Assembly: GCF_030013205.1 (NCBI RefSeq)
Contig: NZ_CP122648.1
Direction: 5' to 3' (one strand)
DNA from: Escherichia coli
Lineage (GTDB): Bacteria > Pseudomonadota > Gammaproteobacteria > Enterobacterales > Enterobacteriaceae
Length of the DNA stretch: 64,000 nt
Shown here: positions 1 to 64,000 of the stretch, in pieces
How the letters are laid out: the number at the start of each line of letters is the position of its first letter
Numbering within the stretch: the stretch's first letter is position 1
The notes under the pieces: generated by a model
Seen by the model: the letters and a program-made list of their open reading frames with translations, nothing else
Told to the model about the DNA's origin: nothing
Databases searched by the model: none
Translations under genes and position numbers: made by a program

Positions 1-9887: not shown

Positions 9888-10094
9888 ACTTTTCTCCCCC
9901 TTTTGTATCTACCCGGTGAATGGCACCGGAAAAATGAATTTGTTTATCTGATGAAAATAGTACCGCCTTTTGTGTAATTTTACTACTCATCCGACCACTT
10001 ATTTTTGCTTATTGATGGTTTATTTACATTCATACCGTAATTAAGTTACACAAAGGTTAAATTAATACTAAACATTAGTTAAATCATGGCTTTT

Positions 10095-10125
10095 GCCATT
10101 TTTATACTTTTTTTACACCCCGCCC
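10095..10125 (+). promoter_or_regulatory. kdpFABC promoter region with T-rich KdpE-binding sequence
   Basis: cattttTATACTTTTTTTACACCccgcccg about 75-100 bp upstream of kdpF; matches my recollection of the KdpE site in K-12. Approximate coordinates. Confidence 0.4.
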
Positions 10126-10199
10126 GCAGATTTTTGCGAAATCTTTGCAGCCAGAATTCTACCCTTCCGGTATCACTTTTAGGCCACTGGAGGTGCACT

Positions 10200-10289
10200 G
10201 TGAGTGCAGGCGTGATAGCCGGCGTGTTGCTGGTGTTTTTATTACTGGGTTATCTGGTTTATGCCCTGATCAATGCGGAGGCGTTCTGA
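10200..10289 (+). CDS. kdpF: KdpF, small membrane subunit of the Kdp K+-ATPase (29 aa)
   Basis: In frame within track ORF 10086..10289: (V/M)[31 protein letters not shown] start; stop overlaps the kdpA ATG. Confidence 0.75.
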
Positions 10290-11962
10290 TGGCTGCGCAA
10301 GGGTTCTTACTGATCGCCACGTTTTTACTGGTGTTAATGGTGCTGGCACGTCCTTTAGGCAGCGGGCTGGCGCGGCTGATTAATGACATACCTCTTCCCG
10401 GTACAGCGGGTGTTGAACGCGTACTCTTTCGTTTACCTGGCGTCTCTGACAGTGAGATGAACTGGAAGCAGTATCTCTGTGCCATTCTCGGCCTGAACAT
10501 GCTGGGGCTGGCGGTGCTGTTTTTTATGTTGCTCGGTCAGCACTATCTGCCGCTCAATCCACAGCAGTTGCCAGGGCTGTCATGGGATCTGGCGCTGAAT
10601 ACCGCCGTCAGCTTTGTCACTAATACCAACTGGCAATCTTACAGCGGTGAAACCACGTTGAGCTATTTCAGCCAGATGGCTGGCTTAACGGTGCAAAACT
10701 TTCTTTCTGCCGCCAGCGGGATTGCGGTGATTTTTGCCCTCATACGTGCATTTACCCGCCAGAGCATGAGCACACTCGGGAATGCCTGGGTCGATCTGCT
10801 ACGCATCACGTTATGGGTGCTAGTCCCTGTGGCGTTGTTGATCGCATTGTTTTTTATTCAACAAGGTGCGCTGCAAAACTTTCTGCCCTATCAGGCGGTG
10901 AATACCGTTGAAGGAGCGAAACAGCTGTTACCCATGGGTCCGGTGGCTTCTCAGGAAGCTATCAAGATGCTCGGCACTAACGGTGGTGGCTTCTTTAATG
11001 CCAACTCGTCGCATCCGTTTGAAAACCCAACCGCACTGACCAACTTCGTGCAGATGCTGGCGATCTTTTTGATCCCAACAGCGCTGTGCTTTGCCTTTGG
11101 TGAAGTGGCAGGCGATCGCCGCCAGGGGCGCATGTTGCTGTGGGCGATGTCAGTGATTTTTGTCATCTGCACAGGCGTGGTGATGTGGGCAGAAGTTCAG
11201 GGTAATCCTCATCTGCTGGCGCTGGGTGCGGACAGCAGCATCAATATGGAAGGTAAAGAGAGCCGTTTCGGCGTGCTGGTCAGTAGCCTGTTTGCGGTCG
11301 TGACTACGGCGGCTTCCTGTGGCGCGGTGATTGCGATGCATGATTCGTTTACCGCTCTCGGTGGCATGGTGCCGATGTGGCTGATGCAAATTGGTGAAGT
11401 GGTATTCGGCGGTGTCGGTTCTGGTCTTTACGGCATGATGCTGTTTGTCCTGCTGGCGGTGTTTATTGCCGGGCTGATGATTGGTCGTACACCGGAATAT
11501 CTGGGTAAAAAAATCGACGTACGTGAGATGAAATTGACTGCACTGGCGATTCTGGTTACTCCAACACTGGTGCTGATGGGCGCGGCGCTGGCGATGATGA
11601 CCGACGCCGGACGTAGCGCCATGCTCAACCCTGGCCCGCATGGTTTTAGCGAAGTGCTGTACGCCGTGTCATCCGCCGCTAACAACAACGGCAGCGCCTT
11701 TGCCGGATTAAGCGCCAACTCCCCGTTCTGGAACTGTTTACTGGCGTTCTGCATGTTTGTCGGTCGCTTCGGGGTGATTATCCCGGTGATGGCAATTGCC
11801 GGTTCGCTGGTGAGTAAAAAGAGCCAACCCGCCAGCTCCGGCACGCTGCCAACGCACGGCCCGCTGTTTGTTGGCCTGTTAATCGGCACCGTATTGCTGG
11901 TTGGCGCACTGACCTTTATCCCTGCCCTGGCGCTTGGTCCGGTGGCGGAATATCTCTCCTGA
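10289..11962 (+). CDS. kdpA: KdpA, K+-transporting ATPase K+-binding subunit (557 aa)
   Basis: Track ORF frame; conserved start [19 protein letters not shown]; polytopic membrane protein; operon context. Confidence 0.97.
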
Positions 11963-11984
11963 TGATATTGAGTGAGCACTGAAT

Positions 11985-14033
11985 ATGAGTCGTAAACAAC
12001 TGGCGCTATTCGAACCAACACTTGTCGTTCAGGCGCTGAAAGAAGCGGTGAAAAAATTAAACCCGCAGGCGCAATGGCGCAATCCGGTGATGTTTATCGT
12101 CTGGATCGGCAGTCTGCTGACCACCTTTATTAGCATCGCAATGGCAAGCGGTGCGATGCCTGGCAATGTGCTGTTTAGCGCGGCAATCAGCGGCTGGCTG
12201 TGGGTCACCGTACTGTTCGCTAATTTCGCCGAGGCGCTGGCAGAAGGCCGCAGTAAAGCGCAGGCCAACAGTCTGAAAGGGGTGAAAAAAACTGCCTTTG
12301 CCCGCAAGCTGCGTGAGCCGAAATATGGCGCTGCGGCGGACAAAGTTCCCGCCGATCAACTGCGTAAAGGCGATATCGTACTGGTGGAAGCTGGCGATAT
12401 TATCCCCTGCGATGGTGAAGTCATTGAAGGGGGCGCATCGGTCGATGAAAGCGCCATCACCGGGGAATCGGCACCGGTGATCCGTGAATCCGGCGGCGAT
12501 TTTGCCTCCGTCACTGGCGGCACGCGTATTCTTTCTGACTGGCTGGTGATTGAGTGCAGCGTTAACCCCGGCGAGACATTTCTGGATCGGATGATCGCGA
12601 TGGTGGAAGGCGCGCAGCGACGCAAAACGCCGAACGAGATTGCCCTGACCATCCTGCTGATTGCCCTGACTATCGTCTTTTTACTGGCAACCGCCACGCT
12701 GTGGCCGTTTTCCGCGTGGGGCGGTAATGCAGTCAGCGTAACGGTACTGGTGGCGCTGCTGGTCTGTCTGATCCCAACGACCATTGGCGGTCTGTTGTCA
12801 GCGATCGGCGTCGCCGGGATGAGTCGGATGCTGGGCGCGAATGTGATTGCCACCAGCGGACGTGCAGTTGAAGCGGCGGGTGACGTTGACGTCCTGCTGC
12901 TGGATAAAACCGGCACAATCACGCTAGGTAACCGTCAGGCATCGGAGTTTATCCCTGCACAGGGCGTAGAGGAAAAAACGCTGGCCGACGCCGCACAACT
13001 GGCTTCGCTGGCTGATGAAACGCCGGAAGGTCGCAGTATTGTGATCCTCGCCAAGCAACGTTTTAACCTGCGCGAGCGCGATGTGCAGTCGCTCCATGCC
13101 ACCTTTGTACCGTTTACTGCGCAAAGCCGGATGAGCGGGATCAACATCGACAACCGCATGATCCGTAAAGGTTCTGTCGATGCCATTCGCCGCCATGTTG
13201 AGGCTAACGGTGGTCACTTCCCTGCCGATGTCGATCAAAAAGTCGATCAGGTTGCGCGTCAGGGGGCCACGCCGCTGGTGGTGGTGGAAGGTTCCCGTGT
13301 GCTTGGCGTTATTGCGCTGAAAGATATCGTCAAAGGCGGTATTAAAGAGCGCTTCGCCCAGCTGCGCAAAATGGGCATTAAAACGGTGATGATTACCGGC
13401 GATAACCGTCTGACTGCCGCCGCGATTGCTGCGGAAGCGGGCGTCGATGATTTCCTCGCCGAAGCGACACCGGAGGCCAAGCTGGCATTGATTCGTCAGT
13501 ATCAGGCAGAAGGCCGTTTAGTGGCGATGACCGGCGATGGCACCAACGATGCTCCGGCGCTGGCGCAGGCAGATGTCGCGGTGGCGATGAACTCCGGTAC
13601 TCAGGCGGCGAAAGAAGCGGGCAATATGGTGGATCTCGACTCTAACCCGACCAAGTTGATCGAGGTGGTACATATTGGCAAACAGATGCTGATGACCCGT
13701 GGCTCGCTGACCACCTTCAGCATTGCCAACGATGTAGCGAAATACTTCGCCATTATTCCGGCGGCGTTCGCGGCAACGTATCCGCAGTTAAATGCGCTGA
13801 ACATCATGCGCCTTCATTCGCCCGACTCCGCCATTCTCAGTGCGGTCATTTTCAACGCCTTGATTATCGTCTTTTTGATTCCTCTGGCGTTAAAAGGCGT
13901 GAGTTATAAACCGCTTACCGCTTCTGCCATGTTGCGCCGTAACTTATGGATTTACGGTCTGGGTGGGCTGCTGGTGCCGTTTATTGGTATCAAAGTCATT
14001 GATTTACTGCTGACCGTTTGCGGTCTGGTGTGA
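11985..14033 (+). CDS. kdpB: KdpB, P-type ATPase catalytic subunit (682 aa)
   Basis: Track ORF; P-type ATPase motifs DKTGT(I)T and [12 protein letters not shown] present. Confidence 0.97.
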
Positions 14034-14041
14034 GGTTTACC

Positions 14042-14614
14042 ATGCGTGGATTACGTCCGGCATTATCAACATTTATCTTTCTGTTATTGATCACTGGCGG
14101 CGTTTACCCGCTGCTGACCACCGTGCTGGGGCAATGGTGGTTTCCCTGGCAGGCCAACGGTTCGTTGATTCGTGAAGGTGATACGGTGCGCGGTTCGGTA
14201 TTAATCGGGCAGAATTTTACCGGCAACGGCTATTTTCATGGTCGCCCGTCGGCAACGGCAGAAATGCCCTATAATCCACAGGCTTCTGGCGGGAGCAATC
14301 TGGCGGTCAGTAACCCTGAGCTGGATAAACTAATAGCCGCACGCGTTGCTGCATTACGGGCCGCTAACCCGGATGTCAGTGCGAACGTTCCGGTTGAACT
14401 GGTGACGGCATCGGCAAGCGGACTGGACAATAACATCACCCCGCAAGCGGCAGCCTGGCAGATCCCACGCGTGGCGAAAGCGCGTAATCTCAGCGTTGAA
14501 CAGCTCACGCAGCTGATCGCAAAATACAGCCAACAACCGCTGGTGAAATATATCGGCCAGCCGGTCGTCAACATTGTCGAACTCAATCTGGCGCTGGATA
14601 AACTTGATGAATAA
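14042..14614 (+). CDS. kdpC: KdpC, Kdp ATPase subunit C (190 aa)
   Basis: Track ORF frame trimmed to the conserved start [25 protein letters not shown]. Confidence 0.93.
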
Positions 14615-17291
14615 CGAACCCTTACGTCCCGACCCCGATCGTCTGCTGGAACAAACTGCCGCGCCGCATCGGGGGAAGCTGAAAGTTTTCTTCGGTGCCT
14701 GTGCGGGCGTCGGAAAGACCTGGGCGATGCTGGCAGAAGCCCAGCGACTGCGGGCGCAAGGGCTGGATATTGTGGTTGGCGTGGTTGAAACCCACGGGCG
14801 GAAAGATACCGCCGCAATACTGGAAGGGCTGGCTGTTCTGCCGCCCAAACGCCAGGCGTACCGTGGGCGGCATATCAGCGAATTTGATCTCGATGCCGCC
14901 CTCGCCCGCCGTCCGGCGCTGATCTTAATGGACGAACTGGCGCACAGTAATGCGCCAGGTTCTCGTCATCCTAAACGCTGGCAGGACATCGAAGAGCTGC
15001 TGGAAGCTGGCATTGATGTTTTCACAACCGTCAACGTTCAGCATCTGGAAAGTCTGAATGATGTGGTCAGCGGCGTCACCGGAATTCAGGTACGGGAAAC
15101 CGTGCCCGATCCTTTTTTCGATGCCGCCGACGACGTGGTGCTGGTGGACTTGCCCCCGGACGATCTGCGTCAACGGCTGAAAGAAGGTAAAGTCTATATT
15201 GCCGGGCAGGCGGAACGCGCCATTGAACATTTTTTTCGTAAAGGTAATCTGATCGCCCTGCGCGAACTGGCACTGCGCCGTACTGCCGATCGCGTTGATG
15301 AGCAAATGCGCGCCTGGCGGGGGCATCCTGGCGAAGAGAAAGTCTGGCACACGCGCGACGCGATCCTTTTATGCATCGGGCATAACACCGGCAGCGAAAA
15401 ACTGGTCCGCGCGGCGGCGCGGCTGGCGTCACGGCTGGGAAGCGTCTGGCACGCGGTGTATGTTGAAACCCCTGCCCTGCACCGCTTACCGGAGAAAAAA
15501 CGTCGGGCAATTCTCAGCGCCTTACGTCTGGCGCAGGAGCTGGGCGCAGAGACGGCAACACTTTCTGATCCAGCGGAAGAGAAAGCGGTAGTGCGTTATG
15601 CCCGTGAACATAATCTCGGCAAGATTATTCTCGGTCGCCCAGCCTCGCGCCGCTGGTGGCGTCGGGAAACGTTTGCTGACCGACTGGCGCGCATCGCCCC
15701 CGATCTCGATCAGGTGCTGGTCGCGCTTGATGAACCACCCGTCCGCACGATTAACAACGCGCCGGATAGCCGCTCTTTTAAAGACAAGTGGCGGGTACAG
15801 ATTCAGGGATGCGTGGTTGCCGCCGCGTTATGCGCCGTTATCACCTTAATTGCCATGCAGTGGCTGATGGCGTTTGATGCCGCCAACCTGGTGATGCTGT
15901 ATCTGCTTGGCGTGGTGGTGGTGGCGCTGTTTTATGGACGCTGGCCTTCGGTGGTTGCTACCGTCATTAATGTGGTGAGTTTCGATCTCTTTTTTATCGC
16001 CCCACGCGGCACGCTCGCCGTCTCTGATGTGCAATATCTGCTGACCTTCGCGGTGATGTTAACCGTCGGGCTGGTGATCGGGAACCTTACTGCGGGCGTG
16101 CGTTATCAGGCGCGGGTAGCCCGTTACCGCGAGCAACGCACACGGCACTTATATGAAATGTCGAAAGCACTGGCGGTGGGCCGCAGTCCGCAGGACATCG
16201 CCGCCACCAGCGAACAATTTATTGCCTCCACGTTTCATGCCCGCAGTCAGGTGCTGTTACCCGATGACAACGGTAAATTGCAGCCGTTAACACATCCGCA
16301 AGGAATGACGCCGTGGGACGATGCCATCGCGCAGTGGAGTTTTGATAAAGGCCTGCCTGCGGGCGCGGGCACCGACACGTTACCCGGTGTACCGTACCAG
16401 ATTTTGCCGCTAAAAAGCGGCGAGAAAACCTACGGGCTGGTGGTGGTGGAACCGGGGAATCTGCGCCAGTTGATGATCCCGGAACAGCAACGCCTGCTGG
16501 AGACGTTTACGCTGTTAGTCGCCAATGCCCTTGAGCGGCTGACACTGACCGCCAGCGAAGAACAGGCGCGGATGGCAAGCGAACGAGAACAGATCCGCAA
16601 CGCCCTGCTGGCGGCGCTTTCGCATGATTTACGCACGCCGCTTACGGTGCTGTTCGGTCAGGCAGAAATCTTAACGCTCGATCTGGCGAGCGAAGGATCG
16701 CCCCACGCCCGCCAGGCCAGCGAGATTCGTCAGCATGTGCTGAACACGACCCGACTGGTGAATAATCTACTGGATATGGCGCGAATTCAGTCCGGCGGCT
16801 TTAATTTGAAGAAAGAGTGGTTAACGCTGGAAGAAGTGGTCGGCAGCGCGCTGCAAATGCTGGAACCGGGTTTATCGTCGCCCATCAATCTTTCTCTGCC
16901 AGAACCGCTGACCTTAATCCACGTTGACGGGCCACTCTTTGAACGGGTGCTGATTAATCTGCTGGAGAACGCGGTGAAATACGCGGGTGCGCAGGCCGAA
17001 ATTGGTATCGATGCCCACGTTGAGGGCGAAAATCTACAACTGGATGTCTGGGATAATGGCCCCGGTCTTCCGCCAGGCCAGGAGCAGACGATATTTGATA
17101 AGTTTGCTCGCGGGAATAAAGAGTCGGCGGTACCGGGTGTAGGGCTTGGGCTGGCAATTTGTCGGGCGATTGTGGATGTACACGGCGGCACCATTACCGC
17201 GTTCAACCGACCGGAAGGTGGTGCCTGTTTTCGTGTTACACTTCCCCAGCAAACTGCCCCTGAACTTGAAGAATTTCATGAGGATATGTGA
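14607..17291 (+). CDS. kdpD: KdpD, sensor histidine kinase (894 aa)
   Basis: Track ORF frame trimmed to [16 protein letters not shown]; Walker-like GACAGVGKT in the N-terminal domain, transmembrane segment cluster, HisKA (LSHDLRTPL) and ATPase domains. Confidence 0.96.
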
Positions 17292-17965
17292 CAAACGTTC
17301 TGATTGTTGAAGATGAACAGGCTATTCGTCGCTTTCTGCGCACGGCGCTGGAGGGCGATGGGATGCGCGTCTTTGAGGCCGAAACGCTGCAACGCGGCTT
17401 GCTGGAAGCGGCTACCCGTAAGCCAGATTTGATTATTCTCGATCTCGGCCTGCCCGATGGTGATGGGATTGAGTTTATCCGCGACCTGCGCCAGTGGAGC
17501 GCAGTGCCGGTGATTGTGCTTTCCGCACGTAGCGAAGAGAGCGACAAAATCGCCGCGCTGGATGCCGGAGCGGATGATTATCTGAGTAAGCCGTTTGGCA
17601 TTGGCGAATTGCAGGCCCGTCTGCGCGTCGCATTACGCCGCCACTCTGCCACCACCACGCCCGATCCGCTGGTGAAATTTTCCAATGTTACCGTCGATTT
17701 AGCGGCTCGAGTGATCCATCGCGGTGAGGAAGAGGTGCATCTCACCCCGATTGAGTTCCGCCTGCTGGCGGTGTTGCTTAATAATGCGGGAAAAGTGCTC
17801 ACCCAGCGCCAGCTCCTTAACCAGGTGTGGGGGCCAAACGCGGTCGAACACAGTCATTATTTGCGTATTTATATGGGGCATCTGCGACAAAAACTGGAGC
17901 AAGATCCCGCCCGCCCCCGCCACTTCATTACTGAAACCGGTATTGGGTATCGGTTTATGCTTTAG
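17288..17965 (+). CDS. kdpE: KdpE, OmpR-family response regulator (225 aa)
   Basis: Track [20 protein letters not shown]...; 4-nt overlap with kdpD (atgtga). Confidence 0.97.
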   Translation: MTNVLIVEDEQAIRRFLRTALEGDGMRVFEAETLQRGLLEAATRKPDLIILDLGLPDGDGIEFIRDLRQWSAVPVIVLSARSEESDKIAALDAGADDYLSKPFGIGELQARLRVALRRHSATTTPDPLVKFSNVTVDLAARVIHRGEEEVHLTPIEFRLLAVLLNNAGKVLTQRQLLNQVWGPNAVEHSHYLRIYMGHLRQKLEQDPARPRHFITETGIGYRFML

Positions 17966-17974
17966 GCGGTTAAA

Positions 17975-18078
17975 TGCTGGATCCGGCATGAACGCCTTAT
18001 CCGGCCTACAAAATCTTGTAAATTCAATATATTGCACCATCCTCGCAGGCCTGATAAGCGTAGCGCATCAGGCAGTCA
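17975..18078. repeat. REP/BIME palindromic units in the kdpE-pgm intergenic region
   Basis: Two REP-like imperfect palindromes (ccggcatgaacgccttatccggcctac and gcctgataagcgtagcgcatcaggc). Confidence 0.6.
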
Positions 18079-18084
18079 TAAGTA

Positions 18085-18115
18085 AAAAAGGGCGATCTTC
18101 CGACCGCCCTTTTTC
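18085..18115. terminator. Bidirectional rho-independent terminator between convergent kdpE and pgm
   Basis: Hairpin gggcgatcttccgaccgccc flanked by A-run upstream and T-run downstream. Confidence 0.6.
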
Positions 18116-18128
18116 TTATTTAATGTGT

Positions 18129-19769
18129 TTACGCGTTTTTCAGAACTTCGCTAACAATCTCGACCGCTTCTTTCTCGATCTGCTTGCGATGCTCTTCACC
18201 GAGGAAGCTTTCGCAATAAATCTTGTACGCGTCTTCCGTGCCTGACGGACGCGCGGCGAACCAGCCGTTGTCAGTCATCACTTTCAGACCGCCGATAGAA
18301 GCACCGTTGCCAGGCGCAGCGGTCAGGCGCGCGGTGATCGGGTCACCTGCCAGGGTGCTGGCGCTCACCATTTCCGGAGACAGTTTAGACAGCGCCGCTT
18401 TTTGTGCGGAAGTCGCGGCTGCCTGCAAACGGTTGTAGCTCGGCGCACCAAAGCGTTTTGCCAGTTCGTTGTAGTGTTCCTGCGGGTTCTTACCGGTGAC
18501 CGCGGTGATTTCTGCCGCCAGCAGACACATAATGATACCGTCTTTATCGGTTGACCACGGCGTGCCGTCGAAACGCAGGAAGGAAGCCCCTGCGCTCTCT
18601 TCGCCGCCAAAGCCGAAGCTGCCGTCGAACAGACCATCAACAAACCATTTGAAACCTACCGGGACTTCTACCAGCTTACGGCCCAAGTCATTGACCACAC
18701 GGTCGATCATCGCAGATGAAACCAGCGTTTTACCGACAGCAACATCTTTGCCCCACTGCGGACGGTGCTGGAACAGGTAGTTGATCGCCACCGCCAGGTA
18801 GTGGTTCGGATTCATCAAACCTGCCGGAGTGACGATACCGTGACGGTCATAATCCGGGTCGTTAGCAAACGCCAGATCGAACTTATCACGCAGTGCCAGC
18901 AGACCCGCCATCGCACACTCGGAGGAGCAGTCCATACGGATCGCACCGTCTTTATCGAGGTGCATAAAGCGGAAGGTTTGATCGACCTGATCGTTAACGA
19001 TGGTCAGGTTGAGATTGTAATACTCGCCAATGCGCTTCCAGTATTCGATACCGGAACCACCCAGCGGATCAACGCCCAGCGTCAGGCCCGCTTTCTGAAT
19101 CGCCGCCATATCAACGATATCGGCCAGACCTTCCACAAACGGCTGCACCAGATCCTGCTCTTTCACATGACCGGATGCCATCGCTTCGTCGAGGGAGATA
19201 CGCTTCACGCCTTTCAGGCCATCAGCCATCAGTGCGTTGGCCCTGTCTTCCACCACTTTAGTGACGTTGGTATCAGCCGGGCCACCATTTGGCGGATTGT
19301 ACTTGATACCACCATCTTCCGGCGGGTTATGAGACGGTGTAATCACGATACCGTCTGCCAGCGGGCCACCTTTTTTATTGTGAACCAGGATGGCATTGGA
19401 AACGGCAGGCGTCGGGGTGAAGCCATTGTTTTCCTGCACAATGACATCAACGCCATTCGCTGCCAGCACTTCCAGTACGGAAATGAACGCAGGCTCGGAC
19501 AGGGCGTGAGTATCTTTACCCACATAGCAAGGGCCAGTGATGCCGTTTTTCGCACGTTCTTCAGCAATTGCCTGAGCGATCGCCAGAATGTGCGGCTCGT
19601 TAAAGCTGTGGCGCGCTGCACTGCCACGGTGACCGGAAGTACCGAATTTCACCGCGTGCTCCGCATTCCCTGCTTCTGGTTTCAGTACATAATATTGCGC
19701 CGTCAGTTGGGCGACGTTAATCAAATCACTCTGTTGTGCAGGTTGGCCTGCACGATTGTGGATTGCCAT
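18129..19769 (-). CDS. pgm: Phosphoglucomutase (546 aa)
   Basis: Track ORF frame trimmed to conserved start [16 protein letters not shown]; phosphohexomutase motifs ([20 protein letters not shown]). Confidence 0.96.
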
Positions 19770-19794
19770 TGCTTTGTCCTTTGTCTGCAACGTT

Positions 19795-20340
19795 TTAGAT
19801 AGTTCCGCAAACCTTCTCAATCAATTCCGCCGGGAATTGCATCGACTGCATGATGTGTTCGATCATGCTGCATTTACGGCCGGTGTTGGTATTGGTGATC
19901 ACCCAATATGGCGTGCCTGGCACATGTTTCGGCTTGGTCTGATTACCATTTTTCAGCAGCGTTTGTTCATCTGCCGCAAAGTAAACGCGTGTACGACCGT
20001 GCAACGATTCCGTTGCTTCGGCAAACGCCTGGGCGTCAAGAGAATATAGTGTAGACAACAGCAGCATAAAGCGATTGACCGCTCGCTTTTGCTCTGCGTA
20101 TTCATCCGAAAGCAGAAGTTCACGCATTGCGCGAACCTTGTCTTTAATCGTTTTGACCGGCTTCGCTTCGACGATAGCAGGTGACGCAACGCGAACCTCT
20201 TTCGTCACCGGAGCAGCAGGCTGTGATGCGGCGGAAAATTTCAACATACGCCGTAAAATGTCGGATGCGCTCTCGCCGATATGCTTAGTGTGGCTGGCAA
20301 TATAGCTGTAGAGTTCATCATCAACTTCAATCGTTTTCAT
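19795..20340 (-). CDS. seqA: SeqA, negative modulator of replication initiation (181 aa)
   Basis: Track ORF frame trimmed to [33 protein letters not shown]. Confidence 0.95.
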
Positions 20341-20524
20341 CTTAATCCAGTGCAGTGTCTTAGCTGAATACAAGTCGCCAGGAGTATATGAATAAATCCC
20401 GGCAGCGGATAGCGTCAAGCCTGGCTTGCAGAAAAACTCGGAATAAACCTTATTTGTTGCAGCCCTGTGGCACAATGGTCAACATAATACCCTAACCCGA
20501 CAACGCGAAAAAAAGAACTTTGCC

Positions 20525-21289
20525 ATGAAATTGAATATCCGCGCGCAAACTGCACAAAACCAGCACAATAATTCTCCCATCGTTCTTGTCCACGGTCTGT
20601 TTGGCAGCCTCGACAACCTTGGCGTACTGGCTCGCGATCTGGTAAACGATCACAATATCATCCAGGTTGATATGCGTAACCACGGTCTTTCACCGAGAGA
20701 TCCGGTGATGAATTACCCGGCGATGGCGCAGGATCTTGTTGATACTCTGGATGCACAGCAGATCGACAAAGCAACATTTATCGGTCACTCCATGGGCGGT
20801 AAAGCGGTAATGGCACTTACTGCACTGGCCCCCGATCGCATCGATAAATTGGTGGCGATTGACATCGCGCCGGTCGACTATCACGTACGCCGTCATGATG
20901 AGATTTTCGCGGCTATCAACGCCGTAAGTGAATCGGACGCACAAACTCGCCAGCAAGCAGCAGCAATAATGCGCCAGCATCTTAATGAAGAAGGGGTGAT
21001 TCAGTTTCTGTTGAAATCTTTTGTTGACGGTGAGTGGCGCTTTAACGTGCCGGTATTGTGGGAACAGTATCCACATATTGTGGGTTGGGAGAAAATCCCG
21101 GCATGGGATCTCCCTGCCCTGTTTATCCCAGGCGGCAACTCTCCGTATGTTAGCGAGCAGTATCGTGATGATTTACTGGCGCAATTTCCACAGGCGCGGG
21201 CACATGTGATTGCTGGCGCGGGTCACTGGGTCCATGCTGAAAAACCGGATGCGGTATTACGCGCTATCCGTCGCTATCTCAATGATTAA
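20525..21289 (+). CDS. ybfF: YbfF esterase, alpha/beta hydrolase (254 aa)
   Basis: Track ORF; GHSMGG nucleophile elbow; synteny with seqA/ybfE. Confidence 0.93.
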   Translation: MKLNIRAQTAQNQHNNSPIVLVHGLFGSLDNLGVLARDLVNDHNIIQVDMRNHGLSPRDPVMNYPAMAQDLVDTLDAQQIDKATFIGHSMGGKAVMALTALAPDRIDKLVAIDIAPVDYHVRRHDEIFAAINAVSESDAQTRQQAAAIMRQHLNEEGVIQFLLKSFVDGEWRFNVPVLWEQYPHIVGWEKIPAWDLPALFIPGGNSPYVSEQYRDDLLAQFPQARAHVIAGAGHWVHAEKPDAVLRAIRRYLND

Positions 21290-21428
21290 CGCAACTGATT
21301 AAAAACCCAGCGTCCGCGTCGCTTTCCGCGCGTGGGCGTTGGCGTGACTCATCGCGCTGATGTATTATGGCGCGCTATCCATCCGGGCAGAGGCCTGGCT
21401 GATTGTTTCCCCCGAAGTCACCAAGATC

Positions 21429-21722
21429 ATGGCCAAAGAACAAACGGACCGTACGACATTAGATCTGTTCGCGCACGAGCGTCGACCGGGACGACCGAAA
21501 ACTAATCCGCTTTCGCGCGATGAACAGCTGCGTATTAATAAACGCAACCAGCTAAAACGCGACAAAGTACGTGGCCTTAAGCGTGTCGAACTGAAGCTGA
21601 ACGCGGAAGCTGTCGAGGCACTGAACGAGCTGGCAGAATCGCGCAATATGAGCCGTAGCGAACTGATCGAAGAGATGTTAATGCAGCAACTGGCGGCGCT
21701 GCGTAGTCAGGGCATCGTTTAA
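21429..21722 (+). CDS. ybfE: YbfE, small DNA-damage-inducible protein (97 aa)
   Basis: Track ORF frame trimmed to [28 protein letters not shown]; synteny. Confidence 0.85.
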
Positions 21723-21861
21723 ATTTCCACTTTCATGTAGCACAGTGTGCAGTCCTGCTCGTTTGCTGATTCCGCAAGACTGCCTGTTCTGCTATGATTG
21801 CCTTTATCCGTGGGCAATTTTCCACCCCCATTTCAATAAGTTTCAAGAGGTTATTTCACTC

Positions 21862-22392
21862 ATGGCTATCACTGGCATCTTTTTCGGCAGCGACACCGGT
21901 AATACCGAAAATATCGCAAAAATGATTCAAAAACAGCTTGGTAAAGACGTTGCCGATGTCCATGACATTGCAAAAAGCAGCAAAGAAGATCTGGAAGCAT
22001 ATGACATTCTGCTGCTGGGCATCCCAACCTGGTATTACGGCGAAGCGCAGTGTGACTGGGATGACTTCTTTCCGACTCTCGAAGAGATTGATTTCAATGG
22101 CAAACTGGTTGCGCTGTTTGGTTGTGGTGACCAGGAAGATTACGCTGAATACTTCTGTGACGCATTGGGCACCATCCGCGACATCATTGAACCGCGCGGT
22201 GCAACCATTGTTGGTCACTGGCCAACTGCGGGCTATCATTTCGAAGCATCAAAAGGTCTGGCAGATGACGACCACTTTGTCGGTCTGGCTATCGACGAAG
22301 ACCGTCAGCCGGAACTGACCGCTGAACGTGTAGAAAAATGGGTTAAACAGATTTCTGAAGAGTTGCATCTCGACGAAATTCTCAATGCCTGA
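21862..22392 (+). CDS. fldA: Flavodoxin 1 (176 aa)
   Basis: Track ORF frame trimmed to [20 protein letters not shown]; flavodoxin FMN-binding signature. Confidence 0.96.
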
Positions 22393-22395
22393 TGT

Positions 22396-22428
22396 GATGC
22401 GGCGTAGACTCATGTCTACGCCGTATTA
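22396..22428 (+). terminator. Hairpin downstream of fldA (possible terminator or attenuator)
   Basis: Perfect 9-bp stem ggcgtagac/gtctacgcc just after the fldA stop; weak T-tract, so efficiency uncertain. Confidence 0.4.
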
Positions 22429-22585
22429 ATAGATAATGCCAATCAAAATAATTGCTACAAATTTGTAACTTTTGCTGTTGTACCTGTACAATGTCCCGGT
22501 GTTCAAGTGGCCTTGCCGTTGTAAATGTAAGCAGTGCCACGTTTTTATTAACAATATTTGCCAGGGACTTGTGGTTTTCATTTAG

Positions 22586-22610
22586 GCGTGGCAATTCTAT
22601 AATGATACGC
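22586..22610 (+). promoter_or_regulatory. Candidate Fur box at the uof-fur promoter
   Basis: tataatgatacgcattatc resembles the Fur box consensus GATAATGATAATCATTATC and overlaps the uof start; fur autoregulation is established in E. coli. Confidence 0.45.
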
Positions 22611-22688
22611 ATTATCTCAAGAGCAAATTCTGTCACTTCTCCTAATGAAGTGAACCGCTTAGTAACAGGACAGATTCCGCATGACTGA
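22602..22688 (+). CDS. uof: Uof, upstream leader peptide of fur (28 aa)
   Basis: MIRIISRANSVTSPNEVNRLVTGQIPHD in frame at the end of track ORF 22452..22688; overlaps the fur start. Confidence 0.8.
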   Translation: MIRIISRANSVTSPNEVNRLVTGQIPHD

Positions 22689-23127
22689 TAACAATACCGC
22701 CCTAAAGAAAGCTGGCCTGAAAGTAACGCTTCCTCGCTTGAAAATCCTGGAAGTTCTTCAGGAGCCGGACAACCATCACGTCAGTGCGGAAGATTTATAC
22801 AAACGTCTGATCGATATGGGTGAAGAAATTGGTCTGGCTACGGTATATCGCGTACTGAACCAGTTTGACGACGCTGGTATCGTCACCCGCCACAATTTTG
22901 AAGGCGGTAAATCCGTATTTGAACTGACACAGCAACATCACCACGATCACCTGATCTGCCTCGACTGCGGCAAGGTAATCGAATTTAGTGATGATTCCAT
23001 CGAAGCGCGTCAGCGTGAAATTGCCGCAAAACATGGCATTCGCCTGACTAACCACAGTCTCTATCTTTACGGTCACTGTGCCGAAGGCGATTGCCGCGAA
23101 GATGAGCACGCGCACGAAGGCAAATAA
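22681..23127 (+). CDS. fur: Fur, ferric uptake regulator (148 aa)
   Basis: Track ORF MTDNNTALKKAGLKVTLPRLKILEVLQEPDNHHVSAEDLYKRL... Confidence 0.97.
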   Translation: MTDNNTALKKAGLKVTLPRLKILEVLQEPDNHHVSAEDLYKRLIDMGEEIGLATVYRVLNQFDDAGIVTRHNFEGGKSVFELTQQHHHDHLICLDCGKVIEFSDDSIEARQREIAAKHGIRLTNHSLYLYGHCAEGDCREDEHAHEGK

Positions 23128-23143
23128 GCCAGCCGGAACGAGA

Positions 23144-23171
23144 AAAGCCAACCTGCGGGTTGGCTTTTTTA
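23144..23171 (+). terminator. Rho-independent terminator of fur
   Basis: gccaacctgcgggttggc hairpin followed by tttttt. Confidence 0.7.
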
Positions 23172-23210
23172 TACACGGGAAATAAGAAAAGCGAGAGTTA
23201 CAGCTCTCAC

Positions 23211-23537
23211 TTATTTGTTATTACTGCGAATTTCCTGCCAGACCTTATCACAATCGGCTTTTACCGCCTGGTCATTACCGGTTTGCGTTGCGCGCAGACA
23301 CTGCTGATAATCCAGTACGCGTACACTTTCCTGGTCGGCAAAATGCTGATGTTGTTTCTCTTTCTTCAGCACGTTTAACACGCTCTGGCAGGCTTCAATT
23401 TTTTCCGGCGAACCTTGCGCGGTGTTAATACAGGCGCTGTATGCCTCTTTCAGACGACTGTCTTCCTGTGGCGCGGTTGATTGCGCACAAGCTACCAGCC
23501 CCGATGCCATTATGGCGATGAGAATCAGTTTTTTCAT
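23211..23537 (-). CDS. chiQ: ChiQ (YbfN) lipoprotein (108 aa)
   Basis: Track ORF MKKLILIAIMASGLVACAQ (lipobox LVAC); directly downstream of chiP. Confidence 0.9.
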   Translation of the reverse strand: MKKLILIAIMASGLVACAQSTAPQEDSRLKEAYSACINTAQGSPEKIEACQSVLNVLKKEKQHQHFADQESVRVLDYQQCLRATQTGNDQAVKADCDKVWQEIRSNNK

Positions 23538-23586
23538 AGCAAATTCCTCAAACGTGCGGCAGGCACAAAACCTGCCGCGTCGGGCA

Positions 23587-24993
23587 TCAGAAGATGGTGA
23601 ATGGTGCGATTACCATAAATTTCACGTCACGCTCATCCTGGAAAATGTTGCCGTAACCACCGCCCCAGCTTGGGATGTCGGAGTGGTTGTCGTATTCGGT
23701 GAAGTGCAGTTTGAACATCGTGCCTTTGGCGCGACCGTCCTGAATGGTGTAGACCGCATCCAGGCTGTAGGCAGACTCTTCAATAGTCCGGTTTTTGTCG
23801 TAGTACGCATCCGGATTGCTCTGCCAGGTAGCGGGTTTAGCATCCCATGCGTAAACGTAGGAAGCGCCGATGGCGAAGCCTGGAAGATTCCAGTTTTTCA
23901 GGTCATACATCGCACCGAAGAAGACCGCTTTTTCGCCGTTGGCGTTGAAGTCAGAACGGTTATCCCACCAGATATCCAGGCGACCGTTCGAGGAAGCGTA
24001 GGTTGGAGTCATACGTTGCAGGAAGTATCCCTGCTGACCGTCGGCTTTAACCCAGGTGCCTTCCAGACGCAAATCCACTACATCAGCCGCCCGGTAACCA
24101 AAGGTCAACGCTTGCAGCCAGGCAGTGCCGTCGTAAAGGTCGTTGACGCTGCGATCGTCAACTTTATCGCGCGTACCGTAGAACTGGTAGCTGGTGGTTA
24201 ACGGGCTACCGGCGATATCAAATTTGTAGCTGGCTTTGGCAAAGTATTGATCGATATACCCTTCCGCCTGACCAAATGCTGCTTCCAGTACGAAGTTATT
24301 TTTGAAGTCGTATTTCGCACCGATGGAGTGCAGATAATCAACTTTGGTGGTTTTATCGTTCTGATAAAACTCATCCATTTCCAGATGCCACGGTGCTTTG
24401 TATTCGTTGGTCCACATGTAGGAGAAACTCAACGCACCCGCATCGCCGTAATCAAAATTCGCCCCGGCTTCCGCACCCTGATAAGTACCCGGCATAAAGC
24501 TCCAGTGCGGCGCTAACAGCGTCTGACCGGTTGGCTGAATATAACCTGCCCTCGCCCACACCGGACCGTATTTAAATTTGGCCGCTGCTTTATACAGGCT
24601 TATACCGCTTTTGTCGCCGGACCAGTCTTCGTCATAGGCTTTATTGCTTTTTGAAAACGCGATTTCGTTCGGGTGAGAGCTGTCACCGTTTTCCGCCATT
24701 TCAATCGCCGTAAACGCAGCAATATCAAGGCCGAACATATCAGCAGCATAACCAGACTGAAAATCGAGGTTGGCGTTCCAGGTGGAGTGAGAAAGGTTGG
24801 TTTTGTATTTGTCGCCGTCGGTAACATCTTTACGGTCGCGTTCACGCTGCCAGTAATAGATACCGCCGGTTAAGGTTGAATCGTCGATGAATCCTTCGGC
24901 GCGAGCCTCCGGCATTGCCATAAAGCCCGACATTGCTGTAACACCGGCGATAGCCAGCGCCAGCGTACTACGTTTGCCACTAAACGTACGCAT
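23587..24993 (-). CDS. chiP: ChiP (YbfM) chitooligosaccharide outer-membrane porin (468 aa)
   Basis: Track ORF with signal peptide [32 protein letters not shown] and C-terminal F, OprD-like porin. Confidence 0.93.
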
Positions 24994-25349
24994 GGGTTAA
25001 TCCTCTTTGACGTATAAATTGCTGCACCAAAGGTGAACAGCGAAAAAAATAAAAATTAAAAAAGTAGCGTTGAGAAAAGTCTCGCTGACTACAGGAACAG
25101 ACTATTTTTCGCGACGCGAATTATCAATCTCTTTCTGTAACCAGAATGTAAGAACATGAGCAACCGCACATATTTTGATGATTTTTGTTACAAGGCTTAA
25201 GTTTGCAGTTGAAAGGCTTGCAGAAGAATAAAAACGTGAAATTCCAGCAAGATGAAAGCGGTTACATTTTATTTAATTATGTTTTGTGATTTTAAATTTG
25301 TTTTATGGATAAATTGCGAAGCGGAATTAATTCGCGAAGAAAAGCAGAA

Positions 25350-26052
25350 TAAATATCCTCCGGCATAGCCGGAGGTTTTTCAAATGCGCCTATAAGGCTC
25401 TCTTACCAGCCGCGCCCTAACAGGCGCACACGATCTGACATTTGCATCCAACTTCGTTACTTACGGCCCGTAAACGGGCTGCCCGGATAGGGAATCGATA
25501 ACTGCTCTCCCATTTTATCCTCTTCAAGCTGGTGCTTTATGTAATCCTGTATCTTCGCCGTGTTCTTACCCACCGTATCGACGTAGTACCCTCTGCACCA
25601 GAACTCTCTGTTCCTGTATTTGAATTTCAAATCACCAAACTGCTCGTAAAGCATCAGACTGCTTTTCCCTTTCAGATATCCCATAAAGCCGGATACGCTC
25701 ATTTTGGGCGGGATCTCCACAAGCATATGGATATGATCTGCACAGCATTCAGCTTCAAGAATCCGTACGCTTTTCCACTCACACAGCTTTCTCAAAATAC
25801 TGCCTATTGCTCTACGCTTCTCTCTGTAGAACACTTGTCTTCGGTATTTTGGCGCAAAAACTATGTGATATTTACAGTTCCATCGGGTGTGCGCTAAGCT
25901 CTTTTCGTTCCCCATTGGGACCCCCTTTTGATTTCTTGTTTGACACTTGCAGTTGCCAGACCGCAAGGTGTTTTAACAAATCAAAAGGGGTTTTAATAAC
26001 TGGCTCAAAGCTGAAAGCTTTCCGGAACCCCCAGCCTAGCTGGGGGTTTTCT
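25350..26052 (-). mobile_element. IS200 (IS200/IS605 family, about 0.7 kb) inserted between chiP and glnS; boundaries approximate
   Basis: Contains an IS200-type tnpA plus hairpins near both ends (26026..26048 aacccccagcctagctgggggtt; 25357..25375 cctccggcatagccggagg); no IS of this kind at this position in K-12 as I recall. Confidence 0.7.
25457..25915 (-). CDS. tnpA: IS200 transposase TnpA (Y1/HUH family, 152 aa)
   Basis: Track ORF frame trimmed to MGNEKSLAHTRWNCKYHIVFAPKYRRQVFY...; matches IS200 TnpA as I remember it, including the HIH motif (ADHIHML) and catalytic Tyr region. Confidence 0.9.
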   Translation of the reverse strand: MGNEKSLAHTRWNCKYHIVFAPKYRRQVFYREKRRAIGSILRKLCEWKSVRILEAECCADHIHMLVEIPPKMSVSGFMGYLKGKSSLMLYEQFGDLKFKYRNREFWCRGYYVDTVGKNTAKIQDYIKHQLEEDKMGEQLSIPYPGSPFTGRK

Positions 26053-26058
26053 GTGCAC

Positions 26059-26090
26059 AAAAAAACGCCGCAGAGCGCGGCGTTTTGGAT
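26059..26090 (-). terminator. Rho-independent terminator of glnS
   Basis: On the minus strand: gccgcgctctgcggc hairpin followed by about 7 T. Confidence 0.55.
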
Positions 26091-26106
26091 TGTTTGCATG
26101 TTTCAT

Positions 26107-26140
26107 GCCGGATGCGGCGTAAAAGCCTCACCCGGCCTGG
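26107..26140. repeat. REP-like palindromic element
   Basis: gccggatgcggcgtaaaagcctcacccggcc resembles REP consensus. Confidence 0.45.
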
Positions 26141-26152
26141 TAGAACTTAAAA

Positions 26153-27817
26153 TTACTCGCCTACTTTCGCCCAGGTATCACGCAGCCCAACGGTGCGGTT
26201 AAATACCGGTTTTTCCGCCGTAGAATGGCGGCTGTCGAGGCAGAAATAACCTTCACGCTCAAACTGGAATGCTTTACCCGCTACCGCGTCTTTCAGAGAC
26301 GGTTCAGCAAAGCCCTGTTTGATCACCAGCGATTCCGGGTTAATCACCGACAGGAAATCATCCGCAGCACCTGGGTTCGGCACGCTGAACAGACGATCAT
26401 ACAGGCGGATTTCAACCGGCAGCGCATGTGCCGCGCTCACCCAGTGAATAACGCCTTTCACTTTACGACCATCTGCCGGATCTTTGCTTAAGGTGTCGGC
26501 GTCATAAGTACAGAAAATGGTGGTGATATTGCCTTCGGCATCTTTCTCCACGCGTTCAGCCTTAATGACGTAAGCATTACGCAGACGCACTTCTTTACCC
26601 AGCACCAGACGTTTGTACTGCTTGTTAGCTTCTTCGCGGAAATCGGCGCGGTCGATCCAAATCTCACCGCTAAACGGCACCTGACGGCTACCCATTTCCG
26701 GTTTGTTCGGATGGTTCGGCATGGTAACAATTTCGCCTTCGCCCTGGTAGTTTTCGATAACCAGTTTCACCGGATCGATAACCGCCATTGCGCGCGGGGC
26801 GTTTTCGTTGAGATCTTCACGGATGCAGGATTCCAGCGACGCCATCTCAATGGTGTTGTCCTGCTTGGTCACGCCGATGCGTTTGCAGAACTCACGAATA
26901 GAAGCCGCAGTGTAACCACGACGACGCAGACCGGAAATGGTCGGCATACGCGGGTCATCCCAGCCTTCAACATGCTTGTCGGTCACCAGCAGGTTCAGCT
27001 TACGCTTGGACATCACGGTGTATTCCAGATTCAGGCGCGAGAATTCGTACTGGCGCGGGTGAACAGGAATGGTGATGTTGTCCAGTACCCAGTCGTACAG
27101 ACGACGGTTGTCCTGGAACTCAAGCGTACACAGAGAGTGCGTAATACCTTCCAGCGCATCGCTGATGCAATGTGTGAAGTCGTACATCGGGTAGATGCAC
27201 CACTTGTTGCCAGTCTGGTGGTGTTCAGCAAATTTAATGCGGTACAGCACCGGATCGCGCATTACGATAAACGGCGACGCCATATCGATTTTCGCACGCA
27301 GGCAGGCTTTACCTTCTTCAAAACCGCCGGCACGCATTTTTTCGAACAGCGCCAGGTTCTCTTCGACGCTACGGTCGCGGTACGGGCTGTTTTTACCCGG
27401 CTGCGTCAGGGTGCCACGGTATTCGCGGATCTGTTCCGGCGTCAGTTCATCAACATACGCCAGGCCTTTATTGATCAGTTCGATCGCATAGGCGTGGAGC
27501 TGATCAAAATAATCGGAGGAGTAACGGACGTTACCAGACCAGTGAAAACCTAACCACTCAACGTCGTTTTTGATCGACTCAACATACTCGATATCTTCTT
27601 TTACCGGGTTAGTGTCGTCGAAACGCAGGTTGCACTGGCCTTTATAGTCCTGGGCGATCCCGAAGTTCAGGCAGATAGATTTCGCATGCCCAATATGCAG
27701 ATAGCCATTCGGCTCCGGCGGGAAACGGGTGTGTACTGTGGTGTGCTTACCACTGGCCAGATCTTCATCGATGATCTGACGGATAAAGTTAGTCGGGCGG
27801 GCTTCTGCCTCACTCAT
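26153..27817 (-). CDS. glnS: Glutaminyl-tRNA synthetase (554 aa)
   Basis: Track ORF; class I aaRS motifs HIGH ([12 protein letters not shown]) and KMSKS-like (VMSKR). Confidence 0.97.
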
Positions 27818-27979
27818 CGTGGATTCCTCAAAGCGTAAACAACGTATAACGGCGTATGATCTTATAAGCGGGACAGGCTGACAACTGTTAGTTAGTGAAA
27901 ATCGAAAATCTCACTGAGATTATGGGGATGATTGATGAAAAAAAAGCGGCAGAGAAGATCTCCACCGCTTGTCATTGTT

Positions 27980-28008
27980 GGATGCGACGCTGCCGTGTCG
28001 CATCAGGT
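27980..28008. repeat. REP-like palindrome between glnS and nagE
   Basis: ggatgcgacgctgccgtgtcgcatc imperfect inverted repeat. Confidence 0.4.
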
Positions 28009-28018
28009 ATAAAGCAGA

Positions 28019-29965
28019 TTACTTTTTGATTTCATACAGCGGTGTTTGACCCGCCACGACATGGCCCTGAGCTTTAATGATCAAGCCGCTGAAATCGTCG
28101 ATATTGCTGCAAACCACCGGGCTAATCATCGAGCGGGCGTTTTCGTTCAGATAATCCAGATCCATTTCCAGAATCGGTTGCCCTGCGCTTACTTGCGCGC
28201 CCTCTTCCACCAGACGTTTAAAGCCTTTACCTTCCAGCGCTACGGTGTCGATACCCATATGGACGACGATCTCCGCGCCTTTTTCGGTTTCCAGGCAGAA
28301 CGCGTGGTTGGTGTTGAAGATTTTCACGATTGTCCCTGCGGCTGGTGATACGACGATTTTATCTGTCGGTTTCACCGCCACACCGTCACCCACCGCTTTG
28401 CTGGCGAATGCTTCGTCAGGAACCTGATCCAGTGCCACAACATCACCGGTAATCGGCGATACCAGCTCCGCGACAGACACCGCGTTTGGTATAGCCTGCG
28501 GTTTTGCTACAGGCGCGGCAGTTGCAGGCGCAGTTTCAGCTGACGCAGCGGCTACCGGACCACGGGCAACAACTTTCTTCATTGCATCGCCAATGGATTC
28601 CGCTTTCGCGCCAACAATCACCTGAATAGTCTGTTTGTTCAGTTTCACTACCCCAGAAGCACCCAGCCGTTTACACATCGCATCGTTGACGCGAGCCGAG
28701 TCAACCACGGTCAGGCGCAGACGAGTAATACAGGCGTCAATTGCTTTCAGGTTGTCAGTGCCGCCAACCGCAGCAATATAGTTGGTCGCCAGTTGATTGA
28801 GGCCTTCTTCAGTGTTGCTGTTGGCTTCTTCAGTAACGATCTCATCTTCTTTATCTTCACGACCCGGCGTTTTCAGGTTGAACATGCGGATAACCAAACT
28901 GAACACCACGAAGTAGATAGCGAAGAAGACAACACCCATAACCAGCAGCATCCAGACGTTCTGGCTGGCGGCCGGCAGGTTATACATCAACGCGTAGTCG
29001 ATAGCCCCCGCAGAGAAGGAGAAGCCCGCGTGGATACCCAGCAGCGTTGCCACAAACAGGCTGATACCGGTCAGCAGTGCGTGCAGGAGGTACAGCAGCG
29101 GCGCAAGGAACATGAACAGGAATTCCAGCGGCTCAGTCACACCGGTCAGGAACGCAGTAACAGCAACAGAAAGCAGCATACCGCCAACCATCGGACGACG
29201 CACTTTCGGTGCTGCAAAGTACATCGCCAGCGCCGCACCCGGCAGACCGAACATCATGATCGGGAAGAAGCCGGACATGAACATCCCCGCGGTGCCGTCA
29301 CCGGCATAGAAGCGGTTGATATCACCGTGGAAAACCGTACCCGCCGCGTTGGTGAATTCACCAATCTGGAACCAGGCGATGGTGTTCAGCACCTGATGCA
29401 GACCGGTTGGGATCAGCAGACGGTTGATGAAACCAAAGATACCGGAACCCAGCGCGCCCGCAGAAACGATCCACTCGCCGCCTGCATGGATAGCATGCTG
29501 TACCGGCGGCCAGACGTAACCAAAAATGGCCGCCAGCACCAGGCAGAAGAAGCCGGTGGCAATCGGCACAAAGCGTTTGCCGCCGAAGAAGCTCAGGAAG
29601 TCAGGCAGTTTAATATCGGACCAACGGTTATAGGCTGCGCCACCAACCAGACCGGTAATGATACCCGCCAGTACACCCATGTTAATTTCTGGGTTGATGG
29701 TCACCATCGCTTTGGTTAACACAAAGTAACCTACCGCACCCGCCAGCGCCGCCGCACCTGCGCTGTCTTTCGACCAGCTGGATGCCACACCGATGGCGAA
29801 AATTAATGCGAGGTTATCAAAAATCGCACCGCCCGCCTGGGCAATAAACGCAACGTTAAGTAAATCTGGCTGACCGAATCGCAGCAACAGCGCCGCCACC
29901 GGCAGCACCGCGATAGGGAGCTGTAACGCCCTACCGAGTCGCTGGAAAAAACCTAAAATATTCAT
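28019..29965 (-). CDS. nagE: NagE, PTS N-acetylglucosamine-specific EIICBA (648 aa)
   Basis: Track ORF; polytopic EIIC region, EIIB cysteine motif (CITRLR) and C-terminal EIIA domain. Confidence 0.96.
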   Translation of the reverse strand: MNILGFFQRLGRALQLPIAVLPVAALLLRFGQPDLLNVAFIAQAGGAIFDNLALIFAIGVASSWSKDSAGAAALAGAVGYFVLTKAMVTINPEINMGVLAGIITGLVGGAAYNRWSDIKLPDFLSFFGGKRFVPIATGFFCLVLAAIFGYVWPPVQHAIHAGGEWIVSAGALGSGIFGFINRLLIPTGLHQVLNTIAWFQIGEFTNAAGTVFHGDINRFYAGDGTAGMFMSGFFPIMMFGLPGAALAMYFAAPKVRRPMVGGMLLSVAVTAFLTGVTEPLEFLFMFLAPLLYLLHALLTGISLFVATLLGIHAGFSFSAGAIDYALMYNLPAASQNVWMLLVMGVVFFAIYFVVFSLVIRMFNLKTPGREDKEDEIVTEEANSNTEEGLNQLATNYIAAVGGTDNLKAIDACITRLRLTVVDSARVNDAMCKRLGASGVVKLNKQTIQVIVGAKAESIGDAMKKVVARGPVAAASAETAPATAAPVAKPQAIPNAVSVAELVSPITGDVVALDQVPDEAFASKAVGDGVAVKPTDKIVVSPAAGTIVKIFNTNHAFCLETEKGAEIVVHMGIDTVALEGKGFKRLVEEGAQVSAGQPILEMDLDYLNENARSMISPVVCSNIDDFSGLIIKAQGHVVAGQTPLYEIKK

Positions 29966-30085
29966 CTTATTCCCCCTACGAGAACCCTATTTGGCTCGTT
30001 TAAAGCCGTATTTTTATTTTGCTGCAAATTGTACTGCCGATGTTCTGTAATCAGATTGTTAGATCATCTGCTACAGAGTGTGTGA

Positions 30086-30112
30086 AAATTTAATTCGTAT
30101 CGCAAATTAAAA
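30086..30112. promoter_or_regulatory. NagC operator in the divergent nagE-nagB control region
   Basis: Palindromic aaatttaattcgtatcgcaaattaaaa; a second A/T-rich candidate operator at about 30182..30207. Confidence 0.55.
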
Positions 30113-30119
30113 GCGTGTC

Positions 30120-30141
30120 TTTTGTGAGTTTTGTCACCAAA
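30120..30141. promoter_or_regulatory. CRP binding site between the NagC operators
   Basis: TGTGAgttttgTCACC matches CRP consensus TGTGA-N6-TCACA. Confidence 0.6.
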
Positions 30142-30297
30142 TATCGTTATCATCACTCCCTTTTACTGGCTAAACCAGAAAACTTATTTTATCATTCAAA
30201 AAATCAGGTCGGATTGACGCCTGTCTGCGCAAATCCAGGTTACGCTTAAAGATGCCTAATCCGCCAACGGCTTACATTTTACTTATTGAGGTGAATA

Positions 30298-32306
<2,009 letters not shown>

Positions 32307-32314
32307 GAGAAAGT

Positions 32315-33535
32315 ATGACACCAGGCGGACAAGCTCAGATAGGTAATGTTGATCTCGTAAAACAGCTTAACAGCGCGGCGGTTTATCGCCTGATTGACCA
32401 GTATGGGCCAATCTCGCGGATTCAGATTGCCGAGCAAAGCCAGCTTGCCCCCGCCAGCGTAACCAAAATTACGCGTCAGCTTATCGAACGCGGGCTGATC
32501 AAAGAAGTTGATCAGCAGGCCTCCACCGGGGGCCGCCGCGCTATCTCTATCGTCACCGAAACCCGCAATTTCCACGCAATCGGTGTACGGCTTGGTCGTC
32601 ACGACGCCACCATTACTCTGTTCGATCTCAGTAGCAAAGTGCTGGCAGAAGAACATTACCCGCTGCCGGAACGTACCCAGCAGACGCTGGAACATGCCCT
32701 GCTGAATGCCATTGCTCAGTTTATTGATAGCTACCAGCGCAAGCTGCGCGAGCTGATTGCCATTTCCGTGATCCTGCCAGGGCTTGTTGACCCGGACAGC
32801 GGCAAAATTCATTACATGCCGCATATTCAGGTAGAAAACTGGGGGCTGGTAGAAGCACTGGAAGAGCGTTTTAAAGTGACCTGTTTTGTCGGCCACGATA
32901 TCCGTAGTCTGGCGCTGGCAGAGCACTACTTCGGTGCAAGTCAGGATTGCGAAGACTCCATTTTAGTGCGTGTCCATCGCGGGACCGGGGCAGGGATTAT
33001 CTCTAACGGGCGCATTTTTATTGGCCGCAACGGTAACGTCGGTGAAATTGGCCATATTCAGGTCGAACCGCTGGGTGAACGCTGCCACTGCGGCAACTTT
33101 GGCTGCCTGGAAACTATTGCTGCCAACGCTGCTATTGAACAACGGGTGTTGAATCTGTTAAAGCAGGGCTACCAGAGCCGCGTGCCGCTGGACGACTGCA
33201 CCATAAAAACTATCTGCAAAGCTGCGAACAAAGGCGATAGCCTGGCGTCGGAAGTGATTGAGTATGTGGGTCGTCATCTGGGCAAAACCATCGCCATTGC
33301 GATCAACTTATTTAATCCGCAAAAAATTGTTATTGCCGGTGAAATCACCGAAGCCGATAAAGTGCTGCTCCCTGCTATTGAAAGCTGCATTAATACCCAG
33401 GCGCTGAAGGCGTTTCGCACTAATCTTCCGGTGGTACGTTCTGAGTTGGATCACCGCTCGGCAATCGGCGCTTTTGCGCTGGTAAAACGCGCCATGCTCA
33501 ACGGTATTTTGCTCCAGCATTTGCTGGAAAATTAA
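32315..33535 (+). CDS. nagC: NagC transcriptional regulator (ROK family, 406 aa)
   Basis: Track ORF; N-terminal HTH and ROK sugar-kinase-like domain with CHCGNFGC zinc motif. Confidence 0.96.
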   Translation: MTPGGQAQIGNVDLVKQLNSAAVYRLIDQYGPISRIQIAEQSQLAPASVTKITRQLIERGLIKEVDQQASTGGRRAISIVTETRNFHAIGVRLGRHDATITLFDLSSKVLAEEHYPLPERTQQTLEHALLNAIAQFIDSYQRKLRELIAISVILPGLVDPDSGKIHYMPHIQVENWGLVEALEERFKVTCFVGHDIRSLALAEHYFGASQDCEDSILVRVHRGTGAGIISNGRIFIGRNGNVGEIGHIQVEPLGERCHCGNFGCLETIAANAAIEQRVLNLLKQGYQSRVPLDDCTIKTICKAANKGDSLASEVIEYVGRHLGKTIAIAINLFNPQKIVIAGEITEADKVLLPAIESCINTQALKAFRTNLPVVRSELDHRSAIGAFALVKRAMLNGILLQHLLEN

Positions 33536-33582
33536 TGTGCTTTTATAGTGGCGCTTATTGTTGTCAATATTCTGGGTAGTCC

Positions 33583-34335
33583 ATGACCATTAAAAATGTA
33601 ATTTGCGATATCGACGGCGTGCTGATGCACGATAACGTCGCCGTACCGGGTGCAGCGGAATTTTTGCACGGGATTATGGATAAAGGCCTGCCGCTGGTGT
33701 TGCTGACCAACTATCCTTCGCAGACCGGGCAAGATCTGGCGAATCGCTTTGCCACTGCGGGTGTCGATGTGCCGGACAGCGTGTTTTATACCTCCGCGAT
33801 GGCAACCGCCGATTTCCTGCGTCGCCAGGAAGGCAAGAAAGCGTATGTGGTGGGCGAAGGCGCACTGATTCATGAACTGTACAAAGCCGGTTTCACTATT
33901 ACCGATGTGAACCCTGATTTTGTGATTGTTGGCGAAACGCGTTCCTACAACTGGGACATGATGCATAAAGCAGCCTATTTCGTCGCTAACGGTGCACGCT
34001 TTATCGCCACCAACCCGGACACCCACGGGCGCGGTTTTTATCCGGCCTGTGGCGCGCTATGCGCGGGGATCGAAAAAATCTCCGGACGTAAACCGTTCTA
34101 TGTTGGTAAGCCGAGTCCGTGGATCATCCGCGCAGCATTAAACAAAATGCAGGCGCATTCGGAAGAAACGGTGATTGTCGGCGATAACCTGCGTACCGAT
34201 ATTCTGGCGGGCTTCCAGGCCGGTCTGGAGACGATTCTGGTGCTTTCTGGTGTTTCATCGCTCGACGATATCGACAGTATGCCATTCCGCCCCAGCTGGA
34301 TTTACCCATCGGTCGCCGAAATCGACGTTATCTGA
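33583..34335 (+). CDS. nagD: NagD/UmpH, HAD-family UMP phosphatase (250 aa)
   Basis: Track ORF; HAD motif I DIDGVL near the N-terminus. Confidence 0.95.
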   Translation: MTIKNVICDIDGVLMHDNVAVPGAAEFLHGIMDKGLPLVLLTNYPSQTGQDLANRFATAGVDVPDSVFYTSAMATADFLRRQEGKKAYVVGEGALIHELYKAGFTITDVNPDFVIVGETRSYNWDMMHKAAYFVANGARFIATNPDTHGRGFYPACGALCAGIEKISGRKPFYVGKPSPWIIRAALNKMQAHSEETVIVGDNLRTDILAGFQAGLETILVLSGVSSLDDIDSMPFRPSWIYPSVAEIDVI

Positions 34336-34591
34336 ATAGCAACCACGCCTCAGGGCGTGGTTTCTTATTTTTACCCATCACTAAAATTCGCCCATTCAAT
34401 AAAACCCGCCAAAAATTATCGATTCATCAATAAATACACCTCCACACCCTACCCTTTTTCATTAATCAGCAATCACCATTACGTTTTTTATTCCCCCCCT
34501 GCCAAATCGCTTGCGCACAGTGCTGCTTTGCGGCATTTTTTTAAACAAGCAAACACAACAAACAACAAATACCAGGTTAACGGAGAAGGTT

Positions 34592-36256
34592 ATGTGTTCA
34601 ATTTTTGGCGTATTCGATATCAAAACAGACGCAGTTGAGCTGCGTAAGAAAGCACTCGAACTGTCACGCCTGATGCGTCATCGTGGCCCGGACTGGTCCG
34701 GTATTTATGCCAGCGATAACGCCATTCTCGCCCACGAACGTCTGTCAATTGTTGACGTTAACGCGGGGGCGCAACCTCTCTACAACCAACAAAAAACTCA
34801 TGTGCTGGCGGTAAACGGTGAAATCTACAACCACCAGGCACTGCGCGCCGAATATGGCGATCGTTATCAGTTCCAGACCGGATCTGACTGCGAAGTGATC
34901 CTCGCGCTGTATCAGGAAAAAGGGCCGGAATTTCTCGACGACTTGCAGGGCATGTTTGCCTTTGCCCTGTACGACAGCGAAAAAGATGCATATCTGATTG
35001 GTCGCGACCATCTGGGGATCATCCCACTGTATATGGGCTATGACGAACACGGTCAGCTGTATGTGGCCTCAGAAATGAAAGCCCTGGTGCCAGTTTGCCG
35101 CACGATTAAAGAGTTCCCGGCGGGGAGCTATTTGTGGAGCCAGGACGGCGAAATCCGTTCTTATTATCACCGCGACTGGTTCGACTTTGATGCAGTGAAA
35201 GATAACGTGACCGACAAAAACGAGCTGCGTCAGGCACTGGAAGATTCCGTTAAAAGCCATCTGATGTCTGATGTGCCTTACGGTGTGCTGCTTTCTGGTG
35301 GTCTGGATTCCTCAATTATTTCCGCGATCACCAAGAAATACGCCGCCCGTCGCGTGGAAGATCAGGAACGTTCTGAAGCCTGGTGGCCGCAGTTACACTC
35401 CTTTGCTGTAGGTCTGCCGGGTTCACCGGATCTGAAAGCAGCCCAGGAAGTGGCAAACCATCTGGGCACTGTGCATCACGAAATTCACTTCACTGTACAG
35501 GAAGGTCTGGACGCCATCCGCGACGTGATTTACCACATCGAAACCTATGATGTGACCACTATTCGCGCTTCAACACCGATGTATTTAATGTCGCGTAAGA
35601 TCAAGGCGATGGGCATTAAAATGGTGCTGTCCGGTGAAGGTTCTGATGAAGTGTTTGGCGGTTATCTTTACTTCCACAAAGCACCGAATGCCAAAGAACT
35701 GCATGAAGAGACGGTGCGTAAACTGCTGGCCCTGCATATGTATGACTGCGCGCGTGCCAACAAAGCGATGTCAGCCTGGGGCGTGGAAGCACGCGTTCCG
35801 TTCCTCGACAAAAAATTCCTTGATGTGGCGATGCGTATTAACCCACAGGATAAAATGTGCGGTAACGGCAAAATGGAAAAACACATCCTGCGTGAATGTT
35901 TTGAAGCGTATCTGCCTGCAAGCGTGGCCTGGCGGCAGAAAGAGCAGTTCTCCGATGGCGTCGGTTACAGTTGGATCGATACCCTGAAAGAAGTGGCGGC
36001 GCAGCAGGTTTCTGATCAACAGCTGGAAACTGCCCACTTCCGCTTCCCGTACAACACGCCGACGTCCAAAGAAGCGTATCTGTACCGGGAGATCTTTGAA
36101 GAACTGTTCCCGCTTCCGAGCGCCGCAGAGTGCGTACCGGGCGGTCCTTCCGTCGCGTGTTCTTCCGCTAAAGCGATCGAATGGGATGAAGCGTTCAAAA
36201 AAATGGACGATCCATCTGGTCGTGCGGTTGGTGTTCACCAGTCGGCATATAAATAA
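34592..36256 (+). CDS. asnB: Asparagine synthetase B, glutamine-hydrolysing (554 aa)
   Basis: Track ORF frame trimmed to conserved MCSIFGVFD (N-terminal nucleophile Cys2); SGGLDSS PP-loop. Confidence 0.96.
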   Translation: MCSIFGVFDIKTDAVELRKKALELSRLMRHRGPDWSGIYASDNAILAHERLSIVDVNAGAQPLYNQQKTHVLAVNGEIYNHQALRAEYGDRYQFQTGSDCEVILALYQEKGPEFLDDLQGMFAFALYDSEKDAYLIGRDHLGIIPLYMGYDEHGQLYVASEMKALVPVCRTIKEFPAGSYLWSQDGEIRSYYHRDWFDFDAVKDNVTDKNELRQALEDSVKSHLMSDVPYGVLLSGGLDSSIISAITKKYAARRVEDQERSEAWWPQLHSFAVGLPGSPDLKAAQEVANHLGTVHHEIHFTVQEGLDAIRDVIYHIETYDVTTIRASTPMYLMSRKIKAMGIKMVLSGEGSDEVFGGYLYFHKAPNAKELHEETVRKLLALHMYDCARANKAMSAWGVEARVPFLDKKFLDVAMRINPQDKMCGNGKMEKHILRECFEAYLPASVAWRQKEQFSDGVGYSWIDTLKEVAAQQVSDQQLETAHFRFPYNTPTSKEAYLYREIFEELFPLPSAAECVPGGPSVACSSAKAIEWDEAFKKMDDPSGRAVGVHQSAYK

Positions 36257-36567
36257 GACGTATAATATTGCCCCGGAGAAATCCGGGGCAATTTCAGTTA
36301 CTGGGGCGCTTGTTGATTCTGATATGCAGTAAGGAAATGTTCCGGGTTTGCCACATCGCTGTTTGACAACTCATCACTGTAGGCCAGTATTTCATAGATT
36401 AATTTCCCACCACTATTGTTGAATTCCGAATTTCATCCTGTATGACAAAAGAATGGCTGTAGGGTGGGGAAAAAACACAAAGTAAACAATAATTGACGAA
36501 TATAGCGCCATGCTGTTCGCAACCTAACCAAACAGTCACTTTCGAGCAATTTTCCTTGAAAAAGAGG

Positions 36568-36596
36568 TTGACGCTGCAAGGCTCTATACGCATAAT
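36568..36596 (+). promoter_or_regulatory. Candidate sigma70 promoter of the tRNA operon
   Basis: -35 TTGACG, 17-bp spacer, -10 CATAAT, then GC-rich discriminator gcgccccgc typical of stringently controlled stable-RNA promoters; about 40 bp before the first tRNA. Confidence 0.5.
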
Positions 36597-36636
36597 GCGC
36601 CCCGCAACGCCGATAAGGTATCGCGAAAAAAAAGAT

Positions 36637-36713
36637 GGCTACGTAGCTCAGTTGGTTAGAGCACATCACTCATAATGATGGGGTCACAGGTTCGAATCCC
36701 GTCGTAGCCACCA
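36637..36713 (+). tRNA. metT: tRNA-Met (elongator, anticodon CAU)
   Basis: 77-nt sequence GGCTACGTAGCTCAGTTGGTTAGAGCACATCACTCATAATGATGGGGTCACAGGTTCGAATCCCGTCGTAGCCACCA; cloverleaf with CCA end. Confidence 0.93.
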
Positions 36714-36721
36714 TCTTTTTT

Positions 36722-36806
36722 GCGGGAGTGGCGAAATTGGTAGACGCACCAGATTTAGGTTCTGGCGCCGCAAGGTGTGCGAGTTCAAGTCTCGCCTCCC
36801 GCACCA
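36722..36806 (+). tRNA. leuW: tRNA-Leu (anticodon UAG)
   Basis: 85-nt GCGGGAGTGGCGAAATTGGTAGACGCACCAGATTTAGGTTCTGGCGCCGCAAGGTGTGCGAGTTCAAGTCTCGCCTCCCGCACCA with long variable arm. Confidence 0.93.
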
Positions 36807-36829
36807 TTCACCAGAAAGCGTTGTACGGA

Positions 36830-36904
36830 TGGGGTATCGCCAAGCGGTAAGGCACCGGTTTTTGATACCGGCATTCCCTGGTTCGAATCCAGGTACCCCA
36901 GCCA
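36830..36904 (+). tRNA. glnU: tRNA-Gln (anticodon UUG)
   Basis: 75-nt TGGGGTATCGCCAAGCGGTAAGGCACCGGTTTTTGATACCGGCATTCCCTGGTTCGAATCCAGGTACCCCAGCCA. Confidence 0.93.
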
Positions 36905-36938
36905 TATTCTTCGAGTAAGCGGTTCACCGCCCGGTTAT

Positions 36939-37013
36939 TGGGGTATCGCCAAGCGGTAAGGCACCGGTTTTTGATACCGGCATTCCCTGGTTCGAATCCA
37001 GGTACCCCAGCCA
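36939..37013 (+). tRNA. glnW: tRNA-Gln (anticodon UUG), second copy
   Basis: Identical 75-nt sequence to the preceding tRNA-Gln(UUG). Confidence 0.93.
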
Positions 37014-37028
37014 TCGAAGAAACAATCT

Positions 37029-37105
37029 GGCTACGTAGCTCAGTTGGTTAGAGCACATCACTCATAATGATGGGGTCACAGGTTCGAATCCCGTCGTAGC
37101 CACCA
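37029..37105 (+). tRNA. metU: tRNA-Met (elongator, anticodon CAU), second copy
   Basis: Identical 77-nt sequence to metT. Confidence 0.93.
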
Positions 37106-37153
37106 AATTCTGAATGTGTCGAATATGTTCGGCAAATTCAAAAACCAATTTGT

Positions 37154-37228
37154 TGGGGTATCGCCAAGCGGTAAGGCACCGGATTCTGATTCCGGCATTC
37201 CGAGGTTCGAATCCTCGTACCCCAGCCA
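37154..37228 (+). tRNA. glnV: tRNA-Gln (anticodon CUG)
   Basis: 75-nt TGGGGTATCGCCAAGCGGTAAGGCACCGGATTCTGATTCCGGCATTCCGAGGTTCGAATCCTCGTACCCCAGCCA; only one CUG copy present. Confidence 0.9.
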
Positions 37229-37232
37229 CATT

Positions 37233-37260
37233 AAAAAAGCTCGCTTCGGCGAGCTTTTTG
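37233..37260 (+). terminator. Rho-independent terminator of the tRNA operon
   Basis: aaaaagctcgcttcggcgagcttttt: GC hairpin with TTCG loop followed by T-run. Confidence 0.7.
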
Positions 37261-37279
37261 CTTTTCTGCGTTCATTCAA

Positions 37280-37372
37280 TGTCGAATGCGATGTTGACAC
37301 GTCTTATCCTTCAAAGTCGGATGCGACGCTGACGCGTCTTATCCGACCTACGGTTGGCATGCATCCGGCAAT
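37280..37372. repeat. REP/BIME elements between the tRNA operon and ubiF
   Basis: gtcggatgcgacgctgacgcgtcttatccgacctac plus a degenerate upstream copy. Confidence 0.6.
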
Positions 37373-37381
37373 GTTGTAAGG

Positions 37382-38557
37382 CTACAACCCTAACGCATAT
37401 TTCAGCGCCTGACGTTTCAACACGCCAGCACGCTCCGCCGCCATCAAACCAAGATTACGCACAAAACGCAGTGGTGGCAGATTATTGCTGAATCCGGCAT
37501 AAAACAGATCCATACCGCTCTGCATAATGAAGTTATCCGCCATGCGCCGCATCTGGTAACGCTTGAGTATCGGATAACTGGCCCACGCTTCGCCATAGCT
37601 GCGAGCGTTGACCAGAACGTCAATCAGGGCATCGACATCACGATAACCAAGATTCACCCCCTGCCCCGCCAGCGGATGGATGGTGTGCGCGGCATCGCCC
37701 ACCAGCGCAAGCCCTGGCTGCACATACTGCAACGCATGGCGACGCGTCAGCGGAAACGCACCAGCGGCAAGCGGTGTCACGTAACCCAGACGCGACGGGA
37801 AATGCTTCACGATTTCCGCCTGGAGCTGTGCCATATTCATATTCTGCAACTGGCGAATGCGCGCCGGAGAGTCATACCACACCAGCGATGCCCAGTTATC
37901 AAACAACGGCAGAAACGCACGCGGTCCGTCTGGGGTAAATTGCTGCCAGGTGCTATCGCCGGGATCGTTCTCGCACTGTACGCTAATCAACATACACGAC
38001 TGCGCATACTGCCAGGCATGAACACCAATTCCCGCCATCTGCCGCACCTGCGAATTTGCGCCGTCGGCACCAATCACCAGCTTCGCGCGGATCGTTTCTC
38101 CACCCTTCAGTTCCAGTTCCTGAAGATCATCATGGCGATGCAGCGCAATCAGCGAGCCTGGCACACGTAACGTTACTTTCGGATGCGCTTCCAGCGCCTG
38201 CCACAGCGCCTGTTGCAGGACAGTGTTTTCCACCATGTAGCCAAGCAACGGTAGCTTAAGTTCAGCGGCGTCAAACACCACATGCGCCGTTTCCCACTCC
38301 CACGTTTCCAGTCTGCGGTAAGGATGGCAACGCATAGCCTGTACTGCATCCCAGACCCCTAACCCTTTAAGCAATGATACCGAAGCCGCACTAATCGCCG
38401 AGATCCGCACGTCCGGCTGGCTGTCAGCGACAAACGGTGCAGGTTGGGCATGTTCGATAACCATTACCGAAAATCCGTGCTGAGCCAGTCCCAGCGCCAG
38501 TGCGCCGCCGACCATTCCTCCGCCGACAATGGCAATTTCCGTTGGTTGATTTGTCAT
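37382..38557 (-). CDS. ubiF: UbiF, 2-octaprenyl-3-methyl-6-methoxy-1,4-benzoquinol hydroxylase (391 aa)
   Basis: Track ORF frame trimmed to MTNQPTEIAIVGGGMVGGALALGLAQHGF (FAD-binding GxGxxG). Confidence 0.95.
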   Translation of the reverse strand: MTNQPTEIAIVGGGMVGGALALGLAQHGFSVMVIEHAQPAPFVADSQPDVRISAISAASVSLLKGLGVWDAVQAMRCHPYRRLETWEWETAHVVFDAAELKLPLLGYMVENTVLQQALWQALEAHPKVTLRVPGSLIALHRHDDLQELELKGGETIRAKLVIGADGANSQVRQMAGIGVHAWQYAQSCMLISVQCENDPGDSTWQQFTPDGPRAFLPLFDNWASLVWYDSPARIRQLQNMNMAQLQAEIVKHFPSRLGYVTPLAAGAFPLTRRHALQYVQPGLALVGDAAHTIHPLAGQGVNLGYRDVDALIDVLVNARSYGEAWASYPILKRYQMRRMADNFIMQSGMDLFYAGFSNNLPPLRFVRNLGLMAAERAGVLKRQALKYALGL

Positions 38558-38702
38558 GGTCAATCATCCTGTTAGCAATATGCTTTAAGTTTACAGGATT
38601 TTTACCCCCAAGGGCTGATAACGCTCATACTGGTCACAACGGCAGCAAAGCATTACACTATGCGCCCTGCATTCCTGGCTACTATTTCGCAAGAGCAAGT
38701 CG

Positions 38703-40127
38703 ATGACCAAAAAACTCCATATTAAAACCTGGGGCTGTCAGATGAACGAGTACGATTCATCGAAGATGGCCGATCTGCTGGATGCCACCCACGGCTATCA
38801 ACTGACCGACGTGGCGGAAGAAGCGGATGTGCTGCTGCTGAACACCTGCTCAATCCGCGAGAAGGCTCAGGAAAAAGTCTTCCATCAGTTGGGTCGCTGG
38901 AAACTGTTAAAAGAGAAGAATCCAGACCTGATTATCGGCGTCGGCGGCTGCGTGGCATCGCAAGAAGGTGAGCACATTCGCCAGCGCGCCCACTATGTCG
39001 ATATTATTTTTGGGCCGCAAACGCTGCACCGTCTGCCGGAGATGATCAACTCCGTGCGCGGCGACCGCAGCCCGGTTGTAGATATCAGCTTCCCGGAAAT
39101 CGAGAAGTTTGACCGTCTGCCGGAACCGCGCGCCGAAGGACCGACCGCGTTTGTCTCCATCATGGAAGGCTGCAATAAATATTGCACCTACTGCGTAGTG
39201 CCTTACACCCGTGGTGAAGAGGTAAGCCGTCCGTCCGACGATATTCTGTTTGAGATCGCCCAGCTTGCGGCTCAGGGCGTGCGTGAAGTTAACCTGCTCG
39301 GTCAGAACGTGAACGCCTGGCGTGGTGAAAACTACGACGGCACCACCGGATCGTTTGCCGATCTGCTGCGTCTGGTTGCTGCGATCGACGGGATCGATCG
39401 TATTCGCTTTACCACCAGCCATCCGATCGAATTCACCGACGATATCATCGAAGTGTACCGCGACACGCCGGAGCTGGTGAGCTTCCTGCATCTGCCGGTA
39501 CAGAGCGGTTCCGATCGCATTCTGAACCTGATGGGACGTACCCATACAGCGCTGGAGTACAAAGCGATCATCCGTAAACTGCGTGCGGCGCGTCCGGATA
39601 TTCAGATCAGTTCTGACTTCATCGTTGGCTTCCCTGGCGAAACCACCGAAGACTTCGAGAAAACGATGAAGCTGATTACCGACGTCAATTTCGACATGAG
39701 CTACAGCTTTATCTTCTCTGCACGTCCGGGTACGCCAGCCGCCGATATGGTTGATGATGTTCCGGAAGAAGAGAAGAAGCAGCGTCTGTATATTCTGCAA
39801 GAACGCATTAATCAGCAAGCGATGGCATGGAGCCGCCGAATGCTCGGCACCACCCAGCGTATTCTGGTAGAAGGTACATCGCGTAAGAGCATCATGGAGC
39901 TTTCCGGTCGCACTGAAAATAACCGCGTGGTTAACTTCGAAGGTACACCGGATATGATCGGTAAATTCGTCGATGTAGAAATTACCGACGTCTACCCGAA
40001 CTCTCTGCGCGGTAAAGTGGTGCGAACTGAAGATGAAATGGGTCTGCGCGTGGCAGAAACACCGGAATCGGTGATTGCCCGTACCCGCAAAGAAAACGAC
40101 CTTGGCGTGGGTTATTATCAGCCGTAA
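38703..40127 (+). CDS. miaB: MiaB, tRNA i6A37 methylthiotransferase (474 aa)
   Basis: Track ORF; radical-SAM CxxxCxxC (CNKYCTYC) and TRAM domain. Confidence 0.97.
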
Positions 40128-40132
40128 TTCTC

Positions 40133-40165
40133 AGGCCCGCCGTTCCGGTGGGCCTTGTTTTTTCT
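40133..40165 (+). terminator. Rho-independent terminator after miaB
   Basis: aggcccgccgttccggtgggcct hairpin followed by tgtttttt. Confidence 0.6.
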
Positions 40166-40279
40166 CTCTTTATCCCCATCTTTATCGCAATGCTTGCGCC
40201 TTTTTCCTGTGGCGTGAATAATTTCCTTATAGGCCGGTGAATGTTCAGCTTCCGGCGGCATACAGATAAGAGGAACGGT

Positions 40280-41320
40280 TTGAACATAGACACTCGCGAA
40301 ATCACCCTGGAGCCAGCAGACAACGCGCGTCTGTTGAGCCTGTGCGGCCCGTTTGATGACAACATCAAGCAGCTCGAACGCCGTCTCGGCATCGAGATCA
40401 ATCGCCGCGATAACCACTTTAAACTGACCGGCCGTCCGATTTGCGTCACCGCTGCGGCAGACATTCTGCGTAGCCTGTATGTCGATACTGCCCCGATGCG
40501 TGGTCAGATTCAGGATATCGAACCGGAACAGATCCACCTTGCGATTAAAGAAGCGCGGGTACTGGAGCAAAGCGCGGAGAGCGTGCCGGAGTACGGCAAA
40601 GCGGTCAATATCAAGACCAAACGCGGCGTAATTAAGCCGCGCACGCCAAACCAGGCGCAGTACATTGCCAATATTCTCGACCATGACATCACCTTCGGCG
40701 TTGGCCCGGCGGGTACGGGTAAAACCTACCTGGCAGTGGCTGCGGCAGTTGATGCCCTGGAGCGTCAGGAAATTCGCCGTATTCTCCTGACTCGTCCGGC
40801 GGTAGAAGCCGGTGAGAAACTGGGCTTCCTGCCTGGCGATTTAAGCCAGAAAGTAGATCCGTATCTGCGCCCGCTGTACGACGCGCTGTTTGAAATGCTG
40901 GGCTTTGAGAAAGTCGAGAAACTGATTGAGCGCAACGTTATTGAAGTCGCACCGCTGGCCTATATGCGTGGCCGTACGCTGAACGACGCGTTTATCATTC
41001 TCGATGAAAGCCAGAACACCACCATCGAACAGATGAAGATGTTCCTGACCCGTATCGGTTTTAACTCAAAAGCGGTTATCACCGGCGACGTCACACAGAT
41101 CGACCTGCCGCGTAATACTAAATCAGGCTTACGTCATGCCATCGAAGTGCTGGCCGATGTCGAAGAGATCAGCTTTAACTTCTTCCACAGCGAAGACGTG
41201 GTTCGTCACCCGGTGGTGGCGCGTATCGTTAACGCTTATGAAGCCTGGGAAGAAGCAGAACAAAAACGTAAAGCGGCGCTGGCAACAGAACGCAAGCGCG
41301 AAGAACAGGAACAAAAATGA
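40280..41320 (+). CDS. ybeZ: YbeZ, PhoH-like ATPase (346 aa; TTG start inferred)
   Basis: Track ORF frame; conserved N-terminus (M)[20 protein letters not shown]; Walker A GPAGTGKT. Confidence 0.9.
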
Positions 41321-41784
41321 GTCAGGTGATCCTCGATTTACAACTGGCATGTGAAGATAATTCCGGGTTACCGGAAGAGAGCCAGTTTCAAACATGGCTG
41401 AATGCGGTGATCCCGCAGTTTCAGGAAGAGTCGGAAGTGACTATTCGCGTGGTCGATACCGCCGAAAGCCACAGTCTGAATCTGACCTATCGCGGTAAGG
41501 ATAAGCCGACCAACGTGCTCTCCTTCCCGTTTGAAGTGCCGCCTGGCATGGAAATGTCGCTACTGGGCGATCTGGTTATCTGCCGTCAGGTGGTTGAGAA
41601 GGAAGCTCAGGAGCAAGGCAAACCACTGGAGGCGCACTGGGCGCATATGGTGGTGCACGGCAGTCTGCATTTGTTAGGTTACGATCACATCGAAGATGAC
41701 GAAGCAGAAGAAATGGAAGCCCTCGAAACAGAGATTATGCTTGCTCTGGGCTATGAGGATCCGTACATTGCCGAGAAAGAATAA
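41317..41784 (+). CDS. ybeY: YbeY, rRNA maturation endoribonuclease (155 aa)
   Basis: Track ORF; HxxxHxxxxxH zinc motif ([11 protein letters not shown]); 4-nt overlap with ybeZ. Confidence 0.96.
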
Positions 41785-41873
41785 TTTGCCAGGCATTTGA
41801 CTGGCAGACGTCCCCGCCGTTGGTGATTAACGACGGCGTTTTGATTAACTAACATGAGAACCCATACGACGCC

Positions 41874-42752
41874 ATGAGCGACGACAATTCACACAGTAGT
41901 GACACGATAAGCAACAAGAAGGGATTTTTCTCCCTGTTACTCAGCCAACTTTTCCACGGTGAACCGAAAAACCGTGACGAACTGCTGGCGCTGATCCGTG
42001 ATTCCGGGCAGAACGACCTTATCGACGAAGATACGCGCGATATGCTCGAAGGGGTGATGGACATCGCAGACCAACGCGTCCGCGACATCATGATCCCCCG
42101 CTCCCAGATGATTACCCTGAAACGCAACCAGACGCTGGACGAATGCCTTGATGTCATCATCGAGTCTGCCCACTCACGTTTCCCGGTGATTAGCGAAGAC
42201 AAAGATCACATTGAAGGGATTCTGATGGCGAAAGACTTGCTGCCGTTTATGCGCAGCGATGCTGAAGCCTTCAGCATGGACAAAGTGTTACGTCAGGCAG
42301 TTGTCGTTCCTGAAAGTAAGCGCGTAGACCGGATGCTGAAAGAGTTTCGCTCTCAGCGTTACCACATGGCGATCGTCATTGACGAATTCGGTGGGGTTTC
42401 CGGTCTGGTGACCATTGAAGACATCCTGGAACTGATTGTTGGTGAGATTGAAGACGAGTATGACGAAGAAGATGATATCGACTTCCGTCAGCTGAGTCGT
42501 CATACCTGGACCGTGCGCGCACTGGCTTCCATTGAAGACTTCAACGAAGCGTTCGGCACCCACTTTAGCGATGAAGAGGTTGACACTATCGGTGGTCTGG
42601 TGATGCAGGCATTTGGGCATCTTCCGGCGCGTGGCGAAACCATCGACATCGACGGTTACCAGTTCAAAGTGGCGATGGCCGACAGTCGGCGTATCATTCA
42701 GGTTCATGTCAAAATCCCGGATGACTCACCCCAGCCGAAGCTGGATGAATAA
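41874..42752 (+). CDS. corC: CorC/YbeX, Mg2+/Co2+ efflux-associated CBS-domain protein (292 aa)
   Basis: Track ORF; CBS pair and CorC-HlyC C-terminal domain; synteny. Confidence 0.95.
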
Positions 42753-42776
42753 AACCGAAACTGGATAGATAACTAC

Positions 42777-44315
42777 ATGGCTTTTGCCTCATTAATTGAA
42801 CGCCAGCGCATTCGCCTGCTGCTGGCGTTATTATTCGGTGCCTGCGGAACGCTGGCCTTCTCTCCTTACGACGTCTGGCCTGCGGCGATTATTTCGCTGA
42901 TGGGGCTTCAGGCGCTGACCTTTAACCGCCGTCCACTCCAGTCTGCCGCTATTGGCTTTTGCTGGGGATTTGGCCTCTTTGGCAGCGGTATTAACTGGGT
43001 CTATGTCAGCATCGCGACTTTTGGTGGAATGCCTGGCCCGGTTAACATCTTCCTGGTGGTGCTGCTGGCGGCGTATTTGTCGCTGTATACCGGACTGTTT
43101 GCTGGCGTGCTGTCGCGTCTGTGGCCGAAAACCACCTGGCTGCGCGTGGCGATTGCCGCCCCTGCTCTCTGGCAAGTGACCGAGTTTCTGCGCGGTTGGG
43201 TGCTGACCGGCTTCCCGTGGTTACAGTTCGGCTATAGCCAGATTGATGGCCCGTTAAAAGGGCTGGCACCGATAATGGGCGTGGAAGCCATTAACTTCCT
43301 GCTGATGATGGTTAGTGGCCTGCTGGCACTGGCGTTGGTCAAACGCAACTGGCGTCCGCTGGTAGTGGCCGTCGTGCTGTTTGCCCTTCCCTTCCCGCTG
43401 CGTTACATCCAGTGGTTTACCCCGCAACCGGAGAAAACCATTCAGGTTTCGATGGTTCAGGGCGATATTCCGCAATCACTGAAATGGGACGAAGGCCAGC
43501 TTCTTAATACGCTGAAGATTTACTACAACGCAACGGCACCGCTGATGGGCAAATCATCGTTGATTATCTGGCCGGAGTCGGCGATAACCGATCTGGAAAT
43601 TAATCAGCAACCGTTCCTCAAAGCACTGGACGGTGAGTTGCGCGATAAAGGGAGCTCGCTGGTAACCGGGATTGTTGACGCGCGTCTCAATAAGCAGAAC
43701 CGCTACGATACTTACAACACCATCATCACGCTGGGGAAAGGTGCGCCGTACAGCTACGAATCAGCCGATCGCTATAACAAAAACCATCTGGTGCCGTTTG
43801 GCGAGTTTGTCCCGCTGGAGTCGATTCTGCGTCCGTTAGCGCCGTTCTTTGATCTGCCGATGTCGTCGTTCAGCCGTGGGCCATATATCCAGCCACCGCT
43901 GTCGGTAAACGGTATTGAGCTTACTGCGGCTATTTGCTACGAGATCATTCTCGGCGAGCAAGTGCGTGATAACTTCCGCCCGGATACCGACTATCTGCTG
44001 ACTATCTCCAACGATGCGTGGTTTGGTAAGTCTATTGGTCCATGGCAGCACTTCCAGATGGCGCGAATGCGTGCGTTGGAGCTGGCGCGCCCATTGCTGC
44101 GTAGCACCAACAACGGTATTACGGCGGTGATTGGCCCGCAGGGTGAGATTCAGGCGATGATCCCGCAATTCACCCGCGAGGTGTTAACCACTAACGTGAC
44201 GCCGACTACCGGACTTACACCGTACGCACGTACCGGCAACTGGCCTCTGTGGGTGCTGACGGCACTGTTTGGTTTTGCTGCTGTGCTGATGAGCCTGCGT
44301 CAACGACGTAAATAA
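42777..44315 (+). CDS. lnt: Lnt, apolipoprotein N-acyltransferase (512 aa)
   Basis: Track ORF; N-terminal polytopic membrane region and C-terminal nitrilase-like domain. Confidence 0.96.
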
Positions 44316-44711
44316 TCCCTTCTTATCGTGCCGGAATACATCCCGTATTTCGGCACGCTCACCGGATGCGGCATCAGTGCGTTATCCGGATAACAAAATC
44401 CCCCTATCCAACTTTGGCACATCTATTGCTTTGTTATACAAGGCAAAGCTTGAACCAGCATCAGTACAACCCGGTTGCACCACAGCAATCCACGGGTAGC
44501 ACCAAAAGAGTGCATTTTAAGAATTTTGCTTCGGAATGGTGCGGCGCAACTCGCAAAAACAAACAATAAAACAGCAATATCTTTACATTTAGCCAAACTA
44601 AATGTTACCTAACAGGCACAACACTGCACAATAAAGTTGCAGACGATAACAACACAAACACTCACAACGGGTATCCATGCGTTCTTAACGCAGAAGATAA
44701 AGGAGTTGGAT

Positions 44712-45620
44712 ATGCAATTACGTAAACCTGCCACAGCAATCCTGGCCCTGGCGCTTTCCGCAGGACTGGCACAGGCAGATGACGCCGCCCCGGCAGCAGG
44801 CAGTACGCTGGACAAAATCGCCAAAAACGGTGTGATTGTCGTCGGTCACCGTGAATCTTCAGTACCTTTCTCTTATTACGACAATCAGCAAAAAGTGGTG
44901 GGTTACTCGCAGGATTACTCCAACGCCATTGTTGAAGCAGTGAAAAAGAAACTCAACAAACCGGACTTGCAGGTGAAACTGATTCCGATCACCTCACAAA
45001 ACCGTATTCCTCTGCTGCAAAACGGCACTTTCGATTTTGAATGTGGTTCCACCACCAATAACGTCGAACGCCAGAAACAGGCGGCTTTCTCTGACACTAT
45101 TTTCGTGGTCGGCACGCGCCTGTTGACCAAAAAGGGGGGCGATATCAAAGATTTTGCCGACCTGAAAGGCAAAGCCGTAGTCGTCACTTCCGGCACTACT
45201 TCTGAAGTTTTGCTCAACAAACTGAATGAAGAGCAAAAAATGAATATGCGCATCATCAGCGCCAAAGATCACGGTGACTCTTTCCGCACCCTGGAAAGCG
45301 GTCGTGCCGTTGCCTTTATGATGGATGATGCTCTGCTGGCTGGTGAACGTGCGAAAGCGAAGAAACCAGACAACTGGGAAATCGTCGGCAAGCCGCAGTC
45401 TCAGGAAGCCTACGGTTGTATGTTGCGTAAAGACGATCCGCAGTTCAAAAAGCTGATGGATGACACCATCGCGCAGGTGCAGACCTCCGGTGAAGCGGAA
45501 AAATGGTTTGATAAATGGTTCAAAAATCCAATTCCGCCGAAAAACCTGAACATGAATTTCGAACTGTCAGACGAAATGAAAGCACTGTTCAAAGAACCGA
45601 ATGACAAGGCACTGAACTAA
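44712..45620 (+). CDS. gltI: GltI, glutamate/aspartate periplasmic binding protein (302 aa)
   Basis: Track ORF frame trimmed to MQLRKPATAILALALSAGLAQA signal peptide. Confidence 0.95.
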   Translation: MQLRKPATAILALALSAGLAQADDAAPAAGSTLDKIAKNGVIVVGHRESSVPFSYYDNQQKVVGYSQDYSNAIVEAVKKKLNKPDLQVKLIPITSQNRIPLLQNGTFDFECGSTTNNVERQKQAAFSDTIFVVGTRLLTKKGGDIKDFADLKGKAVVVTSGTTSEVLLNKLNEEQKMNMRIISAKDHGDSFRTLESGRAVAFMMDDALLAGERAKAKKPDNWEIVGKPQSQEAYGCMLRKDDPQFKKLMDDTIAQVQTSGEAEKWFDKWFKNPIPPKNLNMNFELSDEMKALFKEPNDKALN

Positions 45621-45776
45621 TTACAAGAACCAGGGGCGGAAATTCCAGCCCTCTCGATTGTTACGTAGCACGGACAGACTATACGCCTGATGGTCGTTCC
45701 CCATCGGGCCTGAAAACCGCAATACGCTGGGTAACAATCTTCGAGGGTAGCAGTTAACGCTGCTACCCTCTTTTTT
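45621..45776 (+). ncRNA. sroC: SroC-like sRNA in the gltI-gltJ intergenic region
   Basis: About 155-nt intergenic segment ending in a strong terminator (gagggtagcagttaacgctgctaccctc + tttttt); SroC is known at this position in E. coli/Salmonella. 5' end not determinable from sequence. Confidence 0.65.
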
Positions 45777-45789
45777 CTGGAGTAGATTT

Positions 45790-46530
45790 ATGTCTATAGA
45801 CTGGAACTGGGGTATTTTTTTACAACAAGCCCCGTTCGGCAACACCACCTATCTTGGTTGGATCTGGAGTGGTTTTCAGGTGACGATCGCTTTGTCGATC
45901 TGCGCCTGGATTATCGCTTTCCTCGTCGGTTCATTTTTCGGCATTTTACGTACCGTTCCAAACCGTTTTCTCTCCGGTCTGGGTACGTTGTATGTCGAAC
46001 TGTTCCGCAACGTGCCGTTGATTGTGCAATTCTTTACCTGGTATCTGGTGATCCCGGAGCTGTTGCCGGAGAAAATCGGCATGTGGTTTAAGGCCGAGCT
46101 GGATCCCAATATTCAGTTTTTCCTTTCATCCATGCTTTGCCTGGGGCTGTTTACCGCCGCCCGTGTTTGCGAACAGGTACGCGCCGCGATTCAGTCGTTG
46201 CCGCGTGGGCAAAAGAATGCCGCGCTGGCAATGGGGCTGACGCTACCGCAGGCTTATCGCTACGTACTGCTGCCTAATGCTTATCGCGTTATCGTCCCGC
46301 CGATGACTTCCGAGATGATGAACCTGGTGAAAAACTCCGCCATCGCCTCGACTATCGGTCTGGTGGATATGGCAGCGCAGGCCGGTAAATTGCTTGATTA
46401 CTCAGCCCACGCCTGGGAGTCGTTTACCGCCATTACGCTTGCGTATGTGTTGATTAACGCTTTTATCATGCTGGTGATGACGCTGGTTGAACGTAAAGTT
46501 CGCCTGCCTGGCAACATGGGGGGCAAATAA
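45790..46530 (+). CDS. gltJ: GltJ, glutamate/aspartate ABC permease (246 aa)
   Basis: Track ORF; polar amino-acid permease; operon context. Confidence 0.95.
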
Positions 46531-47204
46531 TGTACGAGTTTGACTGGAGTTCCATTGTCCCTTCCCTGCCATATCTGCTCGACGGGCTGGTGATCACGCT
46601 GAAAATCACCGTCACAGCAGTCGTGATTGGTATTTTGTGGGGCACCATGCTGGCGGTGATGCGCTTATCCAGCTTCGCGCCTGTTGCGTGGTTTGCCAAA
46701 GCCTACGTTAACGTGTTCCGCTCGATTCCTTTAGTTATGGTTTTGCTGTGGTTTTACCTGATTGTGCCGGGTTTTCTGCAAAACGTGCTGGGATTATCGC
46801 CAAAAAATGATATCCGTTTAATTTCGGCAATGGTGGCGTTTTCGATGTTTGAAGCGGCCTACTATTCAGAGATTATCCGTGCCGGTATTCAAAGTATTTC
46901 CCGTGGTCAGTCTAGCGCCGCGCTGGCGTTGGGGATGACTCACTGGCAGTCGATGAAACTGATTATTCTGCCGCAGGCTTTCCGCGCGATGGTGCCGCTG
47001 CTGCTCACTCAGGGCATCGTACTGTTCCAGGATACCTCACTGGTGTATGTGTTATCTCTGGCCGATTTCTTCCGTACCGCTTCAACCATTGGTGAGCGTG
47101 ATGGTACGCAGGTCGAGATGATCCTGTTTGCCGGATTTGTTTATTTCGTTATTAGCCTTAGCGCGTCGTTGTTGGTCAGCTACTTGAAAAGAAGGACAGC
47201 TTAA
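46530..47204 (+). CDS. gltK: GltK, glutamate/aspartate ABC permease (224 aa)
   Basis: Track ORF; start overlaps gltJ stop. Confidence 0.95.
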
Positions 47205-47929
47205 TGATTACCCTGAAAAATGTTTCAAAATGGTATGGTCACTTTCAGGTGCTGACCGACTGCTCAACCGAAGTGAAAAAAGGCGAAGTGGTGGTGGTTT
47301 GCGGCCCGTCTGGTTCCGGCAAATCAACGCTGATTAAAACCGTCAACGGCCTCGAACCGGTGCAGCAAGGTGAAATTACCGTCGATGGCATCGTGGTTAA
47401 CGATAAGAAAACCGATCTGGCAAAGCTGCGTTCCCGCGTCGGGATGGTGTTCCAGCATTTCGAGTTGTTCCCCCATTTGTCGATTATTGAAAACCTGACC
47501 CTGGCGCAGGTGAAAGTGCTTAAACGCGATAAAGCACCCGCTCGTGAAAAAGCATTGAAATTGCTGGAGCGCGTGGGACTTTCCGCACATGCCAATAAAT
47601 TTCCGGCGCAGCTTTCCGGCGGTCAGCAACAGCGTGTGGCGATCGCTCGCGCATTGTGTATGGATCCTATTGCCATGCTGTTCGACGAACCGACATCGGC
47701 GCTGGATCCGGAGATGATCAACGAAGTGCTGGACGTAATGGTCGAACTGGCGAACGAAGGAATGACCATGATGGTGGTGACCCACGAAATGGGCTTTGCC
47801 CGTAAAGTGGCGAATCGGGTGATCTTTATGGACGAGGGTAAAATTGTCGAAGACTCGCCGAAAGACGCTTTCTTCGATGATCCGAAATCGGACCGCGCAA
47901 AAGACTTCCTCGCGAAAATCCTGCATTAA
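47204..47929 (+). CDS. gltL: GltL, glutamate/aspartate ABC ATP-binding protein (241 aa)
   Basis: Track ORF; Walker [10 protein letters not shown], signature LSGGQQQR. Confidence 0.96.
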
Positions 47930-48046
47930 TCACTCTGGCGCGCATACCCAATTGCGCGCCATCTCACGCTTTATCGTTTCGCCCCTCGTATCTGTTACAT
48001 CCTGGCGTTACCCTTGTCGCAAAGAAGCACACAACAAGGAGCAACA

Positions 48047-48982
48047 ATGGCACTGCCAATTCTGTTAGATTGCGACCCAGGTCATGACGACGCTATCGCA
48101 ATAGTTCTCGCCCTCGCCTCACCAGAGCTTGATGTCAAAGCAATTACGTCTTCCGCCGGAAACCAGACACCAGAAAAAACCTTACGCAATGTTCTGCGTA
48201 TGCTGACCTTGCTTAATCGCACCGATATTCCGGTAGCAGGCGGCGCGGTAAAACCGTTAATGCGTGAGTTGATTATCGCGGACAATGTGCACGGCGAAAG
48301 CGGTCTCGACGGCCCGGCATTACCGGAACCGACGTTCGCACCGCAAAACTGTACGGCGGTAGAGCTGATGGCGAAAACACTACGTGAAAGTGCGGAACCT
48401 GTCACGATTGTTTCTACCGGACCGCAAACTAACGTTGCCTTGCTGCTCAATAGCCACCCGGAACTGCATAGCAAAATTGCCCGTATCGTGATTATGGGCG
48501 GTGCAATGGGGCTTGGTAACTGGACGCCTGCGGCTGAATTTAATATTTACGTTGACCCGGAAGCGGCAGAAATTGTCTTCCAGTCAGGGATCCCGGTGGT
48601 GATGGCCGGTCTGGATGTTACTCACAAAGCACAAATTCACGTTGAGGACACCGAGCGTTTCCGCGCCATTGGCAACCCTGTTTCAACCATTGTTGCCGAA
48701 CTGCTGGATTTCTTCCTCGAATATCATAAAGACGAAAAATGGGGCTTTGTCGGCGCACCGCTGCATGACCCATGCACCATCGCCTGGCTGTTAAAACCGG
48801 AGTTGTTTACCACTGTTGAGCGCTGGGTTGGCGTGGAAACACAAGGGAAATATACCCAGGGTATGACGGTTGTTGATTATTATTATCTGACCGGCAATAA
48901 ACCGAATGCTACTGTAATGGTCGATGTTGATCGTCAGGGCTTTGTTGATTTACTGGCTGATCGTCTGAAATTTTACGCTTAA
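48047..48982 (+). CDS. rihA: RihA, pyrimidine-specific ribonucleoside hydrolase (311 aa)
   Basis: Track ORF frame trimmed to [22 protein letters not shown] (nucleoside hydrolase DxDxxxDD motif). Confidence 0.95.
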
Positions 48983-49026
48983 TCACTCGCCGGATGACAT
49001 CACGCCATCCGGCACCACTCATTTCA

Positions 49027-49509
49027 TTAAGGCTCGAACGGGCGTCTCTGGAACTGGTCATGACCACATTTCGGGCATAGCGTCAGCACTTCCGGTGTAT
49101 AGATCGGGAGATGGAAGTGACATTTCTCGCAGACCAGATTTCCCAGCCCTACCACTTCTCCGCTGTGATAAACCCCGTGATGATTGAGGTCCTGGAAAAC
49201 TTCGCGCCATTCAAGCTGCGTTTTATCGGTGATGTCTGCCAGCTCCTGCCACAAGCTTTCTTTAATCACCCGCATAAAGACGCTGTCAGACTCTTCTTTC
49301 AGGCTCTCTTCATAGCTCATGGCGAACTCTTCCAGGTCACGTCTGACAGCTCGCGTCAGCTCATCGACTTCGGTTCGCGTTAACTCCCCTGTTTTTATTA
49401 CGCGCTCGCGCGCCTGTTCCACCAGTGCGTCGATATCACGTTCGCCATTGCGCAGGCGTTCGCTCAGTGACGCGACCAGTTCACGGTAATATTGAGCAAC
49501 CTTGTTCAT
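49027..49509 (-). CDS. ybeL: YbeL (DUF1451 zinc-ribbon protein, 160 aa)
   Basis: Track ORF; C-terminal CxxC...CxxC (CEKCHF...CPKCGH); convergent with rihA. Confidence 0.9.
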   Translation of the reverse strand: MNKVAQYYRELVASLSERLRNGERDIDALVEQARERVIKTGELTRTEVDELTRAVRRDLEEFAMSYEESLKEESDSVFMRVIKESLWQELADITDKTQLEWREVFQDLNHHGVYHSGEVVGLGNLVCEKCHFHLPIYTPEVLTLCPKCGHDQFQRRPFEP

Positions 49510-49744
49510 CGTTTCATCTCCCGGGTCGTTAACTGACTATAATAATAGACGTTCTTTGTTCCTTGCTTTGCTAATACGCCCACAAACTCTGTAAATTAAT
49601 GTATGAATAATCCGGGCATCATTTCAACGTCGAGTGCGCGAAAGGCTGTTTTGACGCGGACGTTTGGGCTATGCTATGCGGATCTGAAAAACCACCTCAA
49701 ACGCTACTTTTGTAGCCGTAATGAAAACAGGACCACTGGCTGCC

Positions 49745-52327
49745 ATGCAAGAGCAATACCGCCCGGAAGAGATAGAATCCAAAGTACAGCTTCATTGGGA
49801 TGAGAAGCGCACATTTGAAGTAACCGAAGACGAGAGCAAAGAGAAGTATTACTGCCTGTCTATGCTTCCCTATCCTTCTGGTCGACTACACATGGGCCAC
49901 GTACGTAACTACACCATTGGTGACGTGATCGCCCGCTACCAGCGTATGCTGGGCAAAAACGTCCTGCAGCCGATCGGCTGGGACGCGTTTGGTCTGCCTG
50001 CGGAAGGCGCGGCGGTGAAAAACAACACCGCACCGGCACCGTGGACGTACGACAACATCGCGTACATGAAAAACCAGCTCAAAATGCTGGGCTTTGGTTA
50101 TGACTGGAGCCGCGAGCTGGCAACCTGTACACCGGAATACTACCGTTGGGAACAGAAATTCTTCACCGAGCTGTATAAAAAAGGCCTGGTATATAAGAAG
50201 ACTTCTGCAGTCAACTGGTGCCCGAACGACCAGACCGTACTGGCGAACGAACAAGTTATCGACGGCTGCTGCTGGCGCTGCGATACCAAAGTTGAGCGTA
50301 AAGAGATCCCGCAATGGTTTATCAAAATCACTGCTTACGCTGACGAGCTGCTCAACGATCTGGATAAACTGGATCACTGGCCAGACACCGTTAAAACAAT
50401 GCAGCGTAACTGGATCGGTCGTTCCGAAGGCGTGGAAATCACCTTCAACGTTAACGACTATGACAACACGCTGACCGTTTACACTACCCGCCCGGACACC
50501 TTTATGGGTTGTACCTACCTGGCGGTAGCGGCGGGTCATCCGCTGGCGCAGAAAGCGGCGGAAAATAATCCTGAACTGGCGGCCTTTATTGACGAATGCC
50601 GTAACACCAAAGTTGCCGAAGCTGAAATGGCAACGATGGAGAAAAAAGGCGTCGATACTGGCTTTAAAGCGGTTCACCCATTAACGGGCGAAGAAATTCC
50701 CGTTTGGGCAGCAAACTTCGTATTGATGGAGTACGGCACGGGCGCAGTTATGGCGGTTCCGGGTCACGACCAGCGCGACTACGAGTTTGCCTCTAAATAC
50801 GGCCTGAACATCAAACCGGTTATCCTGGCAGCTGACGGCTCTGAGCCAGATCTTTCTCAGCAAGCCCTGACTGAAAAAGGCGTTCTGTTCAACTCTGGCG
50901 AGTTCAACGGTCTTGACCATGAAGCGGCCTTCAACGCTATCGCCGATAAACTGACTGCGATGGGCGTTGGCGAGCGTAAAGTGAACTACCGCCTGCGCGA
51001 CTGGGGTGTTTCCCGTCAACGTTACTGGGGCGCGCCGATTCCGATGGTGACGCTGGAAGACGGTACCGTAATGCCGACCCCGGACGACCAGCTGCCGGTG
51101 ATCCTGCCGGAAGATGTGGTGATGGACGGTATTACCAGCCCGATTAAAGCAGATCCGGAGTGGGCAAAAACTACCGTTAACGGTATGCCAGCGCTGCGTG
51201 AAACCGACACTTTCGACACCTTTATGGAGTCCTCCTGGTACTATGCGCGCTACACTTGCCCGGAGTACAAAGAAGGTATGCTGGATTCCAAAGCGGCTAA
51301 CTACTGGCTGCCGGTGGATATCTACATTGGTGGTATCGAACACGCCATTATGCACCTGCTCTACTTCCGCTTCTTCCACAAACTGATGCGTGATGCAGGC
51401 ATGGTGAACTCTGACGAACCAGCGAAACAGTTACTGTGTCAGGGTATGGTGCTGGCAGATGCCTTCTACTATGTTGGCGAAAACGGCGAACGTAACTGGG
51501 TTTCCCCGGTTGATGCTATCGTTGAACGTGACGAGAAAGGCCGTATCGTGAAAGCGAAAGATGCGGCAGGCCATGAACTGGTTTATACCGGCATGAGCAA
51601 AATGTCCAAGTCGAAGAACAACGGTATCGACCCGCAGGTGATGGTTGAACGTTACGGCGCGGACACCGTTCGTCTGTTTATGATGTTTGCTTCTCCGGCT
51701 GATATGACTCTCGAATGGCAGGAATCCGGCGTGGAAGGGGCTAACCGCTTCCTGAAACGTGTCTGGAAACTGGTGTACGAGCACACAGCAAAAGGTGATG
51801 TTGCGGCACTGAACGTTGATGCACTGACTGAAGATCAGAAAGCGCTGCGTCGCGATGTGCATAAAACTATCGCTAAAGTGACCGATGATATCGGCCGTCG
51901 TCAGACCTTCAACACCGCAATTGCGGCGATTATGGAGCTGATGAACAAACTGGCGAAAGCACCGACCGATGGCGAGCAGGATCGCGCTCTGATGCAGGAA
52001 GCGCTGCTGGCCGTTGTCCGTATGCTTAACCCGTTCACCCCGCACATCTGCTTCACGCTGTGGCAGGAACTGAAAGGCGAAGGCGATATCGACAACGCAC
52101 CGTGGCCGGTTGCTGACGAAAAAGCGATGGTGGAAGACTCCACGCTGGTCGTGGTGCAGGTTAACGGTAAAGTCCGTGCAAAAATCACCGTTCCGGTGGA
52201 CGCAACGGAAGAACAGGTTCGCGAACGTGCTGGCCAGGAACATCTGGTAGCAAAATATCTTGATGGCGTTACCGTGCGTAAAGTGATTTACGTACCAGGT
52301 AAACTCCTCAATCTGGTCGTTGGCTAA
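49745..52327 (+). CDS. leuS: Leucyl-tRNA synthetase (860 aa)
   Basis: Track ORF frame trimmed to [25 protein letters not shown] and KMSKS motifs. Confidence 0.97.
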
Positions 52328-52341
52328 GCGCGGGAGGAAGC

Positions 52342-52923
52342 GTGCGATATCTGGCAACATTGTTGTTATCTCTGGCGGTGTTAATCACCGCCGGGTGTGG
52401 CTGGCATCTGCGTGATACCACGCAGGTTCCTTCCACTATGAAGGTCATGATCCTGGACTCAGGCGATCCGAACGGGCCATTAAGCCGTGCGGTGCGTAAC
52501 CAGTTACGTCTGAATGGTGTCGAGTTGCTTGATAAAGAAACCACGCGTAAGGACGTTCCATCCCTGCGTTTGGGTAAAGTGAGCATCGCGAAAGATACCG
52601 CATCGGTATTCCGTAACGGTCAAACAGCAGAGTATCAGATGATCATGACGGTCAATGCGACCGTGTTGATCCCCGGCCGTGACATCTACCCGATTAGCGC
52701 CAAAGTCTTCCGTTCGTTCTTCGATAACCCGCAAATGGCGTTAGCGAAAGATAACGAACAAGACATGATCGTAAAAGAGATGTACGACCGTGCTGCCGAA
52801 CAGCTGATTCGTAAGCTGCCAAGCATCCGTGCTGCGGATATTCGTTCCGACGAAGAACAGACGTCGACCACAACGGATACTCCGGCAACGCCTGCACGCG
52901 TCTCTACCACGCTGGGTAACTGA
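52342..52923 (+). CDS. lptE: LptE (RlpB), LPS-assembly lipoprotein (193 aa)
   Basis: Track [24 protein letters not shown] (lipobox ITAGC). Confidence 0.95.
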
Positions 52924-53954
52924 TGATTCGGTTGTACCCGGAACAACTCCGCGCGCAGCTCAATGAAGGGCTGCGCACGGCGTATCTTTTACTTGGTAAC
53001 GATCCTCTGTTATTGCAGGAAAGCCAGGACGCTATTCGTCAGGTAGCTGCGGTACAAGGATTCGAAGAACACCACACTTTTTCCATTGATCCCAACACTG
53101 ACTGGAATGCGATCTTTTCGTTATGCCAGGCCATGAGTCTGTTTGCCAGTCGACAAACGCTATTGCTGTTGTTACCAGAAAACGGACCGAATGCGGCGAT
53201 CAATGAACAACTTCTCACACTCACCGGACTTCTGCATGACGACCTGCTGTTGATCGTCCGCGGTAATAAATTAAGCAAAGCGCAAGAAAATGCCGCCTGG
53301 TTTACTGCTCTTGCGAATCGCAGCGTGCAGGTGACCTGTCAGACACCGGAGCAGGCTCAGCTTCCCCGCTGGGTTGCTGCGCGCGCAAAACAGCTCAACT
53401 TAGAACTGGATGACGCGGCGAATCAGGTGCTCTGCTACTGTTATGAAGGTAACCTGCTGGCGCTGGCTCAGGCACTGGAGCGTTTATCGCTACTCTGGCC
53501 AGACGGCAAACTGACATTACCTCGCGTTGAACAGGCGGTGAATGATGCCGCGCATTTCACCCCTTTTCATTGGGTTGATGCTTTGTTGATGGGAAAAAGT
53601 AAGCGCGCGTTGCATATTCTTCAGCAACTGCGTCTGGAAGGCAGCGAACCGGTTATTTTGTTGCGCACATTACAACGTGAACTGTTGTTACTGGTTAACC
53701 TGAAACGCCAGTCTGCCCATACGCCACTGCGTGCGTTGTTTGATAAGCATCGGGTATGGCAGAACCGCCGGGGCATGATGGGCGAGGCGTTAAATCGCTT
53801 AAGCCAGCCGCAGTTACGTCAGGCCGTGCAACTCCTGACACGAACGGAACTCACCCTCAAACAAGATTACGGTCAGTCAGTGTGGGCAGAGCTGGAAGGG
53901 TTATCTCTTCTGTTGTGCCATAAACCCCTGGCGGACGTATTTATCGACGGTTGA
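52923..53954 (+). CDS. holA: HolA, DNA polymerase III delta subunit (343 aa)
   Basis: Track [33 protein letters not shown]...; start overlaps lptE stop. Confidence 0.96.
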
Positions 53955-53955
53955 T

Positions 53956-54597
53956 ATGAAATCTTTACAGGCTCTGTTTGGCGGCACCTTTGATCCGGTG
54001 CACTATGGACATCTTAAACCCGTGGAAACGCTGGCGAATTTGATTGGTCTGACGCGGGTCACAATCATCCCTAATAATGTTCCTCCGCATCGTCCCCAGC
54101 CGGAAGCGAACAGCGTGCAGCGTAAACACATGCTTGAACTGGCGATTGCCGACAAGCCATTATTTACTCTTGATGAACGCGAGCTAAAGCGCAATGCCCC
54201 CTCTTACACTGCGCAAACACTGAAAGAGTGGCGGCAGGAACAAGGGCCAGACGTGCCGCTGGCGTTTATTATAGGTCAGGATTCACTGCTGACCTTTCCG
54301 ACCTGGTACGAATACGAAACGATACTCGACAATGCACATTTGATCGTCTGTCGGCGTCCAGGTTACCCACTTGAAATGGCGCAACCGCAATACCAGCAAT
54401 GGCTGGAAGATCATTTGACACATAACCCGGAAGATCTTCACCTTCAGCCTGCCGGTAAAATTTATCTGGCTGAAACGCCGTGGTTTAACATCTCGGCGAC
54501 CATCATCCGCGAACGTTTGCAAAACGGTGAATCGTGTGAGGATTTATTGCCGGAACCGGTACTGACTTACATTAACCAACAAGGCTTGTATCGCTGA
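53956..54597 (+). CDS. nadD: NadD, nicotinate-mononucleotide adenylyltransferase (213 aa)
   Basis: Track [14 protein letters not shown] nucleotidyltransferase motif. Confidence 0.96.
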
Positions 54598-54620
54598 TAC
54601 CTGTCGTTACGGAGGGCATG

Positions 54621-55232
54621 ATGCGACTGTGGTTAATTCGTCATGGTGAAACGCAAGCGAATATCGATGGTCTGTACAGCGGTCATGCTCCCACACCCCT
54701 GACTGCGCGCGGTATTGAGCAAGCGCAAAATCTGCATACGCTGCTACATGGTGTTTCCTTTGACCTGGTTTTATGCAGTGAACTGGAACGGGCACAGCAT
54801 ACCGCGCGACGGGTTCTCAGTGATCGCCAGCTTCCCGTGCAAATCATCCCTGAACTCAACGAAATGTTTTTTGGCGACTGGGAGATGCGACATCATCGCG
54901 ACCTCATGCAAGAAGATGCCGAAAACTATAGCGCGTGGTGCAATGACTGGCAGCATGCTATCCCCACGAACGGTGAAGGATTTCAGGCATTTTCACAACG
55001 TGTGGAACGGTTTATCGCAAGGCTTAGTGAATTTCAGCACTATCAGAATATTTTAGTCGTCAGCCATCAGGGTGTACTGAGTCTGTTAATCGCCCGTTTA
55101 ATTGGTATGCCTGCCGAAGCTATGTGGCATTTTCGCGTTGACCAGGGGTGTTGGAGCGCCATTGATATCAACCAAAAATTCGCGACGCTACGCGTCCTCA
55201 ATAGCCGTGCCATCGGGGTCGAGAATGCATGA
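54621..55232 (+). CDS. cobC: CobC/PhpB, alpha-ribazole phosphatase (203 aa)
   Basis: Track ORF frame trimmed to MRLWLIRHGETQAN (histidine phosphatase RHG motif). Confidence 0.93.
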   Translation: MRLWLIRHGETQANIDGLYSGHAPTPLTARGIEQAQNLHTLLHGVSFDLVLCSELERAQHTARRVLSDRQLPVQIIPELNEMFFGDWEMRHHRDLMQEDAENYSAWCNDWQHAIPTNGEGFQAFSQRVERFIARLSEFQHYQNILVVSHQGVLSLLIARLIGMPAEAMWHFRVDQGCWSAIDINQKFATLRVLNSRAIGVENA

Positions 55233-55473
55233 CTTTTCTGTTTTTTTACGGGTAAGCCGCAACGACCATTGACAGCCCCGGGCAGGCTGATATTCTCCGC
55301 AGCCAGACTTTTTTCGCCAGACACGACTTTGTAGAAATTGTTTTACAAAAATGGCGATGCAATCTGCGGCGCGGGGTGGGATGATAGCCCACTTTCGAAA
55401 GCCGATTCGGCGACAATTGTCCCGAAATCGCCTCTGGTTCAGGTATACTGACAGACCATTTTTATCTATTTGA

Positions 55474-55809
<336 letters not shown>

Positions 55810-55812
55810 TGC

Positions 55813-56280
55813 GTGAAGCTGCAACTTGTCGCCGTGGGAACGAAAATGCCGGACTGGGTACAAACCGGTTTTACCGAGTACCTGCGTCGTTTTCCGAAAG
55901 ATATGCCCTTCGAGCTGATTGAAATTCCGGCCGGAAAACGCGGCAAGAATGCGGACATCAAGCGCATACTCGACAAAGAGGGTGAGCAGATGTTGGCGGC
56001 CGCAGGCAAAAACCGCATTGTCACCCTCGATATTCCAGGCAAGCCCTGGGATACGCCGCAGTTAGCCGCTGAGCTGGAACGCTGGAAGCTGGATGGTCGC
56101 GACGTCAGTCTACTGATTGGCGGGCCTGAAGGGTTGTCGCCTGCCTGTAAAGCGGCGGCGGAGCAGAGCTGGTCGCTGTCGGCGCTTACCCTCCCCCATC
56201 CGTTGGTTCGCGTGCTGGTCGCAGAGAGTCTGTACCGGGCGTGGAGCATCACCACCAACCATCCTTATCACCGTGAGTGA
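55813..56280 (+). CDS. rlmH: RlmH (YbeA), 23S rRNA m3-pseudouridine1915 methyltransferase (155 aa)
   Basis: Track ORF (GTG start) [20 protein letters not shown]... Confidence 0.95.
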
Positions 56281-56310
56281 TAAGGGAGCTTTGAGTAGAA
56301 AACGCAGCGG

Positions 56311-58212
56311 ATGAAACTACAGAACTCTTTTCGCGACTATACGGCAGAGTCCGCGCTGTTTGTGCGCCGGGCGCTGGTCGCCTTTTTGGGGATTTTGCTG
56401 CTGACCGGCGTGCTTATCGCCAACCTGTATAATCTGCAAATTGTTCGCTTTACCGATTACCAGACCCGCTCTAATGAAAACCGCATTAAACTGGTGCCTA
56501 TCGCGCCCAGCCGCGGCATTATCTACGACCGTAACGGTATCCCTCTGGCACTTAACCGCACTATCTACCAGATAGAGATGATGCCGGAGAAAGTCGATAA
56601 CGTGCAGCAAACGCTGGACGCTTTGCGCAGCGTGGTAGATCTGACCGATGACGATATTGCTGCATTCCGAAAAGAGCGCGCACGTTCACACCGTTTCACC
56701 TCCATTCCGGTGAAAACTAACCTGACCGAAGTACAAGTGGCGCGCTTTGCCGTCAATCAGTACCGTTTTCCGGGTGTTGAAGTTAAAGGCTATAAACGTC
56801 GTTACTATCCTTACGGTTCGGCGTTGACCCACGTCATCGGCTATGTGTCGAAAATCAACGATAAAGACGTCGAACGCCTGAATAATGACGGCAAACTGGC
56901 CAACTATGCGGCAACGCATGATATAGGTAAGCTGGGCATTGAGCGTTACTATGAAGACGTGCTGCACGGTCAGACTGGTTATGAAGAGGTTGAAGTTAAC
57001 AACCGTGGGCGTGTTATCCGCCAGTTAAAAGAAGTACCACCGCAAGCCGGACACGATATTTACCTGACGCTGGATCTCAAACTCCAGCAATATATTGAAA
57101 CGCTGCTGGCGGGTAGCCGCGCAGCTGTGGTAGTCACCGATCCGCGTACAGGTGGGGTGCTGGCGCTGGTTTCCACGCCTAGTTATGACCCAAACCTATT
57201 TGTTGACGGTATCTCCAGCAAAGATTATTCCGCCTTGCTGAACGACCCGAATACACCGCTGGTGAACCGCGCCACACAGGGGGTTTATCCTCCCGCGTCT
57301 ACAGTTAAACCCTATGTGGCGGTTTCGGCATTGAGCGCCGGAGTGATCACGCGCAATACGACGCTGTTTGACCCAGGCTGGTGGCAACTGCCAGGTTCGG
57401 AAAAACGTTATCGTGACTGGAAAAAATGGGGCCACGGGCGTCTGAATGTCACAAGATCGCTGGAAGAATCTGCGGATACCTTCTTCTATCAGGTGGCCTA
57501 CGATATGGGAATCGATCGCCTCTCCGAATGGATGGGTAAATTCGGTTATGGTCATTACACCGGTATCGACCTGGCGGAAGAACGTTCCGGCAACATGCCT
57601 ACCCGCGAATGGAAACAGAAACGCTTTAAAAAACCGTGGTATCAGGGTGACACCATTCCGGTTGGTATCGGTCAGGGTTACTGGACAGCGACCCCAATCC
57701 AGATGAGTAAGGCACTGATGATCCTGATTAATGACGGTATCGTGAAGGTTCCGCATTTGCTGATGAGCACCGCCGAAGACGGCAAACAGGTGCCATGGGT
57801 ACAACCGCATGAACCGCCCGTCGGCGATATTCATTCCGGTTACTGGGAGCTGGCAAAAGACGGTATGTACGGTGTTGCTAACCGCCCTAACGGTACGGCG
57901 CATAAATACTTTGCCAGCGCACCGTACAAAATTGCGGCGAAATCTGGTACAGCTCAGGTCTTCGGTCTGAAAGCGAACGAAACCTATAATGCGCACAAAA
58001 TTGCCGAGCGTTTACGTGACCACAAACTGATGACTGCCTTTGCGCCATACAACAATCCGCAAGTGGCTGTCGCCATGATTCTGGAGAACGGTGGCGCGGG
58101 TCCAGCGGTTGGTACGCTGATGCGCCAGATCCTCGACCACATTATGCTGGGTGATAACAACACCGATCTGCCTGCGGAAAATCCAGCGGTTGCCGCAGCG
58201 GAGGACCATTAA
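56311..58212 (+). CDS. mrdA: MrdA, penicillin-binding protein 2 (633 aa)
   Basis: Track ORF; transpeptidase motifs STVK, SGT and KSGT. Confidence 0.97.
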
Positions 58213-58214
58213 TC

Positions 58215-59327
58215 ATGACGGATAATCCGAATAAAAAAACATTCTGGGATAAAGTCCATCTCGATCCCACAATGCTGCTGATCTTACTGGCATTGCTGGT
58301 TTACAGCGCCCTGGTTATCTGGAGCGCCAGCGGTCAGGATATTGGCATGATGGAGCGTAAAATCGGCCAAATCGCGATGGGTCTGGTCATCATGGTGGTG
58401 ATGGCGCAAATTCCTCCACGCGTTTATGAAGGCTGGGCCCCCTATCTCTATATCATCTGTATTATTTTGCTGGTGGCAGTAGATGCTTTTGGTGCCATCT
58501 CTAAAGGCGCTCAACGCTGGCTGGACCTCGGTATCGTTCGTTTTCAGCCGTCGGAAATTGCCAAAATAGCCGTACCACTGATGGTAGCGCGCTTTATCAA
58601 CCGCGACGTTTGCCCGCCATCGTTGAAGAACACTGGCATCGCGCTGGTGCTGATATTTATGCCCACGCTGCTGGTGGCTGCACAGCCTGACCTGGGAACA
58701 TCAATCCTCGTTGCGCTTTCCGGTCTGTTTGTACTGTTCCTCTCTGGCCTTAGCTGGCGTCTGATTGGCGTCGCAGTAGTGCTGGTAGCGGCGTTCATTC
58801 CGATTCTGTGGTTCTTCCTGATGCATGATTACCAGCGCCAGCGCGTAATGATGCTCCTGGACCCGGAATCAGACCCACTCGGCGCGGGCTATCACATTAT
58901 TCAGTCTAAAATTGCTATTGGCTCCGGCGGATTACGCGGCAAAGGCTGGCTGCACGGCACTCAGTCACAACTTGAATTTCTCCCCGAACGCCATACCGAC
59001 TTTATCTTCGCGGTACTGGCGGAAGAGCTGGGATTAGTGGGCATTTTGATTCTGCTCGCTCTCTACATTCTGCTGATCATGCGCGGGCTGTGGATAGCCG
59101 CCAGAGCGCAAACCACCTTTGGTCGCGTCATGGCTGGCGGCTTAATGCTGATATTATTCGTTTATGTCTTCGTAAATATTGGTATGGTAAGCGGTATTCT
59201 GCCGGTTGTAGGGGTTCCGCTCCCACTGGTCAGTTATGGAGGATCGGCGCTAATTGTGCTGATGGCTGGGTTCGGGATTGTAATGTCAATCCACACCCAC
59301 AGGAAAATGTTGTCGAAAAGCGTGTAA
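58215..59327 (+). CDS. mrdB: MrdB/RodA, SEDS-family peptidoglycan polymerase (370 aa)
   Basis: Track ORF; polytopic membrane protein directly after mrdA. Confidence 0.97.
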
Positions 59328-59337
59328 GAGGTGCGCA

Positions 59338-64000: not shown

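Follow-up and report, generated by a model that had tools for sequence, protein, structure and literature searches.

Overlapping stop and start codons in the kdpFABCDE operon of an Escherichia coli strain: gene starts and possible translational coupling

Experiments performed with reporters have shown that reinitiation falls steeply with the distance between a stop codon and the next start, 80-100% of it being lost at +38 nt (PMC10666635), and the abstract of that study states that a distance of about 20 nt almost abolishes it. Reinitiation requires an overlap or a very short gap, and three overlaps, -4, -1 and -8, are enriched (PMC10666635; PMC12548453). The E. coli pairs hyfH-hyfI, ydbH-ynbE and menD-menH have a native -1 overlap together with a Shine-Dalgarno sequence (SD) inside the upstream gene, like kdpF/kdpA; their coupling was measured with reporters (PMC10666635), whereas coupling in kdp is read from geometry. 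Histidine kinase and response regulator genes often share a 4-nt ATGA/GTGA overlap, a general pattern that kdpD/kdpE fits with nothing to distinguish it. The 8-nt overlap of kdpC and kdpD belongs to the same class, NTG-N2-TAA/TGA, as that of uof-fur in E. coli. Translation of fur is said to depend on translation of uof, a result attributed to Vecerek et al. in 2007. However, uof is a regulatory leader of 28 codons that is translated under the control of RyhB, whereas kdpC encodes a structural subunit and the dependence of kdpD on it is hypothetical. A literature search found no paper testing translational coupling for kdp, and a 2025 review of coupling does not mention kdp (PMC12548453).

The window analysed here, 64,000 nt of E. 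coli contig NZ_CP122648.1 (assembly GCF_030013205.1), carries the standard E. coli kdpFABCDE operon, which encodes the K+-pumping P-type ATPase KdpFABC and the two-component regulator KdpD/KdpE. Direct reading and translation give six clean, co-directional open reading frames (ORFs) in the order F-A-B-C-D-E, whose products are homologous over their full length to the characterised E. coli proteins (Table 1); in the PDB, chains of KdpF, KdpC and KdpE agree with these products from one end to the other, and for KdpD there are matching domain structures. The junction distances are -1 (F/A), +22 (A/B), +8 (B/C), -8 (C/D) and -4 (D/E), and K-12 MG1655 (b4513, b0698-b0694) has the same gene order, the same gene lengths and the same five distances. 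The curated MG1655 record has the same boundaries and starts, and the same boundaries are found in the PGAP/RefSeq annotation of a strain that is 100% identical over 10000-18000. The window and strain EC556 are not collinear, with indels outside the kdp region, and coordinates were mapped by anchoring. The kdp DNA matches 5423 of 5426 complete E. coli genomes at 95-100% identity. Its differences from K-12 kdp are point substitutions only, such as Thr7Ala in KdpF; residue 2 of KdpC is Arg in the window and Ser in K-12. The speFL-speF-potE block, which lies 3' of kdpE in K-12, is missing there in this strain.

The overlaps in kdp are real, but they are the ordinary and already annotated layout of this operon. 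Direct reading returned the very coordinates that the initial annotation had given, and bears out the 1-nt, 8-nt and 4-nt overlaps that it described; the overlaps that it had listed at ybeZ-ybeY, gltJ-gltK, gltK-gltL and lptE-holA are present too. A further overlap, uof/fur, was missing from its list.

Table 1. Positions of the kdp genes, their regulatory sequences and the overlapping junctions of the window
Feature	Position	Strand	Description
KdpE half-sites, kdpFABC promoter	10101-10117	+	TTTATA-N5-TTTACA, single exact match
SD for kdpF	10189-10193	+	GGAGG, 6 nt before GTG 10200
kdpF	10200-10289	+	29-aa membrane peptide, GTG start
SD for kdpA	10277-10281	+	GGAGG, within kdpF codons Ala26-Glu27-Ala28, 7 nt before ATG 10289
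kdpF stop/kdpA start overlap	10287-10291	+	TGATG, -1 (1 nt)
kdpA	10289-11962	+	557 aa, ATG start
kdpB	11985-14033	+	682 aa; 22 nt past kdpA stop, without overlap
kdpC	14042-14614	+	190 aa; 8 nt past kdpB stop
kdpC stop/kdpD start overlap	14607-14614	+	ATGAATAA, -8 (8 nt)
kdpD	14607-17291	+	894-aa sensor kinase
SD for kdpE	17280-17284	+	GAGGA, inside kdpD coding region, -6.1 kcal/mol
kdpD stop/kdpE start overlap	17288-17291	+	GTGA, -4 (4 nt)
kdpE	17288-17965	+	225-aa response regulator, GTG start
uof/fur overlap	22681-22688	+	8 nt (-8), geometry as in kdpC/kdpD
ybeZ/ybeY overlap	41317-41320	+	ATGA, -4
gltJ/gltK overlap	46528-46532	+	TAATG, -1
gltK/gltL overlap	47202-47206	+	TAATG, -1
lptE/holA overlap	52921-52925	+	TGATG, -1

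The sequences of the KdpE half-sites and a footprint at -72 to -50 from the transcription start have been published (PMC3264566). A KdpE recognition site lies 5' of kdpF; it is the sole match to TTTATA-N5-TTTACA in the window, where 0.01 would be expected by chance, and together with the published footprint it would place the start of the kdpF transcript near 10169. The whole of kdpFABCDE would be read from this one KdpE-activated promoter just 5' of kdpF. The literature points to co-transcription of kdpDE with kdpFABC: KdpE ChIP-exo gave no peak upstream of kdpDE, and kdpDE expression was altered in a kdpE knockout under K+ limitation (PMC7657598). Upon induction, according to a statement in PMC4985592 that cites Surmann 2014, KdpD and KdpE both rise at least 10-fold and the kinase:regulator ratio stays constant. 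A promoter and terminator consensus scan of 9850-18200 returned nothing above shuffled expectation, and it also missed the activator-dependent kdp promoter; a search of the entire window with Rfam gave no known RNA element within kdp.

Gene starts were compared at aligned positions in orthologue DNA from 13 Enterobacterales. For kdpF, kdpA, kdpB and kdpC a start codon is found at the aligned position in 13/13 (within one codon for kdpA in Mangrovibacter), and the starts of kdpD and kdpE are at the aligned position or a few codons off. No upstream in-frame start exists for kdpB, kdpE, ybeY, gltK, gltL or holA, and the GTG of kdpE is the only start codon in its ORF ahead of the receiver domain. 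KdpF is present as a chain of 29 aa in 14 PDB entries of KdpFABC and as one of 27 aa in a further 11, the 190-aa chain of KdpC is used in PDB entries, and KdpE chains span residues 1-225. It could be argued that one or more kdp genes begin further upstream, at ATG 10086 (kdpF), TTG 10145 or GTG 10193 (kdpA), TTG 14018 or GTG 14030 (kdpC), or TTG 14574 or 14604 (kdpD), and that the overlaps are annotation artefacts. These in-frame candidates are present in E. coli and most of them also in E. albertii, but in the other genera the extensions run into in-frame stops or lack a start codon. Upstream of kdpF, 9/13 orthologues have no start; an in-frame stop lies at most 5 codons upstream of the kdpA ATG in 9/13; the TTG at -8 of kdpC and the TTG codons at -11 and -1 of kdpD are found only in E. 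albertii. GTG 14030, which would overlap the kdpB stop as GTGA, was rejected as the kdpC start, given that it occurs (as GTG at -4) in only 3/13 orthologues and ATG 14042 in all 13. Moreover, with a transcript start at about 10169, ATG 10086, TTG 10134 and TTG 10145 would all lie upstream of the message, and the functional structures carry the short forms. The longer starts are refuted by the in-frame stops or missing start codons that interrupt them in orthologues, and artefactual overlaps are extremely improbable. Judging from these alignments, the short starts of the annotation are correct; the initial annotation had chosen them over longer ORFs and had named orthologue alignment as the check, and its choice was right.

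The argument that the overlapping pattern itself confirms these starts does not hold. Among the 4816 stop triplets in the window, an NTG is present at -4 for 34%, at -1 for 8.9% and at -8 for 5.2%, and a review points out that the -4 spacing evolves easily because the start codon gives three of the four bases (PMC12548453). An overlap alone cannot confirm a start, since a third of stops have such an NTG by chance and kdpB/kdpC harbours an unused GTGA decoy. Same-strand pairs spaced -8 to +6 nt account for 11/39 in the window and, in published E. coli data, for 707/2987, about a quarter (PMC10666635), a difference that is not significant (binomial p = 0.31). The window thus matches the genome average. 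The earlier remark that such overlaps are expected for operons and of low interest was correct.

Spacing that is capable of reinitiation (-8, -4, -1 or at most a few nt) is found at F/A, C/D and D/E; A/B is too far apart and B/C is borderline. Coupling had been described as running through the kdp operon, but only three of its five junctions overlap; A/B (+22) and B/C (+8) do not. Coupling through the whole operon is therefore unsupported, given that two junctions are gapped and that reinitiation falls steeply with distance. At the three overlaps, a terminating ribosome could reinitiate on the next gene, and kdpB and kdpC are most likely initiated independently, at sites within the short spacers. 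The SD of kdpB is weak (-4.7 kcal/mol) and that of kdpC (GAGG) overlaps the kdpB stop. A mini-ORF of 6 codons, MILSEH (11962-11982), begins on the stop codon of kdpA and leaves 2 nt between its own end and the start of kdpB. It was rejected as a relay across the 22-nt gap and is probably due to chance, in view of its patchy distribution: it is present in Escherichia, different ones occur in Citrobacter, Y. aldovae and Rahnella, and 8 other genera have none.

The predicted strength of the SDs differs along the operon, with the strongest anti-SD duplex at kdpF (-10.6 kcal/mol) and the weakest at kdpD (-3.1 kcal/mol), which has almost no SD. Since kdpA and kdpE each have an adequate SD inside the upstream gene (-9.5 and -6.1 kcal/mol), they could initiate independently; coupling would probably add to this direct initiation and probably helps to hold the KdpF:KdpA and KdpD:KdpE ratios fixed. 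Translation of kdpD is probably low and mostly dependent on ribosomes finishing kdpC. Overlapping starts did not differ meaningfully from the remaining starts of the window in SD strength (means -5.7 vs -6.0 kcal/mol) or in local RNA accessibility (0.41 vs 0.47 unpaired), so that a coupling model based on RNA unfolding receives no structural support.

The same overlaps might be neutral by-products of genome compaction, with a ribosome-binding site for each gene and no role in coupling. Such an origin would agree with the 34% of stop triplets that have an NTG at -4 by chance, with the ease with which this spacing evolves (PMC12548453), with the lack of enrichment of overlaps in the window over the genome average and with the good SDs of kdpA and kdpE. 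The C/D geometry also drifts among genera: the 8-nt overlap is found only in Escherichia (including K-12 and E. albertii) among the loci compared, and in the other Enterobacterales genera the spacing of the two genes is either +2 to +18 nt or -4. Its restriction to Escherichia indicates that no strong long-term selection acts on the C/D overlap. The near absence of an SD at kdpD is nevertheless hard to reconcile with a self-sufficient site there, and the other two junctions are better kept. The F/A junction is -1, 0 or +1 in 13/13 Enterobacterales. In a wider comparison of 80 kdp loci from diverse bacteria, with subsets of 68 (F/A) and 60 (D/E) scored, a KdpF-like ORF ends beside the kdpA start in 62/68 (61 within -4 to +2 nt, one at +6), against 2.8% at random positions, and the loci with a tight junction come from Proteobacteria, Acidobacteria and Firmicutes. 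The D/E overlap is -4 in 10/12 Enterobacterales (the Photorhabdus junction having been corrected by eye), and an overlap is found in 31/60 loci of the wider set. Furthermore, six of six native overlapping pairs placed in reporters, three of them from E. coli, showed strongly distance-dependent coupling (PMC10666635). Taken together, purely neutral overlaps seem unlikely, and we consider it quite probable that this is a standard operon with a single KdpE-activated promoter, in which the short starts are true and the geometry at F/A, C/D and D/E allows reinitiation. From this geometry, actual coupling at the kdp overlaps and a quantitative role for it are plausible.

Two further readings are possible. 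The conserved C-terminus of KdpF, Ala-Glu-(Ala/Asp/Glu)-Phe, may be under constraint in part through its codons, GCG-GAG-G, which are also the ribosome-binding site of kdpA. The codon of Glu27 is GAG in 13/13 Enterobacterales, whereas in kdpAB of these loci only 12-38% of Glu codons are GAG, and this invariant minority codon speaks for selection on the embedded SD. Escherichia kdpD, in turn, may be translated mainly by ribosomes that terminate at the kdpC stop, 8 nt downstream. Polarek et al. reportedly described in 1992 a weak promoter for kdpDE within kdpC that gives basal expression; kdpC would be untranslated on a transcript from such a promoter, which counts against kdpC-kdpD coupling. 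We consider these two readings less likely than not.

For this window, the value of the analysis is one of quality control only: its gene starts are sound and the operon is the textbook one. An overlapping stop and start is no evidence for a start by itself, and orthologue alignment settles such questions quickly. Dual coding in kdpF, if true, would help to account for the lasting attachment of so short a gene (29 aa) to the kdpA start in different phyla. Coupling of kdpD to kdpC, if true, would mean that induction of kdpFABC raises KdpD/KdpE translationally as well as transcriptionally, a second layer of positive feedback; were it demonstrated, the well-studied feedback loop of Kdp would gain a small layer at the level of translation.

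Window positions 10200-17965 hold the E. coli kdpFABCDE operon, and the 8-kb query 10000-18000 is matched by 5423 of 5426 complete E. coli genomes, with 100% identity in several porcine strains, including O139:H1. Translation at the coordinates of the initial annotation gave six clean ORFs, from kdpF to kdpE of 29, 557, 682, 190, 894 and 225 aa. Every start and stop position is identical in the PGAP annotation of EC556, a strain 100% identical to the window over this region, and in the curated entry for K-12 MG1655; KdpF, KdpC and KdpE have the same lengths in PDB structures of the functional complex and of the regulator. The kdp overlaps reported initially were exact on direct reading and translation. 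Positions outside kdp were remapped from EC556, since indels make the window non-collinear with that strain there; the reported ybeZ/ybeY, gltJ/gltK, gltK/gltL and lptE/holA overlaps then proved exact and identical in K-12. The uof/fur overlap was absent from the initial list. The kdp observation holds, is ordinary and was known before: it agrees throughout with the reference operon, whose curated K-12 annotation includes the overlaps.

Gene junctions, and sites of absences relative to K-12 (negative distance, overlap in nt; positive, gap)
Feature	Distance	Sequence or type	Position
kdpF/kdpA	-1	TGATG	10287-10291
kdpA/kdpB	+22	no overlap	
kdpB/kdpC	+8	no overlap	
kdpC/kdpD	-8	ATGAATAA	14607-14614
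kdpD/kdpE	-4	GTGA	17288-17291
uof/fur	8-nt overlap	ATGACTGA; spacing class as kdpC/kdpD	22681-22688
ybeZ/ybeY		ATGA overlap	41317-41320
gltJ/gltK		overlap	46530
gltK/gltL		overlap	47204
lptE/holA		overlap	52923
ybeQ-hscC block		absent	48982-49027
IS5D		absent	44315-44712

The initial annotation spoke of tight translational coupling through the kdp operon, which overstates how far coupling reaches: the overlaps stand at F/A, C/D and D/E, but A/B and B/C are separated by gaps. Reporters on native E. coli pairs show that reinitiation drops steeply with distance (PMC10666635); coupling would therefore be expected at the three overlapping junctions, with kdpB and kdpC initiating independently. Our literature search found no published measurement of translational coupling in kdp. 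In published work kdpDE appears to be transcribed together with kdpFABC (PMC7657598), and induction raises KdpD and KdpE by 10-fold or more without changing their ratio (PMC4985592). Both results are consistent with one transcript and a fixed translational ratio.

Recurrence of the overlaps was expected for operons, and this was borne out. An NTG placed for a 4-nt overlap accompanies 34% of the 4816 stop triplets that the window contains in any frame on both strands; for overlaps of 1 nt and 8 nt the shares are 8.9% and 5.2%. Spacings of -8 to +6 nt occur in 11 of 39 same-strand neighbour pairs, against a published E. coli value of 707/2987, or 24% (PMC10666635; binomial p 0.31), and prokaryotes are known to be enriched in three spacings, -4, -1 and -8 (PMC12548453). 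The bare pattern is not beyond chance, and for these reasons the recurrence reflects normal E. coli operon architecture.

The start choices themselves were upheld by orthologue alignment, the check that had been named for them. A KdpB query collected 80 kdp loci from different species, in which the six genes were placed by tblastn and start candidates inspected; 13 were Enterobacterales (Escherichia albertii, Citrobacter, Enterobacter, Superficieibacter, Klebsiella, Mangrovibacter, Yersinia, Rahnella, Photorhabdus, Budvicia and Providencia). In these 13, kdpF, kdpA, kdpB and kdpC have a start codon at the aligned position (kdpA within one codon in Mangrovibacter), and kdpD and kdpE there or a few codons away. 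Longer kdpF starts (ATG 10086, TTG 10134) were rejected, as any upstream start is missing from 9 of 13 orthologues, and E. albertii and C. werkmanii alone retain ATG -38. For kdpA (TTG 10145, GTG 10193), an in-frame stop lies at most 5 codons upstream of the ATG in 9 of 13. Only E. albertii shares TTG -8 of kdpC (14018) and both kdpD candidates (TTG 14574, TTG 14604). No upstream in-frame start exists for kdpB, kdpE, fur, ybeY, gltK, gltL or holA, and the chosen codons are thus the earliest available. That the overlaps confirm the starts, as had been asserted, did not hold: the kdpB stop and an in-frame GTG at 14030 overlap perfectly as GTGA (14030-14033), but kdpC does not start there; this GTG (-4) recurs in only 3 of 13 orthologues, against 13 of 13 for ATG 14042. 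Overlap and start are compatible, but the one does not confirm the other.

The KdpE half-sites TTTATA-N5-TTTACA occur once in the window, at 10101-10117. With the published footprint lying at -72 to -50 relative to the transcription start (PMC3264566), transcription would begin near 10169, which would place 10086, 10134 and 10145 off the mRNA and lend the short starts independent support. Directly upstream of half-site S1 lies a perfect palindrome, ATGGCTTTTGCCAT (10086-10099), terminator-like by scan, which holds the ATG of a spurious 67-aa ORF.

In 62 of 68 loci of the wider set, a hydrophobic KdpF-like ORF of 24-40 codons ends beside the start of kdpA, at -4 to +2 nt in 61 and +6 in one (random positions, 2.8%); the tightness of this junction is ancient. 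The kdpA/kdpB and kdpB/kdpC junctions are nearly always short gaps. Of 12 Enterobacterales, 10 have a kdpD/kdpE distance of -4 (the Photorhabdus start corrected by eye to GTGA), and the two genes overlap in 31 of 60 loci overall; kdpC/kdpD is -8 in Escherichia only, and -4 or +2 to +18 in other genera. In Yersinia aldovae, 209 nt are inserted between the two regulator genes kdpD and kdpE (locus L010, 15461-15669), which in its sister species Y. artesiana overlap by ATGA as usual. These genes seem to overlap by 29 nt in Providencia vermicola (L014, 15363-15391), and two Nitrosomonas genomes have an apparent order kdpA-kdpC-kdpB instead of A-B-C (L016, 7673-12085; L018, 8166-12079; all in locus coordinates). 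In the window, a six-codon mini-ORF (MILSEH, 11962-11982) shares its first base with the final base of the kdpA stop (TGATG), and 2 nt separate its end from the kdpB ATG. Citrobacter, Y. aldovae and Rahnella have other mini-ORFs across this gap, 8 further genera none; MILSEH is probably due to chance.

The surroundings differ from K-12. Here pgm follows kdpE directly after 163 nt (17966-18128), whereas K-12 has ~5.9 kb with speFL-speF-potE-ybfI-ybfG-ybfP; 353 of 5426 complete E. coli genomes share the direct junction. Part of the spacer (~17975-18080) has a median of 15 matches per genome and is thus a dispersed REP-like repeat. The window lacks the block ybeQ-ybeR-djlB-ybeT-ybeU-djlC-hscC that K-12 has between ybeL and rihA, as well as the IS5D that K-12 carries between gltI and lnt. 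Between chiP and glnS it has an inserted IS200C transposase gene with its STnc490 RNA element (25457-26048), which K-12 lacks at this site; a second IS200C, beside ybfA in EC556, is absent from the window. The tRNA cluster (36637-37225) has six tRNAs against seven in K-12 and EC556, and is 112-113 nt shorter than in EC556, consistent with one tRNA-Gln copy fewer.

Shine-Dalgarno (SD) pairing energies were -10.6 (kdpF), -9.5 (kdpA), -4.7 (kdpB), -6.3 (kdpC), -3.1 (kdpD) and -6.1 kcal/mol (kdpE). The kdpA SD, GGAGG (10277-10281), lies inside kdpF codons 26-28, and in all 13 Enterobacterales the codon at its core, Glu27 (10278-10280), reads GAG against a GAA-biased background. GAG is the minority Glu codon there (12-38% in kdpAB of the same loci, 28% in the window), and synonymous sites beside it vary, which argues for selection on the embedded SD. 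Only two points are mildly new: this invariant GAG, and the Escherichia-specific -8 overlap beside a nearly SD-less kdpD start. The Glu27 codon would be a minor example of two constraints acting together on a gene for a 29-aa peptide.

Follow-up and report, generated by a model that had tools for sequence, protein, structure and literature searches.

The 64,000 nucleotides of E. coli DNA analysed here, henceforth referred to as the window, contain the kdpD and kdpE genes of the kdpFABCDE operon facing the genes seqA and pgm. The kdpD sensor kinase gene (positions 14607–17291, + strand), annotated by RefSeq and matching the NCBIfam KdpD equivalog with 1835 bits, lies upstream of kdpE (17288–17965, + strand), which encodes an intact response regulator of 225 aa with a full-length match to the NCBIfam KdpE equivalog (486 bits) and ends in a TAG stop codon. 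The convergent gene is pgm (18129–19769, − strand), encoding an intact phosphoglucomutase of 546 aa (full-length TIGR01132 match, 1074 bits), and upstream of pgm on the same strand lies seqA (19795–20340, − strand), identified by RefSeq annotation and tblastn. The original prediction, made from the sequence alone, held that kdpE and pgm are directly convergent and that only about 160 bp of REP/BIME sequence and a bidirectional terminator separate them. In the RefSeq annotation of the source genome the two genes are indeed adjacent, at exactly these coordinates, and the spacer (17966–18128) is 163 bp long and contains a BIME-type inverted REP pair and one hairpin. A 1.5-kb query across the junction matched E. 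coli O139:H1 strain W13-16 (NZ_CP080235.1) at 100%. This strain is an ST1, chuA-positive STEC/ETEC hybrid from wild boar whose genome was closed with PacBio (PMC8798679).

The spacer begins with a stretch of about 10 nt between the kdpE stop codon and the first REP element, GCGGTTAAAT (17966–17975), which is the sole part of the spacer without a counterpart in K-12. It is followed by a degenerate REP element of the Y type (17976–18009, + strand), which is both the junction repeat and the left BIME arm and matches 31 of 34 positions (three mismatches) of the sequence that we take to be the REP-Y consensus. A 37-nt linker (18010–18046) then leads to a REP element of the Z2 type (18047–18073, − strand), which matches its consensus at 27 of 27 positions, is inverted relative to REP-Y and forms the right arm of the BIME. 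The linker carries a candidate IHF-like site, ATTCAATATATTG, at 18022–18034, with one mismatch to the consensus WATCAANNNNTTR as read from the sequence. The two REP arms are complementary, with inverted repeat I2 pairing 17996–18007 with 18047–18058. REP-Y and REP-Z2 occur in one copy each in the 64-kb window and were absent from 100 shuffles (0 expected), and the whole spacer is more stable on folding than its shuffles (z = −4.0).

BIME-1/RIP (RIB) elements, known from the work of Gilson, Bachellier, Oppenheim, Boccard and Prentki, consist of REP-Y, an L linker with an IHF site and an inverted REP-Z2. The layout of the spacer suggests a BIME-1-like element, since it shares with this family both REP types in inverted orientation, has a linker of ~37 nt with the candidate IHF-like site, and is likewise extragenic, located between convergent genes and adjoining a terminator. 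It departs from the family in its degenerate REP-Y, with three mismatches, and in the single mismatch of its IHF-like site. By analogy with known BIME-1/RIP elements, IHF would bind at the linker, and the BIME may stabilise transcript 3′ ends. No distinct RNA gene was found in the spacer by Rfam, which gave sub-threshold, REP-derived matches only (ES036/CssrF, naRNA4, STnc430 and MicX). The ES036/CssrF match, at 18010–18052 in the linker, scored 34.5 bits, below the gathering threshold of 37.6, and places the linker in a repeated family; weak matches to the REP-derived naRNA4 fell on the REP-Z2 stretch.

Next to the BIME, a G+C-rich inverted repeat (I1, 18085–18114), composed of A6, the stem GGGCGATC/GACCGCCC and T5, is predicted to act as a bidirectional intrinsic terminator. 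It is 14 nt away from the stop codon of pgm and 119 nt from that of kdpE; on each strand, a G+C-rich stem-loop with a U-run follows the stop codon. Folding of the hairpin yielded −17.3 kcal/mol for the + strand and −22.8 kcal/mol for the − strand (z = −5.6 and −6.0, respectively), and the same hairpin is located 3′ of pgm in K-12, NU14, O157 and E69. A simple terminator scan did not report 18085–18114 and returned only a doubtful site inside kdpE; we think that the hairpin was missed owing to the loop-length limit of the scan. The kdpFABCDE and seqA-pgm operons stand tail to tail and would both end at this common predicted terminator.

Comparison with K-12 and the missing speFL-speF-potE cassette

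The K-12 gene order assumed in the original prediction was checked in strain BW25113 and was right. In this genome kdpE is followed by speFL, speF, potE, a winged helix-turn-helix fragment, the DUF2625 pseudogene ybfG, the lipoprotein gene ybfP and pgm, and the distance between the kdpE and pgm stop codons is 5857 bp. The products of speFL-speF-potE are an ornithine-sensing leader peptide, an acid-inducible ornithine decarboxylase and a putrescine/ornithine antiporter. The window resembles K-12 in its flanks, where kdpD/E, pgm and seqA are 96–99.6% identical, and in the BIME and terminator beside pgm, but it is without the 5.7 kb that K-12 has between the kdpE stop codon and REP-Y. Along the window, similarity to K-12 breaks off at the kdpE stop codon and is found again from about 17975, a single base short of REP-Y; in megablast searches, the homology to K-12-type genomes started at query position 676, which corresponds to window position 17975. 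The matching REP-Y of K-12 sits between ybfP and pgm. Resumption of homology at REP-Y in the alignment with K-12 upheld the proposal that the REP cluster marks the junction.

K-12 also has two features that the window does not, namely a second copy of the terminator and, downstream of potE, a 145-nt copy of the kdpE 3′ end (kdpE′), so that speFL-speF-potE in K-12 lies between direct repeats. The copy is 90% identical to kdpE (7499–7643 against 3164–3308 in the K-12 locus, L002; 4335 bp apart). RefSeq labels it a pseudogene of a winged helix-turn-helix domain-containing protein, missing the N-terminus, and this unnamed pseudogene is accounted for by duplication of the 3′ end of kdpE. None of the other kdpE-pgm loci compared contained a kdpE′ copy, and in genomes without the K-12-type allele the kdpE′ query segment matched only kdpE itself, at 88–91%. 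Immediately upstream of kdpE′, the sequence found ahead of the pgm-side REP occurs a second time and is followed by a REP fragment. Judged from this order of segments, the K-12 locus looks like a cassette-bearing allele that was joined, at the REP fragment, to kdpE position −145 of a cassette-less ybfG-ybfP allele. Comparison did not link kdpE′ to one class of kdpE alleles: the copy is 87–91% identical to all E. coli alleles compared and ends in TGA like the cassette-bearing ones.

No tblastn match to K-12 SpeF, PotE, SpeFL, YbfG or YbfP was obtained in the 64-kb window. The remainder of the genome was covered with a chimeric query, in which 4 kb of the window's kdp genes were coupled to reverse-complemented K-12 speF-potE, such that the number of matching places per genome exposes any second speF-potE locus. 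The source genome ranked first with this query. W13-16 and its 17–18 clone-mates each showed one matching place, corresponding to the kdp part, and no divergent second speF-potE place was present in W13-16. Of the three replicons of W13-16, one chromosome and two plasmids, the chromosome was covered and was devoid of speF-potE at the sensitivity of megablast (at least ~80% nucleotide identity); across the collection, only 2 of 5407 speF-potE places were on plasmids. At this sensitivity, speFL-speF-potE is absent from the chromosome, as are ybfG and ybfP. The original prediction had considered the ornithine decarboxylase/putrescine antiporter module to be missing or elsewhere and had suggested a whole-genome search for speF/potE; the single kdp place that this search returned for the W13-16 chromosome indicates that the module is missing and has not moved.

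The strain has neither the SpeFL leader nor the acid-inducible decarboxylase and antiporter and should therefore be negative for inducible ornithine decarboxylase. W13-16 would be without the inducible system for ornithine-dependent acid stress and putrescine export, and is predicted to depend on the constitutive (speC) pathway. A comparable case is the loss of the cadBA lysine decarboxylase/antiporter in Shigella and EIEC, which Maurelli et al. reportedly described as pathoadaptive in 1998. Both cases concern an acid-inducible amino-acid decarboxylase and antiporter pair missing in pathogenic lineages, and the cassette-less lineages include the O139:H1 edema-disease clone and O145:H28 STEC. 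Unlike the loss of cadBA, nothing ties the loss of speF-potE to virulence, and the locus is a clean allele without disruption by IS elements or prophage. The absence bears on ornithine-decarboxylase phenotyping, on models of acid stress and polyamines that are based on K-12, and on pangenome metabolic reconstructions. Its weight is modest, as thinking on how these systems work is unchanged.

Alleles of the kdpE-pgm slot

Among 5426 complete E. coli genomes, speF-potE was matched in 5131, with at least 80% coverage in 5038, and 295 genomes gave no match at all. Four alleles of the slot were distinguished. The K-12 type with the kdpE′ copy (F1) was present in 1764 of the 5426 genomes, and the arrangement kdpE-speFL-speF-potE-pgm of NU14 and O157:H7 (F2) in about 3270, a count obtained by subtraction from the speF-potE census. 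The two cassette-less alleles are kdpE-BIME-ybfP-BIME-pgm, as in strain 300033 (F3; at least 246 genomes), and the kdpE-BIME-pgm arrangement of the window (F4; 115 genomes), which is the shortest of the four. Independently of allele assignment, kdpE and pgm were within ~1–1.25 kb of each other in 335–353 genomes, in agreement with F3 and F4 taken together. About 6% of complete E. coli genomes have a cassette-less kdpE-pgm locus.

Carriers of the F4 allele comprise 18 pig or wild-boar genomes at 100%, the O145:H28 STEC lineage, MS 69-1, strain 4621 and O18ac:H14, as well as commensal, environmental and ExPEC isolates. The sequence TAG-GCGGTTAAATGCTGGATCCGGC... following kdpE is common to O139:H1, O145:NM and strain 4621, while the 301-bp junction regions of these three differ by 2.7–4.7%. 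In an alignment of 13 kdpE 3′ ends, the kdpE stop codon was TAG in all cassette-less Escherichia alleles examined and TGA in the cassette-bearing ones. A representative of a divergent Escherichia species (L005; ~94% kdpD identity) displayed the same series of TAG, REP-Y, linker, REP-Z2 and terminator. This architecture together with the TAG codon shared with F3 and F4, set against the TGA of cassette-bearing alleles and kdpE′, supports one old cassette-less allele held in common.

We place the probability of the overall account, with the window carrying the shortest of four alleles of the kdpE-pgm slot that segregate naturally in E. coli, at roughly 0.8. The locus in the window is not a simple deletion from K-12 but one of these segregating alleles, and the feature is an ordinary gene-content polymorphism of a well-known kind, with REP elements at the breakpoint, of which it provides a clean example. 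A literature search returned no paper describing a polymorphism of kdpE-pgm/speF-potE.

The junction in the window can be compared with the F3 allele of strain 300033 (L003), in which ybfP lies between two identical 36-nt copies of REP-Y that are 647 bp apart. The window REP-Y aligns with both of these copies, and in the alignment the window spacer equals the F3 left flank, one REP-Y and the F3 right flank. As far as can be read from these sequences, the F4 junction is the signature of REP-REP recombination when compared with F3. The last step would be recombination between the direct REP-Y copies, removing ybfP from kdpE-BIME-ybfP-BIME-pgm. Over the ~30 nt of left flank and REP-Y, about nine positions differ between the window and the sequenced ybfP allele, so the event would be old and the window form would not be a recent derivative of that particular allele. 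REP sequences were reportedly observed at the join points of duplications and deletions by Shyamala et al. in 1990. The junction in the window resembles such REP-mediated rearrangements in having a single REP where the longer allele has two direct REP copies flanking extra DNA; it differs from them in that the event is deduced from natural alleles that have diverged since, and may have been either a deletion or an insertion of ybfP.

Several further observations concern the cassette-bearing genomes. In the F2 loci of NU14 (L084, 6516–6571) and O157:H7 (L085, 6516–6571) the gap between potE and pgm is only 56 bp; the potE and pgm terminators appear fused at a common AAAAAAGGGCGATC, the BIME is gone and no REP is left. 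Both terminator copies are present in E69 and in K-12, where they are 31 nt long and 81% identical. Within E. coli speF is unusually divergent, K-12 being 92.5% identical to NU14 and 94.2% to O157, compared with 97.5% and 99.1% for potE and 97.0% and 98.6% for kdpD. Identity of speF-potE to K-12 fell into three bands, with 1418 genomes at 99% or above, 1787 at 95–99% and 1846 at 90–95%, and in 81 records the best speF-potE match was only 60–80% identical. Some genomes without the native cassette (for example 118UI, EC1 and SCU-482, with two places) have a second, much more divergent speF-potE match elsewhere, which may represent a xenologous decarboxylase/antiporter pair. A set of genomes (hits H67–H69 and H375–H378) matched K-12 speF-potE at 99.9% identity and 94% coverage in two pieces, are annotated only as "ornithine decarboxylase" and look like ~230-bp internal deletions of speF; in others (H70) only a 306-bp N-terminal stub of speF is kept. 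These deletions and stubs fit a pangenome study in which speF is among the most frequently pseudogenised metabolic genes (PMC13322260).

Beyond E. coli, a scan for KdpE in one genome per GTDB species of Enterobacterales yielded 80 loci, which were sorted by tblastn. Direct convergence of kdpE and pgm, with gaps of 36–616 bp, was the commonest order (33 of 80 loci). It was seen in all Pantoea loci, Erwinia (L077), Dickeya, one Serratia (L070) and Buttiauxella, and also in Citrobacter youngae, Enterobacter asburiae and Phytobacter diazotrophicus. Given these 33 loci, direct convergence is widespread and probably the ancestral order. The cassette speFL-speF-potE occupied the gap in 26 loci, from E. 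albertii, Salmonella arizonae, Kluyvera, Lelliottia, Cedecea, Atlantibacter and some Citrobacter and Enterobacter; three loci had speF without potE, seven held other inserts and 11 were uninformative. The kdpE-pgm gap is a plastic, general slot for accessory genes.

The contents of individual slots varied. In Pseudocitrobacter faecalis (L025, 3251–5404) and Enterobacter sp. kpr-6 (L035, 10943–13096) a speF-like gene, 81–82% identical to K-12 SpeF at the amino acid level, lies between kdpE and pgm, and no potE and no speFL match was found with it at these two loci. The gap of Entomohabitans teleogrylli (L048, 10687–18076) holds 7.5 kb of unrelated cargo, comprising an ABC transporter, an Asp/Glu racemase, a PLP enzyme, a LysR regulator and an adenine-deaminase-like amidohydrolase. 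A PadR-family regulator occupies the gap of four Serratia loci (L068, L071, L074 and L081, at ~10690–11650), and L062 contains unrelated cargo as well.

Origin of the cassette-less allele

The speF/potE alleles of E. coli form a cluster at 92–99% identity and are 87–89% identical to E. albertii and the E69 lineage and 79–83% identical to Salmonella/Citrobacter. These identities are comparable to those of the flanking genes over the same distances, which favours one old insertion and later losses over repeated insertion. The cassette would have been inherited vertically in the Escherichia/Salmonella/Citrobacter group and lost long ago from the slot in one Escherichia lineage. Such a loss within Escherichia is, in our judgement, rather probable. 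The cassette-less allele would then have been maintained and exchanged among lineages through homologous recombination in the conserved kdpE and pgm flanks. Sliding-window identities vary along the flanks in a mosaic manner and show no grouping by allele type, a pattern that fits either a single origin or recombinational spread; because the flanks are mosaic, spread by homologous recombination is likely rather than demonstrated.

Alternatively, the empty slot could be a retained ancestral state, the lineage never having received speFL-speF-potE and other E. coli having acquired it later. Such retention would agree with direct convergence being the commonest order across the 80 loci, universal in Pantoea and seen in Erwinia, Dickeya, one Serratia and Buttiauxella, with the cassette-less junction that the window has in common with the divergent Escherichia representative, and with the kdpE′ copy of K-12, which shows that the cassette was joined to a cassette-less allele at least once. 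Yet E. albertii, the E69 lineage, Salmonella and several Citrobacter carry the cassette at this same site, and its divergence roughly tracks species distances, as expected from one old insertion with losses. Furthermore, the spacer consists of REP elements that are repeated across E. coli chromosomes and is not a sequence common with outgroup spacers. We regard retention of the ancestral state as improbable, and loss of the cassette within Escherichia remains the preferred account.

Two explanations that would confine the junction to this clone or to its assembly fare worse, since the same junction bases in diverged genomes, 115 in number, argue against both to the point of ruling them out. 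A deletion that arose recently, and directly, from a K-12-like or B2-like arrangement and is confined to the O139:H1 (ST1) edema-disease clone would account for all 18 genomes at ~100% identity being from pigs or wild boar, and REP elements are known substrates of rearrangement. The junction bases recur, however, in O145:H28 STEC, MS 69-1, strain 4621 and O18ac:H14, the junction regions of carriers diverge by 2–5%, and the divergent Escherichia representative has the same architecture, leaving a private deletion a very slim chance. The original prediction had itself named an assembly error as a possible refutation. Such an artefact would be the loss of 5.7 kb through collapse of the assembly across REP repeats, and short reads can make REP regions difficult to assemble. 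This concern was not borne out, given that 18 complete genomes sequenced independently of one another have an identical junction, the architecture recurs in the 115 carriers and speF-potE is absent from the whole W13-16 chromosome rather than from this place only. W13-16 was, in addition, closed with PacBio (PMC8798679), and the chance of an artefact is practically negligible.

Tentatively, and with the odds against it, the slot could harbour an ancient cross-species polymorphism for presence or absence of the cassette. Niche-dependent selection would maintain both states in Escherichia and likewise in Citrobacter, Enterobacter and Phytobacter, and recombination in the conserved flanks would shuttle the alleles between lineages. 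The kdpE′ copy of K-12 would then be a fossil of re-acquisition, left when a cassette-bearing allele was fused illegitimately, at a REP fragment, with a cassette-less ybfG-ybfP one.

Other features of the window

Positions 1–9700 of the window contain an rhsC-type region beside ybfA with a 4.2-kb RHS core gene, after which follow IS630, ISAs1 and IS1 fragments, orphan RHS C-terminal tips and a DUF6258 gene. An IS200C-family tnpA (25457–25915, − strand) lies between glnS and chiP and is absent from the K-12 locus. The tRNA cluster beside asnB (36638–37229) has six annotated genes (Met, Leu, Gln, Gln, Met and Gln). The corresponding K-12 cluster presumably has seven genes, four of them for tRNA-Gln, and one tRNA-Gln copy may be missing in the window cluster.

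Follow-up and report, generated by a model that had tools for sequence, protein, structure and literature searches.

The fldA-uof-fur control region of Escherichia coli re-identified: Fur operator, leader reading frame and leader hairpin compared across Enterobacterales

Introduction

Enterobacteria control iron through the master regulator Fur, whose own expression level sets the threshold of the whole iron regulon. The closest described system to the locus treated here is uof-fur of E. coli K-12 (b4637-b0683), in which the same synteny (ybfE-fldA-uof-fur-chiQ-chiP) is combined with a leader ORF of 28 codons, an 8-nt overlap with fur, a UCA at codon 6, a Fur box and the same promoters. Three promoters feed ybfE-fldA-uof-fur. 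A separate uof start site lies upstream of uof, and two fur promoters have start sites inside it, the Fur box overlapping the -10 element of one of these (Pfur-a). PfldA has been reported to be activated by SoxS. The distal promoter in the fldA-uof spacer is said to have been found OxyR-activated by Zheng in 1999.

At the level of translation, papers that cite Vecerek et al. (2007) summarize that work as showing that fur translation is coupled to uof, and that the small RNA RyhB blocks initiation at uof and hence Fur synthesis. According to similarly brief accounts, RyhB nucleotides G44/C45 are required for its action on uof/fur, and MiaB-modified tRNA-Ser is the preferred reader of the UCA at uof codon 6, so that Fur synthesis is tied to iron. 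One paper reported that RyhB lowers the short fur mRNA and not the uof-fur mRNA, a poor fit to the simple model.

Classical Fur operators are found in the promoter regions fepD-entS, fepB-entC and fepA-fes, which have been reported as Fur-footprinted. Like the site described here, they are 19-bp dyads of GATAAT-type hexamers lying over core promoter elements; unlike them, the present site regulates fur itself, and the operator holds the start and first five codons of a leader ORF, on read-through transcripts only. The K-12 fur promoter belongs to the set of DNase-footprinted regions on which a 24-site information-theory model of Fur sites was built and validated. Translation of an upstream ORF likewise controls a downstream regulator, with an sRNA acting at the initiation region of the upstream ORF, in the pairs PhrS and the uof upstream of pqsR (P. 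aeruginosa) and GcvB and thrL. PhrS activates by opening structure whereas RyhB represses, and the resemblance is one of mechanism only, with no sequence relationship.

Materials and Methods

The window is the whole stretch of E. coli DNA that was analyzed, 64 kb in length. Fur boxes were searched for on both strands of the 64 kb with the 19-bp consensus GATAATGATAATCATTATC, allowing at most 3 mismatches, and the search was calibrated by scanning the MG1655 ent-fep cluster, which holds the three promoter regions named above, with the same consensus. Promoters were located by consensus scans. For comparison across species, 80 fur loci from species-representative genomes were added to the window, giving 81 Enterobacterales loci. 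A covariance model of the leader hairpin was built from 13 sequences, and all 81 loci were aligned to it.

The anatomy of the locus, its identity with K-12, the strength of the Fur-box match, the promoter geometry, the conservation patterns and the hairpin covariation come from the present analysis. The Fur footprint, the coupling, the effects of RyhB and MiaB and the existence of multiple promoters were taken from the literature, the details of mechanism through secondary citations.

Results and Discussion

Identity of the locus

The features of the locus are collected in Table 1. We interpret them as the known E. coli fldA-uof-fur control region acting on two layers, DNA and RNA, and give this reading a probability of about 0.88. 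The window belongs to E. coli: a query of 821 bases around the locus (22380-23200) was 100% identical to several complete E. coli genomes and was present in 5424 of 5426. On the + strand the gene order is ybfF, ybfE, fldA (21862-22392), a 209-bp spacer, uof and fur, and chiQ and chiP follow downstream of fur on the opposite strand. The locus is thus the already known fur control region of E. coli, real and ordinary.

Table 1. Features of the fldA-uof-fur control region (positions are those of the window).
Feature	Position	Strand	Description	Basis
Distal promoter-like site, probable Puof	22463-22492	+	TTGTAA-18-TACAAT, in the fldA-uof spacer	consensus scan (9/12)
Proximal fur promoter (Pfur)	22575-22603	+	-35 TTTTCA (22575-22580), 17-nt spacer, -10 TATAAT (22598-22603)	consensus scan
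Fur box (Fur operator)	22598-22616	.	TATAATGATACGCATTATC, 16/19 to consensus, over uof codons 1-5	consensus scan; K-12 identity
uof	22602-22688	+	28-codon fur leader ORF, peptide MIRIISRANSVTSPNEVNRLVTGQIPHD, stop TGA	sequence; RefSeq; NCBIfam NF011344
uof codon 6	22617-22619	+	UCA (Ser), reported to need MiaB-modified tRNA-Ser	sequence; role from literature
Leader hairpin (RNA)	22634-22652	+	CACUUC / loop UCCUAAU / GAAGUG, in the fur leader, inside uof	folding; covariation
fur Shine-Dalgarno	22667-22670	+	AGGA, 10 nt before the fur ATG, in uof codons 22-23	sequence; invariant in aligned relatives
uof/fur overlap	22681-22688	+	ATGACTGA, 8 nt, fur start codon then uof stop	sequence
fur	22681-23127	+	ferric uptake regulator (148 aa)	ORF listing; RefSeq annotation

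Compared with MG1655, two differences were found in about 320 aligned bp covering the 3' end of fldA, the spacer, uof and the start of fur (22533 and 22641). The second, T to C, causes the only residue change in uof relative to K-12 (Ser14 to Pro, TCT to CCT); the Fur box is identical in both. When the 93 nt of Fur box and uof were searched for as an exact match, the K-12 allele was found in 4810 of 5424 complete E. coli genomes and the Pro14 allele of the window in 393, and a Phe14 allele was seen in one further locus (L004). Codon 14, the most variable one of uof, belongs to the hairpin loop of the leader; no functional consequence of the exchange is expected.

The ORF is labelled "uof: fur leader peptide" by RefSeq in a genome that is 100% identical over the 821 bases, and b4637 of MG1655 is labelled "RyhB-regulated fur leader peptide". 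Its peptide matched the equivalog HMM NF011344 of NCBIfam (PRK14761) over the full length (1-28) with 81.3 bits against a cutoff of 71 (E = 3e-23). As is characteristic of a fur leader peptide, the ORF is short, lies 3' of fldA and directly 5' of fur, and has a stop codon that overlaps the fur start.

Several other elements were observed in the window. Two copies of the IS200C transposase gene (9024-9482 and 25457-25915) flank the kdp-fur-chiP segment, and an Rfam match to STnc490 (146 bits; 25925-26048) adjoins one of them. A gene for an RHS core protein and transposase pseudogenes lie at 2874-8724. The window also contains miaB (38816-40240), 16 kb from uof, a linkage that is probably coincidental.

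The uof reading frame

The sequence-only reading had described a 28-codon ORF ending 8 nt inside fur. This was confirmed, including the peptide as quoted there, with the ATG at 22602 and the TGA at 22686-22688; the start coordinate that it gave, 22586, lies 16 nt upstream of the ORF. The frame begins ATG ATA CGC ATT ATC TCA and ends CAT GAC TGA, and the ORF listing shows it mechanically lengthened to a TTG at 22452.

Taken by itself, a frame of this size is within chance expectation, as a stop-free stretch of 25 codons of the same composition occurred in 21% of shuffles; ORFs that begin with ATG and have at least 28 codons number 404 in the window. The significance of uof lies in its identity with the experimentally studied K-12 locus and not in its statistics.

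Conservation of uof in Enterobacterales

An alternative to a working leader ORF is that uof is a by-product hardly or not at all selected for a function, taking its ATG from TATAAT followed by G and its stop from the fur codons ACT-GAY, and open between them by chance. Conservation would then concern the promoter with its Fur box, the hairpin of the leader and the Shine-Dalgarno sequence of fur. We regard this as improbable; the comparative evidence in its favor is given first. The sequence TATAATG was kept in 73 of the 81 loci, yet only 38 have an ORF that runs from this ATG into fur, and the chance of an open frame is 0.21-0.45. The promoter accounts for the conservation of the ATG, since its -10 region (TATAATG) supplies it, and the overlap ATGACTGA was retained in 78 of 81 loci because codons 2-3 of fur are ACT GAY. 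As start and stop are supplied in this way, the comparison gives no independent reason to require a functional ORF.

The 38 uof-bearing loci come from Escherichia, most Citrobacter, Enterobacter, Kosakonia, Phytobacter, Leclercia, Kluyvera, Pluralibacter gergoviae, Pseudescherichia, Superficieibacter, Siccibacter and one Erwinia MAG, the last being probably a chance case. In 37 of them the frame ends at the stop in the fur overlap, 28 having a spacing of 79 nt from ATG to fur, eight of 82 nt and one of 85 nt; in the remaining locus (L045, 79 nt) the TGA of the overlap is missing and the frame reads on. In Salmonella arizonae, C. sedlakii, Klebsiella oxytoca, Raoultella, Mangrovibacter, Atlantibacter, Cedecea, Buttiauxella, Pantoea and most Erwinia, the ATG is kept and its frame either closes after 4-26 codons or continues in phase into fur. 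In Salmonella and Klebsiella this ORF has 14-16 codons and stops before fur. Six NCBI contigs encode a Fur of 150 aa ending HAHDDATK, which we take to be the Salmonella enterica protein, and in all six the ORF has 16 codons and ends 27 nt short of fur. The absence of uof from Yersinia enterocolitica has been noted in a published comparison. On a neighbor-joining tree of fldA+fur, the distribution of uof requires at least eight gains or losses, and uof was lost at least about six times within Enterobacteriaceae. The refuting condition named by the sequence-only reading, a small ORF not conserved in relatives, therefore divides by lineage: uof is kept in Escherichia, most Citrobacter, Enterobacter and several further genera, and missing in Salmonella, Klebsiella and the majority of the other Enterobacterales.

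The pattern of substitutions is also in line with a by-product. No excess at third positions was detected among 24 distinct sequences of the 79-nt class, in which the variable sites were distributed 15/11/13 over codon positions 1/2/3. The conserved parts of the peptide map to DNA or RNA elements: the N-terminus (MIRI/MRRI) to the Fur box, the C-terminus (ATGQIPHD) to the fur Shine-Dalgarno region, and further residues to the arms of the hairpin. Codon 6 is TCA in Escherichia, most Citrobacter and Pseudescherichia, and CCA/CCG in Enterobacter, Kosakonia, Phytobacter and Leclercia.

Against the by-product stand the K-12 experiments cited by several papers, in whose summaries uof is translated, fur translation depends on uof and RyhB acts through uof. 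Moreover, codon periodicity is not expected of a leader ORF whose translation, rather than its product, matters. Finally, all 37 loci with a spacing of 79 or 82 nt are open despite many substitutions (36 stop at the fur overlap), and the two classes differ by exactly 3 nt, i.e. one codon, some loci differing by 3-nt indels. The comparative data are thus compatible with, and no proof of, a leader ORF of which the translation and not the product would matter in some lineages.

In four loci from Buttiauxella, Dryocola and 'Enterobacter sp. R1' (L056, L057, L059 and L062), the TATAATG start is in frame with fur and open, about 66-69 nt upstream. If used, it would give a Fur protein with an N-terminal extension of 22-23 residues.

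Fur box and promoters

The suggestion that a Fur-box-like site overlaps the beginning of uof held up well. TATAATGATACGCATTATC was the sole match with at most 3 mismatches in the 64-kb window, where 0.03 are expected, and only 2 of 100 shuffles gave any match. In the calibration, the ent-fep promoter regions yielded matches with 3-6 mismatches, so that the fur site, with 3, equals the best of them. The box lies over a core promoter element of the gene that it would regulate: the -10 hexamer of Pfur forms its first six bases, and the uof ATG straddles the 3' end of this hexamer. Given the identity with K-12, for which a Fur footprint on the fur promoter has been reported, these data support TATAATGATACGCATTATC as a Fur operator.

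Two weaker matches to the consensus, at 48869-48887 inside rihA (4 mismatches) and at 22432-22450 in the fldA-uof spacer, a short way 5' of the distal promoter (GATAATGCCAATCAAAATA, 5 mismatches), were judged weak or due to chance as Fur sites; the latter could be a secondary Fur site or a chance match. The OxyR site of fur is located in this stretch. A candidate OxyR site abutting the distal -35 was kept as a lead only, as its fourth tetramer fits the OxyR consensus poorly.

That the box is nothing but an AT-rich -10 region with an accidental dyad and no operator function, fur not being directly autoregulated here, is very improbable: the -10 hexamer accounts for six of its 19 positions, in relatives the match falls off to 4-7 mismatches while TATAATG persists, and E. 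coli fur autoregulation is described as weak, but a site with 16/19 is the best in 64 kb and equal to the best enterobactin operators, its right half CATTATC is a perfect half-site with no promoter role, and the fur promoter belongs to the DNase-footprinted Fur regions, the model covering the footprint.

Pfur was the best sigma-70-like match in the region (10/12), and its hexamers, with variable spacer, were kept in 66 of 81 loci, a pattern that is typical of promoters and is shared by the distal site. Its predicted start, at about 22609-22611, lies inside uof and downstream of the uof ATG; therefore the Fur-repressible transcripts should have no uof start codon and be unable to encode the full uof, which would be carried only by longer transcripts. 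The distal site is probably Puof and would give transcripts with the uof AUG; the assignment to this exact site, like the exact transcript starts in this strain, is inferred from the sequence. Its pattern TTGTAAC...TGTACAAT, with variable spacer, was found in 27 of 81 loci when applied strictly, including Salmonella and Erwinia. With the Fur box over the proximal -10 and transcript starts inside uof, the data support the view that autoregulation through the box and uof-dependent coupling act, at least in part, on different mRNA species. As a speculation, Fur bound at the box may also block read-through from upstream.

Leader hairpin and RNA folding

The alignment brought out a small hairpin inside uof, for which folding predicted a pairing probability of about 0.9-0.99, varying with the transcript. 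Its loop consists of uof codons 14-15, the most variable ones, and both the Ser14Pro exchange and the Salmonella-type 1-nt deletion fall into it. Other lineages have different stems at the same place, i.e. GCUCC/GGAGC in Atlantibacter, CGCUCA/UGAGCG in Cedecea and Buttiauxella, GCCC/GGGC in Mangrovibacter and CUCCC/GGGGG in Shimwellia. In the 81-locus alignment, which was fitted to the structure and thereby favors pairing, 89.4% of cells pair, compared with 80.6 +/- 0.9% in shuffles and 32-50% when the partners were slid. Seven of the eight pairs showed changes on both sides, and 38 cells were compensatory where shuffles gave 10.3 +/- 2.8. Despite the structure-fitted alignment, the slid controls and the differing stems of the lineages speak for a real hairpin. 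It was present with or without an intact uof, which assigns it to the fur leader and not to uof. It could stabilize the short fur mRNA or belong to a structure that is unfolded by uof translation, and it may already be contained in a published probing model.

Besides this small hairpin, RNAalifold detected almost no covariation in the whole leader of 16 species (term +0.17), and no claim is therefore made of a conserved structure that occludes the fur ribosome binding site. A long-range helix between 22573-22592 and fur codons 6-12, which appeared in minimum free energy folds of the long transcript, had no comparative support and was discarded. In partition-function folds the fur Shine-Dalgarno sequence was mostly paired (unpaired probability about 0.25) and the fur AUG mostly free, a weak and non-discriminating result. 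In long transcripts the dyad of the Fur box was predicted thermodynamically to fold, at 22599-22615, into an AUAAUG/CAUUAU hairpin that pairs the uof AUG (unpaired probability 0.08).

No Rfam family covers the fur leader; the only matches were below threshold, on the opposite strand downstream of fur. They lie in the terminator region between fur and chiQ (23137-23218, - strand), with STnc370 at 28.9 bits (cutoff 54) and isrD at 20.4 (cutoff 37), and most likely reflect a shared terminator-like hairpin only.

Translational coupling and RyhB

The earlier proposal of fur autoregulation and of translational coupling of fur to uof is supported by the annotation and by publications on this exact locus, and the comparison with published uof-fur data showed agreement, including the presence of the MiaB-dependent UCA.

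Duplex prediction did not single out the uof start as a RyhB site, and the computed pairing was set aside as uninformative. When RNAduplex was run unrestricted on RyhB and the leader, it paired them over their full length, a meaningless result. When restricted to the RyhB core, the scans placed the best site at 22520-22548 (-18.1 kcal/mol, about the 5th percentile of the window background), not at the uof start. An extended duplex of RyhB nt 42-82 with 22578-22625 reached -20.8 kcal/mol and uses the terminator stem of RyhB; it puts G44/C45 opposite the GC at 22623-22624, a consistency check only. In a published benchmark, the RyhB-uof model of the literature was not predictable, and that model also uses the terminator stem.

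Proposed mode of control

In the two-layer reading of the fldA-uof-fur region, iron-loaded Fur would bind the box over the proximal -10 and lower transcription, i.e. negative autoregulation on the DNA layer. The transcripts affected would start at about 22610, downstream of the uof ATG, and so would not encode a full uof. The RNA layer would concern the longer, uof-bearing transcripts, which are expected to come from the distal promoter in the fldA-uof spacer, from PfldA and from PybfE. On these, ribosomes translating uof would traverse the leader hairpin and the fur Shine-Dalgarno sequence and terminate at the UGA 5 nt past the fur AUG, and either termination-reinitiation or unfolding would couple Fur synthesis to uof translation. 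At low iron, the Fur-repressed sRNA RyhB would pair around the uof initiation region and block translation of uof and hence of fur. A second iron input could arise if the Fe-S enzyme MiaB becomes inactive and the UCA at codon 6 is poorly decoded.

Compared with K-12 uof-fur, the window differs in having Pro14 for Ser14, in the hairpin loop. The finding is the re-identification of a textbook locus and contains nothing new by itself. A more general picture, which we offer tentatively and rate somewhat below even odds, is that uof is a young, lineage-restricted and repeatedly lost overlay on an older leader composed of the Fur-box/-10 promoter and the covarying hairpin, with E. coli making uof-less and uof-bearing fur mRNAs under different translational control. 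If this is true, the RyhB/uof/MiaB circuit of K-12 would not generalize to Salmonella or Klebsiella.

The side results are modest: the uof mechanism is not a general enterobacterial feature, the leader hairpin is conserved independently of uof, and the Fur box and uof act on partly different transcripts. They can guide the extrapolation of E. coli models of Fur autoregulation to Salmonella, Klebsiella and Yersinia.

Follow-up and report, generated by a model that had tools for sequence, protein, structure and literature searches.

The interval between glnS and chiP in the window (the whole stretch of Escherichia coli DNA that was analysed, 64 kb in length) holds a segment of about 0.7 kb that an earlier note, written from the sequence alone, regarded as a copy of IS200. 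This raises the questions of what the segment is and where exactly it ends, whether it was inserted or is ancestral at this site, and whether it changes the expression of chiP. Taken as a whole, the locus is very probably best explained by an IS200C element that inserted 3′ of the T-run of the glnS terminator, the insertion being a lineage marker and, as we infer, neutral.

Identity and anatomy of the element

The genes of this region are arranged in the order fur (+), chiQ (-), chiP (-), the IS200C element, glnS (-) and nagE (-), the element sharing its orientation (minus strand) with glnS and chiP (Table 1). The left end of IS200C is the very next base after the T-run of the glnS terminator, whose hairpin (26066-26082) and T-run (26059-26065), read on the minus strand, are intact; the same hairpin is present, unchanged, in genomes with an empty site. 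At the other end, 355-357 bp of native DNA, contiguous with chiP, separate the element from the chiP start codon, in agreement with the location given in the earlier note, i.e., directly after the glnS terminator and about 360 bp upstream of chiP. The REP-like unit is part of the host locus rather than of IS200C and is present in empty-site genomes too, and the Rfam family naRNA4 matches 26060-26137 weakly, with 29 bits, which is less than its gathering score. In the alignment, the glnS stop codon and the terminator are roughly 130 bp further apart in K-12, the extra DNA including more REP-like sequence.

Table 1. Coordinates of the features discussed, in positions of the window
Feature	Position	Strand	Remarks
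chiP (chitoporin) CDS	23587-24993	-	ATG at 24993; downstream neighbour of IS200C
NagC "ybfM/chiP proximal" operator GATAATTCGCGTCGCGAAAAATA	25103-25125	-	exact match to the published 23-mer
IS200C element	25348-26058, equally 25350-26060	-	net 711 bp (empty versus filled comparison)
Right-end subterminal hairpin CCTCCGGC-TAT-GCCGGAGG, then ATATTTATT	25357-25375	-	terminator-like on both strands
tnpA	25457-25915	-	intact ORF, ATG at 25915; 152-aa Y1 (HUH) transposase
tnpA 5′UTR stem-loop pairing the GGGG Shine-Dalgarno	25922-25990	-	fold z -5.55; published nt 69-138
Left-end perfect 10-bp hairpin AACCCCCAGC-TAG-GCTGGGGGTT	26026-26048	-	element nt 12-34; folding
glnS intrinsic terminator	26059-26086	-	hairpin CGCCGC-GCUCU-GCGGCG + T7 (terminator scan, folding)
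Single REP-like palindromic unit	26096-26140	-	between the glnS stop (26153) and the terminator
glnS CDS	26153-27817	-	stop end 26153; upstream neighbour, co-oriented with IS200C

The product of tnpA was assigned by several independent models. It matches the Pfam family Y1_Tnp (PF01797) with an E-value of 3.8e-38 over positions 2-121 of its 121-position profile, and the NCBIfam equivalog transpos_IS200 (NF033573) with 147.7 bits against a cut-off of 55. It also aligns over its full length with the solved IS200/IS605 transposases 2ec2, 2f4f, 2a6m (IS608) and 2xm3 (ISDra2), with its HUH motif DHIHML and its tyrosine region RGYY in register with DHIHLF and RSYF of 2ec2. Pfam, NCBIfam, the homology to solved structures and the Rfam match described below agree on a Y1-transposase gene of IS200 type, which is how the earlier note had read it, correctly. 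Within the ~0.7 kb element, tnpA is the sole ORF with a family assignment, i.e., tnpB is absent among the family-assigned ORFs, and the other ORFs overlap tnpA in other frames or on the other strand. On a 100%-identical locus, RefSeq names the protein WP_000526135.1, "IS200/IS605-like element IS200C family transposase". Over the window, identity to E. coli CFSAN018748 (swine, Denmark) is 100%, and RefSeq already carries annotations of the element, its family and the insertion itself (CFSAN018748, CFT073).

On the minus strand, the element starts with GTGCACAGAA. The flanking hairpins that had been noticed do both exist, with folding z-scores of -6.1 for the left end and -3.7 for the right end. 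The core of the left-end hairpin (26028-26046) and the right-end hairpin (25357-25375) each occur once in the 64-kb window, which therefore contains one copy of IS200C. A small hairpin sits between the left-end hairpin and the long 5′UTR stem-loop. The ends themselves, GTGCACAG... and ...ATATTTA(TT), are not complementary, i.e., terminal inverted repeats are absent. Published IS200 possesses a bidirectional rho-independent terminator at nt 12-34 and a stem-loop sequestering the Shine-Dalgarno sequence at nt 69-138 (PMC4513863). In the fold obtained here, on a stretch beginning 1-2 bases outside the element, the hairpin occupies 13-35 and the stem-loop 71-139, matching the published IS200 anatomy within a base or two.

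The Rfam model STnc490 (RF01405) matches 25925-26048 on the minus strand with 146.4 bits (gathering score 56) over its full length (positions 1-124 of 124). Its match lies on the strand that is sense for tnpA, but art200/STnc490 as published is an antisense RNA, encoded opposite the tnpA 5′UTR (PMC4513863); what the match indicates is thus the region and not the strand of the small RNA. The element is confirmed as a single intact member of the IS200 group (IS200/IS605 family) with the full canonical anatomy; the name of the iso-form, IS200C, follows that given in RefSeq to the identical protein.

Ends, empty site and origin of the insertion

The ends were defined by comparing empty and filled sites at three loci, i.e., glnS-chiP, fabF-pabC and mdoH-yceK. 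A core of 709 bp (25350-26058) is common to every IS200C copy examined, and at fabF-pabC and mdoH-yceK the filled sites exceed the empty ones by this core plus a TT found on both sides, giving a net 711 bp. The TT dinucleotide is assignable to neither end, and beyond it the empty/filled comparison at the three loci reveals no target-site duplication. On the plus strand, the empty site of Ec1115 and of a K-12-type genome reads seamlessly GCAG-A6-CGCCGC, in which CGCCGC is the start of the terminator hairpin, while the filled site of the window reads GCAGAA / TAAATATCC...CTGTGCAC / A7-CGCCGC (slashes mark the junctions). The predicted excision product, with 25350-26060 removed, aligns gap-free to other genomes at 99.8% identity, and its one mismatch to strain 144 is a substitution inside the T-run. 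In genomes with the same type of flank, the T-run has the length of that in the excision product, apart from one substitution. The segment had been delimited in the earlier note as 25350-26052; its low end stands (25348/25350), but the high end lies 6-8 bp further out (26058/26060).

The T-run of the glnS terminator is itself polymorphic in E. coli, being T6 in K-12 and Ec1115, T7 in SE15 and T5AT in strain 144. The junction lies in this strain-variable run, and the exact cleavage positions are therefore ambiguous, with end calls blurred by one base. A net length of 712 bp, obtained in a first comparison with K-12 and Ec1115, was rejected on account of this length polymorphism.

Of 5426 complete E. 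coli genomes, 5392, among them K-12, have an uninterrupted site, and 23 have a filled one, namely 18 swine isolates, one night-heron isolate and four assemblies of the uropathogen CFT073. The swine isolates are 99.5-100% identical, and their records name ETEC, O139:H1 or unnamed strains; the CFT073 assemblies show 97% identity across the 1001-bp query, which comprised the IS and its flanks. Together with the gap-free excision product, these counts identify the segment as an insertion rather than ancestral DNA. The difference from K-12 that the earlier note had claimed holds, since K-12-type genomes align without the element. The insertion can serve to mark strains or lineages, i.e., the swine-associated E. 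coli group (ETEC and O139:H1 by record) and CFT073, and it neatly illustrates, in natural genomes, the kind of place in which IS200 inserts. Some indirect signs suggest that the element may be mobile. Up to 30 more places match IS200C in the source genome and 19-33 in related genomes, other loci hold copies with 98-100% identity, the copies compared at unrelated loci differ from that of the window at 1-5 of 709 positions, and different variants occupy the glnS-chiP site in two backgrounds.

An alternative is that the segment is ancestral after all, or that it is another Y1 element such as a REP-associated tyrosine transposase (RAYT) or a different member of the IS200/IS605 family, and this has next to no probability. 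A REP unit does adjoin the element, and RAYTs are related to IS200 transposases. However, the NCBIfam model REP_Tyr_transpos (NF047646) reaches 32.2 bits, far below its cut-off of 80, while transpos_IS200 exceeds its own, and inverted REPs do not flank the element, there being one REP unit, on one side, which empty-site genomes have as well. The predominance of uninterrupted sites and the near-identical copies at many unrelated loci also speak against this alternative, which is effectively refuted by the sub-cut-off score, the missing inverted REPs, the empty sites and the dispersed copies.

The origin of the CFT073 copy was considered separately from the identity of the element. CFT073 carries a different variant of IS200C at the glnS terminator, in the same position and orientation as in the window. 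Of 709 positions, 9 separate this variant from the window copy, which in turn has a single difference from the copy behind fabF in an unrelated strain. As far as the junction, the flanks in CFT073 are identical to those of SE15, a strain with an empty site, and the right-end junction of CFT073 has one T more than that of the window. It looks as if two IS200C variants may have hit the glnS-terminator site independently, which is the most economical reading of these sequences. A single insertion behind both the swine-lineage and the CFT073 filled sites, through common ancestry with precise losses elsewhere or through transfer by recombination, is improbable. The identical position and orientation in the two backgrounds would suit it, and precise excision is documented in the IS200/IS605 family (IS608, ISDra2; PMC2806898), so that losses would leave no scar. 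However, the window copy is far closer to the fabF copy of an unrelated strain than to that of CFT073, each copy sits in flanks typical of its own background, the extra T sets the CFT073 junction apart, and outside the swine/heron group the only filled genomes are the four assemblies of CFT073 itself.

For the insertion, a route is offered by the biology of the family. The IS200/IS605 elements move by a single-strand "peel and paste" transposition that is carried out by a Y1 HUH transposase. In this mechanism, a single-stranded circle integrates 3′ of a short target without duplicating it (PMC2806898). By analogy, IS200C would have integrated into single-stranded DNA at the terminator hairpin and its T-run. 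The glnS sense strand would be the lagging-strand template, the strand that the family uses; this argument is based on the K-12 map, where glnS is co-directional with replication, and the GC skew across the window is too weak to place the locus on a replichore.

Placement behind terminators and the upstream region of chiP

The position directly behind a terminator is shared by other copies. At each of the 13 distinct E. coli sites of IS200C that were examined, the left end comes right behind a GC-rich hairpin with a T-rich run that ends in TT, and this hairpin is usually the terminator of a co-oriented upstream gene, e.g., fabF or mdoH. Of ten further loci, nine have a co-oriented upstream gene whose end lies about 190 bp ahead of the tnpA start codon, which puts it a few tens of bp upstream of the left end. 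A cross-species scan with the 23-nt left-end hairpin, limited to one genome per species, gave 120 loci, from Yersinia pestis (IS1541), Vibrio, Brenneria, Dickeya, Edwardsiella and several metagenome-assembled genomes. When a terminator-like flank was defined as a perfect stem of at least 5 bp with a loop of 3-8 and a T-rich tail, such flanks were called at 93 of the 118 distinct sites across species, versus 6 of 1405 positions taken at random from these loci, and the 25 uncalled flanks proved by eye to be mostly imperfect hairpins.

Two further observations were made in the scan. In Y. pestis NCTC5923, some IS1541 copies stand in tandem, one copy having its left end immediately behind the right-end hairpin and ATATTTATT of another, which suggests that the right end of the element may resemble its own insertion target. 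The exact 23-nt left-end hairpin was also observed in metagenome-assembled Bacillota, Mailhella/Desulfovibrio, Oxalobacter, Saccharibacteria and Elusimicrobiaceae, mostly about 100-200 nt from the end of the retrieved stretch, some of these being true contig ends. These occurrences could reflect a wide horizontal spread of IS200-like elements, or assembly or binning artefacts at repeats.

On balance, we lean towards the view that elements of the IS200 group select the 3′ edge of intrinsic terminators, i.e., a hairpin plus T-run ending in TT on the top strand of the element, which would mimic their own right end, and not simply any AT-rich DNA. Such a preference would explain the choice of the glnS-terminator site. 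If the selection is real, the glnS terminator would be a recurrent hot spot, hit independently in CFT073 and in the swine lineage, and the tandem IS1541 copies would be explained as well. The pattern of placement agrees with the known mechanism of the family (PMC2806898), but it would fit both a choice of target and the survival of harmless insertions. A 2025-26 preprint reported that terminator-like sequences are statistically associated with IS200/IS605 elements and read them as a brake on transposase expression rather than as a choice of target (10.1101/2025.07.22.666184); the terminator-adjacent placement is not claimed here as new. As a rule for the IS200 group, placement after a T-run helps to annotate the exact ends of IS200 copies, and placement behind a terminator suggests that IS200 insertions are usually harmless to neighbouring genes.

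The earlier note had further supposed that the IS, lying upstream of chiP, could alter its expression. The published proximal NagC operator of ybfM lies at K-12 position 707425 (PMC3098098, Tables 1 and 2); its exact counterpart in the window is intact and lies 223 bp from IS200C, on the chiP side. A NagC matrix was built from nine published sites with the chiP operator left out, and this operator is the top site of the whole window, with 21.9 bits. The NagC operators of nagE-nagB in the window (30089-30111, 21.7 bits; 30183-30205, 17.4 bits) were both training sites of the matrix, and the left-out chiP operator is therefore the independent check of the scan.

That the published chiP site is called "proximal" hints at the possible existence of a distal operator. 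Weak NagC-like 23-mers are found at 25278-25300 (13.5 bits) and 25308-25330 (11.0 bits), in AT-rich sequence 20-70 bp from the right end of the IS. As a distal operator near the junction, these best candidates were rejected, both scoring below all training sites (16.9-22.9 bits); if either did act as a distal operator, the change in the adjoining DNA might be of consequence. A sigma-70 consensus scan of the intergenic region gave one promoter-like site, fewer than in shuffled sequence, and is uninformative on the chiP promoters.

Judged from these sequence features, no known control sequence of chiP is interrupted or displaced by IS200C, and the insertion is probably essentially neutral for the expression of both chiP and glnS, because the element is insulated by a terminator of its own at the left end and a terminator-like structure at the right and lies upstream of all the known chiP control sites. 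That it nevertheless alters chiP expression, through a displaced site, looping or curvature, read-out from tnpA or blocked read-through from glnS, is unlikely. The element does lie 355 bp upstream of the chiP ATG, beside an AT-rich stretch with the weak NagC-like sites, and tnpA is co-oriented with chiP. Against this, the known operator is untouched, the glnS terminator, unchanged here, puts a stop to read-through in empty-site strains already, the right end of IS200C carries a terminator-like hairpin, and the weak NagC-like sites fall short of every training site. Moreover, published IS200 has a weak tnpA promoter, a strongly repressed tnpA and a bidirectional terminator at its left end (PMC4513863). 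An effect on chiP is thus conceivable, but with the operator and 355 bp of upstream DNA intact, the sequence lends the supposition no support. If the insertion did affect chiP, this would have a bearing on chitosugar uptake in these strains.

Comparison with related elements

The window copy is the E. coli iso-form IS200C, with a net 711 bp as compared with 707-709 bp for IS200 of Salmonella enterica. The two share a single tnpA for a 152-aa Y1 transposase, the hairpin at nt 12-34, the stem-loop at nt 69-138 and the art200/STnc490 region; the Salmonella element likewise has no terminal inverted repeats and has a subterminal right-end hairpin, and nothing substantial differs. In IS1541 of Y. 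pestis and Y. pseudotuberculosis, the 23-nt left-end hairpin is identical and the right-end hairpin, followed by ATATTTATT, is the same, and this element, too, lies directly after hairpin-plus-T-run sequences, whereas its first bases at the left end are GTGCCCAGAA and those of IS200C are GTGCACAGAA. Its loci in Y. pestis include tandem copies, and Yersinia averages ~40 copies per genome (PMC4513863).

More distant relatives are IS608 of Helicobacter pylori and ISDra2 of Deinococcus, which have homologous Y1 HUH transposases (E-values of 4e-19 and 2e-16, respectively) and share with IS200C the subterminal hairpins, the lack of a target duplication and the insertion 3′ of a short target. However, both carry tnpB, which IS200C lacks, and their targets are defined tetra- or pentanucleotides, whereas the apparent target of IS200C is a post-hairpin T-run ending in TT. 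The target of IS608 is TTAC. That of ISDra2 is TTGAT (PMC2806898).

A similar placement is found in elements with unrelated machinery, since group IIC introns use a ribozyme and a reverse transcriptase, in contrast to the Y1 DNA transposase of IS200C. Group IIC introns (bacterial class C) insert just after the stem-loops of intrinsic terminators, co-oriented with the upstream gene. At such sites, an insertion does no harm, and the element is protected from read-through.

Follow-up and report, generated by a model that had tools for sequence, protein, structure and literature searches.

We find that a single tRNA-Gln(CUG) gene, and not the two found in K-12, closes the metT operon of the window analysed here, a stretch of 64,000 nucleotides of Escherichia coli DNA. 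We put the probability at about 0.9 that this gene is a glnV/glnX hybrid left by deletion of one 112-bp unit between the tandem glnV and glnX genes. The same form of the operon is already known; it is present in public reference genomes, notably that of EPEC E2348/69.

How many tRNA genes does the cluster contain? Run on the whole 64-kb window, ARAGORN finds exactly six, all on the + strand (table 1). The Rfam tRNA covariance model, whose gathering score is 29 bits, recovers the same six genes with scores of 57.6–71.1 bits and finds nothing beyond them between positions 35500 and 38500. From 36637 to 37228 they read Met–Leu(UAG)–Gln(UUG)–Gln(UUG)–Met–Gln(CUG), after which comes the terminator. 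The original prediction, which had placed this six-gene order, with its single Gln(CUG) gene and its terminator, at 36637–37260, was exact both in its coordinates and in its list of genes. The second Gln(CUG) gene that it held to be incompatible with this picture is absent: ARAGORN found none in the 64-kb window, nor did Rfam in the interval 35500–38500.

Two further repeats lie within the operon. The glnW equivalent is a tandem copy situated 109 bp after glnU, with a 76-bp identical tract common to both, and the metU equivalent is identical to metT, 392 bp upstream of it. The promoter-like site (10 of 12 consensus positions matched) lies some 40 nt upstream of the first tRNA gene. One such site was seen against 1.2 expected in shuffled sequences, so that by itself the match is not significant, while its position fits the start of the operon. 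At the other end the predicted terminator hairpin has an 11-pair stem and a 4-nt loop, occupies 37234–37259 together with its T-run, and is identical to the K-12 terminator that follows glnX.

Table 1. Positions of the metT operon, its predicted control elements and its flanking genes in the 64,000-nucleotide window.
Feature	Position	Strand	Basis
asnB, upstream flanking gene	34592–36256	+	annotation of collinear K_EC180
promoter-like site of the metT operon (TTGACG, 17 nt, CATAAT)	36568–36596	+	consensus scan
tRNA-Met(CAU), elongator, metT equivalent	36637–36713	+	ARAGORN; Rfam, 71.1 bits; exactly the K-12 sequence
tRNA-Leu(UAG), leuW equivalent	36722–36806	+	ARAGORN; Rfam, 57.6 bits
tRNA-Gln(UUG), glnU equivalent	36830–36904	+	ARAGORN; Rfam; exactly the K-12 sequence
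tRNA-Gln(UUG), glnW equivalent	36939–37013	+	ARAGORN
tRNA-Met(CAU), metU equivalent	37029–37105	+	ARAGORN
sole tRNA-Gln(CUG), probable glnV/glnX hybrid	37154–37228	+	ARAGORN; K-12 alignment; flank comparison; exact-sequence match
putative Rho-independent terminator (AAAAAGCTCGC-TTCG-GCGAGCTTTTT hairpin and T-rich tail)	37234–37268	+	predicted hairpin; K-12 alignment
ubiF, convergent downstream flanking gene	37382–38557	-	annotation of K_EC180

Is this the metT operon, or a different one? Over all 64 kb the window is 99.994% identical to E. coli K_EC180 (swine, Korea), from which it differs at four single bases. The cluster lies between asnB and ubiF and is transcribed away from asnB, with the same flanks as in K-12 and 12 other strains. 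From this position we therefore identify it as the metT operon. The order Met–Leu(UAG)–Gln(UUG)n–Met–Gln(CUG)n is common to more than 30 Enterobacterales loci. The canonical seven-gene content, with both glnV and glnX, is not found in the window, which has one Gln(CUG) gene. The window operon is a copy-number variant of the metT operon and no different operon.

Two features of the flanks deserve mention in their own right. Past the operon terminator and before ubiF ends (37283–37352) there are two palindromic units, e.g. CGGATGCGACGCTGACGCGTCTTATCCGACCTAC, which K-12 keeps with three SNPs and which are putatively REP-like. On the other side, asnB and the metT promoter are separated in AGR4587, 2020N21-246, SK1144 and further strains by some 430 bp of inserted DNA, to which the annotation gives a ‘hypothetical protein’ (L012 2999–3436; L018 3262–3699). 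It is absent from K-12 and from the window (about 36257–36636).

What, then, distinguishes the window from K-12? The two agree in locus, gene order and terminator, and their Met, Gln(UUG) and Gln(CUG) tRNA sequences are identical. The K-12 locus, however, has seven genes and ends in two tandem Gln(CUG) genes, as the original prediction had correctly stated. These two genes, glnV and glnX, are identical, 75 nt each, with starts 112 bp apart; together with the 2 nt upstream, the copies make up a 77-bp perfect direct repeat, and the spacer between the genes is 37 nt long (ATTTATTCAAGACGCTTACCTTGTAAGTGCACCCAGT). Apart from the one Gln(CUG) gene, the operons differ at a handful of SNPs in the spacers and by 1 nt in a homopolymer that precedes Gln(CUG). 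When the window is aligned with the K-12 operon, a single gap of one 112-bp unit appears, a net 111 bp after the homopolymer difference. The window Gln(CUG) gene, itself identical to both K-12 copies, has a 5' flank of the glnV type (...CCAATTTGT, with the leader ...CAAAAACCAATTTGT) and a 3' flank of the glnX type (CATTAAAAAAGCTCGC, with the trailer and terminator CATTAAAAAAGCTCGCTTCGGCGAGC...). An integer number of repeat units is missing, the junction falls inside the identical tract, and the outer flanks are kept.

Duplicate tRNA genes are classically unstable through recombination. Most probably a homologous event between the identical tandem glnV and glnX removed one 112-bp repeat unit, whether unequal crossing-over took place in the 77-bp identical tract or replication slipped across it. 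What it left is one hybrid gene with the leader of glnV and the trailer and terminator of glnX, in an operon otherwise intact. The molecular mechanism, be it RecA-dependent or slippage, is one that we infer. For the duplicate tRNA2-Gln genes, PMC4444293 cites Inokuchi 1979. In the same operon of Salmonella, recombination between metT and metU gave the plasmid pUST314 (PMC5400242). The event proposed for the window resembles this case, and the unequal recombination at supE (glnV/glnX), in that a short perfect direct repeat of tRNA genes within one operon is involved and the outer flanks are kept. It differs from both in being a natural chromosomal polymorphism fixed in a lineage, and in that it would remove a redundant copy only and no unique isoacceptors.

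If one copy was lost, how often is it missing elsewhere? We took a census of 5,426 complete E. coli genomes with short junction-specific queries at a cut-off of at least 80% coverage. The glnV–spacer–glnX junction, diagnostic of two or more copies, is present in 5,267 genomes (97.1%), and the junction of metU spacer, Gln(CUG) and terminator, diagnostic of one copy, in 151 (2.8%). Three or more copies, signalled by a spacer–tRNA–spacer match, are indicated in 29 genomes, about 27 of them convincingly; Rosetta2-DE3 is among them. These queries replaced an attempt to count alleles by megablast with the whole 1,301-bp region. That search gave 1,962 records at 80% coverage or more, in which joined pieces mixed six-gene with seven-gene genomes, and it was abandoned.

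Direct inspection found the single Gln(CUG) gene and six-gene content in UTAK-13, E2348/69, FDAARGOS_1370, 315, ECL27829, 214-4, AGR4587 and K_EC180. At the other extreme, the environmental isolate WP8-S18-CRE-02 has three Gln(CUG) copies (L006 826–1124) and the K-12 derivative GM4792 has five (L004 602–1124), in both cases with a period of 112 bp. The array therefore expands as well as contracts: in E. coli it ranges from one to five copies, and both contracted and expanded products are present. A literature search for published strain-level variation in tRNA copy number at glnV/glnX gave nothing relevant.

The Gln(UUG) pair upstream contracts too. At least eight E. coli genomes have a single Gln(UUG) gene, among them Origami2-DE3, TUM2805 and chicken-meat GF strains. 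Here joined pieces let 5,412 genomes pass the glnU/glnW junction query, and only eight single-piece matches at 100% (H246–H253) were readable.

Do the one-copy genomes descend from a single loss? The six-gene architecture and the hybrid junction of the window, glnV on the 5' side and glnX on the 3' side, recur in EPEC O127:H6 E2348/69 and in some 150 further complete genomes of E. coli. These genomes differ from the window in their flanking haplotypes, which are 98.2–99.6% identical over 1,301 bp, and separate loss events are therefore indicated. Taken together, the single-copy genomes are between 98.2% and 100% identical to the window over this region, a spread about that between the window and K-12, and those that were checked carry at least eight different ubiF protein alleles. 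On a neighbour-joining tree built from about 6 kb of flanks (the asnB side and the ubiF–miaB side) of seven one-copy and six two-copy genomes, the two kinds are interspersed. The one-copy ECL27829 lies nearest to the two-copy O104:H4, with five SNPs in the upstream 3 kb. The one-copy 214-4 lies nearest to K-12, with which it shares an identical UbiF protein and from which it differs by 19 SNPs downstream. E2348/69 and AGR4587, both with one copy, stand beside the two-copy Nissle, and the window groups loosely with FDAARGOS_1370 (one copy) and 2020N21-246 (two). Since single-copy genomes are scattered in this way among two-copy genomes, the simplest reading of these sequences is that there were several losses, at least four or five, a number that is approximate because the tree rests on some 6 kb of flanks in a species that recombines.

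The window's own 1,301-bp haplotype is matched exactly in 14 genomes, all 14 from swine (ETEC/O139:H1). They include K_EC180, two O139:H1 strains (W13-16 and P15-25) and a number of ETEC isolates. This distribution fits clonal inheritance inside one porcine pathogen lineage.

Which state is ancestral? An exact-match scan for the Gln(CUG) tRNA, with one genome per species, yielded 68 Enterobacterales loci, and ARAGORN was run on 36 of these. Seven genes with two Gln(CUG) copies were found in E. albertii, Salmonella enterica subsp. arizonae, several Citrobacter, Kluyvera, Enterobacter cloacae, Raoultella, Klebsiella michiganensis and K. indica, Trabulsiella, Pseudocitrobacter, Hafnia and Mixta. 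S. Typhimurium has the seven-gene arrangement too (PMC5400242). Other counts are scattered among the 36 loci: there are three Gln(CUG) genes in Superficieibacter and in Pluralibacter, and the number of Gln(UUG) genes is one in Siccibacter and three in Intestinirhabdus. Escherichia whittamii (L051 83–565) has a five-gene operon with one UUG and one CUG gene, and the operon of Pectobacterium zantedeschiae consists, like that of the window, of six genes with the same content. Both Gln blocks fluctuate in copy number across the Enterobacterales. Since the species sampled most often have two Gln(CUG) genes, we take two as ancestral and the one-copy state of the window as a derived loss.

The opposite polarity, in which a single copy is ancestral and K-12 and most E. 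coli carry a later duplication, could appeal to the single Gln(CUG) gene at this locus in Escherichia whittamii, Pectobacterium zantedeschiae and Escherichia sp. MOD1-EC7003, although the last of these loci breaks off immediately before its second tRNA gene. We regard it as extremely improbable. It must contend with two copies in E. albertii, Salmonella, Citrobacter, Kluyvera, Enterobacter, Klebsiella, Raoultella, Hafnia and Mixta (PMC5400242) and in 97% of E. coli. Moreover, the single-copy E. coli form no basal group but are scattered among their two-copy kin, and the flanks in the window are exactly the outer flanks of a two-copy array. A very unlikely alternative is that the strain has two Gln(CUG) genes and that the assembler collapsed the 112-bp tandem repeat. 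The original prediction was right to raise this point, for collapse does occur in the metT operon: E. coli 536 is three-gene in its old reference, NC_008253.1 (L089), and has all seven genes in a newer assembly, NZ_CP158445.1 (L090), and eight ‘complete’ genomes show a junction in which metT and metU are fused, a form that would remove predicted-essential genes (PMC11480407). For the window allele we consider collapse unlikely because every assembly found with the window haplotype has one copy: the public genomes with an exact match to the 1,301-bp haplotype number 14, each with a single gene, and no two-copy genome matches the window metU–Gln spacer exactly, the best being 99.2% identical over that part of the query. 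E2348/69, too, is single-copy in four separate records, and the repeat unit is only 112 bp, with two copies resolved in 97% of assemblies.

The fused form merits separate comment. It reads Met–Gln(CUG)x2, without leuW, glnU and glnW, and occurs in eight genomes including the laboratory strain MC1061, IAL7250 (L003) and NC_008253.1. Since leuW is the sole gene for Leu(UAG), glnU and glnW are the sole genes for Gln(UUG), and all three are predicted to be essential (PMC11480407), the fused cases are most likely artefacts, probably assembly collapse across the 392-bp repeat; if real, the three-gene form would remove predicted-essential isoacceptors. Assemblies do sometimes collapse repeats here, and copy-number calls in the metT operon deserve to be checked against reads.

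The deletion of one 112-bp unit between glnV and glnX thus remains our reading, and the original prediction, which had explained the copy-number difference by recombination between near-identical tandem tRNA genes, is supported by the loss of an exact unit, the hybrid flanks, the 77-bp tract and the three- and five-copy arrays. Recurrence in unrelated backgrounds and the predominance of two copies in other Enterobacterales (PMC5400242) point the same way, and the alignment with the K-12 metT operon that had been proposed gave one missing 112-bp unit between a glnV 5' flank and a glnX 3' flank.

Does the deletion disturb expression of the operon? In K-12 the metT operon is transcribed as one polycistronic RNA; removal of its terminator by RNase E stimulates RNase P, and RNase E also aids the separation of the last three tRNAs (PMC2241853). 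The window operon would be expressed in the same manner, with one polycistronic RNA that loses its terminator to RNase E and is cut into separate tRNAs by RNase P. Processing should be unaffected, because the leader of glnV (the RNase P context) and the trailer and terminator of glnX (the RNase E context) are kept. The gene dose of tRNA-Gln(CUG) would be halved relative to the other tRNAs of the operon, as expected where all genes share one transcript.

All Gln tRNA genes of E. coli sit in the metT operon (PMC11480407). In W13-16, whose genome carries the 100%-identical haplotype, megablast with the Gln query finds three matching places, against four in typical two-copy genomes, and at the sensitivity of megablast these three places leave no extra Gln(CUG) gene elsewhere in that record. 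The lineage therefore appears to have a UUG:CUG gene ratio of 2:1 rather than 2:2, with no other Gln(CUG) gene. In the 31 window ORFs of at least 250 aa, CAG makes up 76% of Gln codons; the halved gene therefore serves the major codon. A lower supply of tRNA-Gln(CUG) in one-copy strains is plausible; in Pseudomonas fluorescens, tRNA levels do follow the number of gene copies (PMC10954465).

Could the low dose have been selected? The loss may be real and yet adaptive, the array serving as a dosage knob whose low setting became fixed as advantageous in porcine ETEC/O139:H1. We consider this unlikely. The array does span one to five copies in E. coli, and the clade in which the single-copy allele is fixed is host-restricted, all 14 exact matches being from swine; in other bacteria, tRNA gene copy number is reported to alter both growth and the tRNA pools, and for E. 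coli a benefit of additional tRNA copies is reported in fast growth only (PMC10954465). But a clonal lineage that inherited a neutral deletion would give the same pattern, and other single-copy genomes come from humans, sheep, dog, water and veal. Nor is a lower dosage obviously beneficial where CAG is the major Gln codon, and the single copy stays rare. At a frequency of 2.8% over many hosts there is no sign of strong selection in either direction. A wider proposal, in which the array is a fast, reversible switch of CAG-tRNA dosage, the one-copy state was selected and not reached by drift in the porcine lineage, and a supE-type suppressor is barred except at the price of the sole dedicated CAG reader, seems to us quite improbable as a whole.

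Several other features of the window were noted in passing. According to the collinear annotation of K_EC180, glnS, which encodes glutaminyl-tRNA synthetase, lies at 26152–27816 (-) and chiP at 23586–24992 (-). An IS200C transposase gene (25456–25914, -) separates the 3' end of glnS from the 5' region of chiP; judged from its position, IS200C could affect the promoter or 5' UTR of chiP. The first 9,436 positions of the window are an Rhs element region in the K_EC180 annotation, with a 4.25-kb gene for an RHS core protein (5186–9436, -), then Rhs tip fragments, small orphan ORFs, ISAs1 with an internal stop, and remnants of IS1 and IS630. Internal repeats of 290–360 bp, at 94–97% identity, occur there at 1482–1770, 2835–3198 and 5695–6056. 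Both kdpE (17288–17965, 225 aa) and cobC (54618–55232, 204 aa) are intact ORFs in the window. The frameshifts annotated for these two genes in K_EC180 were set aside as candidates: they are single-C indel differences between the records, at window positions 17914 (in a C-rich stretch) and 54962, and may be sequencing errors in the K_EC180 record.

What does the missing copy mean for E. coli? In itself it is a routine tandem-copy polymorphism of little significance. It does imply that the 2 + 2 Gln genes of K-12 are not to be assumed for every strain in models of codon adaptation or tRNA supply. It may bear as well on suppressor genetics, and the effects that the original prediction suggested, on CAG decoding capacity and on amber suppression, are reasonable ones to expect. 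The supE44 amber suppressor of K-12 is a mutation of glnX, and glnV is left to read CAG (PMC4444293); supE44 in K-12 thus depends on a spare Gln(CUG) copy. By analogy it is reasonable to expect that, in a one-copy strain, a suppressor mutation from CUG to CUA would remove the only Gln tRNA with C34.

Follow-up and report, generated by a model that had tools for sequence, protein, structure and literature searches.

The gltI-gltJ spacer of an Escherichia coli chromosome carries sroC, the gene of an Hfq-binding sponge RNA directed at GcvB

Why should a strong intrinsic terminator lie inside a polycistronic unit, between the first gene of the gltIJKL operon and the three genes behind it? The question is raised by a stretch of 64,000 nucleotides, here called the window, in which a sequence-only reading had placed an SroC-type small RNA (sRNA) between gltI and gltJ. 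The window belongs to an E. coli chromosome: the 601 nt around the spacer match several swine E. coli strains at 100% identity and occur in 5421 of the 5426 complete genomes of the species, and from about 9.6 kb to the window end the identity to CFSAN018748 is 99.9%. The gene neighbourhood is lnt, gltI, gltJ, gltK, gltL and rihA, all on the plus strand. GltI, GltK, Lnt and RihA passed their NCBIfam cut-offs, and all of the gene names of the neighbourhood are given by RefSeq in an identical strain. The features of the operon and of its spacer are as follows.

44712-45620, plus strand: gltI, periplasmic glutamate/aspartate-binding protein of 302 aa and parental gene of SroC (NCBIfam NF008063, 668.5 bits, cut-off 375)
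45616-45778, plus strand: sroC, 163-nt Hfq-binding sRNA and GcvB sponge, by Rfam RF00369 and by identity to MG1655 b4763
45779-45782, plus strand: ribosome-binding site of gltJ, GGAG, read from the sequence and starting 3 bases past the U run
45790-45792, plus strand: start codon of gltJ, ATG, with 13 nt between it and the U run
45790-47929, plus strand: gltJ, gltK and gltL together, the permease and ATPase genes
45790-46530, plus strand: gltJ, named by RefSeq in a 100% identical strain
46530-47204, plus strand: gltK, NF011687 match of 479 bits and RefSeq name in the identical strain
47204-47929, plus strand: gltL, RefSeq name in the identical strain

The spacer between gltI and gltJ measures 169 nt (45621-45789) and the four glt genes share the plus strand, in agreement with the about 170 bp inside a gltIJKL operon that had been described. 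A minus-strand open reading frame at 45621-45848 (75 aa, GTG start) was treated as spurious, since a conserved, structured RNA and the start of gltJ lie opposite it.

The covariance-model scan that had been proposed as a check for SroC gave a full-length match. Rfam sroC (RF00369) aligned with positions 45616-45778 of the plus strand over model positions 1-163 of 163, with a score of 174.8 bits (E 7e-37) against a gathering threshold of 45 bits. Around sroC, 201 of 201 positions are identical to E. coli K-12 MG1655, in which the ncRNA sroC (b4763, 163 nt) is annotated at 686681-686843. This is the corresponding position between gltI and gltJ; the MG1655 gene overlaps the end of gltI by 5 nt and ends 11 nt before gltJ. 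The sroC stretch occurs in 5421 of the 5426 complete E. coli genomes, and in 5249 genomes its 163 nt are at least 99% identical. To speak of an SroC-type signature in this spacer was therefore an understatement, as the stretch is base for base the K-12 gene itself. The extent first given, 45621-45776, was right in placing the RNA in the spacer and slightly short at both ends, for the annotated RNA runs from 45616 to 45778 and begins within the last codons of gltI. The 5' end lies at 45613-45616, of which 45616 follows the MG1655 annotation and about 45613 is implied by the numbering used for Salmonella. Thus, positions 45616-45778 are taken as the E. coli sroC gene, with its published transcript, processing and sponge mechanism, at a probability of about 0.97.

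The gene is not listed in PGAP-annotated E. coli genomes, the closest relative of the window included, which explains why it can look unannotated. This absence is an annotation gap and reflects no biological difference. The feature, its mechanism and its link to GcvB are already known, and all have been published; what the call from raw sequence recovers is a regulatory RNA that has been studied experimentally and yet is missing from most automated annotations of E. coli.

The RNA has a pronounced secondary structure. The predicted fold of the 163-nt SroC has an energy of -66.3 kcal/mol, compared with -40.5 +/- 4.0 for dinucleotide shuffles (z -6.5; 0 of 200 as good). Besides a long helix and the terminator hairpin, it contains two stem-loops.

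45634-45651, plus strand: stem-loop 1 (SL1), SroC nt 19-36, from the Rfam consensus and the minimum free energy fold
45685-45709, plus strand: stem-loop 2 (SL2), SroC nt 70-94, with a 9-bp stem, from the minimum free energy fold and the Rfam structure; the second GcvB site lies in its loop

Orthologues were collected by scanning one genome per species with a sequence pattern; this gave 92 stretches, essentially all from Enterobacteriaceae. The genera with the pattern include Escherichia, Salmonella, Citrobacter, Klebsiella, Raoultella, Enterobacter, Kluyvera, Kosakonia, Lelliottia, Phytobacter, Mangrovibacter and others. The alignment made from them holds 83 sequences, 82 of them distinct, from about 20 genera. 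Over the whole alignment 90% of the cells are paired, compared with 40-50% when the partners are slid, and both sides have changed in 14 pairs. The covariation score in the 82 distinct sequences is 0.21, against 0.10 in shuffles. In stem-loop 1, 90.7% of the cells are paired and 2 of the 6 pairs show compensatory changes; in stem-loop 2 the figures are 96.7% and 6 of 9, and two-sided changes occur in 5 of the 7 pairs of the long helix. The core of the terminator stem and the U run are invariant, and the hairpin is followed by U6-U8 in all 82 distinct sequences.

Some of the enterobacterial loci depart from the usual arrangement. The body of sroC is interrupted in five of them (L021 at 6742-7050; L060 on the minus strand, from 4441 down; L080 at 1130-1440; L071; L025) by an insert of 100-170 nt that separates SL2 from the 3' strand of the long helix, with the terminator and the gltJ start intact downstream. 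The insert in L021, L060 and L080 is close to the ERIC1R and ERIC2 primers and is presumably an ERIC-type repeat. In another subset, which includes some Citrobacter and Phytobacter (L030, L046, L074, L061, L069 and possibly L040), the usual end of gltI is absent just 5' of SL1. A different upstream gene was considered for this subset and rejected, since the divergent sequence (…GAGACAGCTTGAAGGATGAAGTGTAA) looks like the end of an ERIC-type repeat that has been inserted after gltI and before SL1. With an ERIC-like sequence in this place, the usual site of RNase E processing would be moved away. The record L080 (CACSKA010000002.1) is labelled Chryseobacterium sp. 18061 and shows a typical enterobacterial gltI-sroC-gltJ locus, very similar to that of L071, which is labelled Citrobacter sp. 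18056 and comes from the same project. The record is probably a mislabelled or contaminated assembly.

SroC is a sponge of another sRNA, GcvB, and the segments for this pairing can be located in the window. The partner used here is the GcvB of MG1655, the gcvB gene lying outside the window.

45672-45679, plus strand: GcvB-binding site GGACAGAC, SroC nt 57-64, with 8 perfect pairs to GcvB nt 156-163 (R3/SL4 region)
45694-45700, plus strand: GcvB-binding site UCGUUCC, SroC nt 79-85 in the SL2 loop, with 7 perfect pairs to GcvB nt 13-19 (SL1 of GcvB)
44640-44671, plus strand: C/A-rich element in the gltI 5' UTR, predicted target of the GU-rich R1 region of GcvB, from duplex energy and the literature

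The two SroC sites are named here by their GcvB partners, because the BS1/BS2 labels of PMC4474525 are ambiguous. Their spacing is exactly 14 nt, and the published description is of two sites of 7-8 nt that are 14 nt apart (Miyakoshi, Chao and Vogel, PMC4474525). In Salmonella, the C-to-G changes at SroC C63 and C87 were rescued by GcvB G160C and G14C, respectively (PMC4474525). C63, the partner of G160C, is nt 60 in the present numbering and lies within GGACAGAC; C87, the partner of G14C, is nt 84 and lies within UCGUUCC. In all, the positions that were probed or mutated in PMC4474525, G61, C63, G65, G84 and C87, become G58, C60, G62, G81 and C84 here. This constant offset of 3 sets the Salmonella 5' end 3 nt upstream of the MG1655 annotation.

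Taken by themselves, the two complementarities do not exceed chance: the best SroC-GcvB energy was equalled in 79 of 200 shuffled SroC sequences and the second best in 33 of 200. The meaning of the two short sites comes from the published compensatory mutants and not from the statistics of complementarity. Their invariance among the orthologues was produced by construction, since the collecting pattern contained most of both sites. Predictions of full-length duplexes, of SroC or the gltI UTR with the whole of GcvB, gave uninformative end-to-end pairings and were replaced by local segments.

The site in the gltI 5' UTR stands out more clearly. With nt 61-90 (R1) of MG1655 GcvB it forms a duplex of -31.5 kcal/mol, and 0 of 500 shuffles were as good. 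The best R1 site of the gltI-sroC locus is the 40-nt segment from 44635 (-37.2 kcal/mol), where the locus mean is -15.1 +/- 4.6. This element makes the parental mRNA a GcvB target, and gltI is treated as such in the literature on SroC (PMC4474525). R1 has also been reported to promote the production of SroC independently of the known site (PMC11347164). A second R1 site was sought near the SroC 5' end and the terminator, and none was found there; the sole outlier in 44560-45790 is the known site in the 5' UTR.

The 3' end of SroC is formed by the element to which the opening question refers.

45743-45776, plus strand: Rho-independent terminator, 3' end of SroC, consisting of a hairpin at 45743-45770 and U6

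The hairpin has a 12-bp stem with 7 G-C pairs, a 4-nt loop and an energy of -21.3 kcal/mol, and TTTTTT follows directly at 45771-45776. A loose terminator scan of 3.9 kb (44300-48200) gave 9 sites where shuffles gave 5.4 +/- 2.0, so that the number of sites alone proves nothing. The sroC hairpin, however, is by far the strongest of the nine, and the strong intrinsic terminator that had been described as closing the spacer is borne out by its stem, its energy and its U6.

Attenuated read-through into gltJKL, which the sequence-only reading had expected from this arrangement, agrees with two published studies. The gltIJKL operon has a single promoter, and its leaky Rho-independent terminator yields a monocistronic gltI mRNA and SroC (Miyakoshi et al. 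2015, PMC4474525). On northern blots of E. coli, a gltI-sroC transcript of ~1200 nt was accompanied by a longer species of ~2500 nt, and transcription stops at sroC or further downstream (PMC11347164). A scan of 44300-48200 for sigma-70-like promoters found none, either for gltJKL or for sroC; it was a crude consensus scan that was blank also upstream of gltI, where a promoter must exist. As no promoter-like site was detected in this region, gltJ may be reachable only via read-through.

The strength of the terminator may differ among relatives. CAGTTAA at 45752-45758 (alignment columns 180-186) is a 7-nt insert found only in the five Escherichia sequences; with it the terminator stem grows from 9 to 12 bp, and its energy goes from about -13.1 to -21.3 kcal/mol. 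In Kluyvera this spot is occupied by a different insert. An insert that lengthens the stem in Escherichia only suggests that genera may differ in terminator strength, and perhaps in read-through into gltJKL.

A terminator in this position might also be a regulated attenuator, in which an alternative pairing or a bound factor tunes both the expression of gltJKL and the release of SroC. Regulated termination was raised as a possibility by Miyakoshi et al. (PMC4474525). The blocks CUCGAUUG and AAUCUUCGAGGGUAG, which lie outside the GcvB sites, are invariant across genera, and a competing pairing can be named: UCUCG (nt 37-41) pairs with CGAGG (nt 127-131) in the predicted folds of transcripts cut at nt 131-143, and the Rfam consensus structure contains these pairs. 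In the full-length RNA, the complete terminator is favored by about 6.5 kcal/mol in the predicted folds. CGAGG (45742-45746) includes the base of the 5' arm of the terminator, of which GAGG at 45743-45746 forms the lowest four stem pairs. The comparison of sequences, however, does not favor such a switch. Four of the five competing pairs never or hardly vary and no covariation is found for them; the variable one, nt 39-129, fails to pair in 18 of the 82 sequences, whereas the terminator pair of the same base, 129-154, is paired in all sequences with letters there. The idea that covariation supports a long-helix base competing with the terminator was thus rejected, the pairs being invariant or broken, and the competition is kept only as a reading of low probability. 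No ligand or factor is known, and the blank search for further GcvB R1 sites around the 5' end and the terminator speaks in the same direction. We consider a regulated attenuator unlikely.

The more specific proposal, that UCUCG (45652-45656) and CGAGG (45742-45746) act as a kinetic competitor of the terminator which is predicted to form first during transcription, is a doubtful one that comes from the modeled folds. If it were true, the occupied stem base would mean that leakiness is built into the terminator and open to adjustment, by Hfq or a factor on the 5' strand for instance. The competitor would then set the ratio of GltI to GltJKL and how fast SroC is released and, by way of SroC, also the level of GcvB; the 7-nt insert confined to Escherichia would shift the balance relative to Salmonella, Klebsiella and Enterobacter.

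It is very improbable that the hairpin is mainly a barrier to 3'-to-5' exonucleases, which would stabilise the upstream gltI part of a full-length mRNA and terminate nothing. ABC-transporter operons commonly raise the level of the binding protein by stabilisation of the first cistron (PMC4474525), and a hairpin of -21 kcal/mol would block exonucleases too. The U6-U8 directly after the hairpin in every distinct sequence is, however, a hallmark of intrinsic terminators; plasmid constructs give a defined SroC 3' end together with a read-through band, and the authors of that work explicitly contrast the locus with the stabilisation model (PMC4474525). The two roles are compatible and do not exclude each other.

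That the spacer RNA is an inert remnant of decay, and the hairpin merely a means of setting the GltI:GltJKL ratio, is barely credible. In its favor, the short GcvB complementarities are not significant by themselves. The reading is already refuted by the published double compensatory SroC/GcvB mutants of Salmonella, which restore regulation, and is opposed by chromosomal point mutations in the two sites that stabilise GcvB as much as deletion of sroC does, by the equal function of the E. coli homologues (all PMC4474525), by the dominance of GcvB-SroC chimeras in stationary-phase RIL-seq of E. coli (PMC9299463), and by the covarying stems and conserved loop across genera.

An sroC gene that encodes a GcvB sponge and ends at a leaky terminator therefore remains the preferred reading. 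For the window locus, the transcripts, the processing by RNase E and Hfq and the sponge activity are taken from published work on Salmonella and on K-12, whose sroC sequence is identical. In the proposed sequence of events, transcription from the single gltI promoter would either stop at 45743-45776 or continue into gltJKL. Stopping would give the gltI-sroC transcript of ~1.2 kb, and in this way an excess of the GltI binding protein over the membrane components. The terminated transcript would then be cut in the last gltI codons by RNase E, for which Hfq and a 5'-monophosphate left by upstream decay serve as guides, and the stable SroC of ~160 nt would be released. The released RNA is expected to pair with GcvB, GGACAGAC with nt 156-163 and UCGUUCC of the SL2 loop with nt 13-19, and to bring about RNase E-dependent decay of GcvB. 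This decay would lift GcvB repression from the mRNAs of amino-acid transport and metabolism, among them gltI itself through its C/A-rich 5'-UTR site.

Published experiments bear on these steps. The 5' end of SroC is made by RNase E and needs Hfq and a 5'-monophosphate on the substrate, and depletion of GcvB by SroC likewise requires Hfq and RNase E (PMC4474525). In Salmonella without sroC, the half-life of GcvB rose from 1.7 to more than 15 min, and the SroC/GcvB homologues of E. coli were found to be equally functional (PMC4474525). TIER-seq in E. coli placed the strongest RNase E site in the gltI 3' UTR, at the SroC processing site (PMC11347164), and in stationary-phase RIL-seq SroC was the partner in about 70% of the GcvB chimeras (PMC9299463). 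Further reported roles of SroC include sponging of MgrR and repression of fliE and flhBAE (review PMC9438474). SroC couples the expression of one amino-acid transporter operon to the GcvB regulon as a whole, which comprises about 1% of the genes of E. coli.

Several other observations were made in the window. On the minus strand at 25925-26048, between chiP and glnS, a full-length Rfam match to STnc490 was found (146 bits), just upstream of an IS200-type transposase open reading frame (25457-25966, minus strand). The surrounding block of 725 nt (25345-26069) and a second IS200C copy elsewhere in CFSAN018748 share 98.9% identity. The match thus has the appearance of an inserted IS200 element's left end, together with the RNA structure that goes with it. 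The tRNA array at 36637-37228 consists of Met, Leu, Gln(UUG), Gln(UUG), Met and Gln(CUG), six genes in all; seven are annotated in CFSAN018748, the additional one a tRNA-Gln. The two arrays differ by about 113 nt in the alignment, which is consistent with loss of one repeated tRNA-Gln unit from the window array. At the rihA-ybeL junction (48982-49027), ybeL follows rihA directly. In MG1655 about 7.9 kb with ybeQ, ybeR, djlB, ybeT, ybeU, djlC and hscC lie between the two genes, and this ybeQ-hscC block of ~7.9 kb is absent from both the window strain and CFSAN018748. The beginning of the window, 1-9630, is a variable region rich in mobile elements. The neighbouring region to be expected in CFSAN018748 gives no alignment with its first ~2.8 kb; positions 3586-9632 are only 99.3% identical to a CFSAN018748 region with an Rhs core protein, a sel1-repeat protein and remnants of ISAs1/IS630 transposases; and CFSAN018748 has an IS200C copy near the equivalent of 1-9630 that the window is without.

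The closest known system is SroC of K-12 (b4763) and Salmonella (RF00369), which has the same position between gltI and gltJ, the same terminator, the two GcvB sites and the same fold. The K-12 gene is identical in sequence, and no difference exists in the sRNA itself. CpxQ, SdhX, NarS, MalH and OppZ resemble SroC in that they are cut by RNase E from a parental mRNA, end at the intrinsic terminator of that mRNA, are bound by Hfq and have no promoter of their own (PMC9438474). Unlike these RNAs, SroC arises from a terminator internal to its operon and not from the operon end, and its main target is another sRNA (GcvB, and also MgrR), where theirs are mRNAs.

As a by-product of a transcript that pairs with an sRNA and lowers its activity, SroC also resembles the chbBC spacer, which acts on ChiX, and 3'ETS-leuZ, which acts on RyhB and RybB. 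The consequences of pairing differ: SroC leads to cleavage of GcvB by RNase E, whereas pairing with chbBC exposes ChiX to PNPase (PMC4474525), and SroC itself is not degraded together with GcvB (PMC4474525). In its effect on the operon, the sroC hairpin can be compared with the REP elements between malE and malF, which likewise leave the product of the first gene in excess over the downstream membrane components. Unlike the malE-malF REP elements, it is followed by a U-tract and acts as a leaky terminator, and not just as a block to exonucleases (PMC4474525).

Follow-up and report, generated by a model that had tools for sequence, protein, structure and literature searches.

In Escherichia coli K-12, a cluster of seven genes separates rihA from ybeL; in the genome analyzed here, these two genes are neighbors. 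Does this adjacency reflect a cluster that was lost, a cluster that was never acquired, or a cluster that has moved elsewhere? We address this question in a stretch of 64,000 nucleotides of E. coli DNA (the window), which we compare with reference strains, with complete E. coli genomes, and with relatives across the Enterobacteriaceae. We describe the junction itself, the distribution of its alternative states, the age of the gene cluster, the origin of the empty site, and the functions that the strain would lack.

The rihA–ybeL junction and its spacer

The window belongs to E. coli sensu stricto and is about equidistant from K-12, CFT073, and IAI39, with 97.4-98.3% identity over shared regions. 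The left synteny anchor of the junction is gltL (47204..47929, + strand), the last gene of gltIJKL, whose product is 100% identical to K-12 GltL at the amino acid level (tblastn). It is followed by rihA (48047..48982, + strand), which encodes a pyrimidine-specific ribonucleoside hydrolase of 311 aa and ends in a TAA at 48980..48982; the protein matches NCBIfam NF007761 with 643 bits (cutoff 433) and shares 99.7% amino acid identity with K-12 RihA. The mechanical open reading frame begins upstream, at a TTG at 48014; since the NF007761 match extends from residue 12 of this frame onward, the true start is the ATG at 48047. On the other side lies ybeL (49027..49509, − strand), which encodes a DUF1451 zinc-ribbon protein of 160 aa (NCBIfam NF008261, 300 bits, cutoff 183; 100% amino acid identity to K-12 YbeL) and ends in a stop codon at 49027..49029, TTA as read on the + strand. 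The right synteny anchor is leuS (49745..52327, + strand), divergent from ybeL (TIGR00396, 1318 bits; 99.7% amino acid identity to K-12 LeuS). The outer neighbors, gltL on the left and leuS on the right, are arranged as in K-12. In the sequence and its list of open reading frames, convergent rihA (+) and ybeL (−) are separated by 44 bp (48983..49026). A finished genome, that of CFSAN018748 (NZ_CP028192.1; swine, Denmark), is 100% identical to the window over a 1.2-kb junction query, and its RefSeq annotation gives the same layout: gltL, rihA, a 44-bp gap, ybeL, and leuS. The initial annotation had placed the end of rihA at 48982 and the start of ybeL at 49027, in convergent orientation with a 44-bp gap; these positions are exact by sequence, open reading frames, NCBIfam models, and RefSeq annotation.

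The K-12 order is gltL, rihA, hscC, djlC, ybeU, ybeT, djlB, ybeR, ybeQ, ybeL, leuS. All seven genes that the initial annotation had listed between rihA and ybeL, and their order, agree with the K-12 annotation. Measured from stop codon to stop codon, rihA and ybeL lie 7,976 bp apart in K-12 vs 44 bp in the window, and alignment to K-12 bears out the claim that the hscC/djlB/djlC segment is absent from the junction. The K-12 segment is an island of ~8 kb in which hscC is accompanied by djlC-ybeU and djlB-ybeR, a pair of paralogous J-protein/DUF1266 modules, and by two Sel1-repeat genes (ybeT and ybeQ); Pfam recognizes HSP70 in HscC, DUF1266 in YbeU and YbeR, and Sel1 repeats in YbeT and YbeQ. 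Its GC content is 46.9%, vs 52-52.6% in the flanks. Homology between the two alleles stops right after the rihA stop codon and restarts at the ybeL stop codon. Across the whole 64-kb window, tblastn (E<=1e-3) with the seven island proteins as queries detects no homologue.

The place of the hscC..ybeQ island is occupied by the 44-bp spacer, TCACTCGCCGGATGACATCACGCCATCCGGCACCACTCATTTCA. When the ends of the island in K-12, TUM2830, the cryptic clades, and Salmonella are compared with the spacer, nothing similar is found, and the spacer contains no island remnant. Within it, positions 48989..49013 form a palindromic hairpin, GCCGGATG-ACATCACGC-CATCCGGC, that folds with -14.8 kcal/mol on the + strand (rihA-sense RNA; z -3.3) and -22.6 kcal/mol on the − strand (ybeL-sense RNA; z -3.7), with z-scores computed against dinucleotide-preserving shuffles. 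The exact hairpin sequence is unique within the window, even at up to 3 mismatches, and the octamers of its arms occur 3 times each in 64 kb. A reading of the spacer as an intrinsic (Rho-independent) bidirectional terminator was rejected: a stem-loop is present, a T-run is found on neither strand, and a terminator scan returned 0 sites. Likewise, the spacer and the ybeL-leuS region have no Rfam match at E<=1.

The spacer hairpin is best described as a short REP-like palindrome. It resembles REP/BIME elements in its GCCGGATG...CATCCGGC arms, its imperfect palindrome, its stable fold, and its site between convergent 3′ ends; it differs in being only 25 nt long, near-symmetric, and devoid of the usual internal consensus. 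The orthologous spacers of Citrobacter and S. arizonae contain bona fide REP or BIME sequences, and the Citrobacter copies have a 'CCTAC' tail, which the window hairpin lacks. A full REP/BIME unit is a matter of ~35 nt, a conserved internal sequence and tail, and dispersed copies; the window hairpin is not such a unit. From its position, the rihA and ybeL transcripts would converge on one shared hairpin, which, if it behaves like REP elements, could possibly act as a 3′-end stabilizer or as a weak bidirectional transcription barrier for the two convergent mRNAs.

Distribution of the island and the empty site

Of 5,426 complete E. coli genomes sampled, 5,424 carry the flanks. The contiguous, empty rihA-ybeL junction is present in 964 of these (17.8%, about one in six), and island DNA of any extent in 4,449 genomes (82% of complete E. 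coli); 3,663 genomes retain at least 80% of the K-12 island. The sum of empty junctions and genomes with any island DNA, 5,413, is smaller than the 5,424 genomes with flanks, and this fits a mutual exclusion of the empty junction and the island across genomes. By the same population counts, the island is probably absent from the rest of the source genome as well; nothing suggests otherwise.

Between the full and empty states lie eroded ones. A short form, typified by TUM2830, is found in 565 genomes and other partial forms in about 220. The TUM2830 form results from one fixed 2.8-kb internal deletion, through which ybeR is lost entirely, along with most of djlB and the 5′ portion of ybeQ; a query that spans this deletion (contig L086, from TUM2830, 7135..7600) is 100% identical among the copies listed, and the flanks are CFT073-like. 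One of the other partial forms is that of NCTC10537 (contig L087, 4314..7609), in which the island is a hybrid of the djlC-ybeU and djlB-ybeR paralogous modules; this hybrid arose by recombination between the two modules, and in addition its djlC is frameshifted and its ybeQ is interrupted by a stop codon.

Among reference strains, CFT073 (NC_004431.1, 715491..715536) and IAI39 (NC_011750.1, 653563..653608) are empty, with a 44-bp gap. They have in common with the window the order gltL, rihA, ybeL, leuS and the equal length of the gap, and their flanking genes differ from those of the window at about 1-3% of nucleotides. The full island is carried by K-12, 55989, O157:H7, and 042. We take the phylogroups of these strains to be B2 for CFT073, F for IAI39, A for K-12, B1 for 55989, E for O157:H7, and D for 042. 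The empty junction is an ordinary presence/absence polymorphism of the accessory genome, already visible when K-12 is compared with CFT073 or IAI39, and it is not specific to the window. In the literature on hscC, djlC, or ybeQ polymorphism, on hscC and phylogroup, and on DUF1266, we found functional reviews and incidental mentions, and no explicit description of this polymorphism.

A second variable slot lies nearby, in the lnt-gltI intergenic region (window 44316..44711; compare L001 8083..9063, L083 20260..22137, and L092 from 18800 onward). It holds IS5 in K-12 and a 1.9-kb gene for a rhomboid-family serine protease in CFT073 and 042; the window and IAI39 have neither. This slot is probably what the initial annotation counted as its first accessory-region difference.

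The flanks of the junction have a history of their own. CFT073, which is empty, and TUM2830, which carries the short island, are nearly the same in gltL, rihA, and leuS: they differ at 1 nt over the 600 bp to the left of the junction; to its right, 4 differences fall within the first 100 bp, with next to none beyond. The last 250 bp of rihA in the window show 1 difference to 042 vs 7-8 to K-12, CFT073, and IAI39; among five references, the junction-proximal flanks of the window are closest to those of 042, which bears the island. These comparisons show that homologous recombination has reshuffled the flanks up to the heterology boundary and that the island state is uncoupled from the local flank haplotype. 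Such a pattern is expected if recombination tracts end at this boundary. Given this uncoupling, local flank similarity can neither date nor polarize the event that separated the two states.

Outside these strains, adjacency is the rule. A YbeL-based scan of contigs, with one genome per species, yielded 80 loci; these include four Escherichia species representatives, and they exclude E. albertii and E. fergusonii, the outgroups that would polarize the event, as well as E. coli sensu stricto, E. marmotae, S. bongori, and S. enterica subsp. enterica. Across the 80 YbeL loci, the family norm is that ybeL adjoins rihA, or gltL where rihA is missing. We find this adjacency in Citrobacter (>10 species), S. 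enterica subsp. arizonae, Kluyvera, Enterobacter, Pseudocitrobacter, Kosakonia, Lelliottia, Trabulsiella, and others, and the short spacers of other genera often contain one REP or a two-REP BIME. In still other lineages, the same interval is filled with unrelated genes: two Citrobacter genomes (L014 10481..17355 and L018 10481..19052) have chaperone-usher fimbrial operons there; Leclercia and Klebsiella oxytoca (L048 10481..14429 and L069 10481..14650) and, judged by size, K. grimontii have TPS/ShlB two-partner secretion genes; and Enterobacter quasihormaechei (L032 5719..7573) has an Hcp gene. Since the cargo at this one site is unrelated from lineage to lineage, the ybeL-rihA/gltL interval is a recurrent cross-genus insertion hotspot.

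The HscC genes also occur away from this interval. A contig from Logan SRR26188678 (L090, 1574..6124) holds a four-gene cassette with an HscC 87% identical to that of K-12, a DjlB/C-like J-protein, a DUF1266 protein, and a 184-aa Sel1 protein, flanked by an Asp/Glu racemase gene on one side and RibD_C/AlaE genes on the other. This cassette suggests that the HscC module can relocate as a unit. A much broader scenario can be sketched, to which we assign a low probability: REP/BIME hairpins would partake in cassette exchange at the ybeL/rihA hotspot; the HscC module (Hsp70, tail-anchored J-protein, DUF1266, and Sel1-repeat protein) would be a mobile, H-NS-silenced unit with an undiscovered role, for instance in envelope stress or inter-genomic conflict; and the polymorphism in Escherichia and Salmonella would be under selection and non-neutral.

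Age of the island and origin of the empty allele

Comparison with related lineages shows that the HscC island is older than E. coli. Three cryptic lineages, Escherichia sp. E1V33, E. whittamii, and Escherichia sp. MOD1-EC7003 (L003, L004, and L006), carry it at the same site and in the same order. At third codon positions, their divergence from K-12 amounts to 9-34% in island genes (hscC 17-22%, djlC 24%, ybeU 16-18%, ybeQ 14-34%) and to 10-26% in four flank genes (rihA 19-21%, ybeL 19-26%, and leuS 10-13% among them). The cluster is also found in S. enterica subsp. enterica, between rihA and ybeL and in the same orientation, with an HscC of 83% amino acid identity; it is without ybeT and has an extra 412-aa open reading frame, with no Pfam match, between rihA and hscC. 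Between S. enterica and K-12, the fraction of amino acid-conserved codons that differ is 0.51-0.60 in island genes and 0.39-0.53 in lnt, gltJKL, rihA, and ybeL. The divergence of the Salmonella island lies at or above that of its flanks; the genera have thus not exchanged it recently. In S. enterica subsp. arizonae (L022), the rihA-ybeL site is empty and holds a BIME; with the island in subsp. enterica and an empty site in subsp. arizonae, the same presence/absence polymorphism exists within Salmonella. The low GC content and H-NS silencing fit an old, horizontally acquired, H-NS-silenced cluster. Overall, the HscC island is very old and mostly vertically inherited; it is not a recent mobile element.

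Several features of the island region in these relatives are recorded here in their own right. In S. enterica subsp. enterica, the differences map to 8687..9925 of L088/L089 (the side of the extra open reading frame) and to 17741..21680, a Salmonella-specific block beyond ybeL with a sigma-54 activator, a KdgT-type transporter, and an altronate-dehydratase-like gene; E. coli has leuS directly at this place. Just upstream of hscC lies an inverted repeat (AAGATCACCAC...GGTGGT; AAGATCACCACGC...GGTGGTCTT; L001 13595..13635 and L088 9926..9965) that is kept in E. coli, the cryptic clades, and Salmonella within intergenic sequence that has otherwise diverged; its possible roles are those of a regulatory operator or of a rihA-side terminator of the island. 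In Escherichia sp. MOD1-EC7003, ybeL and ybeQ are set apart by an additional 2.5 kb (L006 10481..12996) that codes for a J-domain protein in two pieces (93 aa with the DnaJ domain, then 326 aa, ~29% identical to DjlC) and for a secreted-looking protein of 321 aa; the segment looks like a third, decayed J-protein module of the island.

How, then, did the window come by its empty site? We consider it highly probable (roughly 0.88) that the empty site of the window is an already existing allele common to many genomes, rather than a fresh deletion in this strain or the unmodified counterpart of a K-12-specific insertion. The spacer recurs in unrelated lineages: that of the window is identical in IAI39 and 1 nt off in CFT073. 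A 39-bp form, shorter by a 5-bp deletion and altered at 2-3 positions, with one of the substitutions extending the hairpin stem, is present in E. coli C10 (river water, Panama), a strain with ordinary E. coli flanks, and in L005 (SCPM-O-B-8794, labeled E. coli by NCBI), which shares only 93.9% identity with the window over 19 kb, a cryptic-clade level of divergence. Because the spacer is missing from island-bearing alleles, independent deletions could not recreate it; this shows a single origin of the empty allele, which later split into the 44-bp and 39-bp haplotypes. In L005, ybeL (10001..10483) is 15-17 nt from E. coli ybeL, vs 34-45 nt in other cryptic clades, and its rihA and leuS are 5-7% from those of E. 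coli; these values suggest an old introgression of ybeL and perhaps of the empty spacer too.

Three competing explanations were weighed. The recent loss of a K-12-like island between rihA and ybeL, confined to this strain or clone, could appeal to the internal deletions of the TUM2830 and NCTC10537 types and to the resemblance of the window's junction-proximal flanks to those of island-bearing 042. Yet a deletion cannot yield a 44-bp sequence that is absent from island alleles and equal to that of IAI39, 1 nt from that of CFT073; furthermore, the junction is common to 964 genomes, and the known true deletions leave gene remnants, whereas the window junction has none. We regard such a loss as extremely unlikely. 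A recent gain of the island in the K-12/phylogroup A lineage, which would make the window the unmodified E. coli state, is very unlikely given the distribution of the island: its DNA is present in 82% of complete E. coli, across what we take to be phylogroups A, B1, D, and E and in a clone with B2-like flanks; three cryptic Escherichia lineages carry it with flank-like divergence; and S. enterica has it in the same place, diverged as much as the core or more. The points in favor of a recent gain are a GC content of 46.9% against flanks of 52-52.6%, H-NS silencing in 042, ybeL-rihA adjacency as the norm in other genera, and an hscC/J-protein/DUF1266/Sel1 cassette in another genomic context (L090). 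A weaker form of this explanation, in which a never-inserted ancestral arrangement was kept as a polymorphism, has roughly even odds. Finally, nothing speaks for an island that was relocated within the genome or missed through assembly collapse, and the chance of either is close to nil: the 64-kb window holds no island homologue, a finished genome with the same junction matches it at 100%, 964 independent complete assemblies show this junction, and the counts of empty and island-bearing genomes (964 + 4,449 = 5,413, less than 5,424) give no sign of overlap.

For the widely shared empty-site allele, the next question is that of the founding event. We propose that the E. coli empty allele would trace to one ancient event and would have reached the window lineage by descent or by allelic replacement via the conserved flanks. 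As to the nature of this event, loss of the island and import or retention of the un-inserted Enterobacteriaceae arrangement are about equally likely. Loss is favored by an island that predates the species and by the partial erosion observed in extant genomes. Retention or re-import is favored by the lack of any remnant, by boundaries that fall exactly at both stop codons, and, as a weak point, by a REP-hairpin spacer as in other genera. Each origin has something to account for: a deletion must explain the source of a 44-bp sequence without counterpart in island-bearing alleles, and retention must explain a polymorphism that has outlasted the species.

The hairpin itself does not polarize the event. 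REP-likeness was discarded as proof of orthology with the empty sites of Citrobacter and S. arizonae, as such hairpins are generic at convergent gene ends; and the island has a REP-like hairpin of its own between hscC and djlC, with a BIME in E. whittamii. Because REP hairpins are generic and the island carries one too, the resemblance is unusable for polarization. A derivation of the spacer from the internal hscC-djlC hairpin via two deletions was likewise rejected: the two resemble each other in their REP arms only, with unrelated sequence on either side.

Functional consequences and comparison with known systems

What would the absence of the cluster mean for the cell? HscC is a specialized Hsp70 whose ATPase is stimulated only by DjlC (PMC8215388); the HscC system was described by Kluck et al. 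2002, as summarized in PMC8215388. Deletion of hscC, or of djlB and djlC together, increases sensitivity to Cd2+, and an effect on UV resistance has been reported too (PMC8215388). In exponentially growing K-12, HscC, DjlB, and DjlC are under the proteomic detection limit (PMC8215388). In an hns mutant of 042, ybeR is de-repressed 308-fold at 25 °C (PMC7582179); the ybeR gene of 042 is EC042_RS03510, identified by position. A role of the island as a known phage-defense system was also considered and rejected: against PADLOC-DB 2.0.0, the seven K-12 island proteins have no significant match, and the weak matches, to Sel1/TPR-type PtuA, have E 1e-4 to 5e-3.

Going by K-12 and 042, the window strain would lack an HscC/DjlB/DjlC Hsp70 system that appears dispensable, barely expressed, and H-NS-silenced. 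Given the low expression, the deletion phenotypes, and the lack of a defense match, the consequences of cluster absence are expected to be modest, in agreement with the frequent erosion of the island. The window strain may resemble a K-12 hscC deletion mutant, with a modest increase in its sensitivity to Cd2+ and UV. The locus opens no new mechanistic question. Its value is of another kind: with three easily scored states (full island, the short form of 565 genomes, and empty), it is usable as a lineage marker, and it provides an example of an old accessory island and an empty site that co-exist for longer than the species, with flank recombination that halts at the heterology boundary.

Two further known systems invite comparison. 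One is the K-12 HscC cluster, which occupies exactly the same chromosomal slot as the window spacer, bounded by the stop codons of rihA and ybeL. The cluster and the spacer are alternative alleles, with seven genes in 7,976 bp on one side and none in 44 bp on the other, and they have no spacer sequence in common.

The other comparison is with integration hotspots. Touchon and colleagues are said to have described, in 2009, chromosomal integration hotspots of E. coli, regions of genomic plasticity between conserved core genes. The rihA-ybeL interval is alike in that a single core-gene interval holds alternative content: the HscC island, fimbriae, two-partner secretion genes, Hcp, or nothing. 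The K-12 island was rejected as a classical integrative element, as none of its seven genes is a mobility gene and no direct repeats mark its boundaries; the only sign in the K-12 segment for this class is its GC content of 46.9% vs about 52%. The likeness to an integration hotspot is one of position and alternative content; the difference is that the HscC island has no integrase, tRNA gene, or flanking direct repeat.
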